From contig CALVYK010000001.1 in assembly GCA_944372195.1 (NCBI GenBank), positions 47,644-111,643 on the forward strand: DNA of 64,000 nt. Reading direction: 5' to 3'. Origin of the DNA: an uncultured Bacilli bacterium. Lineage in GTDB: Bacteria > Bacillota_I > Bacilli_A > RF39 > UBA660. Made by a program: the position numbers and the translations under genes. Each line of letters opens with the position of its first letter. Position 1 is the stretch's first letter. Below, one piece after another: positions 1 through 64,000 of the stretch. Under the pieces are notes generated by a model, which ran no database searches, was not told where the DNA came from, and saw nothing but the letters and a program-made list of their open reading frames with translations.

Positions 1-450
1 ATTGCAATTAAAATAGGATTAATGTTTGATATTGATTTGAAAACAATTAGTGAGGCTATAAAAGAGTATAGTGGCATAGAAGGTAGATTAAATATAATAA
101 AAAATAAATATACAATTATAGATGATAGTTATAATAGTAGTTTTGAATCATTAGTAGGGGGATTAAATTTATTAAGAGGTAATGAATTAAAATATATTGT
201 ATTAGGTGATATGTTAGAATTAGGTAAATATAGTAAAAAATATCATAAAAAAATAAATAAATATTTAAAAAAAATAAAGAATAAAAAAGTATTGTTGTTA
301 GGTGAATATACTAAACAAATAAAAGGCATCCATTTTGATAATATAGAAGAAATAATTGATTATTTAAAACGAAATATAAAAGATGATTGTATTATTTATT
401 TAAAAGGTAGTAGAAAAATGAATTTAGATAAAATAAAAAATACGTTTTAG
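1..450 (+). CDS. murF: UDP-MurNAc-pentapeptide synthetase MurF, C-terminal part (5' end outside window)
   Basis: In-frame from base 1; C-terminal Mur-ligase domain with the MurF signature IIDDSYNSS and the KGSR motif. Confidence 0.7.
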   Translation: MAIKIGLMFDIDLKTISEAIKEYSGIEGRLNIIKNKYTIIDDSYNSSFESLVGGLNLLRGNELKYIVLGDMLELGKYSKKYHKKINKYLKKIKNKKVLLLGEYTKQIKGIHFDNIEEIIDYLKRNIKDDCIIYLKGSRKMNLDKIKNTF

Positions 451-1010
451 CGTATTTTTTTACTTTGTTGTGGTGTCACTTCATGTTCTAATCTATTATA
501 CAATTCTTTATGAAATTGAACTATTTCATTTATTTTAATAAGTGTGATATTAAAATCTCTAACACCATAATATGTGCAAAATAAATTACATAATTTATTT
601 AGTGATTTATTAGTTAATTGAACTTCATTACTAACATCTAATTCATCAGCCATTAAAACAAGCTTTTTTGTTTTATAAATAAGTCTAGAATAACTATATA
701 ATTGATTATATGAAATTCCGTTTTTAATTAAATACTTAATGAAGTCAACATTATCATGATAAACAATATTAGTTGCTAATAAATCTTTAGCTGGATCACT
801 TAAATTTTTATATTTTGCTGTTCTAGATATCTCTCTTGCCCTTGATGTTAAGATTTCTAAAAGTGTGTTTGAATTATCACGATAAGTATGTCTTAAATAG
901 TTTGAATGAAAAGTACTTTCTTTTTTAATTATTTGTAATTCTTCTTCTGTAATTGTTTTTAAATCCTCTCTAGTTGTAATAGTTTTAAAATCTATTCTAT
1001 TTGATGTCAT
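447..1010 (-). CDS. hypothetical protein (possibly DnaD/replisome-organizer-like); start moved to the ATG preceded by AAGGGGGA
   Basis: ORF track 447..1070; internal ATG at 1010 has a strong RBS; no recognisable catalytic motif. Confidence 0.45.
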   Translation of the reverse strand: MTSNRIDFKTITTREDLKTITEEELQIIKKESTFHSNYLRHTYRDNSNTLLEILTSRAREISRTAKYKNLSDPAKDLLATNIVYHDNVDFIKYLIKNGISYNQLYSYSRLIYKTKKLVLMADELDVSNEVQLTNKSLNKLCNLFCTYYGVRDFNITLIKINEIVQFHKELYNRLEHEVTPQQSKKIR

Positions 1011-1105
1011 AAAATTTTCCCCCTTCAAAAATACGTTTGTTATAATAACACAATTTAAAAATATTGTCAAATTTATATTTTTAATATATAATTAATAACT
1101 GGTGA

Positions 1106-2218
<1,113 letters not shown>

Positions 2219-2248
2219 AAATATGATATTATATTAATAGGTGATAGA

Positions 2249-3208
2249 ATGAAAAAATTAAGTGTATTTTTAACTGTTTTATTATTAATTATAGTTGGAT
2301 ATTATGTATATAATAATTATTTTGCTAAAGAAGAAAAAAGTAATTTTTCTAGTTTATTAAATTATTATAGTGAACAAATAAAAACAAATATTAATGAAAA
2401 AAATTATGTGTTAGAAACAACAAAAATAGATAATGATTGGATAAAAGAAAATGTTGATTTAGATATTTCTTGTGATGAGATATATTATTCTAATGATGAT
2501 AAAGTTTTACTTCATAATTGTTATATAGAAAATGAGGGACCTTATTATTATTATGATAAACTATATCAAAAGAATGATGAGTATGATAAATTATATGAAG
2601 AAATCAAAAATGAAAAAGTTGAAGTAGAAAAAGGAAATTTATTAAAAGATTTGGCTACTATTGATTTGTCTTTAGGTATTAACGAAATAGATGAGTGTGC
2701 TTCTTCTGGTATTTGTGCAGTAGGAACTCCTTTTATCATCCAAGTAAATGAAATTGAAACATATAAATTTTATGTTCTATCTGATGATGGAGAAAAATTA
2801 AATTTAATAATGGATAAAAATATAAAAAATATTGTACAATGGGCACCAAATTTTAATTCGGATGGACCGGTAACTGCTTTAGAACAATTACAACAAGAAA
2901 CAAATGATTGGACTAATTTATTAGAAAGAAATTATAAAATATCTGATGAAAATGATGATAAAGCATATCAAGATTTTTATGTTAAATCAAGAGCTATTTT
3001 ACCAACTTATTCTTTGATTTCTAATAATTTAAAGAATAAATTTATTTATGATAATCTATCTGCAACTAGTGGTTATTGGATAACTAAAGCTAGTCCTAAT
3101 AAATCATTTAATGCTTATATTGTAAATAATACTGGTGATATACAATTAGTTGATATTAGTAGTGAAGATTATGGTATCCGACCAGTTATAACAGTCTATA
3201 AGTATTGA
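2249..3208 (+). CDS. membrane-anchored hypothetical protein with C-terminal GIRPVITV (DUF1566/SVRCV-GVRAVI-like) motif
   Basis: N-terminal TM helix; C-terminal motif shared with the repeats in the 38717 gene. Confidence 0.5.
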   Translation: MKKLSVFLTVLLLIIVGYYVYNNYFAKEEKSNFSSLLNYYSEQIKTNINEKNYVLETTKIDNDWIKENVDLDISCDEIYYSNDDKVLLHNCYIENEGPYYYYDKLYQKNDEYDKLYEEIKNEKVEVEKGNLLKDLATIDLSLGINEIDECASSGICAVGTPFIIQVNEIETYKFYVLSDDGEKLNLIMDKNIKNIVQWAPNFNSDGPVTALEQLQQETNDWTNLLERNYKISDENDDKAYQDFYVKSRAILPTYSLISNNLKNKFIYDNLSATSGYWITKASPNKSFNAYIVNNTGDIQLVDISSEDYGIRPVITVYKY

Positions 3209-3257
3209 TTTCAATACTTTTTTTATGATATAATTTAATAGTTAAGGAAGGTTAAAT

Positions 3258-5381
3258 ATGAACGAAAATATAGTAAAAAATACAAGTATAGAATTAAATA
3301 TAAAACCAAAACAAGTAGAAACTGTTTTAAAATTGTTAAGTGAAGGGAATACAATACCTTTTATTGCAAGATATAGAAAAGAAGCAACATGTGCTTTAAA
3401 TGAAGAACAAATTAGAAAAATTAGTGAGATATACGAATATCAAGTTAATTTATTAAAAAGAAAAGAAGATGTTATTAGATTAATTGATGAAAAGGGATTA
3501 TTAACCGATGAATTAAAAAATAGTATATTAAATGCTAGTAAATTAGTAGAAGTTGAAGATTTATATAGACCATACAAAGAAAAGAAAAAAACAAAAGCAA
3601 CAGATGCTATTAATAATGGATTAGAGCCACTAGCTAAAATAATTATGTCTTTTCCTAATAAAGAAATTGATTATTCTAAATTTATTAATGATAAAGTTAA
3701 AACTAACGATGATGCCATAATGGGATCTAAATATATAATTGCTGAATGGATTAGCGATAATGCACATTATCGTAAATCAATTAGAAATTATACATTTAGA
3801 AATGGAATAATTGTTACTAAATTAAAAAAAGATGACGTTGATGAAAATAAAGTTTATGAAATGTATTATAATTATCAAGAAAAAGTGCGTGAAATAAAAC
3901 CCCATCGTGTTTTAGCTATTAATCGTGCTGAAAAAGAAAAGGTAATAACTGTTAATATTGATATTAACAAAGATGATATAATTAACAATTTAAAATCAAA
4001 AATAATTAAAAATGATAAATCAACAGTTACAGATATAGTAATGGATGCTATAAATGATGCTTATAAAAGATTGATAGCTCCATCTATTGAAAGAGAAATA
4101 AGAAGTGAATTAACAGAAAAAGCGGAAGAAGTTGCTATCGATAATTTTGGTAAAAATTTAGAAAAATTATTATTGCAACCACCGATGAAAGATAAAATGG
4201 TTTTAGGTTTAGATCCTGCTTATCGAACAGGTTGTAAATTAGCTGTTTTATCTCCAGTTGGGCAAACTTTAGAAATAGCAGTTATCTATCCTCATGAACC
4301 AGTAAAGAAATATGAAGAAGCTAAAAAAATAGTTTTAGATTTAATTAAAAAATATAATATTGACATTATCGCAATTGGTAATGGCACTGCCTCAAGAGAA
4401 AGTGAAGCTTTTATTGCCGATGTTATTAAAGATTGTGACAGAAAAGTAGAATATATAATTGTAAGTGAAGCAGGAGCGAGTGTTTATTCTGCTAGTAAAA
4501 TTGCTATTGAAGAGTTTCCTGATTTAACTGTTGAAAAAAGAAGTGCAATTAGTATTGGTAGAAGATTACAAGATCCTTTAGCAGAATTAGTTAAAATTGA
4601 ACCGGAAAGTATTGGTGTTGGGTTATATCAACATGATGTTTCAAATAAAAGATTAACTGAAAGCTTAGATTTTGTAGTTAGTAGTGCTGTTAATAAAGTT
4701 GGTGTAAATGTCAACACTGCTAGTCCACCTTTATTTAAATATGTATCAGGTATAACTAAAAAAAATATTGATAAAATATTAGAATATCGTAATAAAAATA
4801 GAATACAAAATAGAAATGAATTAAAAAAATTATTATCTGATAAAACATATGAACAAGCAATTGGATTTTTAAGAGTTGTTGATGGCACTAATCCTTTAGA
4901 TGTAACTAGTATCCATCCCGAAAGTTATGATATTACGTTAAAATTATTGGATATGTTAAATTTAGATATTAAAGATTTAGGTAGTGAAAAGATAAACAAT
5001 TTAAATATTGATGTCGAAGAATATAGTAAAAAACTAAATACTGATATTTATACATTACAAGATATAGTCGATGCTTTAAAGAAACCTAATCGTGATCCAC
5101 GTGATGAAATGCCCAAACCAATTTTAAAAAGTGATATATTACATATTGAAGATTTAAAAGTAGGTATGAAATTACAAGGAACAGTAAGAAATGTTGTTGA
5201 CTTTGGAGTTTTTATTGATATTGGCTTAAAAAATGATGGATTAGCGCATATTTCTAAATTAACTAATAGATATATTAAACATCCAATGGAAGTAGTTAAT
5301 GTTGGTGATATAGTAGATTGCTACGTTGATGATATTAATTTAGAAAAAAATAAAGTTTCATTATCATTGTTAGAAAGGTAA
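3258..5381 (+). CDS. tex: transcription accessory protein Tex (S1 domain RNA-binding)
   Basis: 707 aa; YqgF/HhH/S1 architecture; C-terminal S1 motif GMKLQGTVRNVVDFGVFIDIG. Confidence 0.9.
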   Translation: MNENIVKNTSIELNIKPKQVETVLKLLSEGNTIPFIARYRKEATCALNEEQIRKISEIYEYQVNLLKRKEDVIRLIDEKGLLTDELKNSILNASKLVEVEDLYRPYKEKKKTKATDAINNGLEPLAKIIMSFPNKEIDYSKFINDKVKTNDDAIMGSKYIIAEWISDNAHYRKSIRNYTFRNGIIVTKLKKDDVDENKVYEMYYNYQEKVREIKPHRVLAINRAEKEKVITVNIDINKDDIINNLKSKIIKNDKSTVTDIVMDAINDAYKRLIAPSIEREIRSELTEKAEEVAIDNFGKNLEKLLLQPPMKDKMVLGLDPAYRTGCKLAVLSPVGQTLEIAVIYPHEPVKKYEEAKKIVLDLIKKYNIDIIAIGNGTASRESEAFIADVIKDCDRKVEYIIVSEAGASVYSASKIAIEEFPDLTVEKRSAISIGRRLQDPLAELVKIEPESIGVGLYQHDVSNKRLTESLDFVVSSAVNKVGVNVNTASPPLFKYVSGITKKNIDKILEYRNKNRIQNRNELKKLLSDKTYEQAIGFLRVVDGTNPLDVTSIHPESYDITLKLLDMLNLDIKDLGSEKINNLNIDVEEYSKKLNTDIYTLQDIVDALKKPNRDPRDEMPKPILKSDILHIEDLKVGMKLQGTVRNVVDFGVFIDIGLKNDGLAHISKLTNRYIKHPMEVVNVGDIVDCYVDDINLEKNKVSLSLLER

Positions 5382-5385
5382 TTTT

Positions 5386-5790
5386 ATGAAAAAAATAATT
5401 ATATTTTTAAGTTGTTTTATATTAACAGGTTGTTTTGAAAATAGTGGTTATTTAGTTAAAAGTTGTGAAAAGCAAGAAAAATCTGATGATTTAACTTCGA
5501 CAACTATTTATACGTTTGGTTTTAAAAATGATGTGATTGATGATTTAAAAATTACTTATGATAATATTGGTAGTAGTAATACTATTTCGTCTATTAAATT
5601 ATCACTTGAAACACAAAATAAATTTTCTAATTTAGAATATAATATTTTAGTAGATAATGAAAATGAATATAAAATAGAATATAGTGTACCTTTAGATAGC
5701 AATAAAGAATTATTAGATAAACTTAATGTTAAACAAAGTAGAACAGATTTAGTAAAAACATTAAAAGAATTAGGGTATACTTGTGAGTAG
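5386..5790 (+). CDS. lipoprotein, hypothetical
   Basis: Signal peptide with lipobox LTGC. Confidence 0.5.
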   Translation: MKKIIIFLSCFILTGCFENSGYLVKSCEKQEKSDDLTSTTIYTFGFKNDVIDDLKITYDNIGSSNTISSIKLSLETQNKFSNLEYNILVDNENEYKIEYSVPLDSNKELLDKLNVKQSRTDLVKTLKELGYTCE

Positions 5791-5797
5791 GTGAAAA

Positions 5798-6325
5798 ATG
5801 AAAAAAATATTATTGATACTTTTGTTATTAGTAGGATGTAGCAATAAAAATGATATTGATAAATTTAAAGAAGAATATGAATCTTTAAATGATTCTAATA
5901 TTGAAGTAAATATAGATAGTAATTATAATATTAAATATTTAAGTATTGATGAGGTTGTAACATTTTTAGAAAATGATACAGGTATATTGCTTTTTGGTAT
6001 TTCTAATGATGGCATGACCCGTTCAGTTGTTGAAACATTATTAGAAGTTGCCAAAGAAAATAAATTAAATTTATATTATTATAATCCTAGCAATATAGAA
6101 GAAAATGAGTCTTTCTCCAAAATGATTGGTATATTAAATGATTATCTACAAACAAACGAGGATAATCAAAAGGTGTTATCAGTTCCTGATGTTTATTTTG
6201 TTAAAGACGGTAAAATAATTGGTAATCATTATGGAACAGTTAATTCTAATAATGTTATATTAAATGAAGAAGAAAAAGAAGAGTTATATAATATTTATAA
6301 TAAATTAGCGCAAGGAGTTAAATAA
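5798..6325 (+). CDS. lipoprotein, hypothetical
   Basis: Signal peptide with lipobox LVGCS. Confidence 0.5.
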   Translation: MKKILLILLLLVGCSNKNDIDKFKEEYESLNDSNIEVNIDSNYNIKYLSIDEVVTFLENDTGILLFGISNDGMTRSVVETLLEVAKENKLNLYYYNPSNIEENESFSKMIGILNDYLQTNEDNQKVLSVPDVYFVKDGKIIGNHYGTVNSNNVILNEEEKEELYNIYNKLAQGVK

Positions 6326-6834
6326 TGGAAAAAATAGTTGAGATATTTATAAATTTATTTGGCGGAATAACTAGTATTAGTTATGGTAAAGAGATATTAA
6401 TATTTTTAATATCGATGATGCCGATTTTAGAATTAAGGGGTGGCATTTTAGCTGCAGCTTTACTAAATATGGATCCTAAAAATAGTTTTATTGTTTGTTT
6501 ATTGGGTAATATAATAGTTATTCCAATCGCTTTGTTTTTATTAGAATTGATATTTAAATTATTAAGAAAAATTAATTTTTTTGATAAAATCATAACTAAA
6601 ATAGAAAATAAATGCTTAAGTAAAAGAGAACAATTAGACAAATATGGTTATTTAGGACTGTTGCTGTTTGTTGGCATTCCTTTACCTGGGACAGGTGCTT
6701 GGACAGGATGCTTTTTAGCTTCTCTACTTGGAATGGATAAGAAAAAATCAGCTGTTGCAGCTATATTAGGGGTTTTAATGGCTGGTATAATTATGATGAT
6801 ATTATCATTTGGCGTATTAAAAAAGATTTTTTAA
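6325..6834 (+). CDS. small multidrug-export-like membrane protein (COG2426/PF06695-like)
   Basis: Four TM helices; LELRGGI motif near the N-terminus. Confidence 0.5.
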   Translation: MEKIVEIFINLFGGITSISYGKEILIFLISMMPILELRGGILAAALLNMDPKNSFIVCLLGNIIVIPIALFLLELIFKLLRKINFFDKIITKIENKCLSKREQLDKYGYLGLLLFVGIPLPGTGAWTGCFLASLLGMDKKKSAVAAILGVLMAGIIMMILSFGVLKKIF

Positions 6835-7601
6835 AATAAGAAAAATCTTTTTTGTTTTTCGATTGCTTCTAAAAAATTTGGTGGCATATATTGTTGGTCT
6901 TCAAAATTAAATAATTGATTATACAAATCCCATAGTTCTTTATCTTTTCCTAATGGTGTATTTATCATTATTCTTTTGTTTGAAATAACTGTTGGAATAT
7001 GATAATAAAACATATATAAAACAATTATATTGTACAAAAATAAATCTAATCTTTCATCTAGTGGTAAAATATTTAAATATGTATTAGTTAATGCTTTAGG
7101 AAAACTATCTGTTTTATATTGATTTATTGTCGAATTGTCCAAATCGCATATGTATACTTTATCACTATTAATTAAAATATTAGAAGCATTAAGGTCACCT
7201 ATAATAATGTTATTCTTATGAGCCTCATTTATTAATTGTTTAATTTTTTTTAATATAATAATTTTTTTTTGGCGACTTTTAAATAGAAATTCATCTAAAG
7301 TAGATGATGGAATAAAATCTATTGTGTAACCTCTAAATTCTCCATCTATAAAAATTAATTCTTTTGCTTTAATAAAACTATCACTTAAATTGATAGTATC
7401 CAAGCATTCTAATTTGTTTTTTTTATTTTGAAGAACGCTTAGATCATATTGAGCATATTTTTTATTTTCATTTTTTCTTCTAAATATTTTAAAAACTTTA
7501 TTATTTTTTATATATAATACACTTTCATAACTTAAATTTGTTAAAATTTTCATATTCTGCAATTCAGTCTCAGTAATATTTATAATATTCATAAATCTCA
7601 C
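6831..7601 (-). CDS. phosphotransferase (APH/choline-kinase-like) family protein
   Basis: Brenner-type motif HKNNIIIGDLNASNILIN followed by ICDLD. Confidence 0.55.
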   Translation of the reverse strand: MRFMNIINITETELQNMKILTNLSYESVLYIKNNKVFKIFRRKNENKKYAQYDLSVLQNKKNKLECLDTINLSDSFIKAKELIFIDGEFRGYTIDFIPSSTLDEFLFKSRQKKIIILKKIKQLINEAHKNNIIIGDLNASNILINSDKVYICDLDNSTINQYKTDSFPKALTNTYLNILPLDERLDLFLYNIIVLYMFYYHIPTVISNKRIMINTPLGKDKELWDLYNQLFNFEDQQYMPPNFLEAIEKQKRFFLF

Positions 7602-7725
7602 CTATAAATATTATATCGTAATTAATTGAATTATCAAATGTTATTTATATAATTAATCATTTAAAATTACAAAAATGTCATATTATTTTATTTATATTTA
7701 GTGTATAATTTAGTTGGGTGGAATT

Positions 7726-8391
7726 ATGAAAATATTAATTGTCGAAGATGATGCTACTATAAGAAGTGGTTTAAAATATTGTTTAGAATATGAAAATTTT
7801 GAAGTTGATGAAGCAATAGGTATTGATTGTTTAGATAAATTAGATAATGTTTCTTTAATTTTATTAGATTTAAATTTACCTGATACTAATGGTTTTGATT
7901 TGTTTAAAAAAATAAAAGAAATTAAGAATATTCCAATTATATTTTTAACGGCTAATGATTTGGAACCTTCCATAGTTATGGGATTAGATATGGGAGCCGA
8001 TGATTATGTAACTAAACCGTTTAAAACAAGAGAATTAATATCAAGAATTAAAAATGTTTTAAGAAGAAATAATCATTATGATCTTATAAAAATAAAAAAT
8101 ATTACAATTGATTTAAAACAAGCTAAAGTATTCAAAAATGGAAAAGACGTTAATTTAACAGCTTTAGAATATAAAATATTATTAACTTTGGCTCTTAATC
8201 CTAATCAAGTATTTACTCGGGAAAAGATTTTAGCTGATATTTGGGATGTTAATGAAGAATATGTATATGATAATACTTTAACTGTTTATATTAAAAGAAT
8301 AAGAGAAAAAATAGAAGATGATGTAACTAATCCGAAAATTATTAAAACAGTAAGAGGAATCGGCTATAAAATAGGTGATGAGAGTGAATAA
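7726..8391 (+). CDS. OmpR-family response regulator; start set at MKILIVEDD
   Basis: REC plus winged-helix domains; extended -10 TGTATAAT at 7702-7709 excludes the longer ORF-track start. Confidence 0.88.
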   Translation: MKILIVEDDATIRSGLKYCLEYENFEVDEAIGIDCLDKLDNVSLILLDLNLPDTNGFDLFKKIKEIKNIPIIFLTANDLEPSIVMGLDMGADDYVTKPFKTRELISRIKNVLRRNNHYDLIKIKNITIDLKQAKVFKNGKDVNLTALEYKILLTLALNPNQVFTREKILADIWDVNEEYVYDNTLTVYIKRIREKIEDDVTNPKIIKTVRGIGYKIGDESE

Positions 8392-9541
8392 AAAATATTT
8401 TATTGTTAATTTTATAGCTATTTTGATTATTATACTATTTTATTTTTTAATTTCTAATGTTATTAATAATAATTATGAAAAACAAATAATTGATAATGAA
8501 AGTTATTTAATTGGTAATTTAATAACTAAACATCCTGATTTAAAAGAAGATATAATATCAAGTTATTTAATTAAAGATAATTATGAAATAGGTAATGATT
8601 TAATAAATGAATACAATTTAATTACTATTAAAAATAACAATATTATTATTTTATTATATTGTTTAATAAGTGCTTTAGTATTATTTGTAATTAATTTTAT
8701 TTATATTAGAAATATCTACAAAAAAATAAGTAAAATTGATAAATATATGAACAATATTTTAAATGATGATTATTCAATTGATATTAAAGATTATTGTGAA
8801 GGGGATATTAGTAATTTAAAAAACGATATATATAAAATGACTATTAAATTAAAAGAACAAAGTGAGTTACTAATTAAAGAGAAAAAGTATTTAGAAGAAA
8901 CTTTACAAGATATATCTCATCAAATCAAAACACCTTTAACTAGTATGTATATGATAAATGATATTTTATTTAATTCCAAAGACCAAAATGTTAAAAAAGA
9001 ATTTTTAATAAAAAATAAAAATCAAATTGAAAGGATTGAATGGTTGGTAACTAGTTTACTTAAACTATCAAGACTAGAAAGTGGAACAGTTAAATTAAAA
9101 AAAGAAAAAATAAATTTAAAAGAATTAATAGATAAAGCCATTGAACCAATTAATGTTTTTTTAGAACTAAAAAATATTAAATTAATTAAAAATATCGAAG
9201 ATACTACTATTAATGTTGATATTAATTGGACTGTTGAAGCATTACTTAATATAATTAAAAATGCATGTGAACATACTCTTGATAAAATAGAAATAATAGG
9301 TAGTACTAATCCTCTTTATACCGAAATAAAAATAGTTGATAATGGTGTAGGTATTAGTAAAAAAGATATTAAACATATTTTTGAACGATTTTATAAGGGA
9401 AATCACAATAAAGAAAGTATCGGAATTGGGCTTAATATGTCTAAAAAAATAATTAATCTACAAAATGGTTTAATTGAGGTATCTTCTAAAGAAGGTGTTG
9501 GTAGTACTTTTATAATTAAGCTATATAAAAATAATTTGTGA
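8375..9541 (+). CDS. sensor histidine kinase (two TM helices, HisKA, HATPase_c)
   Basis: H-box LQDISHQIKTPLT, N and G boxes; overlaps the response-regulator stop codon. Confidence 0.85.
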   Translation: MMRVNKKYFIVNFIAILIIILFYFLISNVINNNYEKQIIDNESYLIGNLITKHPDLKEDIISSYLIKDNYEIGNDLINEYNLITIKNNNIIILLYCLISALVLFVINFIYIRNIYKKISKIDKYMNNILNDDYSIDIKDYCEGDISNLKNDIYKMTIKLKEQSELLIKEKKYLEETLQDISHQIKTPLTSMYMINDILFNSKDQNVKKEFLIKNKNQIERIEWLVTSLLKLSRLESGTVKLKKEKINLKELIDKAIEPINVFLELKNIKLIKNIEDTTINVDINWTVEALLNIIKNACEHTLDKIEIIGSTNPLYTEIKIVDNGVGISKKDIKHIFERFYKGNHNKESIGIGLNMSKKIINLQNGLIEVSSKEGVGSTFIIKLYKNNL

Positions 9542-9543
9542 CG

Positions 9544-9569
9544 AAATTGTAATTAATTTAGTCATTTAA
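9544..9569 (+). promoter_or_regulatory. conserved upstream motif AAATTGT(A/C)A(C/T)-N6-AGTCATTTAA (copy 1 of 3); candidate response-regulator direct-repeat site or promoter
   Basis: Near-identical 60-70 nt 5' regions at 9541-9613, 10972-10999 and 14264-14334 precede all three ABC genes. Confidence 0.45.
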
Positions 9570-9613
9570 TTGTAATAATTATTTAATATAATTATCTTGG
9601 AAGGAGAAATAAT

Positions 9614-10297
9614 ATGGAAATATTAAAAGTAGAAAATTTGTGCAAAAATTATGGTAAAGGAGAAACTTTAGTAAAAGCTTTAGATAATGTTAGCTTTTCA
9701 GTTGAAAAAGGTGAGTTTATTGCTATAGTAGGAAGTAGTGGTTCAGGTAAATCAACTTTATTACATATTTTAGGTGGTGTAGATAGACCAACAAGTGGAA
9801 AAGTATTTGTTGATGGAGTTGATGTATATAAATTAAACGAAACTAATTTAGCAATATTCCGTCGTCGTCAAGTTGGTTTAATTTATCAATTTTATAATTT
9901 GATTCCTATATTAAATATTAAAGAAAATATAACTTTGCCAATTTTATTAGATAATAAAAAACCAGATGAAAAATATTTAAATGAATTAATTGAAACATTA
10001 GGATTAAGTAAAAGAGTAAATCATTTACCTAATGAATTATCAGGTGGTCAACAACAAAGAGTTAGTATTGGTAGAGCTTTGATGAATAGACCGGCTTTAT
10101 TGTTAGCTGATGAACCAACTGGTAACTTGGATAGTAAAGCAGGACGTGAAATAATTGAATTATTAAAACTATCTAATCAAAAATATAAACAAACTATTAT
10201 TATGATTACTCATGATCATAATTTAGCTCTATGTGCCGATAGAATAATTACTTTAGAAGATGGTAAAATAATAAGTGATGAAAAAAATAATAAATAA
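9614..10297 (+). CDS. ABC transporter ATP-binding protein (MacB/BceA/LolD type)
   Basis: Walker A GSSGSGKST, signature LSGGQQQRV, Walker B LLLADEPT. Confidence 0.9.
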   Translation: MEILKVENLCKNYGKGETLVKALDNVSFSVEKGEFIAIVGSSGSGKSTLLHILGGVDRPTSGKVFVDGVDVYKLNETNLAIFRRRQVGLIYQFYNLIPILNIKENITLPILLDNKKPDEKYLNELIETLGLSKRVNHLPNELSGGQQQRVSIGRALMNRPALLLADEPTGNLDSKAGREIIELLKLSNQKYKQTIIMITHDHNLALCADRIITLEDGKIISDEKNNK

Positions 10298-10300
10298 TGT

Positions 10301-10329
10301 TTGACAAAATAATTAATTTATAGTAAAAT
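10301..10329 (+). promoter_or_regulatory. sigmaA promoter, module copy 1
   Basis: TTGACA (10301-6), 17-nt spacer, TAAAAT (10324-9). Confidence 0.7.
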
Positions 10330-10335
10330 GTATAT

Positions 10336-10454
10336 AGATATGAATTATTTCATATATTAAAAAAAGAGATACATTTAATTTTGGATGTTAAGTGTTTTCT
10401 CTAATTATGTTTTGTTGAGAAAACACCGTTCAAAGAAGAATCGGTGTTTTCGTT
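10336..10454 (+). ncRNA. plus-strand leader/sRNA copy 1 with hairpin-1, antiterminator and terminator alternatives
   Basis: Hairpin ACATTTAA...TTAAGTGT; GTGTTTTCTC (10398-10407) is complementary to the terminator left arm GAGAAAACAC (10418-10427). Terminator stem GAAAACACCG/CGGTGTTTTC followed by GTTT. Confidence 0.55.
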
Positions 10455-10472
10455 TAAGATTAGTCCTTATTT

Positions 10473-10559
10473 TTAAGGACTAGGATTGTGTAAAGAACAA
10501 TCATAGCAAATGCTACAATTAGTTGCATTATATATCCTTTCTATAGTTTTAATTTCCAT
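10473..10559 (-). CDS. micro-ORF 1 (28 aa) MEIKTIERIYNATNCSICYDCSLHNPSP
   Basis: RBS GGAGGTGAT (10563-71) at consensus spacing; two in-frame paralogs follow; stop codon sits inside hairpin TAGTCCTTA..TAAGGACTA (10461-82). Confidence 0.5.
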   Translation of the reverse strand: MEIKTIERIYNATNCSICYDCSLHNPSP

Positions 10560-10632
10560 AGAATCACCTCCATCTTTAAAATAAATTAAAAATAGAGTAA
10601 AACACCTAACTATTAAACATATCTCTAAATTA

Positions 10633-10661
10633 ATTATAAATTAATTTAATATAAAAGTCAA
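10633..10661 (-). promoter_or_regulatory. minus-strand sigmaA promoter for micro-ORF 1
   Basis: -35 TTGACT (complement of 10656-61), 17-nt spacer, -10 TATAAT (complement of 10633-8). Confidence 0.65.
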
Positions 10662-10690
10662 CTATAAATTAATTATTTTGCGGATTAATA

Positions 10691-10719
10691 TTGACAGTGA
10701 TGTTAATTTATAGTAAAAT
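10691..10719 (+). promoter_or_regulatory. sigmaA promoter of the degenerate module copy
   Basis: TTGACA, 17 nt, TAAAAT. Confidence 0.55.
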
Positions 10720-10734
10720 AAATATATATATGAA

Positions 10735-10797
10735 TTAATTAGTATTATAAAAATTAATTAGATTTGAATTAATCCTTTCTATAAATTTTTTAATCAT
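10735..10797 (-). pseudogene. degenerate, truncated micro-ORF copy (MIKKFIERINSNLINFYNTN)
   Basis: Retains RBS GGAGGTGATC and the conserved start region but is only 20 aa and has no recognisable minus promoter. Confidence 0.35.
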
Positions 10798-10849
10798 AGA
10801 AGATCACCTCCATATTAATGATTTTTGATGATAAAAATTATTAATACAA

Positions 10850-10957
10850 TTATTTCATATATTAAAAAAAGAGATACATTTAATTTGCAACATTAAATGT
10901 TTCCTCTATTTTGTTGGATAAAGAAAACACCATCCTTAAGTTGAACGGTGTTTTTTT
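10850..10957 (+). promoter_or_regulatory. leader copy with a strong intrinsic terminator, 85 nt upstream of FtsX permease 1
   Basis: Perfect hairpin ACATTTAAT..ATTAAATGT, then AAAACACC/GGTGTTTT plus a T7 run (10951-7). Confidence 0.55.
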
Positions 10958-10971
10958 GTTATTTAATATTA

Positions 10972-10999
10972 CAAAATTGTCACTATATAAGTCATTTAA
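10972..10999 (+). promoter_or_regulatory. conserved upstream motif copy 2 (CAAAATTGTCAC-N6-AGTCATTTAA)
   Basis: Same motif as upstream of the ATPase gene and permease 2. Confidence 0.4.
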
Positions 11000-11041
11000 A
11001 AATAATAATATTTTGTTATAATATCTTAAAGGAGTAATATT

Positions 11042-13525
11042 ATGAAAATATTAAATATTTTGACTATTAAACATTTAAAAGCAAATAAAAAAAGAACCAT
11101 TTTAACAATCATGGGAATCATGCTAGCCACTTTTTTAATGATTGAATTAGGGCTATTATTTTCTAGTTTTAGAGATAATGGAATTCGAACAACTATTAAA
11201 TATAATGGAGATTATCATGTTAATTTAAATGTGAAAAAAGAAGATTTAAATTTCATTTCTAAAAATGATAATGTTTTAGATTATAAATATAAGTCTAATT
11301 TAGGATATTCATTATATGAAGGATTACAAAATAAAAAATATCTACAAGTTTTAACAGCGTCTAAAAGTTATTTAGATGATTTAAAGTTAATTGAAGGAAG
11401 ATTACCAAATAATGAAAATGAAGTCATTATTTCAAATAATATTAAAACTGAAGGAAATGTTGATTTAAATGTTGGAGATACTATTAAATTAAATATTGGT
11501 CAAAGACAGTGTGATGGCAAATTATTAGGGGAAAGTGCTTATGTAGTTGAATATAAATATTTGAGTGATGGAACAGTAGAAATTGTAAAAGAAGAACATT
11601 TAATAAATACATCGCCAAAAGAATATAAAATTGTTGGTATCGTTGAAAAAGATATATATGAAGAATATTCTAATCCAGGATATAGTGTATTTACAATTTC
11701 AGAACCTATCGATTTATTAAATGTATATGTAAAATATAAAAATGTTTTTAAGACAATACAAAATAGTGATTCTATTATAAAAAATTTAAATTATGAAAGT
11801 GATTTAAAATATAATGATAGTTTACTTTATTATTATGGAATAGGAGAAAATAATAATTTTATTAAATTTTCAATTTCAATATTACTAATTATTTTAATAT
11901 TAATTACATTTGCAAGTGTTATTGTAATTTATAATGCTTTTGCTATATCAGTTACCGAACGAATAAAACAATTTGGTTTATTTTCAAGTATCGGCGCTAC
12001 TAAGAAACAATTAAGATATACAATATTTTTTGAAGTTTTTGTAGTAGGTACTATTGGTATTGTACTAGGATTAATTTTATCTTTTATTGGTATTAATATT
12101 ATTTTATCAATTATTAATAAATTATTAGTTAATAGTTTATCTATTCCATTAGAATTATCAATATATCCTTTATATATATTGATTTCTCTTATTTTTATTA
12201 TTTTAACTATTGCTTTAGCAGCTTATTATCCTTCTAAAAAAGCGAGTAGAGTAAGTCCTATTGAAGCAATTAGATTAAATAATGAAATTAAAATTAAAAA
12301 GTTCAGAACACCTAAATTAATTCAAAAATTAGGTATTGAAGCAGAGGTTGCTTACAAAAATATGAAAAGAAATAAGAAAAAATATAATATAACTATTTTA
12401 TCATTATTTTTAAGTATTGTTTTATATGTTTCATTTAGTTCGTTTTTAAACTATACAATTGAATCTAGTAAAGATGCTATGGATATTCCAAGTTATGATT
12501 ATTTTGTTAGATTATCTGGTAAAGATAAAAATAAAATAGATGAAATCATTAATCAAGTTTTAAATGTTGAGGGAGTAAAGCAGAATAGTTTAATTGAATT
12601 AAAAACATTAGAATCTGATTTTAATCTAGATTATTATACTGATGAAGTAATAAACGAATTTGGAATAAGTAGTAGTCCTAAACAATATGTTCATTTATAT
12701 ATGTTAGATGATAAAACATATGAACAAGTTAAAAAACAACTTAATATTAAAGATAGACCAATTTTGTTAAATTATTTAGATGAAGAGGGATGGATAAATA
12801 AAGATATCAAAGGCTTTAATTTATATAAAGATATTAGTAGTTTAAATATATATGATAATAATAATAATTTTGTTTTAGATAATATTTATATGTCTGATAT
12901 TAAAATAGAAAATGTTGAACCTTGGATTTATACATATACTTTAATTGTTGATGAAGATACATTTAATAAAATTAAAACCGATGAATATAATATAACATTA
13001 ACTTTAAATGGCGATAATTTTACTAAAGTCGATGAATTATTACATCAAGATATTTTAGATGTTAGTATTAGTACTGATAATATTAAACAAACGATGCAGG
13101 AACAATACAATACTTTATTAGCATATAAAATAATATTATATGGTTTTGTTGTTTTGATAACTTTAATCGGTGTTACTAGTGTTATTAATACAATAAATAT
13201 GAGTGTTACTTTAAGAAGACAAGAATTTGCAATGTTAAGAAGTATCGGTTTAACACCTGAAGGATTTAATAAAATGATAATTTTTGAATGTTTATTATTT
13301 GGTTTGAAATCATTAATTTATGGAATATCGATATCATTAATTATAACTTATTTATTTCATTTAGCATTTAATAAAATGGCAAAAACTAGTTTAATAATAC
13401 CATATACAAGTATAATAATATCTGTATTTAGCATATTTATAATTGTTTTAATGACTATGTGGTACACTACTAAAAAAATAAAAAAAGAAAACATTTTAGA
13501 TATTATTAGAAAAGAAAGTATTTGA
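11042..13525 (+). CDS. ABC transporter permease, FtsX/MacB-BceB family, paralog 1
   Basis: 827 aa; N-terminal TM, two large extracytoplasmic domains and two FtsX 3-4 TM bundles. Confidence 0.85.
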   Translation: MKILNILTIKHLKANKKRTILTIMGIMLATFLMIELGLLFSSFRDNGIRTTIKYNGDYHVNLNVKKEDLNFISKNDNVLDYKYKSNLGYSLYEGLQNKKYLQVLTASKSYLDDLKLIEGRLPNNENEVIISNNIKTEGNVDLNVGDTIKLNIGQRQCDGKLLGESAYVVEYKYLSDGTVEIVKEEHLINTSPKEYKIVGIVEKDIYEEYSNPGYSVFTISEPIDLLNVYVKYKNVFKTIQNSDSIIKNLNYESDLKYNDSLLYYYGIGENNNFIKFSISILLIILILITFASVIVIYNAFAISVTERIKQFGLFSSIGATKKQLRYTIFFEVFVVGTIGIVLGLILSFIGINIILSIINKLLVNSLSIPLELSIYPLYILISLIFIILTIALAAYYPSKKASRVSPIEAIRLNNEIKIKKFRTPKLIQKLGIEAEVAYKNMKRNKKKYNITILSLFLSIVLYVSFSSFLNYTIESSKDAMDIPSYDYFVRLSGKDKNKIDEIINQVLNVEGVKQNSLIELKTLESDFNLDYYTDEVINEFGISSSPKQYVHLYMLDDKTYEQVKKQLNIKDRPILLNYLDEEGWINKDIKGFNLYKDISSLNIYDNNNNFVLDNIYMSDIKIENVEPWIYTYTLIVDEDTFNKIKTDEYNITLTLNGDNFTKVDELLHQDILDVSISTDNIKQTMQEQYNTLLAYKIILYGFVVLITLIGVTSVINTINMSVTLRRQEFAMLRSIGLTPEGFNKMIIFECLLFGLKSLIYGISISLIITYLFHLAFNKMAKTSLIIPYTSIIISVFSIFIIVLMTMWYTTKKIKKENILDIIRKESI

Positions 13526-13550
13526 CAAAATAATTAATCTATAGTAAAAT
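13522..13550 (+). promoter_or_regulatory. sigmaA promoter, module copy 2 (overlaps the permease 1 stop codon)
   Basis: TTGACA, 17 nt, TAAAAT. Confidence 0.65.
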
Positions 13551-13556
13551 GTATAT

Positions 13557-13671
13557 AGATATGAATTAATTCATATACTAAAAAAAGAGATACATTTAAT
13601 TTCCTATGTTAAGTGCTTTCTCTGTTAATTTTTTGGAAAGCACCGTTCAAAGCTGATCGGTGTTTTATTTT
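13557..13671 (+). ncRNA. plus-strand leader/sRNA copy 2
   Basis: Same architecture as copy 1. Carries GTGCTTTC and GAAAGCAC, a compensatory change relative to copy 1; terminator AAAGCACCG/CGGTGTTTT. Confidence 0.55.
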
Positions 13672-13769
13672 AATCTTTGTTTTTTATTGCTAATACTGTA
13701 TAAAATACAATCATAGAAAATATTATAACTAATTGCATTTGAAGTCCTTTCATTTGTTCTGAAGGTCAT
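13665..13769 (-). CDS. micro-ORF 2 (34 aa) MTFRTNERTSNAISYNIFYDCILYSISNKKQRLK
   Basis: RBS GGAGGTGATC; paralog of micro-ORFs 1 and 3 with a C-terminal extension. Confidence 0.45.
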   Translation of the reverse strand: MTFRTNERTSNAISYNIFYDCILYSISNKKQRLK

Positions 13770-13835
13770 AAAGATCACCTCCGTTTTTACTAAAACAGAG
13801 TAAAACACCTAACTATTAAATATATCTCTAAATTA

Positions 13836-13864
13836 GTTATAAATTAATTTGATACAAAAGTCAA
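13836..13864 (-). promoter_or_regulatory. minus-strand promoter for micro-ORF 2
   Basis: -35 TTGACT (complement of 13859-64), 17-nt spacer, -10 TATAAC. Confidence 0.55.
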
Positions 13865-13888
13865 CTATAAATTAATCACTTAATATTA

Positions 13889-13917
13889 TTGACAAAATAA
13901 TTAATCTATAGTAAAAT
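13889..13917 (+). promoter_or_regulatory. sigmaA promoter, module copy 3
   Basis: TTGACA, 17 nt, TAAAAT. Confidence 0.65.
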
Positions 13918-13923
13918 GTATAT

Positions 13924-14043
13924 AGGTATGAATTAATTCATATATTAAAAAAAGAGATACATTTAATTTTGCATGTTAAGTGTTTTCCCTATATTGTTTG
14001 TGTGAAAAAACACCGTTCAAAGTTGAATCGGTGTTTTCATTTA
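13924..14043 (+). ncRNA. plus-strand leader/sRNA copy 3
   Basis: Hairpin-1 plus terminator GAAAAAACACCG/CGGTGTTTTC followed by ATTT. Confidence 0.55.
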
Positions 14044-14059
14044 AGATTAGTCCTTATTT

Positions 14060-14146
14060 TTAAGGACTAGAATTGTATAAAATACAATCATAGCAAATGC
14101 TACAATTAATTGCATTTGAAGTCCTTTCATTTATATTGAAGGTCAT
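14060..14146 (-). CDS. micro-ORF 3 (28 aa) MTFNINERTSNAINCSICYDCILYNSSP
   Basis: RBS GGAGGTGATC (14151-9); stop codon inside hairpin 14048-14069. Confidence 0.5.
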   Translation of the reverse strand: MTFNINERTSNAINCSICYDCILYNSSP

Positions 14147-14212
14147 AAAGATCACCTCCGTTTCTACTAAAACAGAGTAAAACACCTAACTATTAAACAT
14201 ATCTCTAAATTA

Positions 14213-14241
14213 ATTATAAATTAATTTAGTATAAAAATCAA
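14213..14241 (-). promoter_or_regulatory. minus-strand promoter for micro-ORF 3
   Basis: -35 TTGATT, 17-nt spacer, -10 TATAAT (complement of 14213-8). Confidence 0.55.
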
Positions 14242-14263
14242 TTATAAATTAACACAATATGAC

Positions 14264-14290
14264 AAAATTGTCACGGCATTAGTCATTTAA
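14264..14290 (+). promoter_or_regulatory. conserved upstream motif copy 3
   Basis: GACAAAATTGTCAC GGCATT AGTCATTTAA; the downstream 5'UTR is about 85% identical to 9560-9613. Confidence 0.4.
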
Positions 14291-14334
14291 TTGTAATAAT
14301 AATTTAATACAATTATTATGGAGGGAGAAATAAT

Positions 14335-16911
14335 ATGAAAATATTAAATAATTTAACAATTAAACACTTAAAAGCAAATAAAAAAAGAACTATAGTAACA
14401 ATTATAGGTATTATTTTATCAACTGCTTTAATGGTTGGAATTGGATTGTTATTTTCAACAGTAAGAGATAATTCAGTGAAAATGATCATTGAAAATAATG
14501 GTGATCATCACGTGGCAATTGAACTAGAAAAATCTAAATTAGATTTTATTGCTAAAAACGATAGTGTATTAAAATATAAATATAAATCTAGTTTAGGTTA
14601 TTCATTATATGAAGGTATTAATAATGAGTATAAACCTTATATTAAAGTATTAACAGCATCAGATGAATATTTAAATGATTTAAAACTGATAGAAGGAAGA
14701 TTACCTAATAACGAAAACGAAATAGTTATACCTGAACATTTAGAAACTAATGGCGAAGTAAAATTAAATATTGGTGATAAAATTGTTTTAAATATCGGCC
14801 AAAGAGTAGCTAATGATGGAACATTATTGGGCGACACTCCATATGTTTATGAATATTCTTGTGATGAAAATAATGTTTGTACAACAGATGTTAATAAATC
14901 AGATGAACATTTAATTAATACTGTAAAGAAAGAATATACAGTAGTAGGAATTATAGAAAGAGATATTCAAGAAGATTATCAAGATCCAGGATATAATGCT
15001 TTTACATTATCTGAACCTAGTGATTTATTAACTGTTTATGTTAATTATAAAAATATTAAAGATACATATAAAAATACCAAAATTATTGCTAAGAATTTAG
15101 GTAATGAAGAAGTATATGATAATTTATATTATGGTATAAGTTATAATGATAATTTACTGGCATTTTCTGGTGTATCTAATTATAGTAATATGATAGATTC
15201 TATGGCGTTTATTATAATTATAATTCTAGCTTTAGTTTCAATTGCTTGTATTATTGTTATATATAATTCATTTGCTATTTCGGTAATGGAAAGGAAAAAA
15301 CAATTTGGTTTATTTTCAAGTATCGGTGCTACTAAAAAACAATTAAAGCATACTGTATTTTTTGAAGCTTTTATAGTAGGTATTATTGGTATACCATTAG
15401 GTGTTTTATCAGCTTATTTAGGTATTGGAATAGTTTTAATGATCGTTAATAAATTATTACCTAATATGTTTGATTTCCCACTTGCCTTAGCGACATATCC
15501 ATTATTCATTATTATTCCAATAATATTTATGATAATAACAATATTAGTTTCAGCTTTCTTACCAGCTAGAAGTGCTAGTAAAGTAAGTCCTATTGAAGCT
15601 ATTAGATTAAATGATGATATAAAAATAAAATCAAAAAAATTAAAAACACCTAAAATAATTAAATTTTTTGGTGTTGAAGGTGAAATAGCTTATAAAAATA
15701 TGAAAAGAAATAAGAAAAAATATCGAATAACTATAATTTCATTATTTATAAGCATAGTATTATTTGTATCATTTAGTAGCTTATTAAAATATGGATTAAG
15801 AAGTGTTTATGATTATACTGAACTACCAGAATATGAATATACATTTAATATGAGTAGTGATAATAAAGAAAGTATAGATAATATAATTAATCAAGTCTTA
15901 AAAGTAGATGGTATTAGAAAATATAGTATAATTAGACCAATTTATTATTATGCTGATAAAAATGATGATTATTATACAAAAGAATTAAAAGATAGTTATG
16001 ATGAAAGTTCTTTTGAAAATGATGTTATAAATATAATGATTCTTACTTTAGATAATAAATCTTATGAACAATATAAAAAAGAAATCAAATTAAATTCAGA
16101 TTATCCAATTTTATTAAATATATTAAATAAAATAGATTATACAGATAATTCGAGAAAACAAATTAAAATAACACCTTACAATAAAATTACTTCTTTAGAA
16201 ATATTTAGTTATGATAAAAAAGTAAATCATAAATTAGAAAATATATTTATAACTGATATTTTACCATTTGGTGTTGATAATACTTATGTTAATACTATGA
16301 TGTTTGTAGTTAATGAAAGTATGTATAATGAATTAAAATATGATAATAATTATCAATTAGAAATGTGTTTAATAGCTGATAATTATGATGAATTTGATAA
16401 AATGTTAGATAGTGAAAGTAAAGAAAATATTTTAACAGATGATATAAGCATCTATACTATGAATATTAAAAAAGAAATGCAATTATTATCCAATATAGTA
16501 TTTGTTATTAAATTATTATTATATGGTTTTATTAGTTTAGTAACATTAATCGGTATTACTAGTGTAATAAATACTATTAATACTAGTATAGCTTTAAGAA
16601 AAAAAGAATTTGCCGTATTAAGAAGTATTGGACTTACTCCTCATGGATTTAATAAAATGATGTTATTTGAATGTTTATTCTTTGGACTTAAGTCATTATT
16701 ATATGGTTTACCTGTTTCATTTATAGTTATATATTTATTCCATTTATCATTTAATGGTATTGTAGCATTTGATAGTTTGTTAATACCATATGGAAGTATA
16801 TTAATAGCTATATTTGGAGTATTTATTATAGTTTTAATAAGTATGTGGTATGCTACTATAAGAATTAAAAAAGCCAATATTTTAGATGCAATAAGAGAAG
16901 AAAATATTTAA
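14335..16911 (+). CDS. ABC transporter permease, FtsX/MacB-BceB family, paralog 2
   Basis: 858 aa, about 50% identical to permease 1, same topology. Confidence 0.85.
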   Translation: MKILNNLTIKHLKANKKRTIVTIIGIILSTALMVGIGLLFSTVRDNSVKMIIENNGDHHVAIELEKSKLDFIAKNDSVLKYKYKSSLGYSLYEGINNEYKPYIKVLTASDEYLNDLKLIEGRLPNNENEIVIPEHLETNGEVKLNIGDKIVLNIGQRVANDGTLLGDTPYVYEYSCDENNVCTTDVNKSDEHLINTVKKEYTVVGIIERDIQEDYQDPGYNAFTLSEPSDLLTVYVNYKNIKDTYKNTKIIAKNLGNEEVYDNLYYGISYNDNLLAFSGVSNYSNMIDSMAFIIIIILALVSIACIIVIYNSFAISVMERKKQFGLFSSIGATKKQLKHTVFFEAFIVGIIGIPLGVLSAYLGIGIVLMIVNKLLPNMFDFPLALATYPLFIIIPIIFMIITILVSAFLPARSASKVSPIEAIRLNDDIKIKSKKLKTPKIIKFFGVEGEIAYKNMKRNKKKYRITIISLFISIVLFVSFSSLLKYGLRSVYDYTELPEYEYTFNMSSDNKESIDNIINQVLKVDGIRKYSIIRPIYYYADKNDDYYTKELKDSYDESSFENDVINIMILTLDNKSYEQYKKEIKLNSDYPILLNILNKIDYTDNSRKQIKITPYNKITSLEIFSYDKKVNHKLENIFITDILPFGVDNTYVNTMMFVVNESMYNELKYDNNYQLEMCLIADNYDEFDKMLDSESKENILTDDISIYTMNIKKEMQLLSNIVFVIKLLLYGFISLVTLIGITSVINTINTSIALRKKEFAVLRSIGLTPHGFNKMMLFECLFFGLKSLLYGLPVSFIVIYLFHLSFNGIVAFDSLLIPYGSILIAIFGVFIIVLISMWYATIRIKKANILDAIREENI

Positions 16912-16941
16912 AAAAACTAATGGGTTTCCATTAGTTTTTTG
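16912..16941. terminator. bidirectional intrinsic terminator
   Basis: AAAAAACTAATGG gttt CCATTAGTTTTTT. Confidence 0.8.
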
Positions 16942-17092
16942 GTGCATAATCTTAATAATATTAAAAGTATAATAATAGGTGATAAAACAAGAAATAAAAC
17001 AGTTGAAATAGTTAAACCAATTGCAACAATACTTAAATTTTTGATAATATCGCCTCATTTCTAATATAAAATTATAGCACACATTTCTAGTA

Positions 17093-17120
17093 TTGACAAG
17101 TTTTAAAAATATGATACAAT
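17093..17120 (+). promoter_or_regulatory. promoter of the aspS T-box leader
   Basis: TTGACA, 16 nt, TGaTACAAT. Confidence 0.6.
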
Positions 17121-17139
17121 ATATTTAATATTTGTTTGA

Positions 17140-17325
17140 AAGAGTATATATATTGATTAAATAGAGAGCTGGTGTTGGGTGAAAATCAGTTAAGAAATAT
17201 ATAGAAAGACATCAAACTATAAAATAATCGGTTAATCCCGTTAAAGATTTAAGAGCATAGAATTCTATGAAATAAGGTGGCACCGCGATATTATTCGTCC
17301 TTATATTTATAGGATTTTTTTAATT
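17140..17325 (+). promoter_or_regulatory. T-box riboswitch leader (Asp specifier GAC)
   Basis: Stem-I AGAGA; specifier context AAAGACA (GAC 17208-10); T-box sequence AAGGTGGCACCGCG at 17272-87; U-tract 17316-23. Confidence 0.75.
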
Positions 17326-17338
17326 ATGAGGAGGATTT

Positions 17339-19072
17339 ATGAAAGTAAATAATAATACAGATTTTAATATTAAAAATGTAGGTGAAGTAGTAACATTATA
17401 TGGTTGGGTTGCTAAAAAAAGAAATTTAGGTGGTTTAATATTTATTGATTTAAGGGATAGAAGCGGCATTATTCAGTTAGTTGTTAAGCCGGATAATAAA
17501 TATTACGATTTGGCTGAATCTTTAAAAAATGAATATGTTATTAAAGTAGTAGGAAGTATAACTGAAAGAGAAAGTAAAAACAAAATTTTATTAACTGGTG
17601 ATATTGAAGTTATAATTAATGAATTAGAAGTATTAAATACTAGTATCGATTTACCTTTTAATTTAAATGATACTACGGCTTTAGAAGATACAAGATTAAA
17701 ATATCGTTATTTAGATTTAAGAAGAAGTGAAATAAAAGAAAAGTTAGAAGCTAGACATAAAATTACTTTTGCAATAAGAGAATATTTAAATAAATTAAAT
17801 TTCTTAGAAATTGAAACTCCAATTTTATGTAAAAGTACACCTGAAGGAGCAAGAGACTATTTAGTTCCATCTCGTATATTTAATGGTAAATTTTATGCTT
17901 TACCTCAATCACCACAAATATTTAAACAATTATTAATGATTGGTGGTATGGAAAGATATTTTCAAATTGCTAAATGTTTTAGAGATGAAGATTTAAGAGC
18001 AGATCGACAACCTGAATTTACGCAAGTTGATATGGAAATGAGTTTTGTAACTGAAGATGATGTTATGAATCTAACTGAAGGATTAATTGCTTATATTTTT
18101 AAACAAGTAAAAAATATTGATATTAAATTACCTTTAAGAAAAATGAAATATGATGATGCAATAGAATATTATGGATCTGATAAACCTGATTTAAGATTTG
18201 ATATGAAAATTAATGACATAACTGATATTTTTAAAAATACAGAATTTACTATTTTTAAAGATGTATTAAATAATAATGGTATTATTAATTGTTTAGTTGT
18301 TAAAAATAATGCGGATAAATTTTCAAGAAAAGATATTGATAAATTAACTGATTTTGTTAAAACATATAAAGCAAAAGGTTTGGTTTATCTTAAAATAGAT
18401 AATGAAGTAACAGGAAGTATTGCTAAGGTTATCTCTTTAGAAGAATTAAACAATTTGAAATCTAAATTAAATTTAGAAAATAATGATTTAATTTTAATAA
18501 TATCTGATAAAAAACAAGTAGTAAAACAAGCATTGGGTGCTTTAAGATTACATTTAGGTAAACAATTAAATTTAATAAGTGACAATTATGAATTATTATG
18601 GGTTGTTGATTTTCCATCTTTTGAGTATAGTGAAGAAGAAAATAGATATGTAGCTTGTCACCATCCTTTTACCGCTCCAAAAGATAGTGATATCGATAAA
18701 CTATTAACTGATAAAGCTAACTGTTATTCTAAAGCTTATGACATTGTAATTAATGGTTATGAAGCTGGTGGTGGAAGCATTAGAATTCATGATCAAGGAG
18801 TTCAAAAGAAAATGTTTGAAGCATTAGAATTGACAGACGAACAAATTAAAGAAAAATTTGGTTTCTTCGTTGATGCATTAAAATACGGAACACCTCCACA
18901 TGGTGGTTTAGCGTTAGGTTTAGATAGATTAACTATGCTACTTACAAATACAGAAAATATAAGAGATGTTATTGCATTTCCTAAAACTGCTAGTGCATCT
19001 GATTTAATGAGTGAATGTCCAAATGTAGTAGATGAAAAGCAACTAAAAGAGTTAGGTATAAAAACAGTTTAG
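17339..19072 (+). CDS. aspS: aspartate--tRNA ligase
   Basis: Class II aaRS motifs (FRDEDLRADRQPEFTQVD; GGGSIRIH; GLDRL). Confidence 0.92.
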   Translation: MKVNNNTDFNIKNVGEVVTLYGWVAKKRNLGGLIFIDLRDRSGIIQLVVKPDNKYYDLAESLKNEYVIKVVGSITERESKNKILLTGDIEVIINELEVLNTSIDLPFNLNDTTALEDTRLKYRYLDLRRSEIKEKLEARHKITFAIREYLNKLNFLEIETPILCKSTPEGARDYLVPSRIFNGKFYALPQSPQIFKQLLMIGGMERYFQIAKCFRDEDLRADRQPEFTQVDMEMSFVTEDDVMNLTEGLIAYIFKQVKNIDIKLPLRKMKYDDAIEYYGSDKPDLRFDMKINDITDIFKNTEFTIFKDVLNNNGIINCLVVKNNADKFSRKDIDKLTDFVKTYKAKGLVYLKIDNEVTGSIAKVISLEELNNLKSKLNLENNDLILIISDKKQVVKQALGALRLHLGKQLNLISDNYELLWVVDFPSFEYSEEENRYVACHHPFTAPKDSDIDKLLTDKANCYSKAYDIVINGYEAGGGSIRIHDQGVQKKMFEALELTDEQIKEKFGFFVDALKYGTPPHGGLALGLDRLTMLLTNTENIRDVIAFPKTASASDLMSECPNVVDEKQLKELGIKTV

Positions 19073-19120
19073 TTGTTTTTTTTGATATTTTTTTATGGTA
19101 TAATTATATGTAGTTGATGG

Positions 19121-19846
19121 ATGGAGAATGATTATATGAATGGAAAAACAAAAATAGTTCTTAATATATTAATAATGATTCTAATTGGTATAATAATATT
19201 TTTAATACTAAGAAATTTCTTAATTGATAAACAATTAAAGGATGAAATAAATGAGACTTACAATTTGATTATTATGGATAATTATAACTACAAAGATGTG
19301 TATGAAAAGATAGATAATATAGTAACAAAAGAAGGTTATGCTATAGTAGAAGATTCAGCTAAAGATTATTTATTAGATTATTTTTTGGAAGTTTTAAATT
19401 TAGATGAAACTTACGAAAAAGTTGATATTAAAAATATGATATCAATCGAAAATATTAAAAATGATGGTAAAGAATTCAAAACCACTAAACAAACTTTGCG
19501 TGATTTAAAAGAAAATATTGAAAATATCAAAAATGAAATAATAAGTAATTTAAGTAAAGAAAAAATGATGAGTTATATAAATGATAAAAATTTAGATGAT
19601 AGCTACATTAAATTATATGAATCATTAGATTTTATAAAAGATAAAAATATCGAAAAAAGAAAAGCTCAAATAGAAGATAAAGTTAATTTATATTTATCTA
19701 AAATAAATAAAGTAGAAGAAGTAATTGATTTATTAATTAAAAATAGTTGGTCAATCGAAAATGAACAAGTAAAATTCAATGATGAAAAATTAAATATTGA
19801 ATATAATGAGATGGTGAATTCAATATATGAAGAAACCAATAATTAA
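19121..19846 (+). CDS. membrane-anchored hypothetical protein (paralog of 23224..23919)
   Basis: N-terminal TM helix; shared helical-repeat body. Confidence 0.5.
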   Translation: MENDYMNGKTKIVLNILIMILIGIIIFLILRNFLIDKQLKDEINETYNLIIMDNYNYKDVYEKIDNIVTKEGYAIVEDSAKDYLLDYFLEVLNLDETYEKVDIKNMISIENIKNDGKEFKTTKQTLRDLKENIENIKNEIISNLSKEKMMSYINDKNLDDSYIKLYESLDFIKDKNIEKRKAQIEDKVNLYLSKINKVEEVIDLLIKNSWSIENEQVKFNDEKLNIEYNEMVNSIYEETNN

Positions 19847-20444
19847 AATCATAGATGAAATAGATATAATTACTTCGTTAAGCAAAAATATTTTCAGCAA
19901 TGTTAAAATAACTGATAAAGAAGGAAATATTGTTTGTAAAGAAGTATTATATGATAGTTGTATAATTGAAAAAGTAGATTTTACAAAACAAAGTATAAAA
20001 AAATTGGAATTTATTGATTGCAGGTTAATAAATTGTGATTTATCCAATTTAGAATTTGAACAAATATCCATTACCAGATGCGAATTTATTAATTGTAAAA
20101 TGATGGGGACTAATTTTATTGAATCATCGTTATTTGATTGTTTGTTTGATAATTGTGTATGTAGATATATTAATTTTTCTAATGTTAAAATTAAAAATAG
20201 TATATTTAAAGAGACTAACTTTGTTGAATCTAATTTCTTAGAGGTTGTAACTAACAATTTAAGTATTGATAATTGTGATTTTACTAATAGTAGTTTTTAC
20301 AATAATGATTTTAAAAACGTTGATTTTTCGACATCTATAATAACTAATATAACTACTGATTTTAAAAGTATTAAAAAAATGACTGTTAATAGTAAACAAG
20401 CTGTTGATTTGGCTATCCTTTTAGATATAAATGTTAAACTATAA
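19827..20444 (+). CDS. pentapeptide-repeat protein
   Basis: Tandem A(D/N)LxX-like pentads (CDLSNLEFEQISITRCEFINCKMMGTNF...). Confidence 0.65.
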   Translation: MKKPIIKIIDEIDIITSLSKNIFSNVKITDKEGNIVCKEVLYDSCIIEKVDFTKQSIKKLEFIDCRLINCDLSNLEFEQISITRCEFINCKMMGTNFIESSLFDCLFDNCVCRYINFSNVKIKNSIFKETNFVESNFLEVVTNNLSIDNCDFTNSSFYNNDFKNVDFSTSIITNITTDFKSIKKMTVNSKQAVDLAILLDINVKL

Positions 20445-20884
20445 TAATTTTTTATAGTTTTTTTAATATAATTTATTATGAAAAATATATTTTATTTAAT
20501 AATAGGATTTTTTTTAAATATTATCTTTATGGTAATAATATTACCGATTTTAATAATAAATAAAATATTTCAATATTTGAATAATATGCTATTGCTTTAA
20601 AAAAACATAAATAAAAAACAAGTTTTTGATAAAAAGGCAAAATGCCCCTTTCCCCATATGAAGATACATGAGAATAAACTTGTTTATTATGTTCAACTGT
20701 ATAATATTGAATCTTATAATTCTAACGTGAAAAACTTAATTTTTATTAAGAAAAGGACTTATATAGGTCGGCCTTTTTTCTGACAGTTGAAATTTGTAAA
20801 TGTTATTATATATTAGTTTTAGAAAGTTTGCAAGTTAGGTTGCGGACGCAGTCTGCCGTATGTTATAATTAATATGGTGATAGT

Positions 20885-21469
20885 ATGAAAACTATTTTTA
20901 GCATAGTTCTTTTTATTATTTTTTTAATAGGGGTTTATTTTAATAAATATTTAATTTGGATCGATGATTTCGGTTATTCAATTATTTCATTATTTATTTC
21001 TGATACTATGACTAATATAATGAAATTTATTACTTTTTTTGCTGATCCTATTTGGTGTATATTATTTAGTTGCTTAGTTATTATATTATGGAAAAATATA
21101 AGAAAAATCTTTTTGATTAATTTATTATCAGTTTTTATTTTGAACTATATTTTAAAATTGATTTTTTCAAGAGAAAGGCCAATTGATATAAATCTAATTA
21201 CGGAAACCGGGTATAGTTTTCCTAGTGGACATGCCATGATAAGTTTAGCCGTTTACGGATTTTTAGCATATTTGTTATGGAAAAGTAATTATAAATATAA
21301 AAAGATTGGTTCTTCATTATTAATTTTATTAATAGTTTTAATAGGTATCAGTAGGATATATTTGGGTGTTCATTATACTTCTGATGTAATTGGTGGATTT
21401 ATTATATCTCTTAGTTATTTATTATTCTTTATTGATATTATCTATCCGAAAATTAAAAAAATTAATTAA
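20885..21469 (+). CDS. PAP2-family phosphatase (undecaprenyl-diphosphatase-like)
   Basis: Motifs KxxxxxxRP, PSGH and SRxxxxxHxxxD. Confidence 0.8.
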   Translation: MKTIFSIVLFIIFLIGVYFNKYLIWIDDFGYSIISLFISDTMTNIMKFITFFADPIWCILFSCLVIILWKNIRKIFLINLLSVFILNYILKLIFSRERPIDINLITETGYSFPSGHAMISLAVYGFLAYLLWKSNYKYKKIGSSLLILLIVLIGISRIYLGVHYTSDVIGGFIISLSYLLFFIDIIYPKIKKIN

Positions 21470-21538
21470 TTTTGATATATATGCTAAAAACATATATATT
21501 TTTTTTTACATAAATGATATAATTTAAAAAGGTGGAGT

Positions 21539-22396
21539 ATGAGAATAGATAGAAATATATTAATAGCATTTATTTTAAATATCAGTTTTTCGTTATTAGA
21601 AATAATAGGTGGTTTTATTACTAATAGTATTTCTATATTATCAGGAGCAGTTCATGACGTTACTGATGCTATAAGTATAGGTATTTCTTATTTTTTAGAG
21701 AGAAAAAGTAAACATAAATCAAATTATAAATATACTTATGGTTATGTTAGATATTCTATTTTATCAGCTTTTGTAATGACGATTATTTTACTTTGGAGTT
21801 CATTGTTGGTTATATATAATGCTATAAATAGGTTATTTAACCCTATTGATATTAATTATGATGGTATGATTATAATAGCTTTAATTGGTATTTTATTTAA
21901 TATAGTTGCAGTATATAAAACTAGAGTGGGACACTCATTAAATCAAGAAGCAGTAAATTTACACATATTACAAGATGTTTTAAGTTGGATAGTGGTTTTA
22001 ATTGGCTCAATATTAATTAAATTTACCAAAATAAATTATATTGATTCTATTATGAGTTTTATTATTTCAATTTATATAATAATTCATGCTTTAAAACATT
22101 TAAAAATAGTATTAGATTTATTTTTAGAAAAAACTCCAGATAATATAAATATTAAAAAGATAAAAAAGCAATTATTAGAAAATAAAAACATAGTAAATAT
22201 TAATCATATTCATATTTGGAGTATAGATGGATATAATAATTATGCTACTTTACATGTTACTATTAATAATGATGAAGTAGAGAAAATAGAAGAATATATT
22301 AAAGAATATTTAAAAAGCGAAAACATTAGTCATACGACTATTGAAATAGAGAGGAAGAAATATGGAAAAAGTTTATTTTGCAAAAGAAATAAGTAG
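21539..22396 (+). CDS. cation diffusion facilitator family transporter
   Basis: Six TM helices; HD and HxxxD metal-site motifs. Confidence 0.8.
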   Translation: MRIDRNILIAFILNISFSLLEIIGGFITNSISILSGAVHDVTDAISIGISYFLERKSKHKSNYKYTYGYVRYSILSAFVMTIILLWSSLLVIYNAINRLFNPIDINYDGMIIIALIGILFNIVAVYKTRVGHSLNQEAVNLHILQDVLSWIVVLIGSILIKFTKINYIDSIMSFIISIYIIIHALKHLKIVLDLFLEKTPDNINIKKIKKQLLENKNIVNINHIHIWSIDGYNNYATLHVTINNDEVEKIEEYIKEYLKSENISHTTIEIERKKYGKSLFCKRNK

Positions 22397-23213
22397 TGAA
22401 AGTTTGATTAAAATTTATGAAAAATTAGGACGTAAATTAGAGGGGAGAGTTGCAGTTAAAATTTCAACTGGTGAAGCTGGTAATAATCATTATTTAAAAC
22501 CTAGTTTAATTAATGATTTAATTAAAAAGTTAAATGGAACAATAGTTGAGTGTAATACTGCTTACGAAGGAAAAAGAAATAATACTAAAGATCATTTAGA
22601 GACAATTAAAGAACATGGATTTACTGATGTTGATTTGTTAGATATTGATGGTGATATATCAATACCTGTTATTGGCGGTAGACATTTAAAAGAAAATTAT
22701 GTTGGAAAGCACATTGAAAATTATGATTCAATGTTGATGTTATCTCATTTTAAAGGTCATCCAATGGGTGGATTTGGTGGCGCATTGAAAAATATGTCTA
22801 TCGGTCTAGCATCATCTAGAGGTAAAGCATGGATTCATAGTGCGGGAACAAAAAGAGATAACATTCGGACAACACCACAAGTTGATTTTATCGAATCAAT
22901 GGCCGAAGCTGATAAAGCAGTGGTAGATTATTTTAAAAATATAGTTTATATTAATGTTGTTAATAATATATCAGTTGATTGTGATTGCGTGGCAAATCCA
23001 GAGCCACCTTGCATGCATGATATTGGTATATTGGCCTCATTTGATCCTGTAGCATTAGATCAAGCTTGTTTAGATTTGATTTATAACTCTAACGACTTGG
23101 GAAAAGATCATTTTATTGAAAGAGTTGAATCAAGAAAAGGTAAAGTTATTTTAGATCATGCTGAAGAATTAGGTATTGGTAGTAAAGAATATCAATTAAT
23201 AAATATAGATTAA
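22362..23213 (+). CDS. DUF362-like protein
   Basis: VYFAKE N-terminus and Cys cluster DCDCVANPEPPC. Confidence 0.45.
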   Translation: MEKVYFAKEISSESLIKIYEKLGRKLEGRVAVKISTGEAGNNHYLKPSLINDLIKKLNGTIVECNTAYEGKRNNTKDHLETIKEHGFTDVDLLDIDGDISIPVIGGRHLKENYVGKHIENYDSMLMLSHFKGHPMGGFGGALKNMSIGLASSRGKAWIHSAGTKRDNIRTTPQVDFIESMAEADKAVVDYFKNIVYINVVNNISVDCDCVANPEPPCMHDIGILASFDPVALDQACLDLIYNSNDLGKDHFIERVESRKGKVILDHAEELGIGSKEYQLINID

Positions 23214-23223
23214 GGGAGTATAT

Positions 23224-23919
23224 ATGAAAAAAGTATTAATTATAATTGGCATAATAGTTGCCATAGCAGTAGTATTAATTACCACTTTAATTATAAAAGA
23301 TTTAAATCAAGAAGAAAAATTAAGACAAGAGTTAAATGAAATAGATAGTTTAATTAATTTTGATGAATTTGATTATGATGTAGTAAATGAAAGATTGGGA
23401 AAAACAATTAGTAGTGGTTATTATTTAGTTGTAGAAAAAGCTGCTAAAAAATATTTAAAAGATACAATTGATACAACATTAAATTATGTTAACATAGTTA
23501 CAAATGAAAAATTTTCTAATATTTTAACCATAGAAAATTATCAAGAAGATGGTCCTGATTTTATTAATACAAAATTATATATTAAAGACACAAAACAACA
23601 AATAGAAAACAATAAAACTGCAATATTAAAACAATTTGATAATGAAACTGTTTTATCATACGTTGAAAATAAAAATTTAGATTCATATTATATTGATTTT
23701 TATAAAAGTTTAGCTTTTTCAAGTGAAGCTGAAATTACTAAAAACAAGCAAGAAATAGAAGATAGTATAAATGATGTTATTAATACGTTAAACGTATATG
23801 ATGAAGTAATTGATTTTTTAATTGCTAATAAAAATGATTGGACAATAGATGGTGAATATATAGTTTTTTCTAACAATGAATTAAGTGATCAATATAATGA
23901 ATTGTTATTAAAATTATAA
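23224..23919 (+). CDS. membrane-anchored hypothetical protein (paralog of 19121..19846)
   Basis: N-terminal TM helix; similarity across the body. Confidence 0.5.
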   Translation: MKKVLIIIGIIVAIAVVLITTLIIKDLNQEEKLRQELNEIDSLINFDEFDYDVVNERLGKTISSGYYLVVEKAAKKYLKDTIDTTLNYVNIVTNEKFSNILTIENYQEDGPDFINTKLYIKDTKQQIENNKTAILKQFDNETVLSYVENKNLDSYYIDFYKSLAFSSEAEITKNKQEIEDSINDVINTLNVYDEVIDFLIANKNDWTIDGEYIVFSNNELSDQYNELLLKL

Positions 23920-23967
23920 TGAAAAATTAATTATATTATGCAATTTACTAAAAAGGAGTTGATATAG

Positions 23968-24813
23968 TTGAAAAAATCAAAGAAAAAAATACTAAATATA
24001 AAAAAGATAAATAATAAATTTGCAATTACTAATATAATGTGTTTTGTAATATTATGTATAGTATTTTCTTTGGCTGTATCTGGAATTAAAAAACTGGAAA
24101 TTAATGACGCTAAACTAAAATTATCAGATAAAGATGTTGGTAATGAAATAAATCAAGAAGAAGTGAATAACGATGACATAGACTTAGCGTTTGTGTATGT
24201 TGGTTCAAAAGAGACACCTCAAACACTTCCTGGTAAGGGTGCAGGCTATTATGTTCAAAATGTAAGTTGTAAAAATGGAACAGCAAAATGGAGTAATGAT
24301 TTATGGTCTTTAACTAATGTTAGCGTTGAAAATGGCAAACAAATGGCTTGTTTACTAACATTAGGGGATACCGCTACATATGATGATACAATTGATCAAA
24401 GCTTTTCAAATTTGAAACCAGAAAATATTGTTTCTGGAGTTCAAATTGGTGATATTATTGGAACGGGTGAGAGACAAAAAACACTAATAGCGGCAGTATA
24501 TGTAACTAGCGCTAATACTTATGGTGATTTTTATAATGGTTCTTATTATGTCAGGTATGTTAAAAATAATGAATGGAGTGGAGCGGTTTATAATACAACG
24601 GGAAGAACATTGATTGCTTCATCGTTTATAGCTTTTTCAGATTGTGGATTTAGAATTAACGGAGTTCAATATGTTGGCCTTCATGGAAGTGGTAATTTTT
24701 CTATAATTAGTGGAAATCTTGGAAATATTGCGTTGCAAAATGTTTCAGGAATTGCTAGTGCTATGGGTGATGGTGAAAATGGAATTATTTATATTTTTGG
24801 AGAGGTACGTTAG
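23968..24813 (+). CDS. membrane-anchored protein with a C-terminal about 210-aa cassette domain (TTG start)
   Basis: RBS AAAAGGAG; C-terminal 24181-24813 about 85% nt identical to 27161-27794. Confidence 0.6.
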   Translation: MKKSKKKILNIKKINNKFAITNIMCFVILCIVFSLAVSGIKKLEINDAKLKLSDKDVGNEINQEEVNNDDIDLAFVYVGSKETPQTLPGKGAGYYVQNVSCKNGTAKWSNDLWSLTNVSVENGKQMACLLTLGDTATYDDTIDQSFSNLKPENIVSGVQIGDIIGTGERQKTLIAAVYVTSANTYGDFYNGSYYVRYVKNNEWSGAVYNTTGRTLIASSFIAFSDCGFRINGVQYVGLHGSGNFSIISGNLGNIALQNVSGIASAMGDGENGIIYIFGEVR

Positions 24814-24956
24814 AATTACTAGGAATTTTAATCAAATAATTTTAAATAATAAATTAAAAAGATTATTTTTATTTAATAAAAAAACATGTTATTTATTTGT
24901 ATGATAAATATAAATAGTTATGTAAAAAATAATCATGAAATAGTTAAGGAGAGAGT

Positions 24957-27794
24957 ATGAAAAAAATCACTAACAAATTTATAAATAATACTATATATGC
25001 GCAAAAAGGGTTTACCCTAATAGAATTATTAGGCGTAATAATAATACTAGCAATAATAGCTTTAATAACATATCCAATAGTAGATAAATCAATTCAAAAA
25101 AGTAGAGAAAGTGCTTTGGAAAGAACAATCGAAAACATAGAAAAATCAGCCTATAATTATAGTGTTGAATATGATTTAGGTTATCCAAGAGAACAACAAA
25201 TATTAGAATTAAAAGAATTGGCTAACAAAGGATTTATAAGTGATAAAGAACATATCAATCCAGTAACCAATAATGAATTGGAGGGATGTGTGTTATATAG
25301 ATGGAATGAGGCAACTAGTCAATATTATTTTAAATATGCTGAACCATGCGTAAGAACAGAAATCGCACCAACAATGACATTAGTTTATGATAAAGAAAAT
25401 ATAAATGAAAATGACTGGCTAAATAAAAATATAATGGTAAATATAAATGGGACAGGCACAAAATATTATTATTGTATAGGAAATACAGAATGTGAGCCAA
25501 ACATAGAAGAAAATAAAACAAATGGAACAAAAATAATAATAAATGAAGGAACAAATGTATTGTGTGCCAAAGCAGAAAATGCATATGGCGAAAGTAAAGT
25601 AGTATGTACAGAGGAATTAAATTTAGATAAGACAGCGCCAAATATAGAAGGAATAGGGGATAAAACAGTTCAAAGGAATACGAATGTAGATTTAATAACA
25701 GGAGTAACATATAACGATGCATTATCAGGAATATCAGGCGAATTAATAATCGAGCCAACAATTGTAGATACATCAGTAACTGGAACAAAAGTAGTAAAAT
25801 ATAAAATAACAGATAAAGCAGGAAATACAAAAGAAGCAACAAGAAATATCATAGTGGATGCCCCAGCGCCAACAATAACATACAATTTAGTTGATAGCAG
25901 TTCTGTAAATAGTAATGGCTGGGCAAAGAGTAATTTCTTTGTAAGAGCAATAATCACAGATAATAGCGGAAGTGGAATCAATATTGCCAAAAGTTGTTCA
26001 AGTAATAGTTCAAGTGAATGTACGCCAAGCGCAAGCTTTACATCAATAACAAAAGACTTCTATATTCAAACTGAAGGAAATAATAGAATATGTATCGAAG
26101 TAACAGATAATAATAATAAAACATCAAAAGTATGTAGTAGTACCTACAAACTAGATAAGACATTACCAAATATAGCTGGAGTAGCTGATAAGACAGTACA
26201 AAGAAATACAACAGTAGACTTGAAAGCAGGAGTAACATATAGTGATGCATTATCAGGCATATCAGGAGATTTGATAATAGAACCTTCAAGTATAAGTACA
26301 TCAGTAACAGGAACAAAGACAGTAAAATATAAAGTAACAGATAAAGCGGGAAATACAAGAGAAGTTACAAGAAATATTATTGTCGATGCAGCCGCACCAA
26401 CAATAACATATAAATTAGTAGATAGTAGTTCAATAAATAGTAATGGCTGGGCAAAGAGTAATTTCTTTGTAAGGGCAACGATTACAGATAATAGTGGAAG
26501 TGGAATCAAGACTGCAAAAAGTTGTTCAAGTAATAGTTCGAGTGAATGTACGCCAAGTGCAACATTTACCGGAACAACCAAAGACTTCTATATAGAAGTA
26601 GAAGGAAATAATAGGTTATGTATCGAAGTAACCGATAATAATAATAAAACTTCAAAGCTTTGTAGTGATACCTATAAACTAGATAAGACAGCACCAACAG
26701 CCGGAACTGCAACATTTACAGGTACATTAGGAAGTAATAGTTGGTATACAAGTAATGTAACAGTAAATAAAGTAAATGGAAGCGATAGTTTATCAGGACA
26801 TTCAAGTACAACAAGTAATATAAGCAGTATAACATCAAATACAAGTGGAACAAAAGTAACAATAACAACAACAGATTTAGCCGGAAATAGTTCAACTAGA
26901 AATTATACAATAAAAGTTGATAAAAATAGTCCAACGATAACAGCAAAAAGTGGAACAGTAAGTATCACAGAGGGTGATAGCAATCCAACAAGTAATTACT
27001 TTACAGTAAGTTATGGAATAAGTGGCGGAAGTTTAAGTTGTAGTCCAACTAATACAAGTGGTTTGACATATGGAACAAGAACAGTTACATGTACAGCAAC
27101 TGGAGGTAATGGCAAAAAAGTTACTGCTACAAAACAAATTGAAGTCAATTACGGAGATATAAATTTATCATTTAAATACGTTGGCTCAAAAGCAACTCCA
27201 CAAACTCTTCCAGGAAAAGGAAATGGATACTATGTTCAAAATGTAAGCTGTGAAAATGGAACAGCAAAATGGAGTAATGATTTATGGTCTTTAACTAATG
27301 TTAGTGTTGAAAATGGTAAAATGATGTCATGCGTATTAACATTAGGCGATACTGCTACATATGATGATACAATTGATCAAACTTATTCAAATTTAAAACC
27401 TGAAAATATAGCTTCAGGAGTTCAAGTCGGTGATATTCTCGGAACTGTTGAAACACAAAAAACTTTAATTGCAATCATATATATAAATGGTTCAAAAACA
27501 TACGGCACTTTTTACAATGGTTCTTATTATGTGGCATCTAATAATATTGGACAATGGGGTGGTGCAGTTAGCAATCCAACCGGAAGAACATTAGTTGCTA
27601 CATCATTTATTTCTATGTCAGATTGTGGATTTAGAATTAATGGAGTTCAATATGTTGGCCTTTTTGGATTTGGTAATTTTACTGTAACTAGTGGCAAAAT
27701 AAACAATGTTATATTACAAAATGTTTCTGGTGTTACCAATTCTTTAGGCAATGGTGAAAATGGAACAATTTATATTTATGGGGAAGTACGCTAG
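24957..27794 (+). CDS. giant type-IV-pilin/pseudopilin-like modular protein with tandem Ig-like repeats
   Basis: Class III signal KGFTLIELLGVIIILAIIA; two 528-bp tandem repeats 25623-26150 and 26151-26678; C-terminal cassette. Confidence 0.75.
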   Translation: MKKITNKFINNTIYAQKGFTLIELLGVIIILAIIALITYPIVDKSIQKSRESALERTIENIEKSAYNYSVEYDLGYPREQQILELKELANKGFISDKEHINPVTNNELEGCVLYRWNEATSQYYFKYAEPCVRTEIAPTMTLVYDKENINENDWLNKNIMVNINGTGTKYYYCIGNTECEPNIEENKTNGTKIIINEGTNVLCAKAENAYGESKVVCTEELNLDKTAPNIEGIGDKTVQRNTNVDLITGVTYNDALSGISGELIIEPTIVDTSVTGTKVVKYKITDKAGNTKEATRNIIVDAPAPTITYNLVDSSSVNSNGWAKSNFFVRAIITDNSGSGINIAKSCSSNSSSECTPSASFTSITKDFYIQTEGNNRICIEVTDNNNKTSKVCSSTYKLDKTLPNIAGVADKTVQRNTTVDLKAGVTYSDALSGISGDLIIEPSSISTSVTGTKTVKYKVTDKAGNTREVTRNIIVDAAAPTITYKLVDSSSINSNGWAKSNFFVRATITDNSGSGIKTAKSCSSNSSSECTPSATFTGTTKDFYIEVEGNNRLCIEVTDNNNKTSKLCSDTYKLDKTAPTAGTATFTGTLGSNSWYTSNVTVNKVNGSDSLSGHSSTTSNISSITSNTSGTKVTITTTDLAGNSSTRNYTIKVDKNSPTITAKSGTVSITEGDSNPTSNYFTVSYGISGGSLSCSPTNTSGLTYGTRTVTCTATGGNGKKVTATKQIEVNYGDINLSFKYVGSKATPQTLPGKGNGYYVQNVSCENGTAKWSNDLWSLTNVSVENGKMMSCVLTLGDTATYDDTIDQTYSNLKPENIASGVQVGDILGTVETQKTLIAIIYINGSKTYGTFYNGSYYVASNNIGQWGGAVSNPTGRTLVATSFISMSDCGFRINGVQYVGLFGFGNFTVTSGKINNVILQNVSGVTNSLGNGENGTIYIYGEVR

Positions 27795-27892
27795 ATTTTA
27801 TACTAGGAAGAATATTTTAGTAAATATTTAAAAGTTTGATTATAGCAAATAATTGGTTAAAATATAAAAGAATACATATAAATACTTGACAA

Positions 27893-28040
27893 ACATATAA
27901 TAAATGGTATAATTATATACGAAATGAAGAAGGAAAGCGAGTATTCTCCACCTGATAGCACATTAGCTATGGGTTATAAGCCATTTATTTTGCGTTTATA
28001 AAAGGTGGATACTATATTTGTGTCTACTTTTTTATTGTTG
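27893..28040 (+). promoter_or_regulatory. infC-rpmI-rplT leader (putative L20-autoregulatory structure) with promoter TTGACA..TATAAT
   Basis: Promoter cTTGACAaacatataataaatggTATAAT; long-range helix TCCACCT...AGGTGGA. Confidence 0.45.
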
Positions 28041-28049
28041 GAGGTGTCA

Positions 28050-28583
28050 ATTATCGCAAATAAAACAAAAGATTCATTAATTAATGAACAAATTAAAGCT
28101 AAAGAAGTTATGGTAATCGGTCCTAAAGGAGAACAATTAGGAACTAAAAATATTAAAGATGCATTAACTTTAGCTAATTATGCAGGATTCGATTTAGTTT
28201 TAATTAATCCTAATGGTAATCCACCAGTTTGTAAGATAATGGATTACAATAAATTTAAATATGAAAATAAAAAAAGAACTAAAGAGAATTTAAAAAAACA
28301 AAGAGAAGCAAATTTAGAAATGAAAGAGTATCGTTTATCAGTAACTATCGATGTTCATGATTTTAATACTCGTGTTAAAAATAGTGCGAAGTATTTAGAA
28401 AAAGGACATAAGGTTAAAGCAACGATAAGATTTAAAGGAAGAGAAATGGCTCATCCAGAATTAGGAAAAGATGTTTTAATGCGCTTTGCTACTGCACAAG
28501 AAAGTGTAGCGATTATTGAACAACAACCTAAATTAGAAGGTCGTATCATGTCGATGATATTAGGGCCAAAGAAGGAAAAATAG
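28050..28583 (+). CDS. infC: translation initiation factor IF-3, non-AUG (AUU) start
   Basis: Conserved N-terminus IANKTKD..VMVIGPKGEQLG begins right after RBS GGAGGTG (28040-6); the ATG ORF (28005) would start inside the leader. Confidence 0.8.
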   Translation: MIANKTKDSLINEQIKAKEVMVIGPKGEQLGTKNIKDALTLANYAGFDLVLINPNGNPPVCKIMDYNKFKYENKKRTKENLKKQREANLEMKEYRLSVTIDVHDFNTRVKNSAKYLEKGHKVKATIRFKGREMAHPELGKDVLMRFATAQESVAIIEQQPKLEGRIMSMILGPKKEK

Positions 28584-28595
28584 GAGGAATTTTAT

Positions 28596-28784
28596 ATGCC
28601 AAAAATGAAAACACATAAAGGTACTAGTAAAGTATGTAAAGTAAGACCAGGTGGAACAATTAAAATTGGTCATCCTGGAACAAGACATAACACAGGAAAG
28701 AAAAATGCTGCAAGCAATAGAGTAGGTAGAACAGCTTCTACTTTAAACAAAAGTGATTACAAAAGAATTAAGGATTTAATATAA
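28596..28784 (+). CDS. rpmI: 50S ribosomal protein L35
   Basis: MPKMKTHKGTSKR-type sequence. Confidence 0.9.
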   Translation: MPKMKTHKGTSKVCKVRPGGTIKIGHPGTRHNTGKKNAASNRVGRTASTLNKSDYKRIKDLI

Positions 28785-28795
28785 GGAGGTAAATT

Positions 28796-29314
28796 ATGGC
28801 AAGAGTTAAAGGTGGAACTATTAGTCGTGCAAGACATAAAAAAGTAATGAAACAAGCTAAAGGTTACTTTGGTAGTAAACATAGATTATATCGTACAGCT
28901 AATGAACAAGTAATGCATTCTGGTAAATATGCTTACCGTGATAGAAAACAAAAGAAAAGGGATTTCCGTAAATTATGGATTACAAGAATTAATGCAGCTT
29001 GTAGACAAAATGATATTAGTTATTCTAAATTTATCAATGGTTTAGCTAAGGCAGAAATTGATATTAATCGTAAAATGTTAAGTGAAATAGCTATCGATAA
29101 TCCAGCTGCATTTACAGAATTAGTTAATACTGCTAAAAATGCTTTAGAAGGCAAAGTAGAAAAAACTACTAAAGCTGTAAAAAAAGAAACTAAAGAAGTT
29201 AAAAACGATTTATCTAGTAAGACAGTTGCTGAATTAAGAGAATTAGCTAAAGAAAAAAAAGTTGAGGGATATTCAACAATGAAAAAAGCTGAATTATTAG
29301 AAGCTTTAAAATAA
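28796..29314 (+). CDS. rplT: 50S ribosomal protein L20 with an about 55-aa C-terminal extension
   Basis: L20 core MARVKGG...; tail ...[30 protein letters not shown]. Confidence 0.88.
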
Positions 29315-29386
29315 TTGTTAATTAATTTTAACAATTTTTTTATTGTCTTATTACAATATTTATTATATAATTGTAATGGTGATACT

Positions 29387-30100
29387 ATGAAAATAATAAA
29401 GTGGCCAATAATTTATTTTGTATTTCAATTTGCTTTAATTTTTTTATTAGCTTATACCTATATTTCATCTGGTAATGATGTTAATTTATTTAATGAATAT
29501 TTAACTAGTAAACAAATTTATTTAGCGCTTATTTTGGCTATTATATTTATACCATTGTTAATAAAAGATTATAAAAAAGTTAATTTTGATAAAAAGAATA
29601 AAATTAATTATTTGCAATTAATTTTAATTGGAATAATTTTAAGTTTAATTTATAATGTTTTTGCTTACTATTTTAATTTTTTATTAAAAACTTCATTATT
29701 TGATAATAACAGCAATTTAATTGTTACTTTGATTTCAACGGGTTTAATAGGACCTATTATTGAAGAGTTGATGTTTAGAGGCATAATTTATACTGAATTA
29801 AAAAATAAATTTTCAAATATGAAATCTATATTAATAACAACTGCCTTTTTTGCGCTAATTCATATTAATATTATTCAGATTTTATATGCTTTTGCATTAG
29901 GTTTTATATTGATATATGTATATGAGAAATATAAAAATATTAAAGCTCCAATTATATTACATATGGCAAGTAATATAACAACCACTTTATTTTTACCTAT
30001 TTTAATTCAAAATAATTTAATAATAAATTATAGTGTATTTTTAATTTGTTTAATTTTATTAATAATTATAAAGAAATACACTAAAATATTTAAGATGTGA
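29387..30100 (+). CDS. CPBP (CAAX) family intramembrane metalloprotease
   Basis: Motifs EELMFRG and FALIHI; the first 24 codons of the ORF-track frame lie within the likely promoter region (TATAAT at 29365-70). Confidence 0.65.
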   Translation: MKIIKWPIIYFVFQFALIFLLAYTYISSGNDVNLFNEYLTSKQIYLALILAIIFIPLLIKDYKKVNFDKKNKINYLQLILIGIILSLIYNVFAYYFNFLLKTSLFDNNSNLIVTLISTGLIGPIIEELMFRGIIYTELKNKFSNMKSILITTAFFALIHINIIQILYAFALGFILIYVYEKYKNIKAPIILHMASNITTTLFLPILIQNNLIINYSVFLICLILLIIIKKYTKIFKM

Positions 30101-30122
30101 TATAATTGTTGTAGGTGAGTTT

Positions 30123-30620
30123 ATGAAGAATTTATATATAGATTTTGATGGAGTAATAATGGATACAATAAGTGTTACTTATGATATGTTAGATAGATTA
30201 GAAGTTGATAGAAAAGATTCAGATAAAATGAAAGAATTTTTTTCAAATTTAAATTGGAAACAATTACTTACTTTGACACCTATTATTAACGATGCATTTA
30301 ATTGTTTAAAAAAGATATTTGCTTCTAATAAGTTTAACGTTGCAATACTTACGCATGTTAATTCATTAGATGAAGCAGTAGCTAAGATAAATTATATTAG
30401 AAAATATTTTAAAGATGTAACAATTATTCCTGTTCCAAGAGAAATATCAAAAACAAAAATATGTTTAAGTAAAGATGCTATTTTAATTGATGATTATTCT
30501 GGTAATTTAAAAGAATGGGCAGCAGAAGGTGGAATTGGAGTTCAATTTTCAAGAGATTTAACTAAAGATAAAGGATTTCCTGTTATCGATAAATTAGATA
30601 AAGTAATAGATATGTTTTAG
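30123..30620 (+). CDS. HAD-family 5'(3')-deoxyribonucleotidase-like protein
   Basis: DFDGV motif at the N-terminus. Confidence 0.6.
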   Translation: MKNLYIDFDGVIMDTISVTYDMLDRLEVDRKDSDKMKEFFSNLNWKQLLTLTPIINDAFNCLKKIFASNKFNVAILTHVNSLDEAVAKINYIRKYFKDVTIIPVPREISKTKICLSKDAILIDDYSGNLKEWAAEGGIGVQFSRDLTKDKGFPVIDKLDKVIDMF

Positions 30621-30632
30621 GAGGAGTTATTT

Positions 30633-32225
30633 ATGGAATTATTTATATTATCTTTATTAAGTATGTTTTTATATGTATGTTTAGATTTAAAAAAATCTTT
30701 TCATATGTTACAACAAAATTGGTATAACGATGGAAATAGATATTTAAAATGGATTAACAACAACAGTAGATTTGTATTTTTATGGTTTGATTACTTATAT
30801 GTGTTTATTGTATTATTAGGGGTGTTTATAAATAATAATATTTTAAGTATTATTGTAACAATTTATTATTTGATTATATCTATTATTTTATATAATCGAT
30901 ATAAACACGAGCAAGTAAAAAAACCTCTTGCTTTTACTAGTAGAATTAAAAGAATGTGTGTTACTATTTTAATTATTTATAGTATACCAATTGTAACAAT
31001 TCTATTAACGTTTTGTTCGCAAAATGTATATTTATATTATTTTATAATAGGAAGTTTAATTTATTTTAATTATTATATAGTTTATTTAGCTAATATAATA
31101 AATAAACCAGTTGAAAAATTTGTATATTTATATTATAAAACTAAAGCAATTAAAAAATTAAAATCATTATCTCATATGAAAGTTGTAGCTGTAACAGGAA
31201 GTTATGGAAAAACTAGTACTAAAAATATTATAAGTGATATTTTAAATGTTAGATATATGGCTTTTCCAACACCTAAAAACTTTAATACTAACTATGGATT
31301 AATCAGAACAATTAATGAATATATTGATAAATATAATGATTATTTTATAGCTGAATTAGGAGCATTTAGAAGAGGAGATATTAGATCACGTGCTAGTATT
31401 GTTAAACCTAAGTATGGTGTATTAACTAAAATTGGAACTGCTCATTTAGATACTTTTGGTTCTATTGAAAATACAACAAAAACTAAATTTGAATTAATCG
31501 AATATTTACCTAAAGATGGAGTAGGATTTCTAAATATTGATGATGAGTTACAGGTAAATTATAAATTAAAAAACAATATTAGAATAGTTTGGTATGGATT
31601 ATCTGATAAAGCTGATGTATATGCTACAGATATTAAATATTCAAATAAAGGAATGAGTTTTAAAGTTCATTTTAAAGGTGATAAAAAATCTTATGAGTTT
31701 ACGACAAAATTATTAGGCGAGGCTAATGTTTATAATATTTTAGCTGGTATTGCCGTTGGTAAAGAATTAGGATTAAATATTGAAGAATTACAAAAAGGTG
31801 TATTACAAATTAAAACAATTGAACATCGATTAGAAATGAAAAAATATGGTAATATCACTTATATAGATGATGCTTATAATTCTAATCCAGTTGGTTCTAA
31901 AATGGCTTTAGATGTTTTAAAACTAATGCCAGGCAAAAAAATCATTATTACTCCAGGTATGGTTGAAATGGGCGATAAACAATACGAAGTAAATTATAAT
32001 TTTGGTAAATTTATAGCTGATAGTGTTGATTTAGCAATTTTAGTAGGAGCTCATCAAACTAAACCAATTCAAGATGGTATTAAAGATTCTAAGTTTGATG
32101 ATGATAAATTAGTTATTGTTAATGATGTAAAAGAAGCTATTAACATTGCTCAAAATTATTATAAAGGTAAAGAAGTTTATATTTTATTAGAAAATGATTT
32201 GCCAGATTTATTTAATGAAAAATAA
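30633..32225 (+). CDS. MurF-like Mur ligase with an N-terminal polytopic membrane domain
   Basis: About 170 aa with 5-6 TM helices replace the usual UDP-binding domain; P-loop VAVTGSYGKTSTK; MurF signature DDAYNSNP. Confidence 0.7.
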   Translation: MELFILSLLSMFLYVCLDLKKSFHMLQQNWYNDGNRYLKWINNNSRFVFLWFDYLYVFIVLLGVFINNNILSIIVTIYYLIISIILYNRYKHEQVKKPLAFTSRIKRMCVTILIIYSIPIVTILLTFCSQNVYLYYFIIGSLIYFNYYIVYLANIINKPVEKFVYLYYKTKAIKKLKSLSHMKVVAVTGSYGKTSTKNIISDILNVRYMAFPTPKNFNTNYGLIRTINEYIDKYNDYFIAELGAFRRGDIRSRASIVKPKYGVLTKIGTAHLDTFGSIENTTKTKFELIEYLPKDGVGFLNIDDELQVNYKLKNNIRIVWYGLSDKADVYATDIKYSNKGMSFKVHFKGDKKSYEFTTKLLGEANVYNILAGIAVGKELGLNIEELQKGVLQIKTIEHRLEMKKYGNITYIDDAYNSNPVGSKMALDVLKLMPGKKIIITPGMVEMGDKQYEVNYNFGKFIADSVDLAILVGAHQTKPIQDGIKDSKFDDDKLVIVNDVKEAINIAQNYYKGKEVYILLENDLPDLFNEK

Positions 32226-32251
32226 GACATATTAAGATTTATGTCTTTTTT
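32224..32251 (+). terminator. intrinsic terminator
   Basis: AAGACATA ttaagat TATGTCTT TTTT. Confidence 0.7.
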
Positions 32252-32301
32252 GTTTACGATTTTGTTTACGATTTGACAATTTTAAAAATTAATATTATAA
32301 T
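32251..32301 (+). promoter_or_regulatory. Fic gene promoter with tandem 11-bp direct repeat TGTTTACGATT x2
   Basis: Repeats at 32251-61 and 32264-74; TTGACA (32273-8), 17-nt spacer, TATAAT (32296-301). Confidence 0.55.
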
Positions 32302-32328
32302 AATCACTCAAAAAAGGGGGGAACCTTT

Positions 32329-33132
32329 ATGGAAAATAGTTTACGTGATTTAATAGTTTTAATATTTGAAGGTTATCTAAAAAGAAAGGGTGAACATCGA
32401 TTATATAAAAAAGACAGTTTAATTCCTGAACAAATAATTTCTATGTATTATCAATCTAATAGTGATCCACAATTTAATACTATTTATTATAATTTTAAAA
32501 GAAATTATTTATATAATGAAAGCCGAATTGATGAAACAATTACAGAAGAGGAAAGAAAAGGATTATCTAAGGTATATGATTATATAAGAGATTATGATTT
32601 TAGTAAGCAAAAATTTGATATATTTGTTGAAGCAATGAAAATACATATGCTTTTATATTCAGAATGTCCACATCCTGAATTTGGTGGTCAATTAAGAAAT
32701 GATAGTGTTATTTTAAATAAAGAAATGATTGAAGTACCACCAGCAGATGAAGCTAAAAAATATTTTCAATCATTTATAGGCAAAAAACTACCAGAAGTTG
32801 ATTTTAAAAATTCTGTTTCCATTTTTGATTACATTAATTCATGTATTTATATTACTACTGAATTAATTAAGGCTCAACCATTTACTGATGGTAATAAACG
32901 TACATTTAGAGCATTATTAAATTTAATGTTTAAGCAATATAATTTACCACCCGTTTATGTTAAAACAAAAGAAAGAACTGAATATAAAGATGCTTTAATG
33001 AAAGCCATGAAGAAAAAAGATTATACTTCATTAAATCAATTTTATTATTATAAGATATGTGATTCAATTTATGATTTAGATATTTCTGAAGAATTAAAAC
33101 CAGAACAACCAAAAAATTTAGTAAAAAAATAA
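32329..33132 (+). CDS. Fic/DOC family protein
   Basis: Fic-like motif PFTDGNKRTFRAL. Confidence 0.65.
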   Translation: MENSLRDLIVLIFEGYLKRKGEHRLYKKDSLIPEQIISMYYQSNSDPQFNTIYYNFKRNYLYNESRIDETITEEERKGLSKVYDYIRDYDFSKQKFDIFVEAMKIHMLLYSECPHPEFGGQLRNDSVILNKEMIEVPPADEAKKYFQSFIGKKLPEVDFKNSVSIFDYINSCIYITTELIKAQPFTDGNKRTFRALLNLMFKQYNLPPVYVKTKERTEYKDALMKAMKKKDYTSLNQFYYYKICDSIYDLDISEELKPEQPKNLVKK

Positions 33133-33155
33133 AAACTCTATTTAAGTAGAGTTTT
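33132..33155. terminator. bidirectional terminator
   Basis: AAAACTCTA tttaag TAGAGTTTT. Confidence 0.7.
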
Positions 33156-34544
33156 TAAGTGCTTTTTAACTTCATCAATATCACAAAATTCAATTATTTT
33201 ATCTTTTAATATTTGATAGTTTTCACTACCTTTACCAATTATTAAAACTATATCATCTTTTCGAGCAATATTAATTGCTTTTTTTATTGCTTCACTTCTA
33301 TCTAAAATAATTTCATAGTTTTTATAATCTTTAACCTTACTAACTAAATCATTGGCTATATCCATAGGATCCTCATTTCTTGGATCTTGACTAGTTACAA
33401 TAGCATAATCACAATTAGTTATAACATTATATCCTTTACTAGGTCTTTTAGATCTATCTCTTTCTCCTGGTTCAGAAAAAACAACAATTAATTTATTAAA
33501 TACTAAACTATTAATAAATTCCAATAATTTACTTATACCATTTGGAGTATGTGCATAATCAACAATAACTTTGAAATTTTGCCCCATATCAATATTTTCT
33601 AATCGGCCACTGATTTTAATATTTTTAACTTTAGCTATTAATTCATTTAAGTCGTACCCTAAACTAACTAAAGCAAGTAGGGCAGCACTTAAATTGTAAA
33701 CATTAAACATAGCTATTAAAGGACTTACTATTTTATATTCTTTATTTTGATAAACAATTGTAAACGTTGTTTTGTCAATATCTAGTTTAACATCTTTAAA
33801 GTATAAATCATTGTCACTACCTTTACCATATGTATATATTTTTTTACAATGTTTAGCTACTTCATTAAAATGTTCATCATCTTTATTTAAAATACAAGGA
33901 CCTATCGTATTATCAAATAATTTACATTTACAGTTAATATAATTTTCTAAAGTTTTATGAGTATTTAAATGTTCTTTTGTAATGTTTGTTATAATACTAC
34001 AATTAAATTTAATTCCATCAATTCTATTATAATAGAGAGCTTCACTAGATACTTCCATACTAACATTTTTAATACCATTTTTAACCATATCATAAAATAA
34101 TGGTATTGTTTTGTCTAAGCCTGGGGTCGTATTAAGTGTTTTTTCTTTATAATTATTATAGTTAATTCCATTTGTTCCTATATAAGCACAATTAGATAAT
34201 AGTTCATAAATAATTGTTGCAACAGTTGTTTTACCATCAGTGCCGGTTATTCCTATCATATTTAATTTTTTAGTAGGGTAATCATAAAATTTATTTATAA
34301 TTTCAACATAAGTTTCATTCGGATTATCTACTTTAATAATAGGAACTTTTTTATTTCCAATATCTTTTTTAACTATAACTGCGCTAGCTCCTTTATTAAT
34401 AGCATCATCAATAAATAGGTGTCTATCCATTGTTTTAGTATCAGTACAAATAAATAAATCACCTTTTTTAATATTTGCTGAACTTGTTTTAATACCAGTT
34501 ATATCTATATCATAATCACAATTTATTAATTCTTTTAATTTCAT
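33138..34544 (-). CDS. second MurE-type Mur ligase (UDP-MurNAc-L-Ala-D-Glu : amino acid ligase paralog)
   Basis: P-loop IGITGTDGKTTV; complete three-domain MurE fold; motif DPRNEDP rather than the canonical DNPR. Confidence 0.75.
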   Translation of the reverse strand: MKLKELINCDYDIDITGIKTSSANIKKGDLFICTDTKTMDRHLFIDDAINKGASAVIVKKDIGNKKVPIIKVDNPNETYVEIINKFYDYPTKKLNMIGITGTDGKTTVATIIYELLSNCAYIGTNGINYNNYKEKTLNTTPGLDKTIPLFYDMVKNGIKNVSMEVSSEALYYNRIDGIKFNCSIITNITKEHLNTHKTLENYINCKCKLFDNTIGPCILNKDDEHFNEVAKHCKKIYTYGKGSDNDLYFKDVKLDIDKTTFTIVYQNKEYKIVSPLIAMFNVYNLSAALLALVSLGYDLNELIAKVKNIKISGRLENIDMGQNFKVIVDYAHTPNGISKLLEFINSLVFNKLIVVFSEPGERDRSKRPSKGYNVITNCDYAIVTSQDPRNEDPMDIANDLVSKVKDYKNYEIILDRSEAIKKAINIARKDDIVLIIGKGSENYQILKDKIIEFCDIDEVKKHLKTLLK

Positions 34545-36262
34545 TTTTTCACCTTCTTAATTATTATTATAGCACATACACTAGCAAGAAAAATAATTAT
34601 ATAATTATTGTTTATATTTGTTTGTGCTTCTTCCACTATAAAATTTTCGTATTCATTAATTAAATTATTTATGTTTTCTACATTTCCATCAAAATTAATA
34701 AAATAATTTTTAACTTCATTATTAATACTATCATAATTTTCATTATCTTTATATTTATTATAAACATCAATTAAGTTATTTATTTCATCCGGTATTTCAT
34801 ATAAAGATGGGGCAATATCAGGTGTTTTATAATAATTAGTTGCATTTTCATAAGCGCTAGCTATTTGATATAAAGTTGTTTCGGTTTGACTCATTATTTC
34901 TAATCCATATGGTAAATCATTATAATATCCCATAGGAACACTAATAGCAGGATAACCAATTAATGGAGCTGTACTAGAACTTGCTGTATATATCTGTTCA
35001 TATTTAGCTTCTTCATTAGTAAATAGTTTAGTTTTTAAAGTAGGGTAGATAATAGCATCATAATTTTTAAATCTATTATTTGCAGTTTTAATATTATTAT
35101 TACGAATACTTATATAATTTTTATAACTATCAGTTAGTTTATAATCGTTGTTACAATAATATCCATTATATCCTTCAATATTTTGTGTGTAGCCACCATT
35201 TTTAATTAAATCATCTAAACTTTTTATTTTACTTGATGTTCCTTTTAAATATTCGTTAAAGTTATAACACATTGTAGTTGCATCAAATTTATAAGTTAAG
35301 GAAAAACTATCTATATAAGTTATTTCAGCTCCTAATTCTTTTAATTTATCAATTGCCTCATTCATCATATCATAAATAAATTGATCTGTTTTACCATAAG
35401 TAATACTAGTATTATTAGTATTAGGATTCATAAATCCAGATACAACAGCAATTTTAATACCATTTAAATCTTTATTTAAACAATCCTCATATTTAATATC
35501 TTTATCATCTAAAATATCTAAAATAACTGCATTATCACTTACATATTTAGTTATAACACCAACAACGTCTCTTGTTTCTTCAAATTTAATAACACCACTA
35601 GTGTTTATTAGATCATAAGATGGTCTTAAGCCAACAACACCATTGGCACTACTAGGAACTCTAATTGAACTACCTGTATCAGTTCCTAGTGCATAGACAG
35701 CTAGATTAGCAGCTACTGAAACTGCACTCCCACCTGATGAACCATAAGCTGAATAATTTGTATTAAAGGCATTATAAGTATAACCAAAACTGCTATGAGT
35801 GTATGATGCATTAAAAGCAAATTCATCCATATTAGCTTTGCCGATTATAATTGCACCATTATCGATTAATTTTTGAACGGCATAACTATTTTCATAAGGG
35901 TAAGAATCTAATAAAGCTTTAGTACCATTAGTTGTTGGAAGTCCTTTAACATCAATATTATCTTTAACGATAACAGGTAGTCCAAATATTAAGCTTCTTC
36001 TTCCTTTTTCTTGATATTCTATATCTAATTTTTTAGCTTCTTCAATTGCATTTTCATTAATTGTAATTAAAGCATTATATTGCTCATTATATTCATTGAT
36101 TCGATCTAAATATAATTTGACTATTTTTTCATAAGTTAAATAACCTTGATCAACATATTCTTGTATTTCATATATATTTAATTCATTAATATCGATTATT
36201 GCTTGTTCTAATGCATTAATTTTAAAAGGAATTAATAATAAAAGTAATAAAAGCTTTTTCAT
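34541..36262 (-). CDS. secreted or membrane-anchored amidase-signature (GatA-like) enzyme
   Basis: Signal peptide, C-terminal TM helix, AS motif GGSSGGSAVSVAA...GTDTGSSIRVPSS; stop codon overlaps the MurE-like start (ATGA). Confidence 0.75.
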   Translation of the reverse strand: MKKLLLLLLLIPFKINALEQAIIDINELNIYEIQEYVDQGYLTYEKIVKLYLDRINEYNEQYNALITINENAIEEAKKLDIEYQEKGRRSLIFGLPVIVKDNIDVKGLPTTNGTKALLDSYPYENSYAVQKLIDNGAIIIGKANMDEFAFNASYTHSSFGYTYNAFNTNYSAYGSSGGSAVSVAANLAVYALGTDTGSSIRVPSSANGVVGLRPSYDLINTSGVIKFEETRDVVGVITKYVSDNAVILDILDDKDIKYEDCLNKDLNGIKIAVVSGFMNPNTNNTSITYGKTDQFIYDMMNEAIDKLKELGAEITYIDSFSLTYKFDATTMCYNFNEYLKGTSSKIKSLDDLIKNGGYTQNIEGYNGYYCNNDYKLTDSYKNYISIRNNNIKTANNRFKNYDAIIYPTLKTKLFTNEEAKYEQIYTASSSTAPLIGYPAISVPMGYYNDLPYGLEIMSQTETTLYQIASAYENATNYYKTPDIAPSLYEIPDEINNLIDVYNKYKDNENYDSINNEVKNYFINFDGNVENINNLINEYENFIVEEAQTNINNNYIIIFLASVCAIIIIKKVKK

Positions 36263-36329
36263 TTACAATCACCACACTTATTTTACCACACTTTTTCAAT
36301 AATTGAATAGAATAAAATAGGTGATTATA

Positions 36330-37634
36330 ATGAATATTAAAGATGATTCAAGAAAAGTAAATAAAGGTGACATATTTGTTGCTTTAAAAAAAGTTAATGA
36401 TGGTCATAAGTATGTATTGGATGCTATTAAAAATGGGGCTAGTAAAGTAGTAGTTAGTGATGGTGATTATGAAGTTGAAACGCTAAAAGTAAAAGATACT
36501 CATGAATATTTAGTAAATTACTTATATGATAATTATTATGATAAGATAAAAAATTTAAAATTAATTGGGATGACTGGAACTAATGGTAAAACGACAACCT
36601 GTTTTTTGATATATCAAGCTTTAAATAAATTGGGTATAAAGTGTGCATATATTGGAACAATTGGCTTCTATTTAGATAAAAAAATTAAACCATTAAATAA
36701 TACTACTCCAGATATATTAGAAATATATGAATTATTGTTAGAATGTGTAGATAATGATTATGAATATGTAGTAATGGAATGTAGTAGTCATGCACTAGAT
36801 ATGCATAGATTAGATAAATTAGAATTTAAATATGGGATTTTTTCTAACTTAACTCAAGATCATTTGGATTATCATAAGACTTTAGAAAATTACATAAAAG
36901 CTAAACAAAAACTATTTGATAAAGTAACTATTAAAACATTTGTTAATAGTGATGATAAATATAAAGATTACTTTATTAGAGATAACACAATAACATATGG
37001 TTTAAATGGAGATTATAAATTAAGTGATATAAATCTTAAGGAAAGAACTTTTAAAGTTAATAATATTACTTATAAAACTAATTTAATCGGGGAACATAAT
37101 ATATATAATTTATTAGTTGTAATAGCCTTATTAAGTGAATTAAAATTAGATACCAAAGTAATAGAAGAACTAACATGTCCTCCTGGTAGAATGGATATTG
37201 TGAATTATAAAGACAATATGATTGTAATAGATTACGCTCATACACCAGATGCGGTTAGTAAAATATTAGATTCTATTAAAGAATTAAATTTTAATAAAAT
37301 TATAACGATAATTGGGTGTGGTGGGGATCGAGATAGTTTTAAAAGACCAATTATGAGCAAAATTGCTTGTGATAATAGTGATCATGTCATTTTTACAAAT
37401 GATAATCCAAGATATGAAAATCCTAATAATATTATTAGTGATATGTTACATAATCTTGACAAATTTAATTATGAAATTATCTTAAATCGTGAAAAAGCAA
37501 TCATAAAGGGTATACAAAGGTTAGAAAAAAATGATATACTATTAGTGCTTGGAAAAGGACATGAAAATTATCAAATTATAAATGGAGTAAAACATCATTT
37601 TGATGATAAAGAAATTGTACTAAAAAATATATAA
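36330..37634 (+). CDS. murE: UDP-MurNAc-L-Ala-D-Glu--2,6-diaminopimelate ligase
   Basis: IGMTGTNGKTTT and the meso-DAP signature DNPRYENP; start moved to the ATG preceded by TAGGTGA. Confidence 0.85.
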   Translation: MNIKDDSRKVNKGDIFVALKKVNDGHKYVLDAIKNGASKVVVSDGDYEVETLKVKDTHEYLVNYLYDNYYDKIKNLKLIGMTGTNGKTTTCFLIYQALNKLGIKCAYIGTIGFYLDKKIKPLNNTTPDILEIYELLLECVDNDYEYVVMECSSHALDMHRLDKLEFKYGIFSNLTQDHLDYHKTLENYIKAKQKLFDKVTIKTFVNSDDKYKDYFIRDNTITYGLNGDYKLSDINLKERTFKVNNITYKTNLIGEHNIYNLLVVIALLSELKLDTKVIEELTCPPGRMDIVNYKDNMIVIDYAHTPDAVSKILDSIKELNFNKIITIIGCGGDRDSFKRPIMSKIACDNSDHVIFTNDNPRYENPNNIISDMLHNLDKFNYEIILNREKAIIKGIQRLEKNDILLVLGKGHENYQIINGVKHHFDDKEIVLKNI

Positions 37635-37648
37635 GTGGAGATGATTAT

Positions 37649-38638
37649 GTGTTAATTTTAGCAAAAGCGGTACTAGCATTCATGATAGGGTTTATATTAT
37701 CAATTATATTTGGGGTAATTTTAATACCATTATTGAAAAAATTAAATATAAAACAAACGGTAAGTATATTTTTATCTAAACACAAGGACAAAGAAGGAAC
37801 ACCAACAATGGGAGGATTAATATTTATAATTCCAACTATTTTATCAGCTGTTATTTTGCTTTTAACTAATAAATTAGAAATGACTTATAATTTAGGTATT
37901 GTTTTATTTGTTTTTTTAGCTTATGGATTATTAGGATTTATCGATGATTATTTAATTATTAGAAGACATAATAATTTTGGCTTAACAGAATTACAAAAAC
38001 TAGTAGGTCAAATATTAATAGCAATTGTATTTTTTATTTTATTTAGAGCAGGTGGTAGAGAGCCGGTATTAGAAATATATACATTTAATTTAACTATACC
38101 TTTAGGTTGGTTTTATTGGGTATTAATTTTACTTATGTTAGTAGCTACTACTAATGCAGTTAACTTAACAGATGGTTTAGATGGTTTAGCTGGTGGTTTG
38201 TCAGCAATTGCCTTTTTAGCTTTTGGGATGATAGCTTGGGCATCACTTGGGATTGAAGGTAATGAAGATATTGGTGTATTTTGCTTCATATTAGTGGGAG
38301 CTTTAATAGCATTCTGTTTCTTTAATACATATCCTGCTAAAGTGTTTATGGGTGACACTGGATCTTTAGCATTAGGTGGTACATTAGCTGCTGTATCAAT
38401 TGTTTCAAGTCATGAATTAACTTTAATAGTTGTAGCCGGTGTATTTGTAGTTGAAACTTTAGTATGCATTATTCAACGAGTATCAGTAAGATTTACGGGT
38501 AAAAGAATATTTTTAATGACACCTTTACATCATCATTTTGAAAAACTAGGTTGGCAAGAATTAGATATAGTTAAAATGTTTTGGTTTTTTGGAATTGTTT
38601 TAGCTGCAATAGCAATATTATGGGGTGTTTGGATGTAA
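37649..38638 (+). CDS. mraY: phospho-N-acetylmuramoyl-pentapeptide transferase (GTG start)
   Basis: Ten-TM MraY motifs (NAVNLTDGLDGLA; HHHFE). Confidence 0.9.
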   Translation: MLILAKAVLAFMIGFILSIIFGVILIPLLKKLNIKQTVSIFLSKHKDKEGTPTMGGLIFIIPTILSAVILLLTNKLEMTYNLGIVLFVFLAYGLLGFIDDYLIIRRHNNFGLTELQKLVGQILIAIVFFILFRAGGREPVLEIYTFNLTIPLGWFYWVLILLMLVATTNAVNLTDGLDGLAGGLSAIAFLAFGMIAWASLGIEGNEDIGVFCFILVGALIAFCFFNTYPAKVFMGDTGSLALGGTLAAVSIVSSHELTLIVVAGVFVVETLVCIIQRVSVRFTGKRIFLMTPLHHHFEKLGWQELDIVKMFWFFGIVLAAIAILWGVWM

Positions 38639-38663
38639 AAACTGCTTAAAACAGTTTTTTTTA
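38637..38663 (+). terminator. intrinsic terminator after mraY
   Basis: AAACTG cttaaaa CAGTTT TTTTTT. Confidence 0.65.
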
Positions 38664-38716
38664 TTGCAATTAATTAAAAAAAATTGTATAATTAATTAAG
38701 AATAGGAGCTGTTAAA

Positions 38717-40402
38717 ATGAAAAATATAACCAAAAATTTACAAAAAGATGCTTTTACCTTAGCAGAATTGATAGGTGTTGTAATAATATTAGCAATAATA
38801 GCTTTATTAGCATTTCCGCCTATATTGAATGCAATTCGACAAACAAAAGGGAAAATAAGTGATGCAAGTAAAGAAATATTATATAATGCGACAGGGCTTT
38901 ATGTTAGTGATAACCTTGACTATTATCCTAAGTATAATGGGAATACTTATTGTGTAACTATAAATGAGTTGACTAAAGGTGAATATTTACCTACTAAAGT
39001 ATATGATTCAGTAACTGGTAATGAAATCTCACAAGATAGTATGATAGAAGTAAATGTTGATAATGGTATTTATAATTACAATTTAAATAATGAATGTGAA
39101 GAATATTACAAATATGGCCCATTGACAAAAGTTTTATTAGGACAATATAATGAATCAAATACAACTGGATTAGTAAAAGATAGCTCAAACGAAAATTTAT
39201 ATTATTATACTGGGACAAATGAACAAGTAGCTAATAATTATTTATGGTATGGCGGCCATCAATGGCGAGTATTAGAGTTTAATATAGATGAAAATACTTT
39301 AACTTTAATAACACAACAGCCATTAACAGCAATCCAACCCGCTAGTTCTGCTTGGGAAACCAAAGAAGCATATGAATCAAGCTATATCAATACATGGTTA
39401 AATGATTACTTTTGGAATAGTTTAGATAGTAGCATACAAAATAATATATTAGATAGTATATTTAATGTTGGAATATATACTGATGTCGATGAGATAATGG
39501 CAATTAATAAAGTAGGACTATTAGATGAGGAACAATATAAAAGAGCAGGAAATACAGATTCATTTTTAGATATAAAAGATCATTTTTGGTTAGGTAATAG
39601 ATATGTTTCGTCTTACGTTCGCTGCGTCTACAACGATGGTCGCCTCTTCCGCACTTCCGTTTCGTCTGCGTTTGGCGTGCGTGCAGTTATAAAAATTTCT
39701 GATATAACCATCACTGAAGGGGATGGTACTCTTACAAGCAATTATCAAGTAGCAAATAAAGCAACAGATACTAATAATGTACAAGTAGGAGAATATATCA
39801 ATGTGCCATATAGTGGAAGTGACAGTGCTTGTGGAAGTGATAATATGTGCACATTTAGAGTAGTAAGTAAAGATAGTGATAGTATTAAAGTAGTACTAAA
39901 TGGATTACTTCCAACAGCAAGTGCATATGGAAGTTCAACAACAATAAGTACGAGTCATACAATATATACCCCACTGAATACATTTGTTGAAGGAATAAGT
40001 GACACATATCGATATACCGGAAATAAAATATTCTATATAGGAGATTATCCATCTGGTTCAAATTATAAAGATGTACAAAATGAAATATTGGGAGCAAGTG
40101 TGGGATTACCAACAGTAGGAGAAATGTTTAGTGGCAATGACATTGATTTAAGTACATCAAGTACCAAAACATTTGTTGATATAAATACAATCGAAAATCC
40201 AACTGTATCAAATTACTATTGGACAATGAATGGATATAGTTCGTCTCTCGTTCGCAGCGTCCACAGCAATGGCCACCTCAGCGACAATAGTCCTTCGGTT
40301 GCGTTCGGCGTGCGTGCAGTTATATATTTGAAGTCAGGGACTTCAGCCATAACCTTCACAGGGGGAGATGGAAAAGCTCAAAAGCCTTATACTTTAGATT
40401 AA
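38717..40402 (+). CDS. pilin-like (prepilin N-terminal) secreted protein with two GC-rich SVRCV/GVRAVI (DUF1566-like) repeats, inserted in the dcw cluster
   Basis: N-terminus AFTLAELIGVVIILAIIALLAFPP; own promoter TTGCAA...TGTATAAT; repeats at 39601-39682 and 40241-40323. Confidence 0.7.
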   Translation: MKNITKNLQKDAFTLAELIGVVIILAIIALLAFPPILNAIRQTKGKISDASKEILYNATGLYVSDNLDYYPKYNGNTYCVTINELTKGEYLPTKVYDSVTGNEISQDSMIEVNVDNGIYNYNLNNECEEYYKYGPLTKVLLGQYNESNTTGLVKDSSNENLYYYTGTNEQVANNYLWYGGHQWRVLEFNIDENTLTLITQQPLTAIQPASSAWETKEAYESSYINTWLNDYFWNSLDSSIQNNILDSIFNVGIYTDVDEIMAINKVGLLDEEQYKRAGNTDSFLDIKDHFWLGNRYVSSYVRCVYNDGRLFRTSVSSAFGVRAVIKISDITITEGDGTLTSNYQVANKATDTNNVQVGEYINVPYSGSDSACGSDNMCTFRVVSKDSDSIKVVLNGLLPTASAYGSSTTISTSHTIYTPLNTFVEGISDTYRYTGNKIFYIGDYPSGSNYKDVQNEILGASVGLPTVGEMFSGNDIDLSTSSTKTFVDINTIENPTVSNYYWTMNGYSSSLVRSVHSNGHLSDNSPSVAFGVRAVIYLKSGTSAITFTGGDGKAQKPYTLD

Positions 40403-40431
40403 ACTGATAATAATGATTTATCAGTTTTTTT
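40401..40431 (+). terminator. intrinsic terminator
   Basis: AAACTGATAA taatgat TTATCAGTTT TTTT. Confidence 0.75.
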
Positions 40432-40504
40432 GTCTGTTAATGTAACATTTTAATATTTTAAAAATCATATAATTATGATATAATTGAAAATAAGGAAGTG
40501 AAAT

Positions 40505-41587
40505 ATGAAAGTTATTGTAAGTGCAGGTGGAACAGGTGGGCACATTTATCCTGCTTTAGCTATCATAAATAAAATAAAAGAAAGAGAACCTAATAGTGAG
40601 TTTTTATATATAGGTACTCACAATAGAATGGAAAAAGATATAATACCAAAATATAACATTCCTTTTAAACAAATTGAAATATATGGATTTAATAGGAAAC
40701 GTTTATTAAAAAATATAAAGACAGTTAAATGCTTAATAAAGGCAAATAAAGAGTGCAAAAAAATAATTAAATCTTTTAATCCTGATATAGTAATTGGTTT
40801 TGGAGGATATGTTACAGCGCCAGTTATTAAGATGGCTAAAAAGTTAGGATATAAAACATTTATTCATGAACAAAATAGTATTCCAGGTAAAGCTAATTTA
40901 TATTTAAGTAACTACGCCGATTTAATAGGTGTTTCATTTAAATCAAGTAAGGAATATTTTCCAAAAGATAAAACTATTCTAACAGGCAATCCTTGTGGGG
41001 AAGATGCCAAAAATGTGAAAGCTTGTGACAAAAAAGAATTTAATTTAAGCGAAAATAAAAAGTTGGTTTTATTTGTTATGGGATCATTAGGGGCTTCAAC
41101 TGTAAACGATTTTTTAATAAAAACAATGTCTTTATTTAATAACAAAGATTACGAAATATTGTTTGTTACTGGTAAAAATGATTATGAAAAAATAAAACAA
41201 ATTAATTTTCCAAGAAATATAAAAGTGGTTCCTTATATTGATAATATGAAACGAGTGATGAAAAAAACTGATGTTATGGTTACAAGAGCAGGAGCTAGTA
41301 CATTAAGTGAAATAATTTCTTTACAAATACCAAGCATAATTATTCCAAGTCCATTTGTACCTAATAATCATCAGTATAAAAATGCTTTAGATTTAGTAAA
41401 TAATGATGCTGCTATTATGATTGAAGAAAAGAATTTAAAGGGTGATATAATCGTTAGAACTATTGATAATTTAATAAATGATGAAAATAAACTATTAAAA
41501 ATGAAACATAATTTAGAAAAGTTACAAGTTAACAATAGTGCAACTATAATATATGAGAATTTAAAGAAAATAATAGATAGGAAGTAA
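40505..41587 (+). CDS. murG: UDP-GlcNAc:lipid I GlcNAc transferase
   Basis: N-terminus SAGGTGGHIYPALA. Confidence 0.9.
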   Translation: MKVIVSAGGTGGHIYPALAIINKIKEREPNSEFLYIGTHNRMEKDIIPKYNIPFKQIEIYGFNRKRLLKNIKTVKCLIKANKECKKIIKSFNPDIVIGFGGYVTAPVIKMAKKLGYKTFIHEQNSIPGKANLYLSNYADLIGVSFKSSKEYFPKDKTILTGNPCGEDAKNVKACDKKEFNLSENKKLVLFVMGSLGASTVNDFLIKTMSLFNNKDYEILFVTGKNDYEKIKQINFPRNIKVVPYIDNMKRVMKKTDVMVTRAGASTLSEIISLQIPSIIIPSPFVPNNHQYKNALDLVNNDAAIMIEEKNLKGDIIVRTIDNLINDENKLLKMKHNLEKLQVNNSATIIYENLKKIIDRK

Positions 41588-41591
41588 AATA

Positions 41592-42482
41592 ATGATTGAA
41601 AAATTAAAAAAATTAAAAGTTGGTAAAATTATTACTGATCCTAAGATGAGTAATTATACTACTTATAAAGTTGGAGGCAATGCTTTAGCAATTGTTTATC
41701 CAAATCATTTAAATGATTTGATCAAATTATTAGATTTTTTAAAAGAAAATGATATAAAACATAAAATATTAGGAAATGGTTCTAATTTAATTTTCTCTGA
41801 TGAAACTTATGATGGTGTATTAATTAAACTAACTGAATTTAACAACTTAGAAATAGATGATACAGTTATTACAGTAGGAGCCGGTTATAATTTACCTAAA
41901 TTATGTATGAAAGTAGCTAAATTAGGATTAGCTGGTTTAGAATTTGCGGCGGGTATACCTGGCACAATTGGAGGCGCTGTTTTTATGAATGCAGGCGCTT
42001 ATAAGTCTGATATGGGGTACGTTGTAAGTGAAGTTAAAGTAATAGATGAAAATTTAAATGTTAAAACACTTTATAATAAAGATTTAGATTTTCATTATCG
42101 CAGTAGTTATTTGCAAAAGCATAGAGATTTAATTTGTATTGAAGCAAAGATAGTTTTACGAAAAGGTGATGCTAAGGCAATAATGGATGTTATAGCGGAT
42201 AGGAAACAAAGAAGATTACTAACTCAGCCTTTAGAATATCCTTCTGCAGGAAGTGTATTTAGAAATCCTAAAAATGATTATGCCGGAAGATTAATAGAAG
42301 AATTAGGATATAAAGGGAAGAATATTGGTGGAGCATATGTTTCGGAAAAACATGCTAATTTTATTATCAATAAAGGTAATGCGACAGCTAGTGATGTAAG
42401 AAATTTAATTTGTGAAATCAAAGAAAAAGTAAAAGAAAAATATAATATAGATTTAATAGTAGAACAAGAATTTGTAGATTAG
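41592..42482 (+). CDS. murB: UDP-N-acetylenolpyruvoylglucosamine reductase
   Basis: FAD-binding and MurB C-terminal motifs (GNGSNL; SAGSVFRNP). Confidence 0.9.
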   Translation: MIEKLKKLKVGKIITDPKMSNYTTYKVGGNALAIVYPNHLNDLIKLLDFLKENDIKHKILGNGSNLIFSDETYDGVLIKLTEFNNLEIDDTVITVGAGYNLPKLCMKVAKLGLAGLEFAAGIPGTIGGAVFMNAGAYKSDMGYVVSEVKVIDENLNVKTLYNKDLDFHYRSSYLQKHRDLICIEAKIVLRKGDAKAIMDVIADRKQRRLLTQPLEYPSAGSVFRNPKNDYAGRLIEELGYKGKNIGGAYVSEKHANFIINKGNATASDVRNLICEIKEKVKEKYNIDLIVEQEFVD

Positions 42483-42490
42483 AGGTAATT

Positions 42491-43162
42491 ATGAAAAGTA
42501 AAAAGAAAAAAAGAAAAATTAGATATGATCGAATTTTTATATTTTTAGTTATTATAATTTTTATAGTAATTTCTTTTGCTTTTCTTTTTAATTTAAAAAT
42601 ATCAAATATATATATATTAAATAATAGTTTTTTAACTGATCAAGAAATAATTGAAATAGCTGGCATTAGTGATTATCCAGAAACTTTAAAAAATTTAAGT
42701 GTTCAAATTGAAGATAGATTAAAAAACAATATATATATAAAAGATGTAAAAGTTTATAAAAAAGGTTTAACCAAAGTATATATTGATGTTGTTGAAAATA
42801 AACCATTGTTTTATTACGAATCATCTAAAAAAACTATTTTAATGGATGGAAAGGAAACAAATGAAAAATTTGTTGTACCAACAGTTATCAACTATATTAC
42901 AGATAATTATTATGATGCTTTTATAAATGAAATGGCAAATATTGATGAAGATGTTTTGAAAAGAATATCTGAGATTCAATTTTCACCTAATGATGTTGAT
43001 GATAATCGCTTTTTATTAACAATGACAGATGGAAATTATGTTTATGTTAATATCAACACCTTTAATAAATTAAATAAATATATTTCAATTATAGAAGAAT
43101 TACCAAATAAAAATGGTATATTATATTTAGATTATGGTAATAATTTTGAAATTATTGAATAA
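42491..43162 (+). CDS. divIB: cell division protein DivIB/FtsQ
   Basis: Single TM helix plus POTRA-like region; position in the dcw cluster. Confidence 0.7.
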   Translation: MKSKKKKRKIRYDRIFIFLVIIIFIVISFAFLFNLKISNIYILNNSFLTDQEIIEIAGISDYPETLKNLSVQIEDRLKNNIYIKDVKVYKKGLTKVYIDVVENKPLFYYESSKKTILMDGKETNEKFVVPTVINYITDNYYDAFINEMANIDEDVLKRISEIQFSPNDVDDNRFLLTMTDGNYVYVNINTFNKLNKYISIIEELPNKNGILYLDYGNNFEIIE

Positions 43163-43216
43163 TAATCTTTTCTTTTTTTAAAAAATATTGTATAATTAAT
43201 GATAGTAGGTGAGTGC

Positions 43217-44437
43217 ATGCGACATATATATACTTGTATTGATATTGGATCAGATAGTATTAAAATTATAGTATGTGAATTATATCAAAATAGATATAAT
43301 CTTTTAGCGAGTTCTACTATAAAATCAAAAGGAATAAAAAAAGGATTAATCACGGATATAAACGAAGCTAAAAATTGTATAAAAAGTGGTTTTGATGAAT
43401 TAGAGACTATGTTAGGTTTCAAAATAAAAAAAGTAATTGCAATTATTCCAAGCTATTTTTCTGAATTTAATATGATTAAAGGTGAAGTTGTAATTAATGA
43501 TGTAGTTAGAGGAAGCGATATCATAAAAGTACTACAGACTGCTATGAAAGAAAATGATCCTACAAAAGAGATGGTAACAATTATTCCAATCGACTTTACA
43601 ACTGATAATGAAGTAACCAAATTTCCTTTAGGAAAAACATGTTCACTTTTAAAATCTAGGGCAATTATGGTTACAACTCCAAAAAAGAATATTTATTCAG
43701 TTATTAATCTGTTAAATAGCATGGGAATTGAAGTTATTGACATTTCTTTAGGCTGTATTGGTGATATTAATACTTTTATGGATGAAAAAATAGAAAAATG
43801 TATAAGTGCCGTTATAAATATCGGTGCTGAAAAAACAGAAGTTTCGTTATATAATAAAGGTATTATTGTAAAACATGGCATTATAAATATGGGAAGTAAA
43901 AATGTTGATCATGATATCTCGTATATGTATAAAGTTGATTTAGAAACGGCTAAGATGCTAAAAGAAAAATTTTCATCAGCCAGTCGTACTAGTGCATCTT
44001 TAAATGAAACAAAAGAAGTAAAATGTAAGGATGGACAAGTTATAAATATAAATCAGTATGAATTAAGCGAAATTGTAATTTCAAGATTAGATGAAATATT
44101 AACTTTAGCTAATCAAGAAATTAATAAATTAACTTCACACAAACCAGAAATTATATATATTACTGGTGGTATTACTAATATGAATAATTTTCAGCAATTT
44201 AGTAGAGAAAAACTAGGAAAGTGTGTTATAATAGGAAGTGTAAATTTAATTGGTTTAAGAAACAATAAATTTTCATCAGCTATTGGTAATATTATATATT
44301 TTGTAAATAAACTTAAATTAAAAGGAAAAGATTATTCAATGATTACGAATGATGAAATGGAAATTTTATCAACACCTAGAAAGAATACGAACGATTCTAT
44401 GTTAGGGAAGATATTTGGATATTTCTTTGGCGAATAA
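43217..44437 (+). CDS. ftsA: cell division protein FtsA
   Basis: Actin-like fold (IDIGSDSIKI); -10 TGTATAAT at 43187-94 places the transcription start after the ORF-track start. Confidence 0.88.
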   Translation: MRHIYTCIDIGSDSIKIIVCELYQNRYNLLASSTIKSKGIKKGLITDINEAKNCIKSGFDELETMLGFKIKKVIAIIPSYFSEFNMIKGEVVINDVVRGSDIIKVLQTAMKENDPTKEMVTIIPIDFTTDNEVTKFPLGKTCSLLKSRAIMVTTPKKNIYSVINLLNSMGIEVIDISLGCIGDINTFMDEKIEKCISAVINIGAEKTEVSLYNKGIIVKHGIINMGSKNVDHDISYMYKVDLETAKMLKEKFSSASRTSASLNETKEVKCKDGQVININQYELSEIVISRLDEILTLANQEINKLTSHKPEIIYITGGITNMNNFQQFSREKLGKCVIIGSVNLIGLRNNKFSSAIGNIIYFVNKLKLKGKDYSMITNDEMEILSTPRKNTNDSMLGKIFGYFFGE

Positions 44438-44449
44438 GGGAGGATATAC

Positions 44450-45496
44450 ATGTTTGGATTAGAAATGGATCAATTAGCTAATATAAAAGTAATCGGTGTT
44501 GGTGGTGGTGGTAATAACGCTGTAAACCGTATGATAGAATCAGGAGTGCAAGGTGTTGACTTTATAGTTGCTAATACAGACTTACAAGTTTTAAATAAGT
44601 CAAAAGCGCCTGTTAAAATACAAATTGGTACAGATTTAACTAATGGCTTAGGTGCTGGTGCCAATCCGCAAATAGGAAAAGAAGCTGCTTTAGAAAGTAA
44701 AAATGATATCGAAGAAGCTTTAAAAGGTGCTGATATGGTATTTGTTACTTGCGGTATGGGTGGTGGAACAGGTACTGGAGCAGCACCTGTCATTGCCGAT
44801 ATTGCTCAAAGCTTAGGAGCTTTAACAGTAGGTATTGTTACTAAACCATTTAGCTTTGAAGGTAGAAAAAGAATGCAACAAGCTGTTTCAGGTTTAGAAG
44901 AATTAAAGAAACATGTTGATACTTTAATTGTTATACCAAATGATAGATTAAGAGAAATAATCGATAAAACTACACCTTTATTAGATTCATTTAAAGAAGT
45001 TGATAATGTATTAAGAAGAGGTGTTCAATCAATAAGTGACTTAATCGCTGTAGCAGGGTTAATTAACTTGGACTTTGCTGATGTTAAAGCTGTTATGGAA
45101 AAAAGAGGAAATGCTTTAATTGGTATTGGTATGGGTGTTGGTGAAGATAGAGCTAAAGAAGCCGCTTTACAAGCTGTATCTAGTCCATTATTGGAAACAG
45201 GTATAAGTGGAGCAACTGATGCAATTATAAACGTAACAGGTGGCGCCAATTTAACTTTATTTGAAGTAGAAGAAGCTGCTGAAGTTATAAGACAAAATGC
45301 TAATACCGATATTAATACAATATTTGGAGCGGTTATTAATGAGAATTTAAATGATGAATTGATCGTAACTGTTATTGCAACTGGTTTTGAAGAAGAAAAA
45401 CCAGCCCTTCATTCTTATCAAACTACAACTTATAGTACTGATGACGATTCAGATGATGCTGATGTTCCATCATTCTTAAGAAATAGAGGATTTTAA
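44450..45496 (+). CDS. ftsZ: cell division protein FtsZ
   Basis: Tubulin signature GGGTGTG; N-terminus [15 protein letters not shown]. Confidence 0.95.
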
Positions 45497-45520
45497 AGTT
45501 TAAGAAATTAAACTTTTTTT
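45495..45520 (+). terminator. intrinsic terminator after ftsZ
   Basis: AAGTTTAA gaaa TTAAACTT TTTTT. Confidence 0.75.
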
Positions 45521-45570
45521 GTTCAAAATTTTTAATAGAAAATTAAATAAAATAGGAAATTGCAAAAAAA

Positions 45571-45636
45571 CTGCAATTTTTTTTAAATCTTGCAGGAAAT
45601 CACCATACTTTTTGCTAATAAAACTAATAGGAGGTG
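45571..45636 (+). repeat. 65-bp direct repeat A (copy of the bacteriocin-transporter leader)
   Basis: TGCAATTTTTTTTaaatCTTGCAGGAA...AGGAGGTGA; about 75% identical to 46506-46573. Confidence 0.6.
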
Positions 45637-45681
45637 ATTTAAATAAAAAAATTTTATACCGCAAGACATGAACCTATTTTT

Positions 45682-46470
45682 ATGTATGCTGCAGTTAAAA
45701 AACAATTCTTAATAGCTATTTTAGAGCCAATATTAGATAAAAAAATTGAAGATTTAGAACTGTTAAATCCAAATTTAGTTCAAGATTATTTTAGATTAAG
45801 AGGGCAAAGATTAGATTTGTTAGTAAAAACAAAAGATGAGGTAATTAATGTTGAATTGAATACTAATTATAGTGAAGAAATAAAAATAAGAAATTTACAT
45901 TACATTTTTAAGTTAGCAAGCCTTAATACAGAAAGAGGGAATAAATACAAAGTAGGTTATTCGATAATTCAAGTAAATCTAAATTTTTATAATAGTAAAT
46001 ACGAAAAAAGTATCTACACATTATATGATAAAATAAATAAAATAGAATTAACCGATTATATAAAAATATATAATGTAGGTATAGACAAATACATAAAAAA
46101 CTATTATAATAATGATAAGAAGTTTACTAAAGGTGAAGAAGCATTAATCATGCTAGATTTGGGTAAACAAGGTTTAGAAGAATTATCAGAAAAGAGTGAT
46201 ATAGTGAATAATTTTAAAGAAGAAGTAATAAAAGCTAACAATGATGAGTTTATAGTAGATTGGATAAGTCGTGAAGAGGAGCAAAAGCAATATGAAGAAG
46301 TAATGTATGAAAAAGGACTTAATCAAGGATTATCTGAAGGAAAACAAGAAGGAATTGAACAGACTAAAATTGATGTGGCAAAAGAAATGTTAGAATTAAA
46401 TATGGATTTAGAAACAATAAGTAAAGTAACTAAATTAGCTAAAGAACAAATTGAAAGTTTAAAAAATTAA
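45682..46470 (+). CDS. Rpn/YhgA-like PD-(D/E)XK recombination-promoting nuclease / putative transposase family protein
   Basis: RLDLLVK...INVELN core and the charged C-terminal repeat region typical of Rpn-family proteins. Confidence 0.55.
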   Translation: MYAAVKKQFLIAILEPILDKKIEDLELLNPNLVQDYFRLRGQRLDLLVKTKDEVINVELNTNYSEEIKIRNLHYIFKLASLNTERGNKYKVGYSIIQVNLNFYNSKYEKSIYTLYDKINKIELTDYIKIYNVGIDKYIKNYYNNDKKFTKGEEALIMLDLGKQGLEELSEKSDIVNNFKEEVIKANNDEFIVDWISREEEQKQYEEVMYEKGLNQGLSEGKQEGIEQTKIDVAKEMLELNMDLETISKVTKLAKEQIESLKN

Positions 46471-46505
46471 CAAAAAATTAAAAAAACAAAAAAATTTCAT
46501 TTTAT

Positions 46506-46573
46506 TGCAATTTTTTTTATTTTCTTGCAGGAATTCGATATAGCCTTGGCTAATATAACTAGTAGGGAGGTAA
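46506..46573 (+). repeat. 65-bp direct repeat B (native leader of the bacteriocin ABC transporter)
   Basis: TGCAATTTTTTTTattttCTTGCAGGAA...GGGAGGTA immediately before GTG 46578. Confidence 0.6.
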
Positions 46574-46577
46574 AAAA

Positions 46578-48614
46578 GTGTTTAAAAGAATTAAGCAAGA
46601 AGGTTTTAAAGATTGTGGTCCAAGTAGTTTACTTACTATAATTAAACATTACAAAGGTTATATTGACATAAATGATTTAAAAGAAATGTGTAAAACAGAT
46701 AAATCTGGAACAACTGCCTATCATTTAATTGAAGCTAGTAAAAAACTAGGATTTGAAAGTTATGGTATTAGATGTAATTTAAACGATTTAAAAAAAGAAA
46801 ACGTAATACTTCCTTGTATTGCTCATGTAATTATAAATAACTCCTACAATCATTATGTTGTAATTGAAAAAATAGATTTTAAGAAAAAAAAGCTATTAAT
46901 TAACGATCCAATTGGAAAACGTAAATTTTGCTCGTATGAAGAATTTGATAAAATATTTAATAATATTTTGATTTATTTATACCCTATAAAAAAAATAATA
47001 AATATCCCTAATAATTCATATATAAAATTTTTTCAAGAAATAATAAAATCCTCAACAAATCAATTGGTTCAAGTTATTGTTATATCTATTTTTATTACAA
47101 TATTTTCTATTATCTCATCATTTTATATGCAATACATGATCGATAATATTATGTTTTCTAAGCAAAAAATTATACTTATTTTTATAATCTTTTTAATTGT
47201 TTATTTACTTAAAATCATATCAGATTTTTTTAGAAATAAAATTTTGATTATAATTAATCAAAAAGTTGATTTTAATCTTACTTTTAATACTTTTAAACAA
47301 ATTATTAACCTTCCTTATCGTTACTATAAAAATAATACAACTGGTGAAATAATATCAAAAATAAATGATCTAGAAGCTGTAAGAGAAGTGATTTCTAAAG
47401 TAGCTTTGAGTTTATTTATTGATTTGCCTTTAACAATTTTATCTTTAATAATTATGTATATGTTAAGTGATACTTTATTTTTCATAAGTTTAATTATTAT
47501 GCTTTTATATTTATTTATAATTATTATATTTCAAAATAAATTTAATAATTTAATAGATGAAGCAACACTAGATAAAGCATCTGTTACATCATACATGGTT
47601 GAATCTATTAATGGCTATGAAACAATAAAAGGATGTAATATGGAAGGTAAAATTATTCATAATTTTGAAGATAAATATGCTACTTATTCTAATAAAATAA
47701 ATGAATTAGATAGTTGTTACAATTATCAATATTTGCTAAAAGAATTAATAAATAATATAGGTTTTATAATTATTATATTAGTTGGAATATTTTTAGTAAT
47801 GGATAATAAAATAACACTTGGTTCATTATTGTCATTTAATTCTTTACTTATTTATTTTTTAAGTCCTATTAGAAACATTATTGATTTAGATAATAATTTA
47901 AGACAAGCTAAAATATCTATTAAAAAAATATTATATTTATATTATAAAAAAAATAATTTTCAATTTGAACAAGTTATAGGAGATATAGAATTTAAAAATT
48001 TAACTTATAGTTTTGATGACGTAAATAATGTTTTATCTAATATTAATTTAAAAATTAAAAATAAAAGTAAAGTTATGGTATTAGGAAGTAGTGGTAGTGG
48101 GAAAAGTACTTTATTTAAAATTTTAAAACAAAATTATGAAATTAAAAGAGATAAAGTATATATTAATGGTGTTGATATTAACGATTACAAATTAAATAAT
48201 ATTGTTTATGTATCACAAAATGAAATATTATTTTCTGATACAATTGAAAATAATATTGGTAACGATATTTATAAAGTATCTAAAATATGTTTGGTTGATG
48301 AAATAGTAAAAAAAACACAATTGGGTTATAAAACTTTGATTGAAGAAAATGGTTTTAATTTATCGGGTGGTGAGAAACAAAGAATTATTTTAAGTAGGGC
48401 TTTAGCTAATCCTTTTGATATTTTAATAATAGACGAAGGATTAAGTCAGGTTGATACAAATATGGAAAGAGTAATTATAAAAAATATTTTAAAAGAATAT
48501 CAAGATAAAACAATAATTTTTATATCACATAGATTAGATAATATTGATTTATTTAATCAAGTTATAAAAATAGAGAAAGGAAAAATAATTGATGATTTAT
48601 CCAAAAATATATAA
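46578..48614 (+). CDS. peptidase C39 bacteriocin-processing/secretion ABC transporter (GTG start)
   Basis: C39 motif KDCGPSSLLTI; six TM helices; Walker A GSSGSGKST; signature LSGGEKQR. Confidence 0.88.
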   Translation: MFKRIKQEGFKDCGPSSLLTIIKHYKGYIDINDLKEMCKTDKSGTTAYHLIEASKKLGFESYGIRCNLNDLKKENVILPCIAHVIINNSYNHYVVIEKIDFKKKKLLINDPIGKRKFCSYEEFDKIFNNILIYLYPIKKIINIPNNSYIKFFQEIIKSSTNQLVQVIVISIFITIFSIISSFYMQYMIDNIMFSKQKIILIFIIFLIVYLLKIISDFFRNKILIIINQKVDFNLTFNTFKQIINLPYRYYKNNTTGEIISKINDLEAVREVISKVALSLFIDLPLTILSLIIMYMLSDTLFFISLIIMLLYLFIIIIFQNKFNNLIDEATLDKASVTSYMVESINGYETIKGCNMEGKIIHNFEDKYATYSNKINELDSCYNYQYLLKELINNIGFIIIILVGIFLVMDNKITLGSLLSFNSLLIYFLSPIRNIIDLDNNLRQAKISIKKILYLYYKKNNFQFEQVIGDIEFKNLTYSFDDVNNVLSNINLKIKNKSKVMVLGSSGSGKSTLFKILKQNYEIKRDKVYINGVDINDYKLNNIVYVSQNEILFSDTIENNIGNDIYKVSKICLVDEIVKKTQLGYKTLIEENGFNLSGGEKQRIILSRALANPFDILIIDEGLSQVDTNMERVIIKNILKEYQDKTIIFISHRLDNIDLFNQVIKIEKGKIIDDLSKNI

Positions 48615-49047
48615 TAACTTCTCTTATATTTTAAATAAAAAAACATCACTATCAATCTTTTTATGGATAATATTATTAATTATAAGTTTGATTATATTTA
48701 TAATTATCTCTTTAAAATATGAGTATTATTTATATCAATCATATTTTGGATATGTAAAAAAAATAGATGATTCATTTTATACATTTATTTATGTTCCAAA
48801 AGATAAAGTAAATGAATTATCAAGTAGTAATTTATTAGTGGATAATAGTGATTATAGTTTTGAAATTGTTTCAATAAGTGAAGAATATTTTATTATTGAT
48901 AATAAAACTTGTTACCAAGTAATATTAGATTTTGATTTGAAAGATGAATATCAGATTGAAAATAATATTATTGATATCGTTTTAAAAAATAATAGAACAA
49001 CACTTTATCAAGAATTAAAGAAAGGAATAAAGAAATGGAAAAGTTAG
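48589..49047 (+). CDS. short bacteriocin-secretion accessory protein (HlyD/LcnD-like N-terminal part only)
   Basis: Single TM helix then a beta-rich region; 152 aa, against about 450 aa for canonical accessory proteins. Confidence 0.45.
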   Translation: MMIYPKIYNNFSYILNKKTSLSIFLWIILLIISLIIFIIISLKYEYYLYQSYFGYVKKIDDSFYTFIYVPKDKVNELSSSNLLVDNSDYSFEIVSISEEYFIIDNKTCYQVILDFDLKDEYQIENNIIDIVLKNNRTTLYQELKKGIKKWKS

Positions 49048-49169
49048 AAACTAAAGAATTACAAAAAATATCCGGTGGCGGATTAGGTTTAGGTTTATTA
49101 ATAGGAGCTGGTGTTATATTTTTAATCGGTGTTATTGATGGCTATATAAGGCCACTAAAATGTAACTAG
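49035..49169 (+). CDS. double-glycine-leader bacteriocin peptide 1 (MEKLETKELQKISGG | GLGLGLLIGAGVIFLIGVIDGYIRPLKCN)
   Basis: Canonical LxxxELxxIxGG leader; GxxxG-rich hydrophobic core. Confidence 0.8.
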   Translation: MEKLETKELQKISGGGLGLGLLIGAGVIFLIGVIDGYIRPLKCN

Positions 49170-49179
49170 GAGGTGAAAT

Positions 49180-49341
49180 ATGTTAGAAAAAGAAGAATTG
49201 TTACAAATAGTAGGTGGAATTAGTATTACAGGTAGCTTATTAAGTTCAATTTATAAAGGAATTAATTCGATAATGGATGTGGGAAGAAGTTTAGGAAGCG
49301 CAATTAGAAGAGCAATATCAGGTTCAATGTGTCCAGTATAA
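49180..49341 (+). CDS. double-glycine-leader bacteriocin peptide 2 (MLEKEELLQIVGG | ISITGSLLSSIYKGINSIMDVGRSLGSAIRRAISGSMCPV)
   Basis: RBS AGGAGGTGA; GG leader. Confidence 0.8.
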   Translation: MLEKEELLQIVGGISITGSLLSSIYKGINSIMDVGRSLGSAIRRAISGSMCPV

Positions 49342-49484
49342 TAAGAAATCATTATAAACAAATCATATTAACTGTTATAATAATTTGTTTATTGCCTTTA
49401 TTTCCTATATGTGTCGAAATAATATTTAAGTTTGGTAATTTAATAGGTTCTTCTATTAGATGTTTAACTTCTTGTCCAGTATAA
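49329..49484 (+). pseudogene. degenerate third bacteriocin-like ORF or small hydrophobic immunity-like peptide (possible GTG start)
   Basis: C-terminus ...FKFGNLIGSSIRCLTSCPV is homologous to the peptide 2 C-terminus GRSLGSAIRRAISGSMCPV; no GG leader, no RBS. Confidence 0.3.
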
Positions 49485-49590
49485 AAGAATGACAAAAATC
49501 ATTCTTTTTCTTTATTTTTAATAAAAAACTATTGTAAAATAAAGAAAAAGGTGATATAATCTCAAGTAGTTGTGTGGAAGGAGGGATCAT

Positions 49591-49782
49591 ATGTCAAAAG
49601 TTGTAGTTAAAAATGGTAATGTTGATGGTGCATTAAAAATGTTTAAACAAAAAAATGTTAAAGATGGCCTCCTAAAAGAAGTAAGAAAAAGAGAACACTA
49701 TAGTAAACCAGGAGAAAGAAGAAGAGAAGCTAAAAAAGAAGCTATTAAAAATAGTCGTCGTCGTGAAAGAAATTATAATTAA
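49591..49782 (+). CDS. rpsU: 30S ribosomal protein S21
   Basis: MSKVVVKNG...; RBS GGAAGGAGGG. Confidence 0.9.
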   Translation: MSKVVVKNGNVDGALKMFKQKNVKDGLLKEVRKREHYSKPGERRREAKKEAIKNSRRRERNYN

Positions 49783-49819
49783 GCCTTTGGGCTTTTTTAA
49801 TATAAGAAAGGGATAATAT

Positions 49820-50263
49820 ATGAAAGAAAAAATAATGATCGATTTAAAAAATGCAATGAAAAATCAAAACAAAGATTTATTAAATGTTGTAAGAATGGTT
49901 AAAGGAGCTATTCAATTAGAAGAAATTAATAAAAAAAGAGAATTAACTGATGATGAAGTAGTAACTGTAATAGCTAAACAAATTAAAACAAGAAAAGAAA
50001 CTATTAGTGATTTAGAAAAAAGTGGTAGAACTGATTTAATTAAACAAGCAGAAAAAGAAATAAGCATTTTAGAAAAATACATGCCTGCTATGATGAGTGA
50101 AGAAGAAATTAATAAAGTTATTGATGAAGTATTTAATGAAGTAAATCCAACAAGTCAAGCTGACACAGGAAAAGTTATGGGTAAAATTTCTCCTTTATTA
50201 AAAGGTAAAGCTGATATGTCATTAGTTAATAAATTAGTAAAAGAAAGATTAAATAATTTATAA
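49820..50263 (+). CDS. GatB/YqeY domain protein
   Basis: YqeY-like sequence; conserved location after rpsU. Confidence 0.75.
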   Translation: MKEKIMIDLKNAMKNQNKDLLNVVRMVKGAIQLEEINKKRELTDDEVVTVIAKQIKTRKETISDLEKSGRTDLIKQAEKEISILEKYMPAMMSEEEINKVIDEVFNEVNPTSQADTGKVMGKISPLLKGKADMSLVNKLVKERLNNL

Positions 50264-50332
50264 AATTGTATGAAATATTACAATTTTTTTATTTTTTATT
50301 TAAAAAATGATATAATGTAATAGGTGATAAAA

Positions 50333-51657
50333 ATGTATGATAATAAAAAAATGTTTATTTTAGGTATGGCAAGATCTGGTTATGAAGTAGCTAAAGTACT
50401 AGCTAAACATAATTGTGATATTGTTATTACCGATATGAAAGAACAAGATGAAGAAAAAGTAAAAGAATTAAAAGAGTTGGGAGTTAATTTAATAATAACT
50501 GATAAACCAGCAGATTTATTAGATGATAGTTTTAGTTATGTTGTTAAAAATCCTGGAATTAAATTAGATCATCCTGTTTGTTTGAAAGCTAATGATTTAA
50601 ATATTCCAATTATTAATGAATTAGAAGTAGCTTATCATTATTTACCTAAAAATGTAAAAATAGTAGGTATTACAGGAAGTAATGGTAAAACAACAACAAC
50701 AACATTAACTTATAACATATTAAAAGAAGCAGGATTACCTGTTCATTTAGGTGGCAATATTGGTTATCCTATGTGTTCATTATTAGATAGTGTTAAAGAA
50801 AACGATATTTTAGTTTTAGAAGTTTCAGGTCATCAAATGCATGATTTTAAAGATTTTAAAATTGATATTGGTGTCTTAACTAATTTAACTCAGGTTCATT
50901 TAGACCATTTTGGAACTTATGAAAATTATATTAAAAATAAAGTAAAAATATTTAATCATCATACTAGTAATGATATTGCCATATTAAATGGTAATAACAT
51001 AGATGTATTAAATAATACAAAAGATATAAAATCTAAAAAAATATATTTTTCAGCTTCTAAAGAATGTGATGCTTGTATCAAAAATGATGCTATTTACTAT
51101 AAAGAAGAAATTATAAAACTAAATGAAATAAAATTAAAAGGTAATCATAACTATGAAAATATTATGTGTGCGGTTATTGTAGCTAAACAATTTAATGTTT
51201 CAAATGAAATAATTAAAAAAGTATTAAGTAGTTTTGGTGGAGTAGAACATAGATTGGAATATGTAAGAACATTAAATACAAGAGAATTTTATAATGATTC
51301 AAAAGCAACTAATGTTGTTTCAACTATTATTGCCTTAGATTCATTTAACAAACCAACTTATTTATTATTAGGTGGGTTAGATAGAGGACATTCTTTTGAT
51401 GATTTATTACCACATATGAAAAATGTAAAAGCTGTTGTTTGTTATGGACAAACTAAAGATAGAATATTAGATTTCTGTAATAAAAATAATATTACTTGTT
51501 ATAAAAAAGACAACTTAGAAGAATCAATAAAAAAAGCTTACGAATTATCAGTTGATAACAGTGTTATCTTGTTAAGTCCAGCCTGTGCCTCTTGGGATCA
51601 ATACGCTAAATTTGAAGATAGAGGAGATGAGTTTAAGAAAGTAGTGAATAGTTTAAA

Positions 51658-51661
<4 letters not shown>
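50333..51661 (+). CDS. murD: UDP-N-acetylmuramoylalanine--D-glutamate ligase
   Basis: GITGSNGKTTTTTL; start set after -10 GATATAAT (50309-16) and RBS TAGGTGA. Confidence 0.88.
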
Positions 51662-53342
<1,681 letters not shown>

Positions 53343-53395
53343 TTCCTTTTTTTTATTAAATATGGTATAATTTTAATTGTAGAAGGTGAATTAAA

Positions 53396-55594
53396 ATGAC
53401 TAAGAAAAAGGTAAGAAAAGAAGTAAAGAAAGATAATAATGCTAAAGTTGAAATATATGGAATATTACTTATTTTAGCTGCTATAATAGGCTGCTGTAGA
53501 TTTGGACTACTAGCTAATATTATAGTCGGATTTTCTGGATTCTTAGTTGGAGTTTTATGGTCTATCTTATTAATAATAGTAGGTATTATTGGGGGATATA
53601 TGATTGTAAAAAGAACCAAACCAGATTTGTTGACGAGTAAATTAATTGGACTATATATAATTGTTTTAGGTATATTATGTTTATTTCATTTAGGGTATAT
53701 AAAACAGTTAGCTATCAATGATACTATTAGTTATGGAACTGTAATTGAAGAAACATTTAATAATTTAAATTATTTTATCGATGGTACTATGGATATTCAA
53801 GGTGGGGGAATGATAGGCGCGTTACTTAGTGTATCTATGGTAAAATTAGTGTCATTACAAGGGGCTAATGTTGTTAGTGTTGCTTTAATAATTTGTGGTT
53901 TTATAATGTTTACAGGTATTACTATTTACGATATTATTAAATCTTTAGAAAATGGTGTTAAAAAGACTGTTCAAGGAACAGTTAATTTAGCTCATAAAAC
54001 TAAAGATAAAGAACATATCAAAAAAGTTGAAGATGAATACGAAAAAGATGATAAGATCGTGATTTCTAGTATGGATGAGATAATTCAAAATGATGAACCG
54101 AAAAAAGATGATATTGAGACAATTGAATTAGATGAAATAAAAGATGTTGGAAATACTAACGTTAATTACAAATATCCACCAATAAGTTTGCTTTCAAAAC
54201 CAGCAAGAAAAAATAATAAAGAAAATCAAGAAGCTATCAAAGATACAGTTGATATTCTACAAACAGTTTTTCATGATTTTGGTATTGAAGCTAAAGTTGT
54301 GGCAATAAATATCGGACCTGCGGTAACACAATATGAATTAGATATTAAAGCAGGAACAAAGTTAAGTAGAATAGTAAGTTTGGATAAAGAAATTGCTTTA
54401 GCGTTAGCTGCTAAAAGTGTTCATATTCAAGCACCTATTCCTGGTAAAAAAACAGTTGGTGTCGAAATACCAAATAAATCAGTAACGATGGTTAGTGTAA
54501 GAGAAATATTAGAAAGTGTTCCAAAGGGAATGGAAGATTCTAAATTATTAGTTACATTAGGTAAAGATATAATGGGGAAACCAATTTTTTGTGAAATAAA
54601 TAAAACGCCACACTTATTGGTAGCAGGTTCTACCGGTTCTGGTAAATCAGTTTGTATCAATAGTATGTTGATATCAATATTGATGAGAACTAAACCAGAT
54701 GAGGTTAAATTAGTATTAGTAGATCCTAAAAAAGTTGAATTATCAATGTATAATGGAGTACCACATTTACTAACGCCAGTTGTAACTGACCCTAAAAAAG
54801 CTAACATAGTACTTAAAAAAATAGTTGCTGAAATGGAACACAGATATGATTTGTTTGAACAATCAGGAACTAAAAATATAGCTGGGTATAATGCTTATTT
54901 AGACAAAAAGAATACAAATGGTGATATTAAAAAACTACCATATATTGTTGTAATAATCGATGAATTAGCTGATTTAATGTTAGTAGCAGCTAAAGAAGTT
55001 GAAGAATCTATTATGCGTATCACACAAATGGCAAGAGCGGCAGGAATTCATTTGATAGTAGCAACTCAAAGACCATCTACTGATGTAATTACCGGTGTCG
55101 TTAAAGCTAATATACCTTCTCGTATTTCATTTGCTGTATCTTCAAGTATCGATTCAAGAACAATCTTAGATATGACAGGTGCTGAAAAATTGTTAGGTAA
55201 AGGAGATATGCTATTTTTACCACAAGGAGAAAATGTTCCTATAAGAGTTCAAGGTACATTTATATCTGACGAAGAGATTAAAGCTGTTGTTGACTATACT
55301 ATTTCACAACAAAAAGCAAGATATGATGAATCATTAACAATTGATTCTGAAGAAGTTAAAGGTGCAACTACGATGACCAATGATGCAATGGAGGAACCTT
55401 TATATAATGAAATTGTTGAATTTGTTGTTACTCAAGGTAAAGCGAGTGCCTCTTTATTACAAAGAAGATTTAGATTAGGATATAATAGGGCAGCAAGAGC
55501 AATCGATTTATTAGAGGAAAGAGGCATAATCGGTCCTTCTAATGGTTCTAAGCCTAGAGAAGTATTAGTCAAATTAGAAAAGAATCAGGAATAA
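53396..55594 (+). CDS. ftsK: DNA translocase FtsK/SpoIIIE
   Basis: N-terminal TM helices; motor domain with GSTGSGKS; gamma domain. Confidence 0.9.
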   Translation: MTKKKVRKEVKKDNNAKVEIYGILLILAAIIGCCRFGLLANIIVGFSGFLVGVLWSILLIIVGIIGGYMIVKRTKPDLLTSKLIGLYIIVLGILCLFHLGYIKQLAINDTISYGTVIEETFNNLNYFIDGTMDIQGGGMIGALLSVSMVKLVSLQGANVVSVALIICGFIMFTGITIYDIIKSLENGVKKTVQGTVNLAHKTKDKEHIKKVEDEYEKDDKIVISSMDEIIQNDEPKKDDIETIELDEIKDVGNTNVNYKYPPISLLSKPARKNNKENQEAIKDTVDILQTVFHDFGIEAKVVAINIGPAVTQYELDIKAGTKLSRIVSLDKEIALALAAKSVHIQAPIPGKKTVGVEIPNKSVTMVSVREILESVPKGMEDSKLLVTLGKDIMGKPIFCEINKTPHLLVAGSTGSGKSVCINSMLISILMRTKPDEVKLVLVDPKKVELSMYNGVPHLLTPVVTDPKKANIVLKKIVAEMEHRYDLFEQSGTKNIAGYNAYLDKKNTNGDIKKLPYIVVIIDELADLMLVAAKEVEESIMRITQMARAAGIHLIVATQRPSTDVITGVVKANIPSRISFAVSSSIDSRTILDMTGAEKLLGKGDMLFLPQGENVPIRVQGTFISDEEIKAVVDYTISQQKARYDESLTIDSEEVKGATTMTNDAMEEPLYNEIVEFVVTQGKASASLLQRRFRLGYNRAARAIDLLEERGIIGPSNGSKPREVLVKLEKNQE

Positions 55595-55653
55595 AAAAGA
55601 ATTTTTAAAAACTATAAATTTATGTTATAATATCTGCAATTAGGGGGGATTTT

Positions 55654-56619
55654 ATGCAAGATTTTAAATATCTTAATTTGTTAGAAAGAAGAAAACTAGC
55701 TATAGAAGAACTAGTTAAATATTATTCTGAATTGCGAAAATATGAGTATCACAAGGGAGAAAAATTAAATTTTATTGAACTTAGAAAAAAATTGCATTTT
55801 ATAATATCTTTGATTTTAATAACAGATCAATTGATATCAAAAGAAAAAATTCATATTGTAAATGATTTGCATTATTCAAATAGTGACAAGCCTAAAATTT
55901 ATGCTTGCACTCACATTGGTGGAAACGATATACAAAGGACTTTTCAAGTAATTAAACAACCAGCTTACTTAATGTTAGGCGATCCAGGAATACTATATCG
56001 AAAAATGATTTATTTAGGTCTTAAATTAAATGGTGTAATACCATTAGAAACGGCTGATAAAGAAGATCGAAAAATAGCTTATAATAGAGCTGTCGAATTG
56101 TTAGAAAATGGCGGAAATTTATTAATATATCCTGAAGGTGCTTGGAATGTTTCACCTAATTTGTTGGTAATGAAAATTTTTAATGGTACAGTTCGCATGG
56201 CTCAACAAACTGGTGCAGAAATAATTCCTATTGCAGTTGAGCAATATGATAATGATTTTTATTTTAATATAGGTAAAAATTATACAATTTCTAAAGATAC
56301 AACTAAATCAATAAAAGAATTAAATGATGAATTAAGGGATAAATTGGTATCATTAAAATGGGATATTATTAGTACTCAACCAGAATTAAAAAGAGATGAA
56401 ATTGCAGATAATTATTTAGAAAAATTTCAAAGTGAAATTGTTGAAAGATGTAATTATGGTTATGGATTTTCTTTAGAAGATGCGTTAAGAGAAAGTTTTC
56501 ACGATAAAAATATTACATCAGAAGAAGAAGTTTTCTCTTTTATGAAAACTTTAAAAATTGATAAAAATAATGCATTTTTACTTAGAAATAAAAAGAATTT
56601 GTTAAAAAAAGATAATTAA
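55654..56619 (+). CDS. lysophospholipid acyltransferase (PlsC family)
   Basis: HIGGND (Hx4D) and YPEGAW motifs. Confidence 0.65.
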   Translation: MQDFKYLNLLERRKLAIEELVKYYSELRKYEYHKGEKLNFIELRKKLHFIISLILITDQLISKEKIHIVNDLHYSNSDKPKIYACTHIGGNDIQRTFQVIKQPAYLMLGDPGILYRKMIYLGLKLNGVIPLETADKEDRKIAYNRAVELLENGGNLLIYPEGAWNVSPNLLVMKIFNGTVRMAQQTGAEIIPIAVEQYDNDFYFNIGKNYTISKDTTKSIKELNDELRDKLVSLKWDIISTQPELKRDEIADNYLEKFQSEIVERCNYGYGFSLEDALRESFHDKNITSEEEVFSFMKTLKIDKNNAFLLRNKKNLLKKDN

Positions 56620-56630
56620 GGAGAAATAAA

Positions 56631-58547
56631 ATGGAAGCATTATTATTGCCAATTGTTGGTTTATTAATTATATTAACTCTTACATTTTTGTTTTATTCTA
56701 AAAAACATATTCATAATGAAGAAGTAAATATTTATTCGAAACTTTTGATATTAAATATTATATTTATCATTGTAGGTATAATTGCTTTCGCTATAGCAAA
56801 ATTGGCAAATGATATGTTTTTAGTAAAAATATTTCAAAAGATATATATGAGTATATTGATTTTATTGAATTATTTTTCTCTTAAATATTGTTTTATGATA
56901 TTCAGCGTTAAAAAAACAAAAATAATTAATTTAACTCTCAATATTTTAACTGCATTAGCAATTTTATTAGTTTTTGCTTTACCGCTAAATGTAATATACT
57001 ATGATAATGTATTAGATGGTGAAGGATTGTCTTACGATATTGCTATAATTTATTCGGTAATAACATTTTTAAATTTTGTTATTTTAAGTTTATATTTGTT
57101 TTTCAAAAAAAATCGTATAACAAAATTGATTCCATTTTTAATATTAATTTTGTTATATATTATTGGATTTGTTTTAAGAGGATTTTATCGAGAATTGATT
57201 TTTGAAGGATTTTTTTACTCTTATATTTTACTCATTATGTATCATACGATAGAAAATCCTGATGTTAAAATAATTAATCAATTGAATTTGGCAAAAGATC
57301 GAGCTGAAAAAGCTAATCATGCTAAAAGTGATTTCTTATCTAGTATGTCACATGAAATAAGAACTCCTTTAAATGTTATTGTTGGATTAAGTGAAGATTT
57401 ACTCAGTTATAATAATTTGCCAAGTGAATTTTCAGAGGACTTAAATGATATTCAAAATGCTTCATCAGCATTATTAGAGATAGTTGGTAATATTTTAGAT
57501 TTAAATAAAATAGAAGATGGAAAAGTTGATGTGATTGATCAAACTTATGATATTAGGCTAGAAATTAATAAAATTATAAAATTAGTATCAACCAGAATTG
57601 GTGAAAAACCAATTACATTAAATGTAAATATTGATGATAATGTTCCATTTGAGTTAATAGGTGATATTGGTCATGTGAAATCAATTTTGAATAATTTATT
57701 AACTAATGCAATTAAATATACCGAAAAGGGTAATGTAGAATTAAATGTAAGTTGTAAAAATGATAATAATGTTTGTAATTTAACTATGTCTGTTAAGGAT
57801 ACAGGTAAAGGTATTAAGGAAGAGAACCTAAGTAAATTGTTTACTAAATTTAATCGTCTTGACGAAGAAAGGAATACAACTATTGAAGGTACAGGATTAG
57901 GATTAGTAATAACTAAATCTTTAGTTGAATTAATGAATGGTAAAATAGATGTTAAAAGTCAATTTGGTCAAGGATCTATATTTACAGTTTGGTTGCCTCA
58001 AAAAATTAAATCTTTTAAGAAAAGTTCATCAGACCCTGTTAATAATTTAAATAATGATTATAATATTAATTTTGGCCATAAAAAAATTTTGGTTGTTGAT
58101 GACAATAAATTAAATATTAAAGTTGCTAGAAAGGCATTATCGACTTTTAATTTTGATATTGATGAATGTTATGATGGATTAGAATGCTTAGAAAAAGCTA
58201 ATAATAATCAATATGATTTAATTTTTATGGATATAATGATGCCTAACATGAATGGTGAGCAAACTCTTGCCGAGCTAAAGAAAAATCCAAATTTCAATAC
58301 TCCTGTTATTGCTTTGACAGCTGATGCTATTTCTGGTTCAAAAGAAAAATATATTTCACAAGGCTTTGTTGATTATATAGCTAAACCATTTAGTAGAAAT
58401 CAAATAAAAGAAAAGTTAAATGAGATTTTTAAAAATGATCAAAATTTATCAAATCAAGAATCAGCAACATACGTATTTGATTCTAAAAATAATGAAGAAT
58501 ATATAATTACAGATGGTAAAAAAGAGGATATAACAAAAAAAATATAA
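56631..58547 (+). CDS. hybrid sensor histidine kinase / response regulator with a 6-TM N-terminal sensor
   Basis: HisKA H-box SHEIRTPLN; HATPase_c; C-terminal REC (VVDDN...DLIFMDIMMP). Confidence 0.85.
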   Translation: MEALLLPIVGLLIILTLTFLFYSKKHIHNEEVNIYSKLLILNIIFIIVGIIAFAIAKLANDMFLVKIFQKIYMSILILLNYFSLKYCFMIFSVKKTKIINLTLNILTALAILLVFALPLNVIYYDNVLDGEGLSYDIAIIYSVITFLNFVILSLYLFFKKNRITKLIPFLILILLYIIGFVLRGFYRELIFEGFFYSYILLIMYHTIENPDVKIINQLNLAKDRAEKANHAKSDFLSSMSHEIRTPLNVIVGLSEDLLSYNNLPSEFSEDLNDIQNASSALLEIVGNILDLNKIEDGKVDVIDQTYDIRLEINKIIKLVSTRIGEKPITLNVNIDDNVPFELIGDIGHVKSILNNLLTNAIKYTEKGNVELNVSCKNDNNVCNLTMSVKDTGKGIKEENLSKLFTKFNRLDEERNTTIEGTGLGLVITKSLVELMNGKIDVKSQFGQGSIFTVWLPQKIKSFKKSSSDPVNNLNNDYNINFGHKKILVVDDNKLNIKVARKALSTFNFDIDECYDGLECLEKANNNQYDLIFMDIMMPNMNGEQTLAELKKNPNFNTPVIALTADAISGSKEKYISQGFVDYIAKPFSRNQIKEKLNEIFKNDQNLSNQESATYVFDSKNNEEYIITDGKKEDITKKI

Positions 58548-58560
58548 CTTTATATGTGAG

Positions 58561-59178
58561 TTATATTTTTCTATATAATCCTATTGCTTTGCCTAAAATA
58601 GTGACATTATCCATAATAAATGGTTCCATAGTATCATTTTCAGGTTGTAATCTAAAATGATCTTTTTCTTTATAAAATGTTTTTAATGTTACTTCGTTTT
58701 CATCAGTCATGGCTACAACTATTTCTCCGTTATTTGCAGTATTTTGCCTTTCAACAATAACAATATCTCCATCTAATATTCCGGCGTTAATCATACTTTC
58801 ACCACTTACTAATAATGTAAATACATCTTTGTTTTTAGGTATTAAATATGATGGTAAACTAAAGTATTCATCTGGCCTTTCGATTACCTCAATAGGATTA
58901 CCAGCTGTAATTTTACCAAGTAGTGGAACTTCAGTAATTAATTCATTTTTAATTTCATATTCGTTATCAACTAAAATTTCAATAGTCCTATTTTTGCTTT
59001 CTTCTTTTTTAATATATCCTTTTTTTTCTAAATTATTTAAATGAACTTGAACAGTAGCTGTACTTGATAAGTTCATTTCTTGACATAATTCTCTAACTGT
59101 TGGCGCATATCCATGGCTAACAACATATTTTTTTATAATATCTAGCATTTTTTCTTGCTGATTAGTTAATTTTTCCAA
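58561..59178 (-). CDS. lexA: LexA repressor
   Basis: N-terminal winged HTH; S24 peptidase Ser (GESM) / Lys dyad. Confidence 0.9.
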   Translation of the reverse strand: MEKLTNQQEKMLDIIKKYVVSHGYAPTVRELCQEMNLSSTATVQVHLNNLEKKGYIKKEESKNRTIEILVDNEYEIKNELITEVPLLGKITAGNPIEVIERPDEYFSLPSYLIPKNKDVFTLLVSGESMINAGILDGDIVIVERQNTANNGEIVVAMTDENEVTLKTFYKEKDHFRLQPENDTMEPFIMDNVTILGKAIGLYRKI

Positions 59179-59267
59179 GTTGAGTACCTCCTTTTAACTT
59201 TCTATTAACATCTTAACATATAATTTTACATTTGTCAAACAAATTTTCGTTTTTTTATAAAAATGTG

Positions 59268-59296
59268 TTGACACGAATATTTGTTCGTGATAGAAT
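59268..59296 (+). promoter_or_regulatory. sigmaA promoter with embedded LexA (Cheo/SOS) box
   Basis: TTGACA (59268-73), CGAATATTTGTTCG (59274-87) in the spacer, TAGAAT (59291-6). Confidence 0.75.
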
Positions 59297-59319
59297 TAAA
59301 TCATGAAAGGAATGGTGCT

Positions 59320-59502
59320 ATGGAATATTATACAGTTAAAGATCTGCAATTGTTAACAGGATATAGCAAGAAAAAAATTTGTTCAATTATCAAAAAATTA
59401 AACAAAGAGAAATTAGAACATTATAAAAAATATAATCCTGTTATATTTGATGACAAAATTGAAAAAATTTATTTTATTAAGAGAATGGAGTTTGAATTAT
59501 GA
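59320..59502 (+). CDS. small HTH-like protein, putatively LexA-regulated
   Basis: Divergent from lexA; RBS AAAGGA; the ORF-track start at 59281 lies inside the promoter. Confidence 0.5.
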   Translation: MEYYTVKDLQLLTGYSKKKICSIIKKLNKEKLEHYKKYNPVIFDDKIEKIYFIKRMEFEL

Positions 59503-59639
59503 AAGAAATGTTAAAAAATAAAACTATTATTGCCTTTGTTGTTATTATGTTAGGAATAACTATTATTAGTACGCCTAGTACCAAGTTAGAACAAACTAAA
59601 GATATTACAGAAGATTATGTATCTTACAATTTAAAATAG
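59499..59639 (+). CDS. 46-aa single-TM peptide MKEMLKNKTIIAFVVIMLGITIISTPSTKLEQTKDITEDYVSYNLK
   Basis: ATGA overlap with the upstream ORF; single TM helix. Confidence 0.4.
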   Translation: MKEMLKNKTIIAFVVIMLGITIISTPSTKLEQTKDITEDYVSYNLK

Positions 59640-59709
59640 TGAAAACTATTTTTTTTATTGACCATTTATTAAAAAAAATGTATAATTGTATTATAATTGG
59701 AGGGATACA

Positions 59710-61476
59710 ATGCTAGGTAATATAATTGGGGTAGTAGAAAATCAAGTTTTATTAAAATTAGCTATCGATCTAAACAAATTTGAAAATTTAATTAACATTC
59801 ATGTTATTATGGATGATGGAACTAGGAAAATAGTAGGGGAAATAATCGATATAAAGGATAATATTGCCTATATAAACTTATTAGGGGAAATAATTGATAA
59901 TAAGTTTGTATTTGGAGTTATGGTAAAACCATCTTTTAATTCAGTTGTAAAACTTATTTCTAAAGAAAAAATACCAATGATAGTTGGGGTTGAGAATTAT
60001 CAAGAAAATATTGATATTTATTTGGGGAATAGTCCAATCTATCAAGGGGTAAAAATAGGAGCTAATATTAATAAATTTTTCAGTAATCATTTTGCTATTT
60101 TAGGCTCTACTGGTTCTGGTAAATCATGTGGTGTTGCACGAATAATTCAAAATATATTTGATAAGAAAAGATTTATTCCTTATCGCGCCAGTTTATTTAT
60201 ATTTGATGCATATGGTGAATATCACAATGCATTTAAAAATATAGGTGGCGAAGAAATATCTTTTAAATCATACACAACAAATTTAAACTTTAGTGAAACT
60301 GAAGTATTAAGAATACCAACATGGTTATTAGGTGTTGACGATTTAGCACTTTTATTAAATGCTGATAATTTGTCACAATTGCCAATTATTGAAAAAGCTT
60401 TAAAATTAGTAAATATTTTTACTAGTAATGGTGAAAATGTTATCAAATTGAAAAATGATATTATTGCTAGAGCTCTTTTAGATATTTTATCAAGTGGTAA
60501 TTCACCAGCCCAAATAAGAGATCAAATATTTTCTATTTTATCATATTATAATACGCAAGAATTAAATTTGGAAACTCCTATTTTTCAGCCTGGATATACT
60601 AGGCCACTAAAACAATGCCTTTTAATTGATGCAACTGGTAAAATAAGGGAAATGGAGTTATTAACCAATTTCATTCAAAAATTTATTCAAAACGATTTAA
60701 ACATAACTATTCCTGATGAAGAATGTATGTATACACTAGAAGATGTTGAAAAAGCGCTAGATTTTGCTCTTATTAGTGAGGGAACTTTAAATAGTGAAAA
60801 GATATATGAAGATTCAAACACTTTAAAGGTAAGATTACACTCTTTGGTTAATAGTGAGGCAAGAAAGTATTTTGAATATGATAAATTTGTTACAAGAGAG
60901 CAATATATTAAAGAGTTATTAACTGCACCAAATGGTAGAAAAGCTCAAATAATTAATTTTAATATTAACTATATCGATGATAGATTAGCCAAAAGCATAA
61001 CTAAAATTTATTCAAAATTATTATTTGATTATGCTAAAGAATTAAGAAATAGGGCAACAATGCCATTTCATATTATTTTAGAAGAAGCTCATAGATATGT
61101 TCAAAATGATAATGACATAAATTTACTAGGGTACAATATATTTGATCGTATAACAAAAGAAGGTAGAAAATATGGTGTAATGTTAGGCCTTATTAGCCAA
61201 AGACCTAGTGAATTATCAGAAACTTCATTATCACAATGTAATAATTTCTTAATATTTAAAATGTTACATCCTGTTGATGTTGAGTATATTCAAAAAATGG
61301 TTCCTAATGTAACCAGTGAAATTATAAAAAGATTAAGAATTTTACAACCAGGAAATTGTATAGCTTTTGGTACTGCATTTAAAGTGCCAGTAATGATAAA
61401 AATGGATATGCCTAACCCTATGCCATCTAGCAGTAGCTGTGATATTAGCAATACTTGGTTTATTGAAAAAAAATAG
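59710..61476 (+). CDS. HerA-like (DUF87) P-loop ATPase/helicase with N-terminal HAS-barrel
   Basis: Walker A GSTGSGKS, Walker B ILEEAHRY; start at MLGNIIGVV after RBS GGAGGGA. Confidence 0.7.
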   Translation: MLGNIIGVVENQVLLKLAIDLNKFENLINIHVIMDDGTRKIVGEIIDIKDNIAYINLLGEIIDNKFVFGVMVKPSFNSVVKLISKEKIPMIVGVENYQENIDIYLGNSPIYQGVKIGANINKFFSNHFAILGSTGSGKSCGVARIIQNIFDKKRFIPYRASLFIFDAYGEYHNAFKNIGGEEISFKSYTTNLNFSETEVLRIPTWLLGVDDLALLLNADNLSQLPIIEKALKLVNIFTSNGENVIKLKNDIIARALLDILSSGNSPAQIRDQIFSILSYYNTQELNLETPIFQPGYTRPLKQCLLIDATGKIREMELLTNFIQKFIQNDLNITIPDEECMYTLEDVEKALDFALISEGTLNSEKIYEDSNTLKVRLHSLVNSEARKYFEYDKFVTREQYIKELLTAPNGRKAQIINFNINYIDDRLAKSITKIYSKLLFDYAKELRNRATMPFHIILEEAHRYVQNDNDINLLGYNIFDRITKEGRKYGVMLGLISQRPSELSETSLSQCNNFLIFKMLHPVDVEYIQKMVPNVTSEIIKRLRILQPGNCIAFGTAFKVPVMIKMDMPNPMPSSSSCDISNTWFIEKK

Positions 61477-61492
61477 CGATTTTTCGCTATTT

Positions 61493-61699
61493 TTAACTTA
61501 AATATTGTTTAATTTGACTTAGATTTTTATTAGTAATTTTCGCTATTGTTTTTAAATCTAAAGAGCAATTGATCATATTATTTATTAATTTAGTCATTGT
61601 CTCTTCTTTACCAATATTGATTCCCTCCTTATAATAATATAATAACTCATTTATCTCATTTTCTGTTAAATGAGCTTTTTTTAATATAAACTTTTCCAT
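61493..61699 (-). CDS. small putative HTH protein
   Basis: 68 aa, helix-rich, no recognisable domain. Confidence 0.35.
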   Translation of the reverse strand: MEKFILKKAHLTENEINELLYYYKEGINIGKEETMTKLINNMINCSLDLKTIAKITNKNLSQIKQYLS

Positions 61700-61851
61700 A
61701 ATATTCCTCCTTCATATCTAATTATAAATAAATTGAAAAATTAATCAAATAACCAATTTTATAAATTGATTTTAAAAAAACTCTAATTTTAATAATTGAT
61801 TAGAGTAATTTTAAATATTATAATAAATTTATTCTTATTTGTTAAACTAAT

Positions 61852-62772
61852 TTACAAATTTGTATAATCTCCTTGAAAAATGTTATTTTTATTCATATAT
61901 TTGTCTATACCATTTAAAACATCTATTTTTTTTAAAGTCCATTTTGGTTCTATTAAATCTTCTTTTTTAGGATCACCAGTTAATCGATGGATAACTATCT
62001 CTGGTCTTAAATATTTTAATTGTTCACAAACAATTTCAATATATTGATCTTTAGTTAATAAAGGAAATGGATTTTTTTGATAAACTTTTTCTAATTTTGT
62101 ATTTTTTAAAATATGCAACATATGAATTTTAATTCCTTGAATGTCCAATTTATTTAAAAATTTTACTGTTTCGATCATCATTTCTTTTGTTTCATAAGGC
62201 AATCCATTAATTATGTGAACTACGACATTGATGTTTTTTTCTCGTAATTTGTTAACCATATCGACAAAACATTCTAAACTATGACCTCGATTTATTAATA
62301 AAGCTGTTTTTTCGTGAATAGTTTGCAAACCTAGTTCAATTGTAAGAAATGTCTTTTTATTTAATTCACTTAAATATTCTAAACATTCATTTGAAATTGA
62401 ATCTGGTCTCGTAGCAATAGCTAGTCCTATTACATCATATAATTTTAAAATTGTTTCATATTTTTCTTTTAAAATGTTTAAAGGGGCATATGTGTTAGTC
62501 CTTGCTTGAAAATACCCAATGTATTTGCCTTGCCATTTACTCATTAATTTCTTTCCTTTGTTAAATTGAGTAATTAAGTCATCATTTTTATTTCCAGCAT
62601 ATTCGCCACTTCCTAAGTCGCTACAATAAATACATCCGCCACTTTTTAAATGGGGACAACTAAAACCGGCATTTAAACTTATCTTAATAATTTTTTCATT
62701 AAATTTATTTTTATAATAATAATTTAATGTATGATATCTTTTATTGTCTAAAGAATATTTAAATTTCATCAA
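61852..62772 (-). CDS. TIGR01212-family radical SAM protein
   Basis: Atypical cluster CPHLKSGGCIYC; elongator/YhcC-like fold. Confidence 0.75.
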   Translation of the reverse strand: MMKFKYSLDNKRYHTLNYYYKNKFNEKIIKISLNAGFSCPHLKSGGCIYCSDLGSGEYAGNKNDDLITQFNKGKKLMSKWQGKYIGYFQARTNTYAPLNILKEKYETILKLYDVIGLAIATRPDSISNECLEYLSELNKKTFLTIELGLQTIHEKTALLINRGHSLECFVDMVNKLREKNINVVVHIINGLPYETKEMMIETVKFLNKLDIQGIKIHMLHILKNTKLEKVYQKNPFPLLTKDQYIEIVCEQLKYLRPEIVIHRLTGDPKKEDLIEPKWTLKKIDVLNGIDKYMNKNNIFQGDYTNL

Positions 62773-62877
62773 ATCACCACATCTATTATATCATTTTGTA
62801 AAAATATTGTGAAATTTTGGTAAAATTATTTAATATTTATATATTTTTTGATATAATTAACGTGGAGGTTAAGGAAA

Positions 62878-64000
62878 TGAAAAAATATGATTTATTAAAA
62901 GTTCTTGGGATAACTTTATTAATCGTTGCTTTGATAAGTTGGGTTATTCCAGCGGGTATTTATTCTAATGGATCATTTACATCAATGGAAACAATAGTTC
63001 CAATTGGATTATATGATATTGTTAGAATGCCTGCAATCACTATAGCGACTTTTATTCAATATGGTATATTGTTTTTAGCTATAGGTGGATTTTATGGTGT
63101 TTTGAATAAAACTGGAGTATATTCAAAACTAGTTGATAACATTGCTGATAAGTGGAAGAAAAAACGTGAAAAATTTATGATAATAACTGTCATTGTTTTT
63201 GCTTTATTATCTTCAGTATTAGGATTAAATAGTGTTATATTTATTTTAGTACCATTCTTTGTAGCTGTTTTGTTGAAATTAGGTTATAGTAAAATTAATG
63301 CTTTAGCTATGACAGTTGGCTCTATGTTAGTAGGCCAAATTGGTACGACACTAGGATTTGGAACATGGGGATATTTAAAAATTGTTTTTGATCAATTAGG
63401 TGATGGTCTTTCAATGTTCAGTCTAATTTTAGTTAGAATTGTTTTATTTGTAATTGCTACAGCACTTTATATTTTACTTATAAGTAAAAATACTAAAGAA
63501 GTAGTTACCGATAAAAAAGAAACTAAAAAAGCAAGTAAAGAAACACCTAAAAAAGAAATTTCAATTCCTTTATATTCTAAATTTGAAAATAAAAAAGGAA
63601 CAATGCCATTGGCTGTTATATCTATAATTATATTCGTATTCTTTGTTATTGGTGTATACAATTGGTATTACACATTTAACATCGACATATTTAGCAATAT
63701 ATATGAATCTATTACATCAGTTTCTATTGATGACTTTAAAATATTTGCTAATATATTAGGAACAACTTCTGAAATTGGTTATTGGGGAAATTATGATATT
63801 TCTACATTGTTAGTGATTTTCTCATTAGTTATTGGATGGGTTTATAGTGTCAAAATAAGAGATATTGTTGATGGCTTTATGGATGGAATGAAACAAATGT
63901 TAATTCCTGCTATTTATGGTATGTTAGCATCAATTATTTTTGCTGCATTCTTAAATTTATCAAGCAATTTTGTATTTACAATTGTTAATAATCTTGTATC
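62878..64000 (+). CDS. YfcC-family membrane transporter (3' end outside window)
   Basis: RBS GGAGG; polytopic membrane protein with YfcC-like N-terminus. Confidence 0.6.

Follow-up and report, generated by a model that had tools for sequence, protein, structure and literature searches.

The ATPase gene and the two permease genes of an ABC transporter locus in an uncultured gut bacterium share a 5′ sequence that probably combines a core promoter with the operator of the OmpR/PhoB-type regulator encoded at the locus, in four copies once the promoter of the regulator gene is included. An ancestral operon appears to have been split by toxin-like RNA/peptide cassettes, its genes still being co-regulated. 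The case can be read as a tidy but fairly ordinary regulatory rewiring of a stress-type ABC transporter. Features of the 64-kb stretch of DNA that was analysed, here called the window, are collected in Table 1.

Upstream of the ATPase and permease 2 genes, 61 of 73 bases are identical without gaps (83.6%; 9541-9613 against 14262-14334), against a mean of 52 ± 4% for random 73-nt pairs from the window. An earlier sequence-only reading had put this value at about 85%; its coordinates hold on the ATPase side, but for permease 2 it started 2 nt off register, at 14264. The likeness ends just upstream of the box, the preceding 60 nt being 55% identical. The permease 1 region shares 75% of its bases with the ATPase region and 72% with that of permease 2, and homology among all three runs from the box through to the ATG. 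The core ACRAAATTGTMAY-N6-AGTCATTTAA has exactly three matches on both strands of the 64 kb with up to 3 mismatches allowed (at 9541, 10971 and 14262), one upstream of each transporter gene, against 0.02 expected from shuffled sequence. The match at 10971 agrees with the earlier claim that permease 1 carries the core too. AGTCATTTAA alone occurs three times in the window (0.45 expected), as does TNACNAAATTGTNA (0.39 expected).

The element had been described as a direct repeat of two half-sites about 12 bp apart. The repeat and its spacing are present, TGTCA or TGTAA and AGTCA starting 12 nt apart, but the description was incomplete: there are four half-sites. A palindrome, TGACA-N4-TGTCA, is formed by H2 and the inverted H1 and is followed by H3 (+12 bp) and H4 (+11 bp), both direct relative to H2. 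The transporter promoters carry three copies of the form TGACn-AAAT-TGTmA-N7-AGTCA-N6-TGTAA-N11-TATAAT. The half-sites lie on one helix face, the tandem ones end ~10 bp before the −10 box, and the box-to-(−10) spacing is 34 nt at both the permease 1 and the ATPase promoters. At the ATPase gene, H1 overlaps the TGA stop codon of the kinase gene (9539-9541). The transporter promoters have no good −35 hexamer, from which we infer that RNA polymerase is recruited by the regulator; −10 and −35 elements were called by eye, and at 25% G+C hexamers resembling promoter elements are no commoner than in shuffled sequence (108 found, 110 expected).

Table 1. Features of the regulator–transporter locus (positions in the window)
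Feature	Position	Strand	Details and basis
Two-component operon promoter	7667..7709	+	Fourth box: palindrome TTACAAAAATGTCA 7667-7680, 23 nt, putative extended −10 TGTATAAT 7702-7709; sequence, comparison with relatives
Response regulator, OmpR/PhoB family, 221 aa	7726..8391 (ATG at 7726)	+	Pfam Response_reg, Trans_reg_C
Sensor histidine kinase, 388 aa	8375..9541	+	Pfam HisKA, HATPase_c; hydropathy
ATPase promoter and 5′ region	9539..9613	+	H1 TGACG 9539-9543, H2 TGTAA 9548-9552, H3 AGTCA 9560-9564, H4 TGTAA 9571-9575; putative −10 TATAAT 9587-9592; ribosome-binding site GGAAGGAG 9599-9606; sequence, geometry conserved in 56 promoters
ABC ATPase, MacB/LolD-like, 227 aa	9614..10297	+	Pfam ABC_tran; NCBIfam
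Cassette 1	10301..10671		Both arms
Cassette 1 arm A		+	Promoter TTGACA-17-TAAAAT 10301-10329; ~125-nt RNA; bidirectional terminator 10419-10450
Cassette 1 arm B		−	Promoter 10661..10633; Shine-Dalgarno GGAGGTGAT; upstream ORF 10559..10473
Cassette 1 hydrophobic ORF, 22 aa	10528..10460	−	MQLIVAFAMIVLYTILVLKNKD; overlaps upstream ORF
Degenerate cassette	10691..10955		Arm A promoter, truncated arm B remnant (−), arm A 3′ part; terminator ~10925-10955, directly before permease 1 operator
Permease 1 promoter and 5′ region	10969..11041	+	H1 TTACA 10969-10973, H2 TGTCA 10978-10982, H3 AGTCA 10990-10994, H4 degenerate, AATAA 11001-11005; putative extended −10 TGTTATAAT 11014-11022; ribosome-binding site AAGGAG 11029-11034; sequence
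Permease 1, 827 aa, divergent fused-dimer FtsX/MacB-type	11042..13525	+	
Cassette 2	13522..13875		Arm A promoter overlaps permease 1 stop codon
Cassette 2 hydrophobic ORF	13753..13670	−	MKGLQMQLVIIFSMIVFYTVLAIKNKD
Cassette 3	13889..14257		Hydrophobic ORF 14130..14047 (−)
Permease 2 promoter and 5′ region	14260..14334	+	H1 TGACA 14260-14264, H2 TGTCA 14269-14273, H3 AGTCA 14281-14285, H4 TGTAA 14292-14296; putative −10 TACAAT 14308-14313; ribosome-binding site GGAGGGAG 14320-14327; sequence
Permease 2, 858 aa	14335..16911	+	

Comparison with related uncultured Bacilli/Mycoplasmatota assemblies indicates that the motif is real and under selection as a regulatory element. Its sequence and geometry are kept in 56 distinct promoters, in relatives whose permeases share 45-96% identity: H1 reads TGAC[A/T/G] in 53 of them, H3 is found at +12 in 51 and H4 at +11 in 48, and a −10-like hexamer follows the box by 31 or 34 nt in 44. 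The composite motif has 77 matches in 1.38 Mb, 64 of them within 170 nt upstream of ATPase, permease 1 or permease 2 genes and a further 9 between kinase and ATPase genes; few occurrences fall outside transporter promoters. The regulator and kinase genes stand directly upstream of the transporter in 52/80 loci, and several box-bearing loci (e.g. L020, L026, L036) lack a two-component system within 10 kb.

The regulator had been assigned correctly, with both domains of the OmpR/PhoB family. Of its solved relatives, MtrA, RegX3 and KdpE match it best and are nearer in sequence than NsrR (5dcl), which we take to be the regulator of a Bce-type system; NsrR, to which it is not especially close, is the sole lantibiotic-resistance-type regulator among the solved structures listed. 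Every NCBIfam equivalog score is below its cutoff. Residues 9-27 and 90-108 of the kinase are predicted to span the membrane. The fourth box, which precedes the regulator gene, consists of the palindrome and has no downstream direct half-sites. In the six closest relatives this position reads TTACAAAATTGTCA. Of 52 upstream regions of regulator genes, 26 contain a strict palindrome whose distance from an extended −10 is constant; in roughly half of the loci a counterpart is absent. The loose palindrome TNAC-N6-GTNA is unenriched across the window (12 found, 11.7 expected), so the evidence for this fourth box is purely comparative. Conservation, confinement to transporter genes and the related box before the regulator gene make it very likely that the motif serves the adjacent regulator, as the sequence-only reading had presumed.

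In the explanation that we propose, the phosphorylated regulator, probably as two dimers, would recruit RNA polymerase to the transporter promoters as PhoB does at the Pho box. The palindrome before the regulator–kinase operon, placed one helical turn nearer the −10, would provide positive autoregulation. A single signal would then induce the ATPase together with both permeases, possibly giving two transporters that differ in specificity but are built on one and the same ATPase dimer.

Only one ATPase, of the MacB/LolD-like kind, is encoded at the locus. In NCBIfam it matches LolD and the N-terminus of MacB best, and the window's one other ABC ATPase (~48 kb) is 32% identical to it by tblastn. 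One ATPase for two permeases thus agrees with what had been claimed, and both permeases would share it. The permeases, given before as FtsX paralogs of 830-860 aa and about 50% identity, are 53% identical over their full length, with the lowest identity (35%) in the second extracellular domain. Each has two FtsX domains, 8 predicted transmembrane segments and two extracellular domains of ~240 aa, in a fused MacB/YtrF-like arrangement. Permease 2 had been regarded as the added gene, which the comparison reverses. It groups with the relatives' single permease (68-80% identity), whereas permease 1 is a long-branch copy, 53% identical to permease 2 and to those single permeases, and is found only in the three-promoter arrangement. 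By sequence grouping, permease 2 is the orthologue of the ancestral single permease and permease 1 a lineage-specific divergent copy. A duplicated control region does hold for permease 2, as a copy of the ATPase region, but that of permease 1 is a copy too.

In all single-permease loci the ATPase and permease genes abut or overlap, and in these relatives one such promoter would drive a translationally coupled operon. In the present lineage, four ~370-nt cassettes, one of them degenerate and rearranged, lie between the transporter genes and are restricted to this locus; the sequence-only reading had overlooked them. Each follows one plan: a predicted strong promoter with an RNA of ~125 nt, a strong bidirectional terminator, and a gene for a hydrophobic peptide of 20-27 aa in convergent orientation. 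In the degenerate cassette the 3′ arm A part matches only positions 43-149 of the arm A profile, and in cassette 3 a distance of 18 nt separates the minus-strand promoter (14241..14213) from H1 of the permease 2 operator. Because terminator-bearing cassettes separate the three genes, each would need its own promoter, and the ATPase and each permease therefore have their own copy of the promoter, 5′ UTR and ribosome-binding site.

The 83.6% identity between the ATPase and permease 2 regions spans the whole 73 nt, non-motif positions included, as expected were it a mere residue of recent segmental duplication with no regulatory meaning. Yet half-sites are kept while linkers and flanks have diverged in genomes whose permeases are 45-55% identical, and the ATPase-type and permease 2-type copies each have orthologues in at least nine genomes, so the duplication is old; such a residue is already contradicted by the comparative data and most improbable. 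Nor do we favour an operator for another transcription factor encoded elsewhere, such as a dimeric repressor, beside which the two-component genes would stand by coincidence. Palindromes are typical of repressor operators, some box-bearing loci lack an adjacent two-component system, and the related B. subtilis ytr operon is under the repressor YtrA and not a two-component system (PMC12772383). This is nevertheless quite unlikely: no other regulator gene is conserved beside the transporter, which the regulator and kinase genes so often adjoin; the same box recurs at the two-component operon promoter; a TGTCA half-site with 11-bp tandem phasing is an OmpR/PhoB-family pattern; and promoters devoid of a −35 element are expected of activator dependence.

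A somewhat less improbable, still doubtful possibility is that the operator is the H1/H2 palindrome only, bound by one dimer head-to-head as proposed for GraR, BceR and VirR, AGTCA and TGTAA belonging to the core promoter as a −35-like element and a spacer. The palindrome does recur by itself upstream of the regulator gene and fits published GraR/Bce-type operators, TAGTCA agrees with TTGACA in four of its six letters, and the permease 1 promoter has a degenerate H4. Against this, H3 and H4 repeat the H2 sequence ([A/T]GT[C/A]A) at a strict spacing of 12 and 11 bp in 48-51 of the 56 promoters, which is not required of a −35 element, and AGTCA stands 22 nt from the −10, too distant for a −35 hexamer. 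Moreover, the proximal half-site at the regulator gene, 11 nt nearer the −10, occupies the transporter H3 position, which suggests that the regulator contacts this position in all four promoters.

The four-half-site operator combines traits of two known families. GraR/BceR/VirR-type regulators bind AAGTGACA-N4-TGTCATTT / ACAAAWKTGT palindromes (PMC3128592), and their two-component systems likewise adjoin FtsX-type ABC transporter genes. The S. aureus GraR operator (ACAAAWKTGT; AAGTGACA-N4-TGTCATTT upstream of vraFG) has the same core, ACAAAATTGT, as TGACA-N4-TGTCA; the window palindrome also fits the Bce-like consensus AnnTTACnAnnnnGTnAG, and in graS-vraFG the operator is likewise at the kinase-gene end upstream of the transporter genes. 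The likeness may be convergent, given the regulator's closer relatives. The transporter system is not Bce-type. Its kinase has an outer loop of ~62 aa instead of ≤20 aa, its permeases differ from the Bce-like ones (10 transmembrane segments, one TM7-TM8 loop), the operator has two extra direct half-sites, and its two-component operon appears autoregulated, unlike graXRS (PMC3128592).

In Pho promoters, tandem sites end ~10-11 bp upstream of the −10 and replace the −35 hexamer; the tandem part of the window element ends at a like place. The half-site (T/A)GTCA(T/C), likewise in tandem and with 11-bp periodicity, resembles the direct repeats of CTGTCAT to which PhoB attaches in head-to-tail order (PMC4415409). 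In contrast to the Pho box, the element has an additional inverted half-site forming a palindrome, its H2-H3 spacing is 12 bp instead of 11 bp, the genes are not phosphate genes, and the regulator's score falls well short of the PhoB equivalog cutoff (176 against 296 bits).

Among solved structures, the permease best matches YtrF (residues 11-424, E = 4e-9), with matches to YbbP and MacB as well. YbbP, from E. coli YbbAP, and YtrF, from B. subtilis YtrEF, are fused permeases of the type VII (MacB-like) ABC class; both systems also have a separate MacB/LolD-like ATPase, and FtsX modules with a large extracytoplasmic domain after the first transmembrane segment of each. For YbbAP, extraction of hydrophobic compounds from the membrane has been reported (PMC12646458). 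Similarity to YbbP/ADOP is low (ADOP score 51 against a cutoff of 622, YbbP 29 against 999). Unlike YbbAP and YtrEF, the transporter is under two-component control, as we infer, and has two alternative permease genes per ATPase gene.

The cassettes have no match in Pfam or Rfam and, by analogy, look like type I toxin–antitoxin loci. As in par/Fst-type loci, the promoters are convergent and share a bidirectional intrinsic terminator, the small hydrophobic peptide has a charged tail at its C terminus, a 5′ stem-loop is predicted to sequester the Shine-Dalgarno sequence, and the two RNAs are partly complementary at their 5′ ends. They differ in that the peptide, of just 20-27 aa, has no PXXXG(C) motif, the upstream ORF overlaps the peptide ORF in a manner reminiscent of mok/hok, and the cassettes form tandem arrays at one locus only. 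One chromosomal par locus also sits between paralogous transporter operons (PMC7472228).

The regions upstream of the ATPase gene and of permease 2 (P2) are closely similar, as the sequence-only reading had proposed: 61 of 73 positions agree (83.6%, 9541-9613 versus 14262-14334), while random 73-nt pairs from the window reach 52 ± 4% identity. That reading had set the two regions against each other with a 2-nt slip, so that the similarity stood and the register did not. The resemblance stops just 5′ of the operator box, and the region upstream of permease 1 (P1) is 72-75% identical to both others. The core ACRAAATTGTMAY-N6-AGTCATTTAA does precede all three transporter genes, and is found in the window only at 9541, 10971 and 14262 even when up to three mismatches are tolerated; shuffled sequences yield 0.02 matches at this tolerance. 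The features of the locus are collected in the table.

Features of the two-component and transporter locus and of its downstream neighbour (positions in the window)
Feature	Position	Strand	Remarks
Response regulator, OmpR/PhoB family	7726-8391	+	Response_reg and Trans_reg_C domains
Histidine kinase	8375-9541	+	
ABC ATPase, MacB/LolD-like	9614-10297	+	Best matches LolD and MacB
Cassette, ~370 nt, tandem	10301-10671		
Degenerate cassette copy	10691-10955		
P1, FtsX-type permease	11042-13525	+	827 aa
Cassette, ~370 nt, tandem	13522-13875		
Cassette, ~370 nt, tandem	13889-14257		
P2, FtsX-type permease	14335-16911	+	858 aa
Hairpin	16911-16940		Minus-strand terminator per scan; precedes T-box leader
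T-box leader	17128-17305		Upstream of aspS; Rfam RF00230, 115 bits
aspS (aspartyl-tRNA synthetase)	17339-19072		3′ of T-box leader

The shared motif had been read as a direct repeat of the OmpR/PhoB type. This is largely right and incomplete, as the TGTCA half-site is also the right arm of a palindrome, TGACn-AAAT-TGTmA, which in the window is confined to the three transporter-gene sites. Among palindrome patterns this specific version alone is informative; the loose form TNAC-N6-GTNA shows no enrichment in the window (12 found, 11.7 expected). For comparison, 80 related loci (L001, L002 and so on) were fetched with P2 as the query, and the five genes were mapped in each. Upstream of the ATPase gene the relatives conserve TGAC[A/T/G]-N4-TGT[C/A]A-N7-[A/T]GTCA-N6-[A/T]GT[C/A]A-N10-11-TATAAT, that is, the palindromic half-sites H1 and H2, the direct repeats H3 and H4, and a −10 box. 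In 56 distinct promoters the spacing is tight: the starts of H2 and H3 are 12 nt apart in 51 and those of H3 and H4 11 nt apart in 48, and 44 have a −10-like hexamer 31 or 34 nt beyond the box. The distance from H4 to TATAAT or TACAAT is 11 nt, with the −10 box read from the sequence and promoter-like hexamers occurring here at chance frequency.

It had been proposed that a motif scattered randomly through such AT-rich DNA (G+C 24.7%) would speak against this operator. The composite motif has 77 matches on both strands of 1.38 Mb, the sequence scanned being the 64-kb window and 1.3 Mb of related loci. Of these matches, 64 precede an ATPase, P1 or P2 gene by at most 170 nt, and nine more are located between the kinase and ATPase genes of loci where an extra small gene intervenes. 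With this concentration at transporter promoters, chance occurrence in AT-rich DNA does not account for the motif.

A winged-helix regulator encoded in the locus, whose nearest solved relatives are MtrA, RegX3 and KdpE, and half-site repeats at a periodicity of about 10-11 bp are both characteristic of OmpR/PhoB operators. A fourth box, consisting of the palindrome only (TTACAAAAATGTCA, 7667-7680), is located before the regulator gene, 23 nt upstream of an extended −10. The six closest relatives carry TTACAAAATTGTCA at this position. In 52 of the 80 loci the regulator and kinase genes lie next to the transporter genes, and 26 of 52 regions upstream of a regulator gene carry the strict palindrome. 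Here the distance from the box to the −10 is shorter by 11 nt, or one helical turn, compared with the transporter promoters, which brings the proximal half-site of the box to the position that H3 occupies there. The palindrome before the regulator-kinase operon (7667-7709) suggests autoregulation. Joint membership of a two-component operon and transporter genes in one regulon is the usual mark of a cognate regulator.

No good −35 hexamer is present at the transporter promoters, which makes activator dependence plausible. We infer regulator binding and transcription starts at these predicted promoters from the sequence. The palindrome core ACAAAATTGT is the same as the S. aureus GraR operator, which has experimental support, and inverted repeats are also bound by BceR and VirR (PMC3128592); a Bce-like operator consensus has been described as well (PMC10858260). 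In contrast to graXRS, which lacks autoregulation (PMC3128592), the two-component operon studied here is apparently autoregulated. The tandem part of the motif resembles the E. coli Pho box, in which CTGTCAT repeats are bound head-to-tail (PMC4415409).

The TGA stop codon of the kinase gene (9539-9541) provides the first three bases of H1 in the ATPase operator. No terminator was found between the kinase and ATPase genes, so that read-through from the two-component operon is probable; basal expression of the ATPase, and not of the permeases, would probably arise in this way.

In all relatives with a single permease, the permease gene begins directly next to the ATPase stop codon or overlaps with it. 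In the clade of the window (L001, L002, L004, L010, L015, L019, L081, L084, L086 and L087) the transporter genes are set apart by gaps of ~225-1210 nt, each holding zero to three cassettes of ~370 nt. Because of the cassette terminators, transcription that starts at the ATPase and P1 promoters should end in these gaps and each downstream gene would need a promoter of its own. Each indeed possesses a homologous promoter copy which spans the region from box to ATG. Furthermore, in all relatives the ATPase and permease reading frames start with nearly the same 14 nt (ATG-RAA-ATW-TTA-AA). If a duplicated unit recombined at this start-codon microhomology, the 5′ region of the ATPase gene would be joined precisely to a permease frame. 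Such recombination is a plausible route of promoter copying, and it probably used a microhomology that the ATPase and permease genes already had in common. Co-regulation outlives the break-up of the operon, as the whole promoter, the 5′ UTR and the ribosome-binding site are copied onto each gene. The triplication of operator and promoter is ordinary biology, neatly illustrated.

The two permeases had been described as paralogs of about 50% identity, which agrees with the 53% found end to end. It had also been suggested that P2 was the added gene and had arrived together with its control region. The second half of this proposal stands insofar as the control region was copied, from the ATPase gene; the first half is not supported, and the order of events has to be read the other way round. 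P2 clusters with the lone permeases of related loci (79.7% identity to that of L003, 68% to L006, 62% to L018 and 55% to L011). P1 is 42-53% identical to the same proteins and sits on a long branch. A search of 5.8 billion proteins returned P1-type proteins as a tight set at 81-100% identity, with the next matches only at 54% and no donor lineage; the two most divergent members again come from ATPase-P1-P2 loci with cassettes. Given this isolation, the long branch and the constant gene arrangement, P1 is, as judged from these comparisons, a lineage-specific, fast-diverged copy. Identity between P1 and P2 is lowest in the second extracellular domain (35%) and highest in the first transmembrane (TM) segment (78%). 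One ATPase gene beside two separately promoted permease genes with diverged extracellular domains suggests a simple widening of substrate range.

The permease history is reticulate. The locus L003 (CALVKK010000024.1) has a coupled ATPase-permease operon and neither P1 nor cassettes. The L003 permease shares 90.9% identity with the P2 of L086, a locus with the full three-promoter arrangement; in kinase and ATPase, L003 is similar to the L006 clade. This pattern points to recombination between lineages or to secondary loss.

Similarity to the Bce-type modules raises the question of family membership. A Bce-like kinase has two TM segments at most 20 aa apart, and a Bce-like permease has exactly ten TM segments, of which TM7 and TM8 are joined by a loop longer than 170 aa (PMC3023708). 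By hydropathy, the kinase TM segments lie at residues 9-27 and 90-108 and enclose a loop of ~62 aa. The same simple method predicts eight TM segments for the permeases, with loops of ~250 aa between TM1 and TM2 and ~237 aa between TM5 and TM6. The system shares with the Bce modules a palindromic box of the TNACA-N4-TGTNA type upstream of the transporter genes. As the topology of both kinase and permease differs, the system cannot be filed as BceRS-BceAB.

The permease architecture is an internal duplication of the four-TM MacB unit. Each protein contains two FtsX stretches, with Pfam FtsX domains at ~283-406 in P1 and 732-849 in P2, and a MacB_PCD match at the P2 N-terminus stays below threshold (20.5 bits, cutoff 27). 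The best solved relative is YtrF (residues 11-424, the first half); MacB, LolC/F, PsdB (E = 1.4e-4) and YbbP match weakly. The pair of FtsX modules, in both of which an extracytoplasmic domain follows the first TM segment, and the separate MacB/LolD-like ATPase correspond to a fused dimer of the type VII (MacB/FtsX-type) transporters. Scores for the named subfamilies are far below their cutoffs (ADOP TIGR03434, 46-51 bits against 622; YbbP NF041854, 20-29 bits against 999). The system is an uncharacterised analogue of the Bce-type modules, outside that family: it works like these peptide-antibiotic resistance modules, yet lacks two of their defining features. The findings provide a testable operator and regulon for an uncharacterised module class, widespread in uncultured gut Bacilli/Mycoplasmatota, in which a two-component system is paired with an ABC transporter of the fused MacB type. 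The nearest public sequences come from MAGs that bear the label uncultured Bacilli or Tenericutes, and the relatives include Candidatus Faecisoma, placed by NCBI in Mycoplasmatota incertae sedis.

The peptide/RNA cassettes bound to this locus are its least explained part. Both strands carry near-consensus promoters, and the terminator hairpin has U-runs on both strands. Arm A, the plus-strand RNA side, starts with a near-consensus promoter (TTGACA-17-TAAAAT) on or right after the preceding stop codon; its RNA of ~125 nt comprises three hairpins (z = -3.9) and ends in the bidirectional terminator. On the minus strand, folding of the 5′ UTR predicts a 9-bp hairpin in which the Shine-Dalgarno sequence would be sequestered (z = -5.6). 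This sequence, GGAGGTGAT(C), is extended and strong, and two overlapping reading frames lie 3′ of it. The hydrophobic frame, M(Q/E)L(I/V)V(A/I)F(A/I)(M/T)IV(L/F)YTILVLK(N)KD, encodes 20-27 aa, changes synonymously and is kept in 27 of 28 copies. In the exception, L009, an ATG-initiated hydrophobic frame was not found, and a possible TTG start was seen by hand reading alone. The peptide occurs in two variants, …IVAFAMIV…VLKNKD and …VIIFSMIV…AIKNKD.

A Cys-rich product of the other frame (MTFNINERTSNAINCSICYDC...) was dismissed: its Cys residues are not conserved, the frame is broken at L002:5715, and the substitutions are synonymous in the hydrophobic frame. That the frame stays free of stop codons follows automatically from the overlap, as each of its third codon positions coincides with a second position of the hydrophobic frame, and these are mostly T. 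As the sole frame directly after the strong Shine-Dalgarno sequence, it may be translated as a mok-like leader. Base-pairing between the peptide start codon and the variable loop in hairpin 2 of arm A was also rejected, since hand comparison showed that it is not conserved between cassettes. The 3′ arm of the same hairpin, GUGUUUUCUC, is complementary to the terminator 5′ arm GAGAAAACAC (13981-13990 versus 14008-14017). A terminator/antiterminator alternative in arm A (GTGTTTTCTC versus GAGAAAACAC) is weakly suggested; in alignments the switch pairing shows ~2 independent compensatory changes (GTGCTTTC with GAAAGCAC; GTGTTTCC with GGAAACAC) against ~4 uncompensated ones.

Convergent promoters and a common bidirectional intrinsic terminator are also the architecture of the par/Fst-type type I toxin-antitoxin systems (PMC7472228), and the cassettes are a candidate new family of this general kind. 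The hydrophobic core and the charged tail KNKD of the peptide are par/Fst-like; however, the PXXXG(C) motif of par/Fst-type peptides is absent and the core has no Pro or Gly. Pairing of arm A with the 5′ end of the peptide mRNA was computed with RNAduplex for 12 cognate pairs, against an AU-rich background that is itself high: z ranges from -1.1 to -5.4 relative to dinucleotide shuffles, and eight pairs are beaten by at most one of 100 shuffles. With the same high background, 10-14 of the 19 nt from Shine-Dalgarno to AUG are paired in eight of the 12 and 5-8 nt in three, while one pair has no Shine-Dalgarno match. Rfam at E ≤ 1 over 7000-17500 returned the aspS T-box alone, Pfam gave nothing significant for either small reading frame, and blastn of one cassette against plasmid and phage collections found no match. 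Among the contigs examined and in a metagenome-wide pattern scan the cassettes are restricted to this locus. The scan recovered five contigs, of which the four with enough flank represent this locus and the fifth, L083 (1.5 kb), holds arm A alone. This strict linkage to a membrane transporter is notable. Within the locus, the cassettes occupy the kinase-ATPase gap in the L006-L009/L032 clade and the gaps between transporter genes in the clade of the window.

Alternatively, rather than incidental selfish elements, the cassettes could be a functional part of the transporter system, encoding self-made, membrane-active hydrophobic peptides of 20-22 aa which are extracted or exported in MacB fashion while the two-component system senses their load. 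We consider this reading improbable. It would explain why the cassettes are locus-restricted, why their orientation is fixed and why the last peptide promoter lies 17-18 nt from the palindrome in most of the arrays examined; if true, the two peptide variants would have diversified together with the two permeases, whose extracellular domains differ. In the window, the minus-strand −35 hexamer of the last cassette is located 17-18 nt from H1 (14213-14273). The same closeness is seen in L001, L008, L009, L010, L015 and L032, which belong to two sister clades. At this distance the centre of the regulator palindrome falls near position −60 relative to the divergent peptide promoter, and the palindrome could act on both promoters.

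Concerning the borders of the locus, the symmetric A/T runs of the hairpin that follows P2 may end P2 transcripts too. On the minus strand, a 256-aa reading frame (6831-7601) points away from the two-component operon; its similarity to protein kinase, Bud32 and lanthionine-synthetase kinase domains is weak and below threshold (E ~1e-4 to 1e-8). The B. subtilis operon ytrGABCDEF includes a gene for a small membrane protein, YtrG. Reminiscent of it, a plus-strand reading frame of 37-49 aa with one predicted TM segment (e.g. MRKKERLEYANIALLIVVGLILVVLGFYLCLNGSFVN) is found in more distant relatives between the regulator box and the ATPase gene (L038:9187, L044:6564, L080:7067 and L050:3951).

What the first reader, a model, noticed from the sequence alone, without database searches (positions are those of the whole stretch)
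10298..14334. Triplicated convergent module: attenuator-like leader RNA plus Cys-containing micro-ORF inside a BceAB-like transporter locus
A 370-420 bp unit occurs three times (10301-10680, 13522-13890, 13889-14260) plus a degenerate fourth copy (10691-10957). The copies sit between the ATPase gene, permease 1 and permease 2.
- Plus strand: each unit has a TTGACA-17-TAAAAT promoter driving an RNA of about 120 nt that ends in an intrinsic terminator.
- Minus strand: each unit has a consensus promoter (TTGACT-17-TATAAT), a GGAGGTGAT ribosome-binding site and an in-frame-conserved 28-34 aa ORF (MEIKTIERIYNATNCSICYDCSLHNPSP and two paralogs). These run into the same hairpin, so the two transcripts overlap at their 3' ends.
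- This convergent, terminator-sharing layout matches type I toxin-antitoxin loci (par/Fst, TxpA-RatA, BsrG-SR4). The peptides are hydrophilic, however, unlike known type I toxins.
- The minus mRNA 5'UTR contains GGTGTTTTACTC just upstream of the RBS. This is complementary to the plus-RNA segment GAGAAAACACC, so trans pairing is possible.

I do not recognise this as a described family.
Basis: seen in the sequence. Interest (0 to 1): 0.9.

Follow-up and report, generated by a model that had tools for sequence, protein, structure and literature searches.

The report
Candidate new antisense-RNA toxin–antitoxin module

Summary
Three full units (about 88% identical) and one rearranged unit lie between an ABC ATPase gene and two FtsX-type permease genes. 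Each carries the reported convergent near-consensus promoters and a shared hairpin.

The reported 28-34 aa hydrophilic ORF is not the conserved product. An overlapping minus-strand frame encodes a 21-22 aa hydrophobic peptide (MQLIVAFAMIVLYTILVLKNKD). It is intact in all 34 copies found, and its substitutions are typical of a coding sequence. In relatives its ATG is lost or it shrinks to 4-6 codons.

- **Peptide mRNA:** a strong Shine-Dalgarno sequence is locked in a 5' hairpin. A second hairpin covers the peptide's own ribosome-binding site or start codon.
- **Plus-strand RNA:** about 120 nt, three hairpins, no Rfam match. It ends in the shared hairpin, which is built like a two-way terminator.
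- **Pairing asymmetry:** the peptide gene never occurs without the plus RNA (34 of 34). The RNA occurs alone about ten times.

Best reading: a new type I toxin-antitoxin family built like par/Fst of Enterococcus, but unrelated in sequence. Toxicity and transcription are untested.

Two points stay unexplained. The plus RNA has a conserved antiterminator-like alternative helix. The arrays usually sit just upstream of response-regulator-box promoters.

The parts
10301..10329 (+). U1 promoter of the plus RNA (P): TTGACA-17-TAAAAT. It starts 3 nt after the ATPase stop codon.
   Evidence: 11 of 12 consensus positions; for the stop codon at 10295-10297.
10336..10456 (+). U1 P RNA, about 121 nt. It has SL1, SL2 and a terminator hairpin, and is the candidate antitoxin.
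   Evidence: z = -5.4; covariance model R1 scores 126.8 bits; 95% of structure cells are paired across 36 distinct copies.
10417..10452 (.). U1 shared hairpin, GAGAAAACACCG...CGGTGTTTTC, with an A-tract on one side and a U-tract on the other. It is the candidate two-way terminator and the 3' overlap of the two RNAs.
   Evidence: the cofold 3' duplex gives ddG -33 kcal/mol.
10460..10528 (-). U1 H ORF: MQLIVAFAMIVLYTILVLKNKD (22 aa, hydrophobic). This is the candidate toxin.
   Evidence: Kyte-Doolittle hydropathy of residues 3-18 = 2.98.
10473..10559 (-). Its start is mostly conserved but its product is not.
10535..10543 (-). U1 SD2 (TAGAAAGGA), the ribosome-binding site of the H ORF, 6 nt upstream of its ATG. 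It is partly enclosed in hairpin SL-B.
10563..10571 (-). U1 SD1 (GGAGGTGAT). It pairs with the upstream CUCU in hairpin SL-A.
10595..10625 (-). U1 near-invariant 5' element of the minus mRNA (M): GAGATATGTTTAATAGTTAGGTGTTTTACTC. It contains the anti-SD and the repeat complementary to P.
10633..10661 (-). U1 promoter of M: TTGACT-17-TATAAT.
10691..10719 (+). U4 P promoter (TTGACA-17-TAAAAT).
10735..10811 (-). U4 remnant of the M 5' region. It keeps SD1, the uORF start and SD2, but the H start codon is destroyed and there is no H ORF.
10842..10960 (+). U4 P body (SL1 3' half, SL2 and terminator). This is a P copy without a peptide gene.
   Evidence: 80.1 bits, E = 3.4e-13.
10969..10982 (+). Response-regulator-type box TTACAAAATTGTCA, upstream of permease 1 and 12 nt after the U4 terminator. 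It is context, not part of the unit.
13522..13550 (+). U2 P promoter. Its -35 hexamer contains the permease 1 stop codon (13523-13525).
13557..13672 (+). U2 P RNA.
   Evidence: 114.3 bits.
13670..13738 (-). U2 H ORF: MQLVIIFSMIVFYTVLAIKNKD.
   Evidence: The KNKD* ending is kept relative to U1 through three synonymous changes.
13774..13782 (-). U2 SD1, inside the hairpin CTCTGTTTTAGTAAAAACGGAG.
13798..13864 (-). U2 M 5' element (13798-13828) and M promoter (TTGACT-17-TATAAC, 13836-13864).
13889..13917 (+). U3 P promoter.
13924..14043 (+). U3 P RNA.
   Evidence: 124.1 bits.
14047..14115 (-). U3 H ORF: MQLIVAFAMIVFYTILVLKNKD.
14151..14159 (-). U3 SD1, inside a hairpin.
14175..14241 (-). U3 M 5' element (14175-14205) and M promoter (TTGATT-17-TATAAT, 14213-14241).
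14260..14273 (+). Response-regulator-type box TGACAAAATTGTCA, upstream of permease 2 (context).

Best explanation
Each unit is a candidate type I toxin-antitoxin module with a par/Fst-like layout.

**What the sequence shows**
- A near-consensus minus-strand promoter would make an mRNA of about 210 nt (M). Its conserved ORF encodes a 21-22 aa hydrophobic peptide with a charged tail (H).
- M carries two locks on translation. Hairpin SL-A pairs a very strong Shine-Dalgarno sequence (SD1, GGAGGUGAU) with an upstream CUCY. Hairpin SL-B pairs the region just after SD1, including an upstream AUG, with H's own ribosome-binding site or start codon.
- A near-consensus plus-strand promoter would make a structured RNA of about 120 nt (P).
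- P and M converge on one A-tract/hairpin/U-tract element built like a two-way terminator. If each RNA ends there, their 3' ends are perfectly complementary over roughly 40 nt, and P stops 1-4 nt before the H stop codon.

**What is inferred**
- P pairs with M, starting at the complementary terminator hairpins. It may extend to the GAG(U)AAAACACC repeat in M's 5' leader.
- This pairing would promote duplex cleavage and decay, and/or hold M in its locked fold, so H is not made.
- When P falls, ribosomes load at SD1 and translate the short overlapping upstream ORF. That opens SL-B and allows H to be translated, as mok does for hok.
- H then inserts into the membrane and arrests or kills the cell.
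- The P promoter abuts or overlaps the stop codon of the upstream ATPase or permease gene. Those mRNAs should therefore also end in P, which would tie antitoxin supply to expression of the transporter locus.
For: **The H frame is the coding frame.**
- Variable sites per codon position 1/2/3 number 18/7/27.
- KNKD* is kept between U1 and U2 through three synonymous changes.
- The ORF is intact in 34 of 34 copies. Thirty-three start with ATG and one with TTG.

**H resembles a type I toxin.**
- It has a 16-residue hydrophobic core (Kyte-Doolittle about 3) followed by a K(N)KD tail.
- These are the criteria of Fozo et al. 2010 for new type I toxins: short, one transmembrane region, a polar C-terminus, and tandem intergenic repeats.

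**The layout matches par.**
- Convergent near-consensus promoters are present.
- A shared hairpin gives a 3' duplex with ddG of -33 to -42 kcal/mol.
- SD1 pairs with an upstream partner in the minimum-energy fold of 20 of 23 distinct leaders. The inner stem comes in four different sequence types.
- The defining par features were taken from PMC7472228. PMC8594479 states that the Fst/RNAII and SprA1 antisense RNAs lie 3' of the mRNA and do not overlap the ORF.

**The module is conserved.**
- Fifteen stretches from 12 species-representative metagenome-assembled genomes of uncultured Bacilli or Mycoplasmatota carry it.
- Eight metagenome contigs carry it as well.
- It occurs in at least four genomic contexts.

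**The pairing asymmetry fits toxin-antitoxin logic.**
- H is never found without P (34 of 34).
- Ten P copies lack an H gene, and several of them keep remnants of M.

**The units are often in tandem**, with 1-3 copies per intergenic region.
Against: - There is no expression or toxicity data. The promoters, terminators and both RNAs are predictions.
- Covariation in P's main fold is slight because the sequences are so similar: only 2 pairs have changes on both sides.
- The hairpin is a weaker terminator in the M direction in some copies. U2 reads GGUGCUUUCC there.
- The 5' trans-pairing gives only -2.5 to -5.4 kcal/mol net. Taken literally, P binding to GGUGUUUUACUC would free SD1 rather than block it.
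- Seventeen of 21 arrays sit immediately upstream of a response-regulator-box promoter, with P pointing the same way as the boxed gene. This hints at a role tied to that regulon rather than a free-standing addiction module.
- P has a conserved antiterminator-like alternative helix. A plain antitoxin would not need one.
- H has no PXXXG motif and matches no toxin family.
Confidence: 0.6

Rival explanations
1. H is a small membrane protein that works with the Bce-like sensing and transport system, for example as an accessory or regulatory subunit of the FtsX permeases or the kinase. P is its antisense regulator. On this reading the module is a regulatory part of the locus and not a toxin-antitoxin pair.
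For: - Seventeen of 21 arrays lie directly upstream of a response-regulator-box promoter, always in the same orientation. The boxed gene is a permease, the ATPase or a P-type ATPase.
- The M promoter and the boxed promoter are back to back, about 20 nt from the box.
- The upstream transporter genes run straight into P.
- From my own knowledge: small membrane proteins attached to BceAB-type transporters are known, for example VraH with VraDE in S. aureus.
Against: - H is on the opposite strand and has its own near-consensus promoter.
- Complete modules occur with no box and no transporter gene nearby at L004, L008, L020 and L021.
- The transporter locus does well without H next to a given permease. 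P-only copies stand upstream of permease 1 in several genomes.
- The copy number of H varies from 1 to 3 per array.
- Double locking of translation plus a convergent antisense RNA is typical of toxic products.
Confidence: 0.2
2. P is mainly a cis-acting element. It terminates the upstream gene and, through its terminator/antiterminator switch, sets how much transcription reads through toward the downstream boxed gene. M and H are a secondary addition.
For: - P has a four-segment layout. SL2 and the terminator compete with a seg1:seg2 helix. That helix is paired in 87% of cells, has 7 cells with changes on both sides, and no shuffle out of 500 reaches the observed value.
- Cognate seg1:seg2 pairs are more stable than non-cognate pairs (permutation p = 0.0002).
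- In P-only copies the terminator lies 10-12 nt from the box.
- P points the same way as the boxed gene in 17 of 17 box-adjacent arrays.
Against: - P has its own strong promoter, and the downstream gene has its own box and promoter.
- In complete units a convergent, strongly promoted gene lies between P and the target.
- At L004 and L008 the gene downstream of P is on the opposite strand.
- Some P-only copies carry remnants of M, so they derive from complete modules.
- The alternative helix is weak in the second sequence group, at -4 to -6 kcal/mol.
- No Rfam leader family matches.
Confidence: 0.1
3. One reading: the product is the 28-34 aa hydrophilic, Cys-containing peptide translated from GGAGGTGAT-ATG.
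For: SD1 and an ATG at ideal spacing are present in nearly all copies (30 of the 34 complete copies by my count). Initiation there is therefore likely.
Against: - Only 7% of codon differences are synonymous in this frame.
- The product length ranges from 4 to 50 aa. The ATG is lost in L010 and L018.
- The frame stays open across the H ORF automatically. Its third codon position is H's second position, which is U or C in hydrophobic codons, so no stop codon can form (direct reading of the sequences).
- The 'conserved' NCSICYDC string is a frame-shifted image of IVAFAMIV.
Confidence: 0.03
4. The unit is a MITE-like selfish repeat with terminal inverted repeats. Its promoters and hairpins are incidental and it makes no dedicated RNA or peptide.
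For: - U1 has a perfect 20-nt inverted repeat at its two ends, 10305-10324 and 10661-10680.
- The unit is multicopy and occurs in several genomic contexts.
Against: - The H ORF shows a coding pattern of substitution.
- The SD-sequestering hairpin is kept through different stem sequences.
- The inverted repeat is a motif shared by the two promoters (TTAATTTATAG), not a transposon end. I saw no target-site duplications in the flanks.
- The unit is absent from the phage, plasmid and viral collections.
Confidence: 0.05

Closest known systems
par of pAD1 and chromosomal par(EF0409) of Enterococcus faecalis (Fst / RNA I / RNA II)
   Same: - Convergent promoters and one shared two-way intrinsic terminator. 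The complementary terminator hairpins give the 3' contact.
[quoted passage not shown]
- A 5' stem-loop sequesters the Shine-Dalgarno sequence.
- A DNA direct repeat transcribed in opposite directions gives a second complementary site.
- The toxin is a single hydrophobic helix with a charged C-terminal tail.
- par(EF0409) also sits between paralogous transporter operons, with no terminator before the antitoxin gene (PMC7472228; PMC8594479).
   Different: - The peptide is 21-22 aa rather than 33. It has no PXXXG motif and no conserved Trp, and gives no Pfam Fst hit even at E up to 10.
- P is about 120 nt with three hairpins. RNA II of pAD1 is about 40 nt (PMC7472228).
- There is only one short repeat. 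It lies upstream of SD1 and does not cover the start codon.
- There is a second ribosome-binding site and an overlapping upstream ORF.
- P has an antiterminator-like alternative helix.
- No Rfam antitoxin family matches.
SprA1 / SprA1AS (PepA1) of Staphylococcus aureus
   Same: - The pair is convergent and overlaps only at the 3' end, outside the ORF.
- The functional pairing is proposed to lie outside the overlap (PMC8594479).
- The toxin is a short membrane peptide.
   Different: PepA1 belongs to the Fst superfamily (PMC7472228). I found no sequence or covariance-model similarity here.
hok / mok / sok of plasmid R1
   Same: - An upstream ORF with a strong initiation site overlaps the toxin ORF in another frame.
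- The toxin's own start is buried in mRNA structure, so toxin translation would depend on translation of the leader ORF. Here this is inferred. The mok-hok coupling itself is from my own knowledge.
   Different: - From my own knowledge, Sok pairs with the mok initiation region at the 5' side and lies inside the mRNA. P here is convergent at the 3' end.
- From my own knowledge, Hok is about 50 aa and occurs in Gram-negative bacteria.
- The upstream ORF here is dispensable or very short in some copies (L010, L018, L020, L025).
TxpA/RatA and BsrG/SR4 of Bacillus subtilis
   Same: - The antisense RNA is convergent and overlaps the 3' end, in a Gram-positive host (PMC8594479).
- From my own knowledge, the duplex in those systems is cut by RNase III. 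That is a plausible mode of action here too.
   Different: In those systems the overlap reaches into the ORF (PMC8594479); here it is limited to the roughly 40-nt terminator. From my own knowledge those toxins are 38-59 aa. There are no Rfam matches here.
Terminator/antiterminator leaders (transcription attenuators)
   Same: P has four segments that can form either SL2 plus the terminator or an antiterminator helix. The antiterminator helix shows compensatory changes.
   Different: - There is no leader peptide, no known ligand or protein site, and no Rfam family.
- P has its own promoter and is separated from the downstream gene by a convergent gene and another promoter.

Membership tests
Type I toxin-antitoxin system (generic) | Short peptide (under 70 aa) with one predicted transmembrane stretch and a polar or charged C-terminus. 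| tested here: met
   The peptide is 21-22 aa. Kyte-Doolittle hydropathy of residues 3-18 is 2.8-3.2, and the tail is K(N)KD. The criteria are from PMC2887945.
Type I toxin-antitoxin system (generic) | The peptide ORF is a real coding sequence. | tested here: met
   Variable sites per codon position are 18/7/27. Synonymous differences are 36% against 7% and 20% in the other two frames. The ORF is intact in 34 of 34 copies.
Type I toxin-antitoxin system (generic) | An adjacent gene for a small RNA that is complementary to the toxin mRNA. | tested here: met
   P has its own promoter, a stable fold and a 3' overlap of roughly 40 nt with M. All of this is prediction from sequence.
Type I toxin-antitoxin system (generic) | Both RNAs are expressed, the peptide is toxic when overproduced, and the RNA neutralises it. 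| not testable with these tools
   The host is uncultured and no transcriptome or expression data were available.
par / Fst-RNA II family | Convergent promoters. | tested here: met
   These sites include all five 11-of-12 matches in the region.
par / Fst-RNA II family | A shared two-way intrinsic terminator. | tested here: inconclusive
   One hairpin is flanked by an A-tract and a U-tract and is read by both strands. The U-tract in the M direction is weak in U2 and L004. Termination was not measured.
par / Fst-RNA II family | Direct repeats (DRa/DRb) that give 5' complementarity covering the toxin's ribosome-binding site and start codon. | tested here: inconclusive
   There is one repeat, GAG(T)AAAACACC. 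It lies upstream of SD1 and does not cover a start codon. The net cofold gain is only -2.5 to -5.4 kcal/mol.
par / Fst-RNA II family | A 5' stem-loop that sequesters the Shine-Dalgarno sequence. | tested here: met
   SD1 is paired with an upstream partner in 20 of 23 distinct leaders, with four different inner-stem sequence types.
par / Fst-RNA II family | An Fst-type peptide (PXXXG motif, Pfam Fst family). | tested here: not met
   None of the H variants contains Pro, and only one group ends in Gly. No Pfam or NCBIfam toxin family matches at E up to 10.
par / Fst-RNA II family | An RNA II-type antitoxin RNA (Rfam). | tested here: not met
   There is no Rfam match at the gathering score. The best match in the region has E = 3.9 and is to an unrelated family.
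hok/mok/sok | A leader ORF overlaps the toxin ORF and is required for its translation, and the antisense RNA targets the leader's initiation site. | tested here: inconclusive
   An overlapping upstream ORF with a strong SD is present in most copies, but it is lost or reduced to 4-6 codons in some. P lies at the 3' end, not the 5' end. Coupling is inferred only.
Transcription attenuator / riboswitch leader | A terminator and a mutually exclusive antiterminator in the 5' leader of the regulated gene. | tested here: inconclusive
   The alternative helix is supported. The position as a leader is not: P has its own promoter, a convergent gene lies in between, and at L004 and L008 the neighbouring gene is on the opposite strand.
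BceAB-associated small membrane protein (VraH-like) | The small protein is encoded in the transporter operon and always occurs with the transporter. | tested here: not met
   H is on the opposite strand with its own promoter. Complete modules occur away from any transporter at L004, L008, L020 and L021.

The most novel reading that the evidence does not exclude
The module may be an RNA-sensing switch built into an antimicrobial-peptide stress regulon, not a passive addiction cassette.
- M's near-invariant 5' leader is a homologue and mimic of segment 1 of P. It, or a factor that binds both homologous leaders, could decide whether nascent P terminates or reads through.
- Read-through P would run antisense across the whole H gene and on toward the response-regulator-box promoter.
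- Because the transporter mRNAs end in P, envelope-stress signalling, transporter expression and production of a membrane-active 22-aa peptide would be coupled through one RNA element.
Probability: 0.12. Interest if true: 0.8.

Novelty: new variant of a known kind. Interest (0 to 1): 0.6.

Why it matters
- If confirmed, this would be a new type I toxin-antitoxin family in reduced-genome, uncultured gut bacteria (Mycoplasmatota or Bacilli), a group that cannot yet be studied by genetics. Neither the toxin nor the RNA matches a family in the libraries searched.
- It combines features so far seen separately: the par-type convergent layout with a shared terminator, hok/mok-like dependence on an upstream ORF, and an antitoxin RNA with a terminator/antiterminator choice.
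- It is physically joined to the 3' ends and the regulated promoters of a peptide-antibiotic sensing and transport locus. This makes it a tractable case for the long-standing question of what chromosomal type I systems do.
- It is also a practical warning. A 22-codon hydrophobic ORF forces an overlapping frame to stay open. That frame looks like a longer conserved micro-ORF behind a perfect ribosome-binding site, and gene callers and human readers will tend to pick it.

Tried and rejected
- **Rfam.** The whole window at gathering scores gave only a T-box at 17128-17305. A permissive scan of 10200-14400 gave four chance-level matches with E from 3.9 to 8.9: rli28, rhtB, STnc40 and a microRNA. 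I rejected all four.
- **Pfam and NCBIfam.** Scans of six peptide variants gave only sub-threshold noise: Ost4, DUF1601 and a Mycoplasma 3TM family.
- **Plasmids, phages and viral contigs.** blastn and tblastn against the plasmid and phage collections, plus two viral-contig pattern scans, gave nothing apart from one 64-nt AT-rich chance hit in Fusobacterium.
- **Leader peptide in P.** ATGAATTATTTCATATATTAA in U1 would give MNYFIY. The other units read MN*, so it is not conserved (reading).
- **A-rich linker of P pairing with the 5' arm of SL-A.** It pairs 11 of 12 in U1. The pairing is absent in the second sequence group, and 3 of 300 shuffles did as well.
- **A 5'-3' helix within M (GUUUAA/UUAAAC).** It appears in the U1 fold but is not clearly kept in U2-type copies.
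- **MITE reading.** I considered this because of the 20-nt inverted repeat at the unit ends. I rejected it as the main explanation; see the rival explanations.
- **Covariation in P's main fold.** The test is nearly uninformative because the copies are too similar.

Full report
**1. The observation**

The region 10296-14262 contains three complete copies of a unit of about 375-390 bp: U1 10296-10685, U2 13517-13888 and U3 13884-14262. Their mean column identity is 89%. A fourth, rearranged copy, U4, lies at 10686-10965.

- an OmpR-type response regulator (7714-8391) and a histidine kinase (8375-9541);
- an ABC ATPase (9614-10297);
- two FtsX-type permeases of 827 and 858 aa (11042-13525 and 14335-16911).

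The window has about 23% G+C. The four plus-strand TTGACA-17-TAAAAT sites and U1's minus-strand TTGACT-17-TATAAT site are the five 11-of-12 promoter-like matches in the region. U3's minus site scores 10 of 12, and U2's has a TATAAC -10 and was not listed by the scan. The total number of weaker matches is no higher than in shuffled sequence. The invariant 23-mer of the unit has 3 matches in the window against 0 expected by chance. The sequence features are therefore real and not chance.

**2. The conserved peptide is in a different frame**

Translating the minus strand in all frames shows a second ORF.
- U1: MQLIVAFAMIVLYTILVLKNKD
- U2: MQLVIIFSMIVFYTVLAIKNKD
- U3: MQLIVAFAMIVFYTILVLKNKD

Each has its own ribosome-binding site, (A)GAAAGGA, 6 nt upstream of the ATG. 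I call this ORF H.

One genome-collection scan with a 20-mer from the unit returned 15 stretches from 12 species-representative metagenome-assembled genomes. These are uncultured Bacilli or 'Tenericutes', including Candidatus Faecisoma merdavium, which NCBI places in Mycoplasmatota. One metagenome scan keyed on the plus RNA returned 8 more contigs.

Evidence that H is the coding frame:
- Across these loci H is intact in all 34 copies. Thirty-three start with ATG and one with TTG.
- Among 18 distinct H sequences, variable sites fall 18/7/27 on codon positions 1/2/3.
- Thirty-six percent of differing codon pairs are synonymous in the H frame.
- Between U1 and U2 the ending KNKD* is kept through three synonymous changes.

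- Its ATG is lost in L010 and L018.
- It is cut to 6 codons in L020 and L026 and to 4 codons in L025.
- Elsewhere its length ranges from 28 to 50 aa.

Its apparent conservation has a simple cause. Its third codon position is H's second position, which is U or C in hydrophobic codons, so no stop codon can arise across H residues 3-18. It ends as soon as H reaches its lysines (direct reading of the sequences). The 'Cys-containing' motif is the frame-shifted image of IVAFAMIV.

H has a 16-residue core with Kyte-Doolittle hydropathy of about 3, followed by a charged tail.

**3. Anatomy of the minus mRNA (M)**

From its promoter, M would be about 210 nt.
- Its first 31 nt, GAGAUAURUUUAAUAGUUAGGUGUUUUACUC, are nearly invariant in all copies.
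- The CUCY at the end of this element pairs with SD1 (GGAGGUGAU, a 9-10 nt match to the 16S rRNA 3' end) in hairpin SL-A.
- In minimum-energy folds of 23 distinct leaders, SD1 pairs with an upstream partner in 20. The inner stem comes in four different sequence types: UAUUUUUAA/UUAAAGAUG, UGUUUU/AAAACG, GCUCCG/CGGAGG, and a long ACAACAAUA.../UAUUGUU insertion. The structure is therefore conserved through sequence change.
- A second hairpin, SL-B, pairs the stretch just after SD1, including the upstream AUG. Its partner is the region next to SD2 (U1 type), SD2 itself (U2/U3 type, CCUUCA/UGAAAGG), or the H start codon (L004/L020/L021 type, AUCUUUAU/AUAAAGAU).
- In L018 the upstream AUG is lost but SL-B is kept through changes on both arms.

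H translation thus looks doubly locked. The upstream AUG sits in the arm of the hairpin that must open.

**4. Anatomy of the plus RNA (P)**

P is about 120 nt. It has SL1, an A-rich linker, SL2 and a terminator (-33.8 kcal/mol, z = -5.4).

A covariance model built from 30 copies finds exactly four P copies in the window: 10336, 10842, 13557 and 13924. It finds 40 strong matches overall. Ninety-five percent of structure cells are paired, but the copies are so alike that covariation is slight.

P also has a helix that excludes the terminator. It joins seg1 (the 3' half of SL2, GUGUUUUCUC) with seg2 (the 5' half of the terminator, GAGAAAACAC).
- It is paired in 87% of cells and has 7 cells with changes on both sides. 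No shuffle out of 500 reaches the observed value.
- Cognate seg1:seg2 pairs are more stable than non-cognate ones (permutation p = 0.0002). The copies are related to one another, which inflates such tests.
- In the U2-type copies and in L012:6142, the double changes keep this helix while weakening both SL2 and the terminator.
- In the second sequence group the helix is weak.

**5. Relation of P to M**

Both RNAs run into the same hairpin, which has an A-tract on one side and a U-tract on the other. If each terminates there, their 3' ends are perfectly complementary over roughly 40 nt. The cofold gain is -33 to -42 kcal/mol. P then ends 1-4 nt from the H stop codon, so the ORF itself is not overlapped.

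It corresponds to a DNA direct repeat, GAG(T)AAAACACC, at 10417 and 10595. Both partners are buried in stable hairpins, however, and the net gain with the M leader alone is only -2.5 to -5.4 kcal/mol.

The first 30 nt of M are also homologous, not complementary, to the SL2 region of P. The two promoters share a TTAATTTATAG motif. This explains the 20-nt inverted repeat at the ends of the unit and suggests that the unit arose by an inverted duplication.

**6. Distribution**

- H never occurs without P (34 of 34).
- P occurs without H ten times:
  - The U4 type, in the window and in L005, L011, L015, L018 and L019, keeps SD1, the upstream AUG and SD2 but has lost the H start codon.
  - L023 keeps a decayed M promoter.
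  - L012:6142 and L024:8781 keep only P.
  - The tenth is a truncated copy at the end of L005.
- The P-only copies with M remnants derive from complete modules.
- Arrays hold 1-3 units.

The genomic contexts are:
- the regulator-kinase-ATPase-permease locus, either between ATPase and permeases or between kinase and ATPase;
- upstream of a P-type ATPase (L007, L013, L023);
- after gatB (L014);
- unrelated neighbourhoods (L004, L008, L020, L021).

Nothing similar occurs in the plasmid, phage or viral collections.

**7. Most likely mechanism**

The best-supported reading is a type I toxin-antitoxin module: H is the membrane toxin, M its locked mRNA, and P the antisense antitoxin.

Shown at the sequence level:
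- the coding frame;
- the peptide's character;
- the convergent promoters;
- the shared hairpin and 3' complementarity;
- the two sequestering hairpins;
- the asymmetry between H and P;
- tandem multiplication.

Inferred:
- P pairs first through the complementary terminator hairpins, as in par. It then triggers duplex cleavage or keeps M locked.
- When P is scarce, ribosomes load at SD1 and translate the short upstream ORF. This opens SL-B and allows H to be made, as mok does for hok.

Also inferred: P's -35 hexamer starts 3 nt after the ATPase stop codon and contains the permease 1 stop codon. The same holds after the kinase gene in L006. The upstream mRNAs should therefore end in P, so antitoxin supply would follow expression of the locus. 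A similar read-through into the antitoxin RNA has been suggested for par(EF0409), where there is no terminator between the upstream gene and the antitoxin (PMC7472228).

I put this explanation at about 0.6.

**8. What does not fit neatly**

- **Position.** Seventeen of 21 arrays lie immediately upstream of a 14-bp palindromic box, T[GT]ACNAAATTGT[CA]A, with P pointing toward the boxed gene. In the window, boxes precede all four transcription units of the locus, at 7667, 9539, 10969 and 14260. They look like binding sites of the locus's own response regulator. This resemblance to BceR-type sites is from my own knowledge and was not tested. The P-type ATPase context carries the same box, so module and box may travel together.
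- **The alternative helix.** A simple antitoxin does not need P's antiterminator-like helix.
- **Direction of the 5' pairing.** Taken literally, P binding to M's 5' element would free SD1 rather than block it.

These points keep two rivals alive. One is that H is an accessory membrane peptide of the sensing and transport system (0.2). The other is that P is mainly a cis-acting terminator or switch for the boxed genes (0.1). They also motivate the more novel 'RNA-sensing switch' reading (0.12).

**9. Comparison with known systems**

By layout the module works like par/Fst-RNA II and SprA1/SprA1AS. The shared features are convergent promoters, a shared terminator, an antisense RNA 3' of the ORF, a 5' stem-loop over the Shine-Dalgarno sequence, and a direct repeat (PMC7472228; PMC8594479).

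It is not a member of that family:
- There is no PXXXG motif and no Pfam or NCBIfam hit.
- There is no Rfam antitoxin hit.
- P is about three times longer than RNA II of pAD1.
- The repeat does not cover a start codon.

The upstream ORF recalls mok, but the antisense RNA is at the other end of the mRNA. The module meets the criteria of Fozo et al. for new type I toxin candidates (PMC2887945).

**10. Verdict**

- The feature is real, conserved and unannotated.
- The peptide call was wrong, in a way that strengthens the toxin-antitoxin reading.
- Novelty: a new variant of a known kind.
- Interest: 0.6. It is a solid new candidate family with unusual regulatory wiring and an intriguing genomic placement, but it is wholly predicted, and new type I families are not rare.

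Noticed in passing
window 7667-7680, 9539-9552, 10969-10982, 14260-14273: A 14-bp palindromic box (TGACAAAATTGTCA and variants with 1-2 mismatches) precedes each of the four transcription units of the locus: regulator-kinase, ATPase, permease 1 and permease 2. There are 7 matches in the window against 1.7 expected. It is probably the binding site of the locus's own response regulator. The same box precedes a P-type ATPase gene in L007, L013 and L023.
   Followed up: partly
window 17128-17305: A T-box leader (Rfam RF00230, 115 bits) lies upstream of the 577-aa ORF at 17339-19072. It was the only Rfam match at the gathering score in the whole window.
   Followed up: no
window 10295-10306 and 13522-13527; L006 around 2331-2345: The -35 hexamer of the plus-RNA promoter starts 3 nt after the ATPase stop codon, contains the permease 1 stop codon, and directly follows the kinase stop codon in L006. 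No separate terminator follows those genes, so they probably terminate at the plus RNA's hairpin.
   Followed up: partly
window 10305-10324 and 10661-10680; M leader 10595-10625 against P 10362-10402: The two ends of the unit share a promoter-proximal motif, TTAATTTATAG (a perfect 20-nt inverted repeat in U1). The first 30 nt of the minus mRNA are homologous to SL2 of the plus RNA. The unit therefore looks like an inverted duplication of one promoter-leader.
   Followed up: partly
L004 4260-4280 against L006 around 2330-2345: The module at the unrelated L004 site keeps about 13 nt of left flank (AATAAATTTGTAG) that resemble the 3' end of the kinase gene in L006. This suggests it was copied there by recombination together with a piece of flank, not by precise transposition.
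   Followed up: no
L001-L003 (metagenome contigs carrying permease 1): The three short assemblies shown that carry the identical permease 1 (3.0-5.6 kb) end a few hundred bases from the gene, where the repeat units lie. The repeats probably fragment short-read assemblies of this locus.
   Followed up: no
window 5798-7601: Upstream of the regulator gene lie a lipoprotein-like 175-aa ORF, a 169-aa 'small multidrug export' (PF06695) protein, and a minus-strand 256-aa ORF with a weak protein-kinase match. The first two are syntenic in most related loci.
   Followed up: no
window 32000-36000: GC skew turns negative over about 32-36 kb while it is positive elsewhere. This probably marks a block of genes on the other strand.
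   Followed up: no

What the first reader, a model, noticed from the sequence alone, without database searches (positions are those of the whole stretch)
10365..10455. Plus-strand leader has mutually exclusive hairpin / antiterminator / terminator pairings, with a compensatory base change between copies
In copy 1, hairpin-1 (ACATTTAA-loop-TTAAGTGT) is followed by TTTCTCT. Its right arm GTGTTTTCTC (10398-10407) is perfectly complementary to the terminator left arm GAGAAAACAC (10418-10427). The same left arm also pairs with CGGTGTTTTC (10442-10451) to form the terminator. This is a classic three-state attenuator.

Copy 2 (13589-13671) has GTGCTTTC in the hairpin-1 right arm and GAAAGCAC in the terminator left arm. 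That is a T-to-C change matched by an A-to-G change, which keeps the antiterminator Watson-Crick. The terminator stem tolerates the change as a G-U pair. This covariation argues that the antiterminator pairing is under selection.

The degenerate copy at 10850-10957 lies in the correct orientation 85 nt upstream of the FtsX permease 1 start. This suggests conditional read-through into the permease gene. Read-through of the other copies would run antisense across the micro-ORF mRNAs.
Basis: seen in the sequence. Interest (0 to 1): 0.85.

Follow-up and report, generated by a model that had tools for sequence, protein, structure and literature searches.

The report
Antisense small RNA of toxin-like module
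The supposed "leader" is most likely a separate small RNA with its own promoter, made opposite a tiny membrane-peptide gene in the way known RNA-controlled toxin–antitoxin pairs are built, and not a switch that controls the neighbouring transporter gene.

Summary
One arm is 6 nt off: GTGTTTTCTC lies at 10392-10401, and it pairs perfectly with GAGAAAACAC at 10417-10426. That second arm is also the left arm of the terminator.

The "classic attenuator" reading does not hold:
- Each copy has its own near-consensus promoter and folds into a free-standing RNA of about 118 nt with three hairpins.
- Three of the four window copies, and at least 54 of 74 relatives, run head-on into a 21-27-aa hydrophobic peptide gene. 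That gene has its own promoter and a hidden ribosome-binding site, and it shares a two-way terminator with the small RNA.
- The module sits in unrelated intergenic sites in many uncultured Mycoplasmatota/Bacilli genomes, and its copy number differs between strains.
- Both permease genes carry their own GraR/BceR-type operator downstream of the terminator.
- The alternative helix costs 4-18 kcal/mol in nearly all copies and shrinks to about 6-8 bp in the divergent subfamily. Several copies carry the T-to-C change without the A-to-G change.
- The same terminator arm pairs better, and more consistently, with the 5' end of the peptide mRNA.

Some co-variation in the alternative helix remains unexplained.

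Verdict: a new family of par-like type I toxin-antitoxin-type modules, of moderate interest.

The parts
10301..10329 (+). Promoter of small-RNA copy 1 (TTGACA-17 nt-TAAAAT)
   Evidence: Matches 11 of 12 consensus positions. Identical promoters lie at 10691-10719, 13522-13550 and 13889-13917. A promoter is present upstream of the relatives as well.
10337..10456 (+). Small-RNA copy 1, about 118 nt. It comprises a 5' hairpin (10338-10355), an A-run (10359-10365), hairpin-1 (10366-10402), a spacer, and the terminator (10417/10419-10451) with its U-rich tail. This is the finding itself.
   Evidence: Minimum free energy -33.8 kcal/mol, z = -5.1, three hairpins. Covariance-model score 118 bits. Hairpin-1 and the terminator form in the predicted fold of all 72 copies, and the 5' hairpin in 62 of 72.
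10392..10426 (+).
   Evidence: 10 nt, 100% complementary. A fold forced to contain it is 5.7 kcal/mol worse than the minimum free energy.
10419..10451 (.). Two-way intrinsic terminator shared by the small RNA (+) and the peptide mRNA (-)
   Evidence: Stability is -16.5 kcal/mol on the plus strand and -17.1 on the minus strand. It is flanked by an A-tract and a U-tract. In alignment A4 eight column pairs show double changes.
10460..10528 (-). Micro-ORF 1, frame B: MQLIVAFAMIVLYTILVLKNKD (putative membrane toxin)
   Evidence: Conserved in at least 54 of 74 relatives. Variable sites at codon positions 1/2/3 are 13/9/20 of 21, the pattern expected for coding sequence in this frame. No match in Pfam, NCBIfam, PHROGs or PDB.
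10563..10661 (-). Promoter (TTGACT-17-TATAAT, 10661 to 10633) and 5' UTR of peptide mRNA 1. The UTR holds the 5' hairpin plus the GGUGUUUUACUCU motif (10626 to 10593), then the stem-loop that hides the GGAGG ribosome-binding site.
   Evidence: Promoter matches 11 of 12 positions. The 30-nt motif occurs three times in the window against 0 expected. The ribosome-binding site is paired in 29 of 29 distinct 5' UTRs.
10686..10958 (+). Degenerate, chimeric small-RNA copy. It contains the promoter and the left half of the 5' hairpin, then an antisense remnant of a micro-ORF 5' region (10772-10825), then hairpin-1 and the terminator (10848-10958).
   Evidence: 87.6 bits. No alternative helix of 7 bp or more was found.
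13522..13673 (+). Small-RNA copy 2 with its promoter. It carries GTGCTTTC 13613-13620 and GAAAGCAC 13636-13643.
   Evidence: 104 bits.
13670..13864 (-). Micro-ORF 2 (MKGLQMQLVIIFSMIVFYTVLAIKNKD, 13670-13753), its 5' UTR, and its promoter (TTGACT 13864-13859, TATAAC 13841-13836)
13889..14044 (+). Small-RNA copy 3 with its promoter. The alternative helix here is only 7 bp (13980-13986 with 14007-14013).
   Evidence: 117 bits.
14047..14241 (-). Micro-ORF 3 (MKGLQMQLIVAFAMIVFYTILVLKNKD, 14047-14130), the stem-loop hiding its ribosome-binding site (14177 to 14156), the 5' hairpin and motif, and the promoter (14241 to 14213)
10970..11022 (+). GraR/BceR-type operator TACAAAATTGTCAC (10970-10983) and an extended -10 box TGTTATAAT, upstream of permease 1. 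A second operator, TGACAAAATTGTCA, lies at 14260-14273 upstream of permease 2.
   Evidence: These form direct-repeat family D7. They match the published operator ACAAAWKTGT / GTGACA-N4-TGTCA (PMC3128592).

Best explanation
The plus-strand element is an independently transcribed antisense small RNA of about 115-125 nt. It belongs to a compact, repeated two-gene module.

**Anatomy**
- A strong constitutive-looking promoter drives an RNA with a 5' hairpin, an A-run, hairpin-1 and an intrinsic terminator.
- Converging on it from the minus strand is an mRNA with its own promoter.
- That mRNA encodes a 21-27-aa hydrophobic peptide with a charged tail (core M-Q/E-L-I-V-x-F-x-x-I-V-F/L-Y-T-I-L-V-L-K-N-K-D).
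- The mRNA's strong ribosome-binding site is locked in a stem-loop.
- The two RNAs share a two-way terminator. They are therefore perfectly complementary over at least about 35 nt, or about 100 nt if the mRNA reads on to hairpin-1 plus U7 on its own strand.

**Inferred mechanism** (by analogy with par/Fst, txpA/RatA and bsrG/SR4)
- The small RNA pairs with the peptide mRNA at the shared terminator.
- It also pairs at the conserved GGUGUUUU(A)CUC motif near the mRNA 5' end.
- This keeps the peptide untranslated and/or triggers decay of the mRNA.

- The motif GUGUUUUC(UC) occurs three times per module: in the 3' flank of hairpin-1, in the 3' arm of the terminator, and near the mRNA 5' end.
- All three copies are complementary to the terminator's 5' arm, GAGAAAACACC.
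- Hairpin-1 of the small RNA and the mRNA's 5' hairpin are inverted duplicates of each other.

**Shown in silico:** promoters, folds, the coding frame, conservation, genomic contexts and folding energies.
**Inferred:** expression of both RNAs, toxicity of the peptide, and the antisense mechanism.
For: **Own promoter and stable fold**
- All four window copies have a promoter matching 11 of 12 consensus positions. Relatives have one too.
- The three-hairpin fold has z-scores of -3.9 to -6.1 for the three full copies and -2.1 for the degenerate copy. It is 93% paired across 77 distinct copies.
- The G·U pairs in the 5' hairpin and in hairpin-1 are tolerated only on the plus strand. Hairpin-1 is worth -12.2/-10.1/-8.1 kcal/mol on the plus strand against -4.5/-4.9/-3.6 on the minus strand.

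**Shared terminator**
- Its stability is the same on both strands in copies 1 and 3.

**The peptide gene**
- The convergent micro-ORF has its own promoter.
- Frame B shows the codon-position variability expected of a coding frame, and it is conserved where frame A is not.
- The ribosome-binding site is sequestered in 29 of 29 distinct 5' UTRs.

**A self-contained, repeated module**
- I found 85 covariance-model hits in MAGs of uncultured Bacilli/Tenericutes and in Ca. Faecisoma.
- The module lies in unrelated contexts.
- Its copy number varies between strains that share an identical ATPase protein.

**A better partner for the terminator arm**
- The terminator's 5' arm pairs with the mRNA 5' motif at -12.3 and -11.6 kcal/mol in the two subfamilies.
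- It pairs with the hairpin-1 flank at only -10.8 and -6.8.

**Match to a known architecture**
- The layout matches the published defining features of par-type loci (PMC7472228).
Against: - There are no expression data, so both transcripts and their ends are predictions.
- Toxicity is untested. The peptide matches no known toxin family and lacks the Fst PXXXG motif.
- I found no par-like direct repeats that would give complementarity at the translation start.
- About 10 solo small-RNA copies, without a micro-ORF, sit in a conserved position directly upstream of permease 1 and in the same orientation. This leaves room for a locus-specific role.
- The alternative helix shows more double changes than shuffles do. 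This explanation treats that as a by-product, or as a secondary pairing, without proof.
Confidence: 0.72

Rival explanations
1. The plus-strand RNA is a three-state transcription attenuator: hairpin-1 acts as the anti-antiterminator, alongside an antiterminator and a terminator. Regulated read-through then feeds the FtsX permease genes, or extends antisense transcription across the micro-ORFs.
For: - Copy 1 has a perfect 10-bp alternative helix that overlaps the terminator arm. A repeat this long appears in only 2% of shuffles.
- The helix is 85% paired in 77 copies. Five column pairs show double changes, a level reached in 4 of 500 shuffles.
- Within the close subfamily, cognate arm pairs bind slightly better than non-cognate ones (p = 0.04).
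- Solo copies lie in the same orientation upstream of permease 1 in several genomes.
Against: - Each copy has its own promoter, so it is not the leader of an upstream-initiated operon.
- Most copies face a convergent gene, in unrelated genomic contexts.
- There is no conserved leader peptide and no Rfam match, so no sensor is evident.
- The antiterminator fold is a mean of 10.9 kcal/mol worse than the terminator fold. Its pair probability has a median of 0.02.
- The helix falls to about -3.9 kcal/mol in the divergent subfamily.
- I tally about 6-7 uncompensated changes, including C·A in 4-5 copies.
- All ten nucleotides of the 5' strand are already paired inside hairpin-1 before the partner strand is transcribed.
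- The permeases have their own GraR/BceR-type operator after the terminator.
Confidence: 0.07
2. The alternative pairing is functional, but not as a gene-control attenuator. It would be a conformational switch within the small RNA, or within a read-through peptide mRNA on the minus strand. The switch would mask or expose the GAGAAAACACC arm for pairing with the mRNA 5' motif.
For: - The same arm can pair with three partners that carry the same motif.
- The plus-strand C·A mismatches would be G·U pairs on the minus strand. This fits an A-U to G·U to G-C path on that strand.
- If the mRNA reads through, its 5' end pairs with its 3' end over about 27 bp. The predicted energy is -84.1 against -61.3 kcal/mol for the shorter form.
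Against: - The case is purely computational.
- The helix is weak or absent in the divergent subfamily.
- Hairpin-1 is poorly formed on the minus strand.
- The co-variation could arise from template switching within a quasi-palindrome, with no selection involved. This is inference.
Confidence: 0.12
3. The micro-ORF encodes a non-toxic small membrane protein that works with the BceRS/AB-like sensing and transport system. The antisense RNA simply tunes its level.
For: - The modules cluster inside this operon, with up to 4-5 copies. They lie between the histidine kinase, ATPase and permease genes in several species.
- The peptide has no similarity to known toxins.
Against: - The same module also lies next to PPDK, PFOR, P-type ATPase, holA, a Bax-inhibitor-family gene and rpsD.
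- It forms tandem arrays, and its presence or absence varies between strains. Both features are typical of type I toxin-antitoxin repeats.
Confidence: 0.1
4. The repeats are a selfish, MITE-like intergenic element bounded by inverted repeats. Neither the RNA nor the peptide has a function.
For: - The element is dispersed, multi-copy and restricted to intergenic regions.
- Its two ends, each comprising a promoter and a 5' hairpin, are inverted copies at about 73% identity.
Against: - Frame B is under purifying selection.
- Near-consensus promoters, the hidden ribosome-binding site and the terminator are kept across divergent copies.
Confidence: 0.03

Closest known systems
par (Fst / RNA I-RNA II) type I toxin-antitoxin loci of Enterococcus and other Firmicutes
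   Same: - The promoters converge.
- The toxin mRNA and the small RNA share a two-way intrinsic terminator.
- An intramolecular stem-loop in the mRNA hides the ribosome-binding site.
- The product is a small hydrophobic peptide with a charged C-terminal tail.
- Loci are chromosomal and often repeated (PMC7472228).
   Different: - The peptide has no PXXXG motif and no Pfam or NCBIfam match to Fst.
- There are no DRa/DRb direct repeats. Instead, the 5' parts of the two RNAs are inverted duplicates, so they carry the same hairpin rather than complementary ones.
- The small RNA is about 118 nt with three hairpins, against about 40 nt for RNA II as given in PMC7472228.
- The host clade is uncultured Mycoplasmatota/Bacilli.
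Bacillus subtilis 3'-overlapping type I systems (txpA/RatA, bsrG/SR4, yonT/SR6)
   Same: - An antisense RNA of about 100 nt or more converges on the toxin mRNA and overlaps its 3' end.
- The antisense RNA has its own promoter and terminator (PMC5848175 abstract).
   Different: - The overlap here may be only the terminator, about 35 nt. It reaches about 100 nt only if the mRNA reads through to hairpin-1 plus U7.
- The peptides are much shorter (21-27 aa against 58 aa for YonT) and unrelated in sequence.
hok/sok (with mok and the 5'-3' fold-back)
   Same: - A strong ribosome-binding site serves an overlapping upstream reading frame (frame A) ahead of the conserved peptide frame.
- A long-range 5'-3' pairing of the mRNA is predicted if it reads through.
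   Different: - The antisense RNA acts at the 3' end and not at the translation start.
- Frame A is not conserved in length.
- The fold-back depends on an unverified 3' end.
- The comparison with hok/sok rests on my own knowledge of that system.
Terminator/antiterminator leaders (trp-type, T-box, PyrR, riboswitch expression platforms)
   Same: In some copies a terminator's 5' arm can alternatively pair with an upstream segment.
   Different: - No co-oriented regulated gene follows in most copies.
- The element has its own promoter.
- There is no sensor element.
- The alternative helix is not conserved and is energetically disfavoured.

Membership tests
Transcription attenuator (terminator/antiterminator leader) | Lies in the 5' leader of a co-oriented gene or operon that it regulates | tested here: not met
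   3 of 4 window copies and at least 54 of 74 relatives are followed by a convergent micro-ORF. Only about 10 solo copies precede the permease, and there a GraR/BceR-type operator and a -10 box intervene.
Transcription attenuator (terminator/antiterminator leader) | Intrinsic terminator | tested here: met
   A hairpin of -14 to -17 kcal/mol followed by a U-rich tail. It forms in 72 of 72 predicted folds, and eight column pairs co-vary.
Transcription attenuator (terminator/antiterminator leader) | Conserved, competitive antiterminator helix | tested here: inconclusive
   - The helix is 10 bp in copy 1 and 8, 7 and under 7 bp in the other window copies.
- Forcing it costs a mean of 10.9 kcal/mol.
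- It is 85% paired with 5 double-change column pairs, but many changes are uncompensated.
Transcription attenuator (terminator/antiterminator leader) | A sensing element (leader peptide, or a ligand-, tRNA- or protein-binding domain) | tested here: not met
   Rfam gives no match with an E-value below 0.7. The plus-strand ORFs differ in start codon, frame and length between copies.
Type I toxin-antitoxin system (general) | Small hydrophobic peptide gene under purifying selection | tested here: met
   Frame B is conserved. Variable sites at codon positions 1/2/3 are 13/9/20 of 21.
Type I toxin-antitoxin system (general) | Antisense RNA gene with its own promoter, complementary to the toxin mRNA | tested here: met
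   Promoters are predicted on both strands, and the convergent transcripts overlap at the shared terminator. This is sequence evidence only, and expression was not tested.
Type I toxin-antitoxin system (general) | The peptide is toxic and the RNA neutralises it | not testable with these tools
   This needs expression experiments.
par / Fst family | Convergent promoters and a two-way terminator | tested here: met
   The feature is listed in PMC7472228.
par / Fst family | Intramolecular 5' stem-loop that sequesters the ribosome-binding site | tested here: met
   GGAGG is paired in 29 of 29 distinct 5' UTRs, and the sequence inside the stem varies between them.
par / Fst family | Direct repeats DRa/DRb that give complementarity at the translation start | tested here: not met
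   No conserved complementarity to the translation start was found. The conserved extra pairing is between the terminator arm and the mRNA 5' motif.
par / Fst family | Toxin with a PXXXG motif, detectable as Fst | tested here: not met
   None of the variants contains Pro or Gly in the hydrophobic core. There is no hit in Pfam, NCBIfam or PDB.
Any Rfam RNA family | Score at or above the family's gathering threshold | tested here: not met
   The best score is 27 bits against a threshold of 60, for a fungal snoRNA model located elsewhere in the region.

The most novel reading that the evidence does not exclude
The three copies of GUGUUUUC(UC), together with the one GAGAAAACACC arm, could form an RNA-mimicry circuit.

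- The peptide mRNA's 5' hairpin is a look-alike of hairpin-1 in the small RNA.
- The terminator arm of the small RNA could therefore choose between three partners: its own terminator strand, its own hairpin-1 flank, or the mRNA 5' motif.
- Binding of one RNA could then decide whether the nascent small RNA terminates or extends as antisense across the whole peptide gene.
- Alternatively, it could decide whether a read-through mRNA locks itself shut through a hok-like 5'-3' fold-back.

This would amount to target-responsive termination control inside a type I toxin-antitoxin module.
Probability: 0.08. Interest if true: 0.7.

Novelty: new member of a known kind. Interest (0 to 1): 0.4.

Why it matters
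- It removes a false lead. The element is not a novel attenuator controlling an antimicrobial-peptide transporter.
- It defines an apparently undescribed family of small-RNA/peptide modules. I found 85 copies in uncultured gut Mycoplasmatota/Bacilli, a clade for which two of my literature searches turned up no described type I toxin-antitoxin systems.
- The family comes with a covariance model (R1) and a clear peptide signature.
- It shows par-like design features recurring with an unrelated peptide: convergent promoters, a shared two-way terminator and a hidden ribosome-binding site.
- Its arrangement of repeated motifs is unusual and could be tested for RNA-RNA competition.
- For annotation, it warns that gene callers pick the wrong frame in these loci, choosing frame A (41-53 aa) over the conserved frame B.

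Tried and rejected
- **Rfam**, with permissive thresholds on 9500-14600, found nothing relevant.
- **Peptide family searches** in Pfam, NCBIfam, PHROGs and PDB, on both frames, found no family.
- **Plasmid and phage collections** gave no match to the module.
- **Whole-length RNAduplex** of the small RNA against the mRNA 5' region gave long AT-rich alignments only about 1.5-2 SD better than shuffles. They were not informative, apart from two recurring cores.
- **U-tract strength.** I tested whether solo copies upstream of the permease have stronger U-tracts than module copies. They do not (7.3 against 7.2 T in 9 nt, from few classified copies), so I dropped the argument.
- **Automatic classification** of module against solo copies with regular expressions under-counted. 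I used the counts.
- **A conserved plus-strand leader peptide** as a ribosome sensor is rejected. Start codons, frames and lengths differ between copies (alignment).
- **Hairpin-1 as mainly the minus-strand terminator of the peptide mRNA** is weakened. It is 4-8 kcal/mol less stable on that strand. The invariant A-run, which reads as U7 on the minus strand, still suggests a back-up terminator.
- **Literature searches** found no described type I system in these taxa.
Full report
**1. The observation**

The sequences exist, with small coordinate errors.
- Hairpin-1 is ACATTTAA (10371-10378) pairing with TTAAGTGT (10388-10395).
- Its 3' flank GTGTTTTCTC lies at 10392-10401, not 10398-10407.
- That flank is 100% complementary to GAGAAAACAC at 10417-10426.
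- GAAAACACCG (10419-10428) pairs with CGGTGTTTTC (10442-10451) to form the terminator.
- Copy 2 carries GTGCTTTC (13613-13620) and GAAAGCAC (13636-13643).

The strength of the alternative pairing varies between copies.
- A perfect 10-bp inverted repeat arises in 2% of dinucleotide shuffles of copy 1. An 8-bp repeat arises in about 25%.
- The pairing is 8 bp in copy 2 and 7 bp in copy 3. No pairing of 7 bp or more was found in the degenerate copy.

**2. What surrounds it**

*The plus strand.*
- Each copy is preceded, about 35 nt upstream, by a promoter matching 11 of 12 consensus positions (TTGACA-17-TAAAAT). These lie at 10301, 10691, 13522 and 13889.
- From the predicted start, the RNA folds into three hairpins: a 5' hairpin, hairpin-1 and the terminator.
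- The z-scores are -5.1, -6.1 and -3.9 for the three full copies.

*The minus strand.*
- Converging on each full copy is a second transcription unit.
- It has a promoter TTGACT-17-TATAAT (10661 to 10633; 14241 to 14213).
- It has a conserved 5' hairpin followed by the motif GGUGUUUUACUCU. The 30-mer occurs three times in the window against 0 expected.
- It has a stem-loop that buries a strong GGAGG ribosome-binding site, for example at 14177 to 14156.
- It has two overlapping reading frames.

*The shared terminator.*
- The terminator hairpin is equally stable on both strands in copies 1 and 3: -16.5/-17.1 and -14.8/-14.9 kcal/mol.
- It is flanked by an A-tract and a U-tract.
- It is therefore a shared two-way terminator.

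**3. Relatives**

*Close strains.* Contigs that encode the identical ATPase protein have 745, 729, 767, 241 or 237 nt between the ATPase gene and permease 1. The module is therefore gained or lost between close strains.

*Wider search.*
- One genome-collection scan with a pattern from hairpin-1, followed by nhmmer, gave 74 distinct copies.
- Covariance model R1 gave 85 matches.
- The hosts are MAGs labelled uncultured Bacilli or Tenericutes. They include Candidatus Faecisoma merdavium, classed as Mycoplasmatota incertae sedis.

*What the copies look like.*
- The copies have their own promoter.
- At least 54 of 74 are followed within about 10 nt by the convergent micro-ORF.
- About 10 are solo copies that precede permease 1.

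*Where they sit.* The module lies next to unrelated genes:
- PPDK;
- PFOR and a P-type ATPase;
- a Bax-inhibitor-family gene and holA;
- rpsD;
- between the histidine kinase and the ABC ATPase.

It matches nothing in the plasmid or phage collections.

**4. Which frame codes**

- Frame B is conserved throughout. Variants include MQLIVAFAMIVLYTILVLKNKD, MELIVIFITIVLYTIIVLKKD and MEYLVMLLLILLAMIKFLDKED.
- Frame A varies from 4 to more than 60 codons.
- In 25 distinct 69-nt ORFs, the variable sites at frame-B codon positions 1/2/3 are 13/9/20 of 21. The entropies are 0.57, 0.19 and 0.86. This is the signature of purifying selection in frame B.
- The peptide matches no family in Pfam, NCBIfam, PHROGs or PDB.

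**5. Is the alternative helix a conserved antiterminator?**

*Energetics.*
- Across 72 copies, the predicted fold always contains hairpin-1 and the terminator.
- The best fold forced to contain the alternative helix is a mean of 10.9 kcal/mol worse. The range is 0.6-17.6. The window copies give 5.7, 8.9, 4.1 and 5.1.
- The summed pair probability between the two segments has a median of 0.02.
- In the divergent subfamily (GAUGUUUUACUCU / UAAAGAAAACACC) the duplex is worth only -3.9 kcal/mol.

*Co-variation.*

| Helix | Alignment | Cells paired | Column pairs with double change | Shuffle control |
|---|---|---|---|---|
| Alternative helix | A2 (MAFFT) | 83% | 5 | 141 of 500 shuffles reach it |
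| Alternative helix | A4 (structure-aware) | 85% | 5 | mean 2.4 ± 0.9; 4 of 500 reach it |
| Terminator | A4 | 92% | 8 | not given separately |
| Hairpin-1 | A4 | 96% | 0 | not given separately |

The zero for hairpin-1 is partly an artefact, because my search pattern fixed its left arm.

- It occurs in one lineage: window 13553, L005_6500, L088_4928 and L050_3559.
- The same U-to-C change occurs without compensation in L088_5694, L002_13962, L005_6084, L018:326-442 and L029_2344.
- A second position shows 3-4 compensated copies and 8-10 uncompensated ones.

*Judgement.* By my count of lineages, there are about 3-4 compensated events against 6-7 uncompensated ones. That is too mixed for a helix under strong selection, but it is not nothing.

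Two non-attenuator explanations are available, both inferred:
- The two arms form a quasi-palindrome 15 nt apart. Template-switch mutation can copy a change from one arm to the other.
- The uncompensated C·A pairs would be G·U pairs on the minus strand.

**6. A simpler origin for the complementarity**

- The motif GUGUUUUC(UC) occurs three times per module: in the hairpin-1 3' flank, in the terminator 3' arm, and near the mRNA 5' end.
- Hairpin-1 of the small RNA and the mRNA's 5' hairpin, together with their promoters, are inverted duplicates at about 73% identity.
- The terminator 5' arm pairs with the mRNA 5' motif at -12.3 and -11.6 kcal/mol in the two subfamilies. It pairs with the hairpin-1 flank at -10.8 and -6.8.
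- In the most divergent modules (L073, L081), my manual base-by-base pairing of the sequences listed extends the mRNA 5' motif's complementarity into the loop of the small RNA's terminator, to 10-12 bp. The mRNA's own terminator does not match there. This points to pairing between the two RNAs, but no tool call scored these stretches directly.

**7. Strand of function**

- The 5' hairpin and hairpin-1 contain many G·U pairs that alternate with A-U pairs. On the other strand these would be A·C mismatches.
- Hairpin-1 is worth -12.2/-10.1/-8.1 kcal/mol on the plus strand and -4.5/-4.9/-3.6 on the minus strand.
- The plus-strand RNA is therefore the selected structure.
- The invariant A-run before hairpin-1 reads as U7 on the minus strand. 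It may serve as a back-up terminator for the mRNA.
- If the mRNA reached it, its 5' and 3' ends would pair over about 27 bp. The predicted energy is -84.1 against -61.3 kcal/mol. This is speculative.

**8. The permease question**

- Downstream of the terminator, and upstream of each permease gene, lies TACAAAATTGTCAC (10970-10983) or TGACAAAATTGTCA (14260-14273).
- Both match the published GraR/BceR-type operator, ACAAAWKTGT / GTGACA-N4-TGTCA (PMC3128592).
- At permease 1 the operator is followed by an extended -10 box.
- The permeases therefore have their own regulated promoters.
- The solo small-RNA copy before permease 1 is conserved in several genomes. This is unexplained. It could be an orphan antitoxin, or a source of basal read-through.

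**9. Comparison with known systems**

- The module meets three defining features of par/Fst-type loci listed in PMC7472228. These are convergent promoters, a two-way terminator, and a 5' stem-loop that hides the ribosome-binding site (29 of 29 UTRs).
- It fails on two others: the DRa/DRb repeats and the PXXXG toxin motif.
- It therefore works like par, and like the 3'-overlapping Bacillus systems, but it is not a member of the Fst family.
- It fails most defining features of a transcription attenuator. It is not in a leader position, it has no sensor, and its antiterminator is not conserved.

**10. Verdict**

- The attenuator interpretation is not supported, although the alternative pairing exists and shows weak co-variation.
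- The best explanation (confidence about 0.7) is an antisense small RNA belonging to a new par-like, type I toxin-antitoxin-type family.
- Expression, toxicity and the exact pairing mechanism are inferred, not shown.

Noticed in passing
window 10970-10983 and 14260-14273: The inverted repeat (T)GACAAAATTGTCA(C) contains ACAAAATTGT and matches the published GraR/BceR-type operator. It sits about 30 nt upstream of a -10 box before each of the two FtsX permease genes. Only the permeases, and not the ATPase, appear to be under response-regulator control.
   Followed up: partly
window 11042-13525 and 14335-16911: Two paralogous large FtsX permeases (827 and 858 aa) follow a single ABC ATPase (9614-10297) and a response regulator / histidine kinase pair (7714-9541). 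The small-RNA/peptide modules separate the genes from one another.
   Followed up: no
window 10563-10575, 13774-13786, 14151-14163 (minus strand), and relatives: The strong GGAGGTGAT ribosome-binding site serves frame A. This overlapping reading frame varies from 4 to more than 60 codons between relatives. The conserved peptide, in frame B, starts 25-40 nt further on with a weaker GAAAGGA site. This could be mok/hok-like translational coupling. Gene callers annotate frame A.
   Followed up: partly
window 10460-10483 and 14046-14069: A perfect hairpin, TTAGTCCTTA-TTTT-TAAGGACTAG, covers the last codons and the stop codon of micro-ORFs 1 and 3. It is conserved in many relatives but absent from the copy-2 type (…AIKNKD). 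It also produced the weak Rfam rhtB hit.
   Followed up: no
window 10686-10958; also L001, L002, L018, L049, L085: The "degenerate" copy is a conserved chimera. A fragment of about 110 nt, carrying an antisense remnant of a micro-ORF 5' region, is inserted into the loop of the small RNA's 5' hairpin.
   Followed up: partly
L003:10688-10925 and L005:3340-3573 compared with window 10297-11042: Strains with an identical ATPase protein differ by presence or absence of a whole module between the ATPase gene and permease 1. The spacer is about 240 nt in some and about 745 nt in others.
   Followed up: yes
window 10359-10365 and every relative: An invariant run of 4-8 A lies immediately 5' of hairpin-1 in all 77 distinct copies. 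On the opposite strand it would be the U-tract of a weak terminator.
   Followed up: partly
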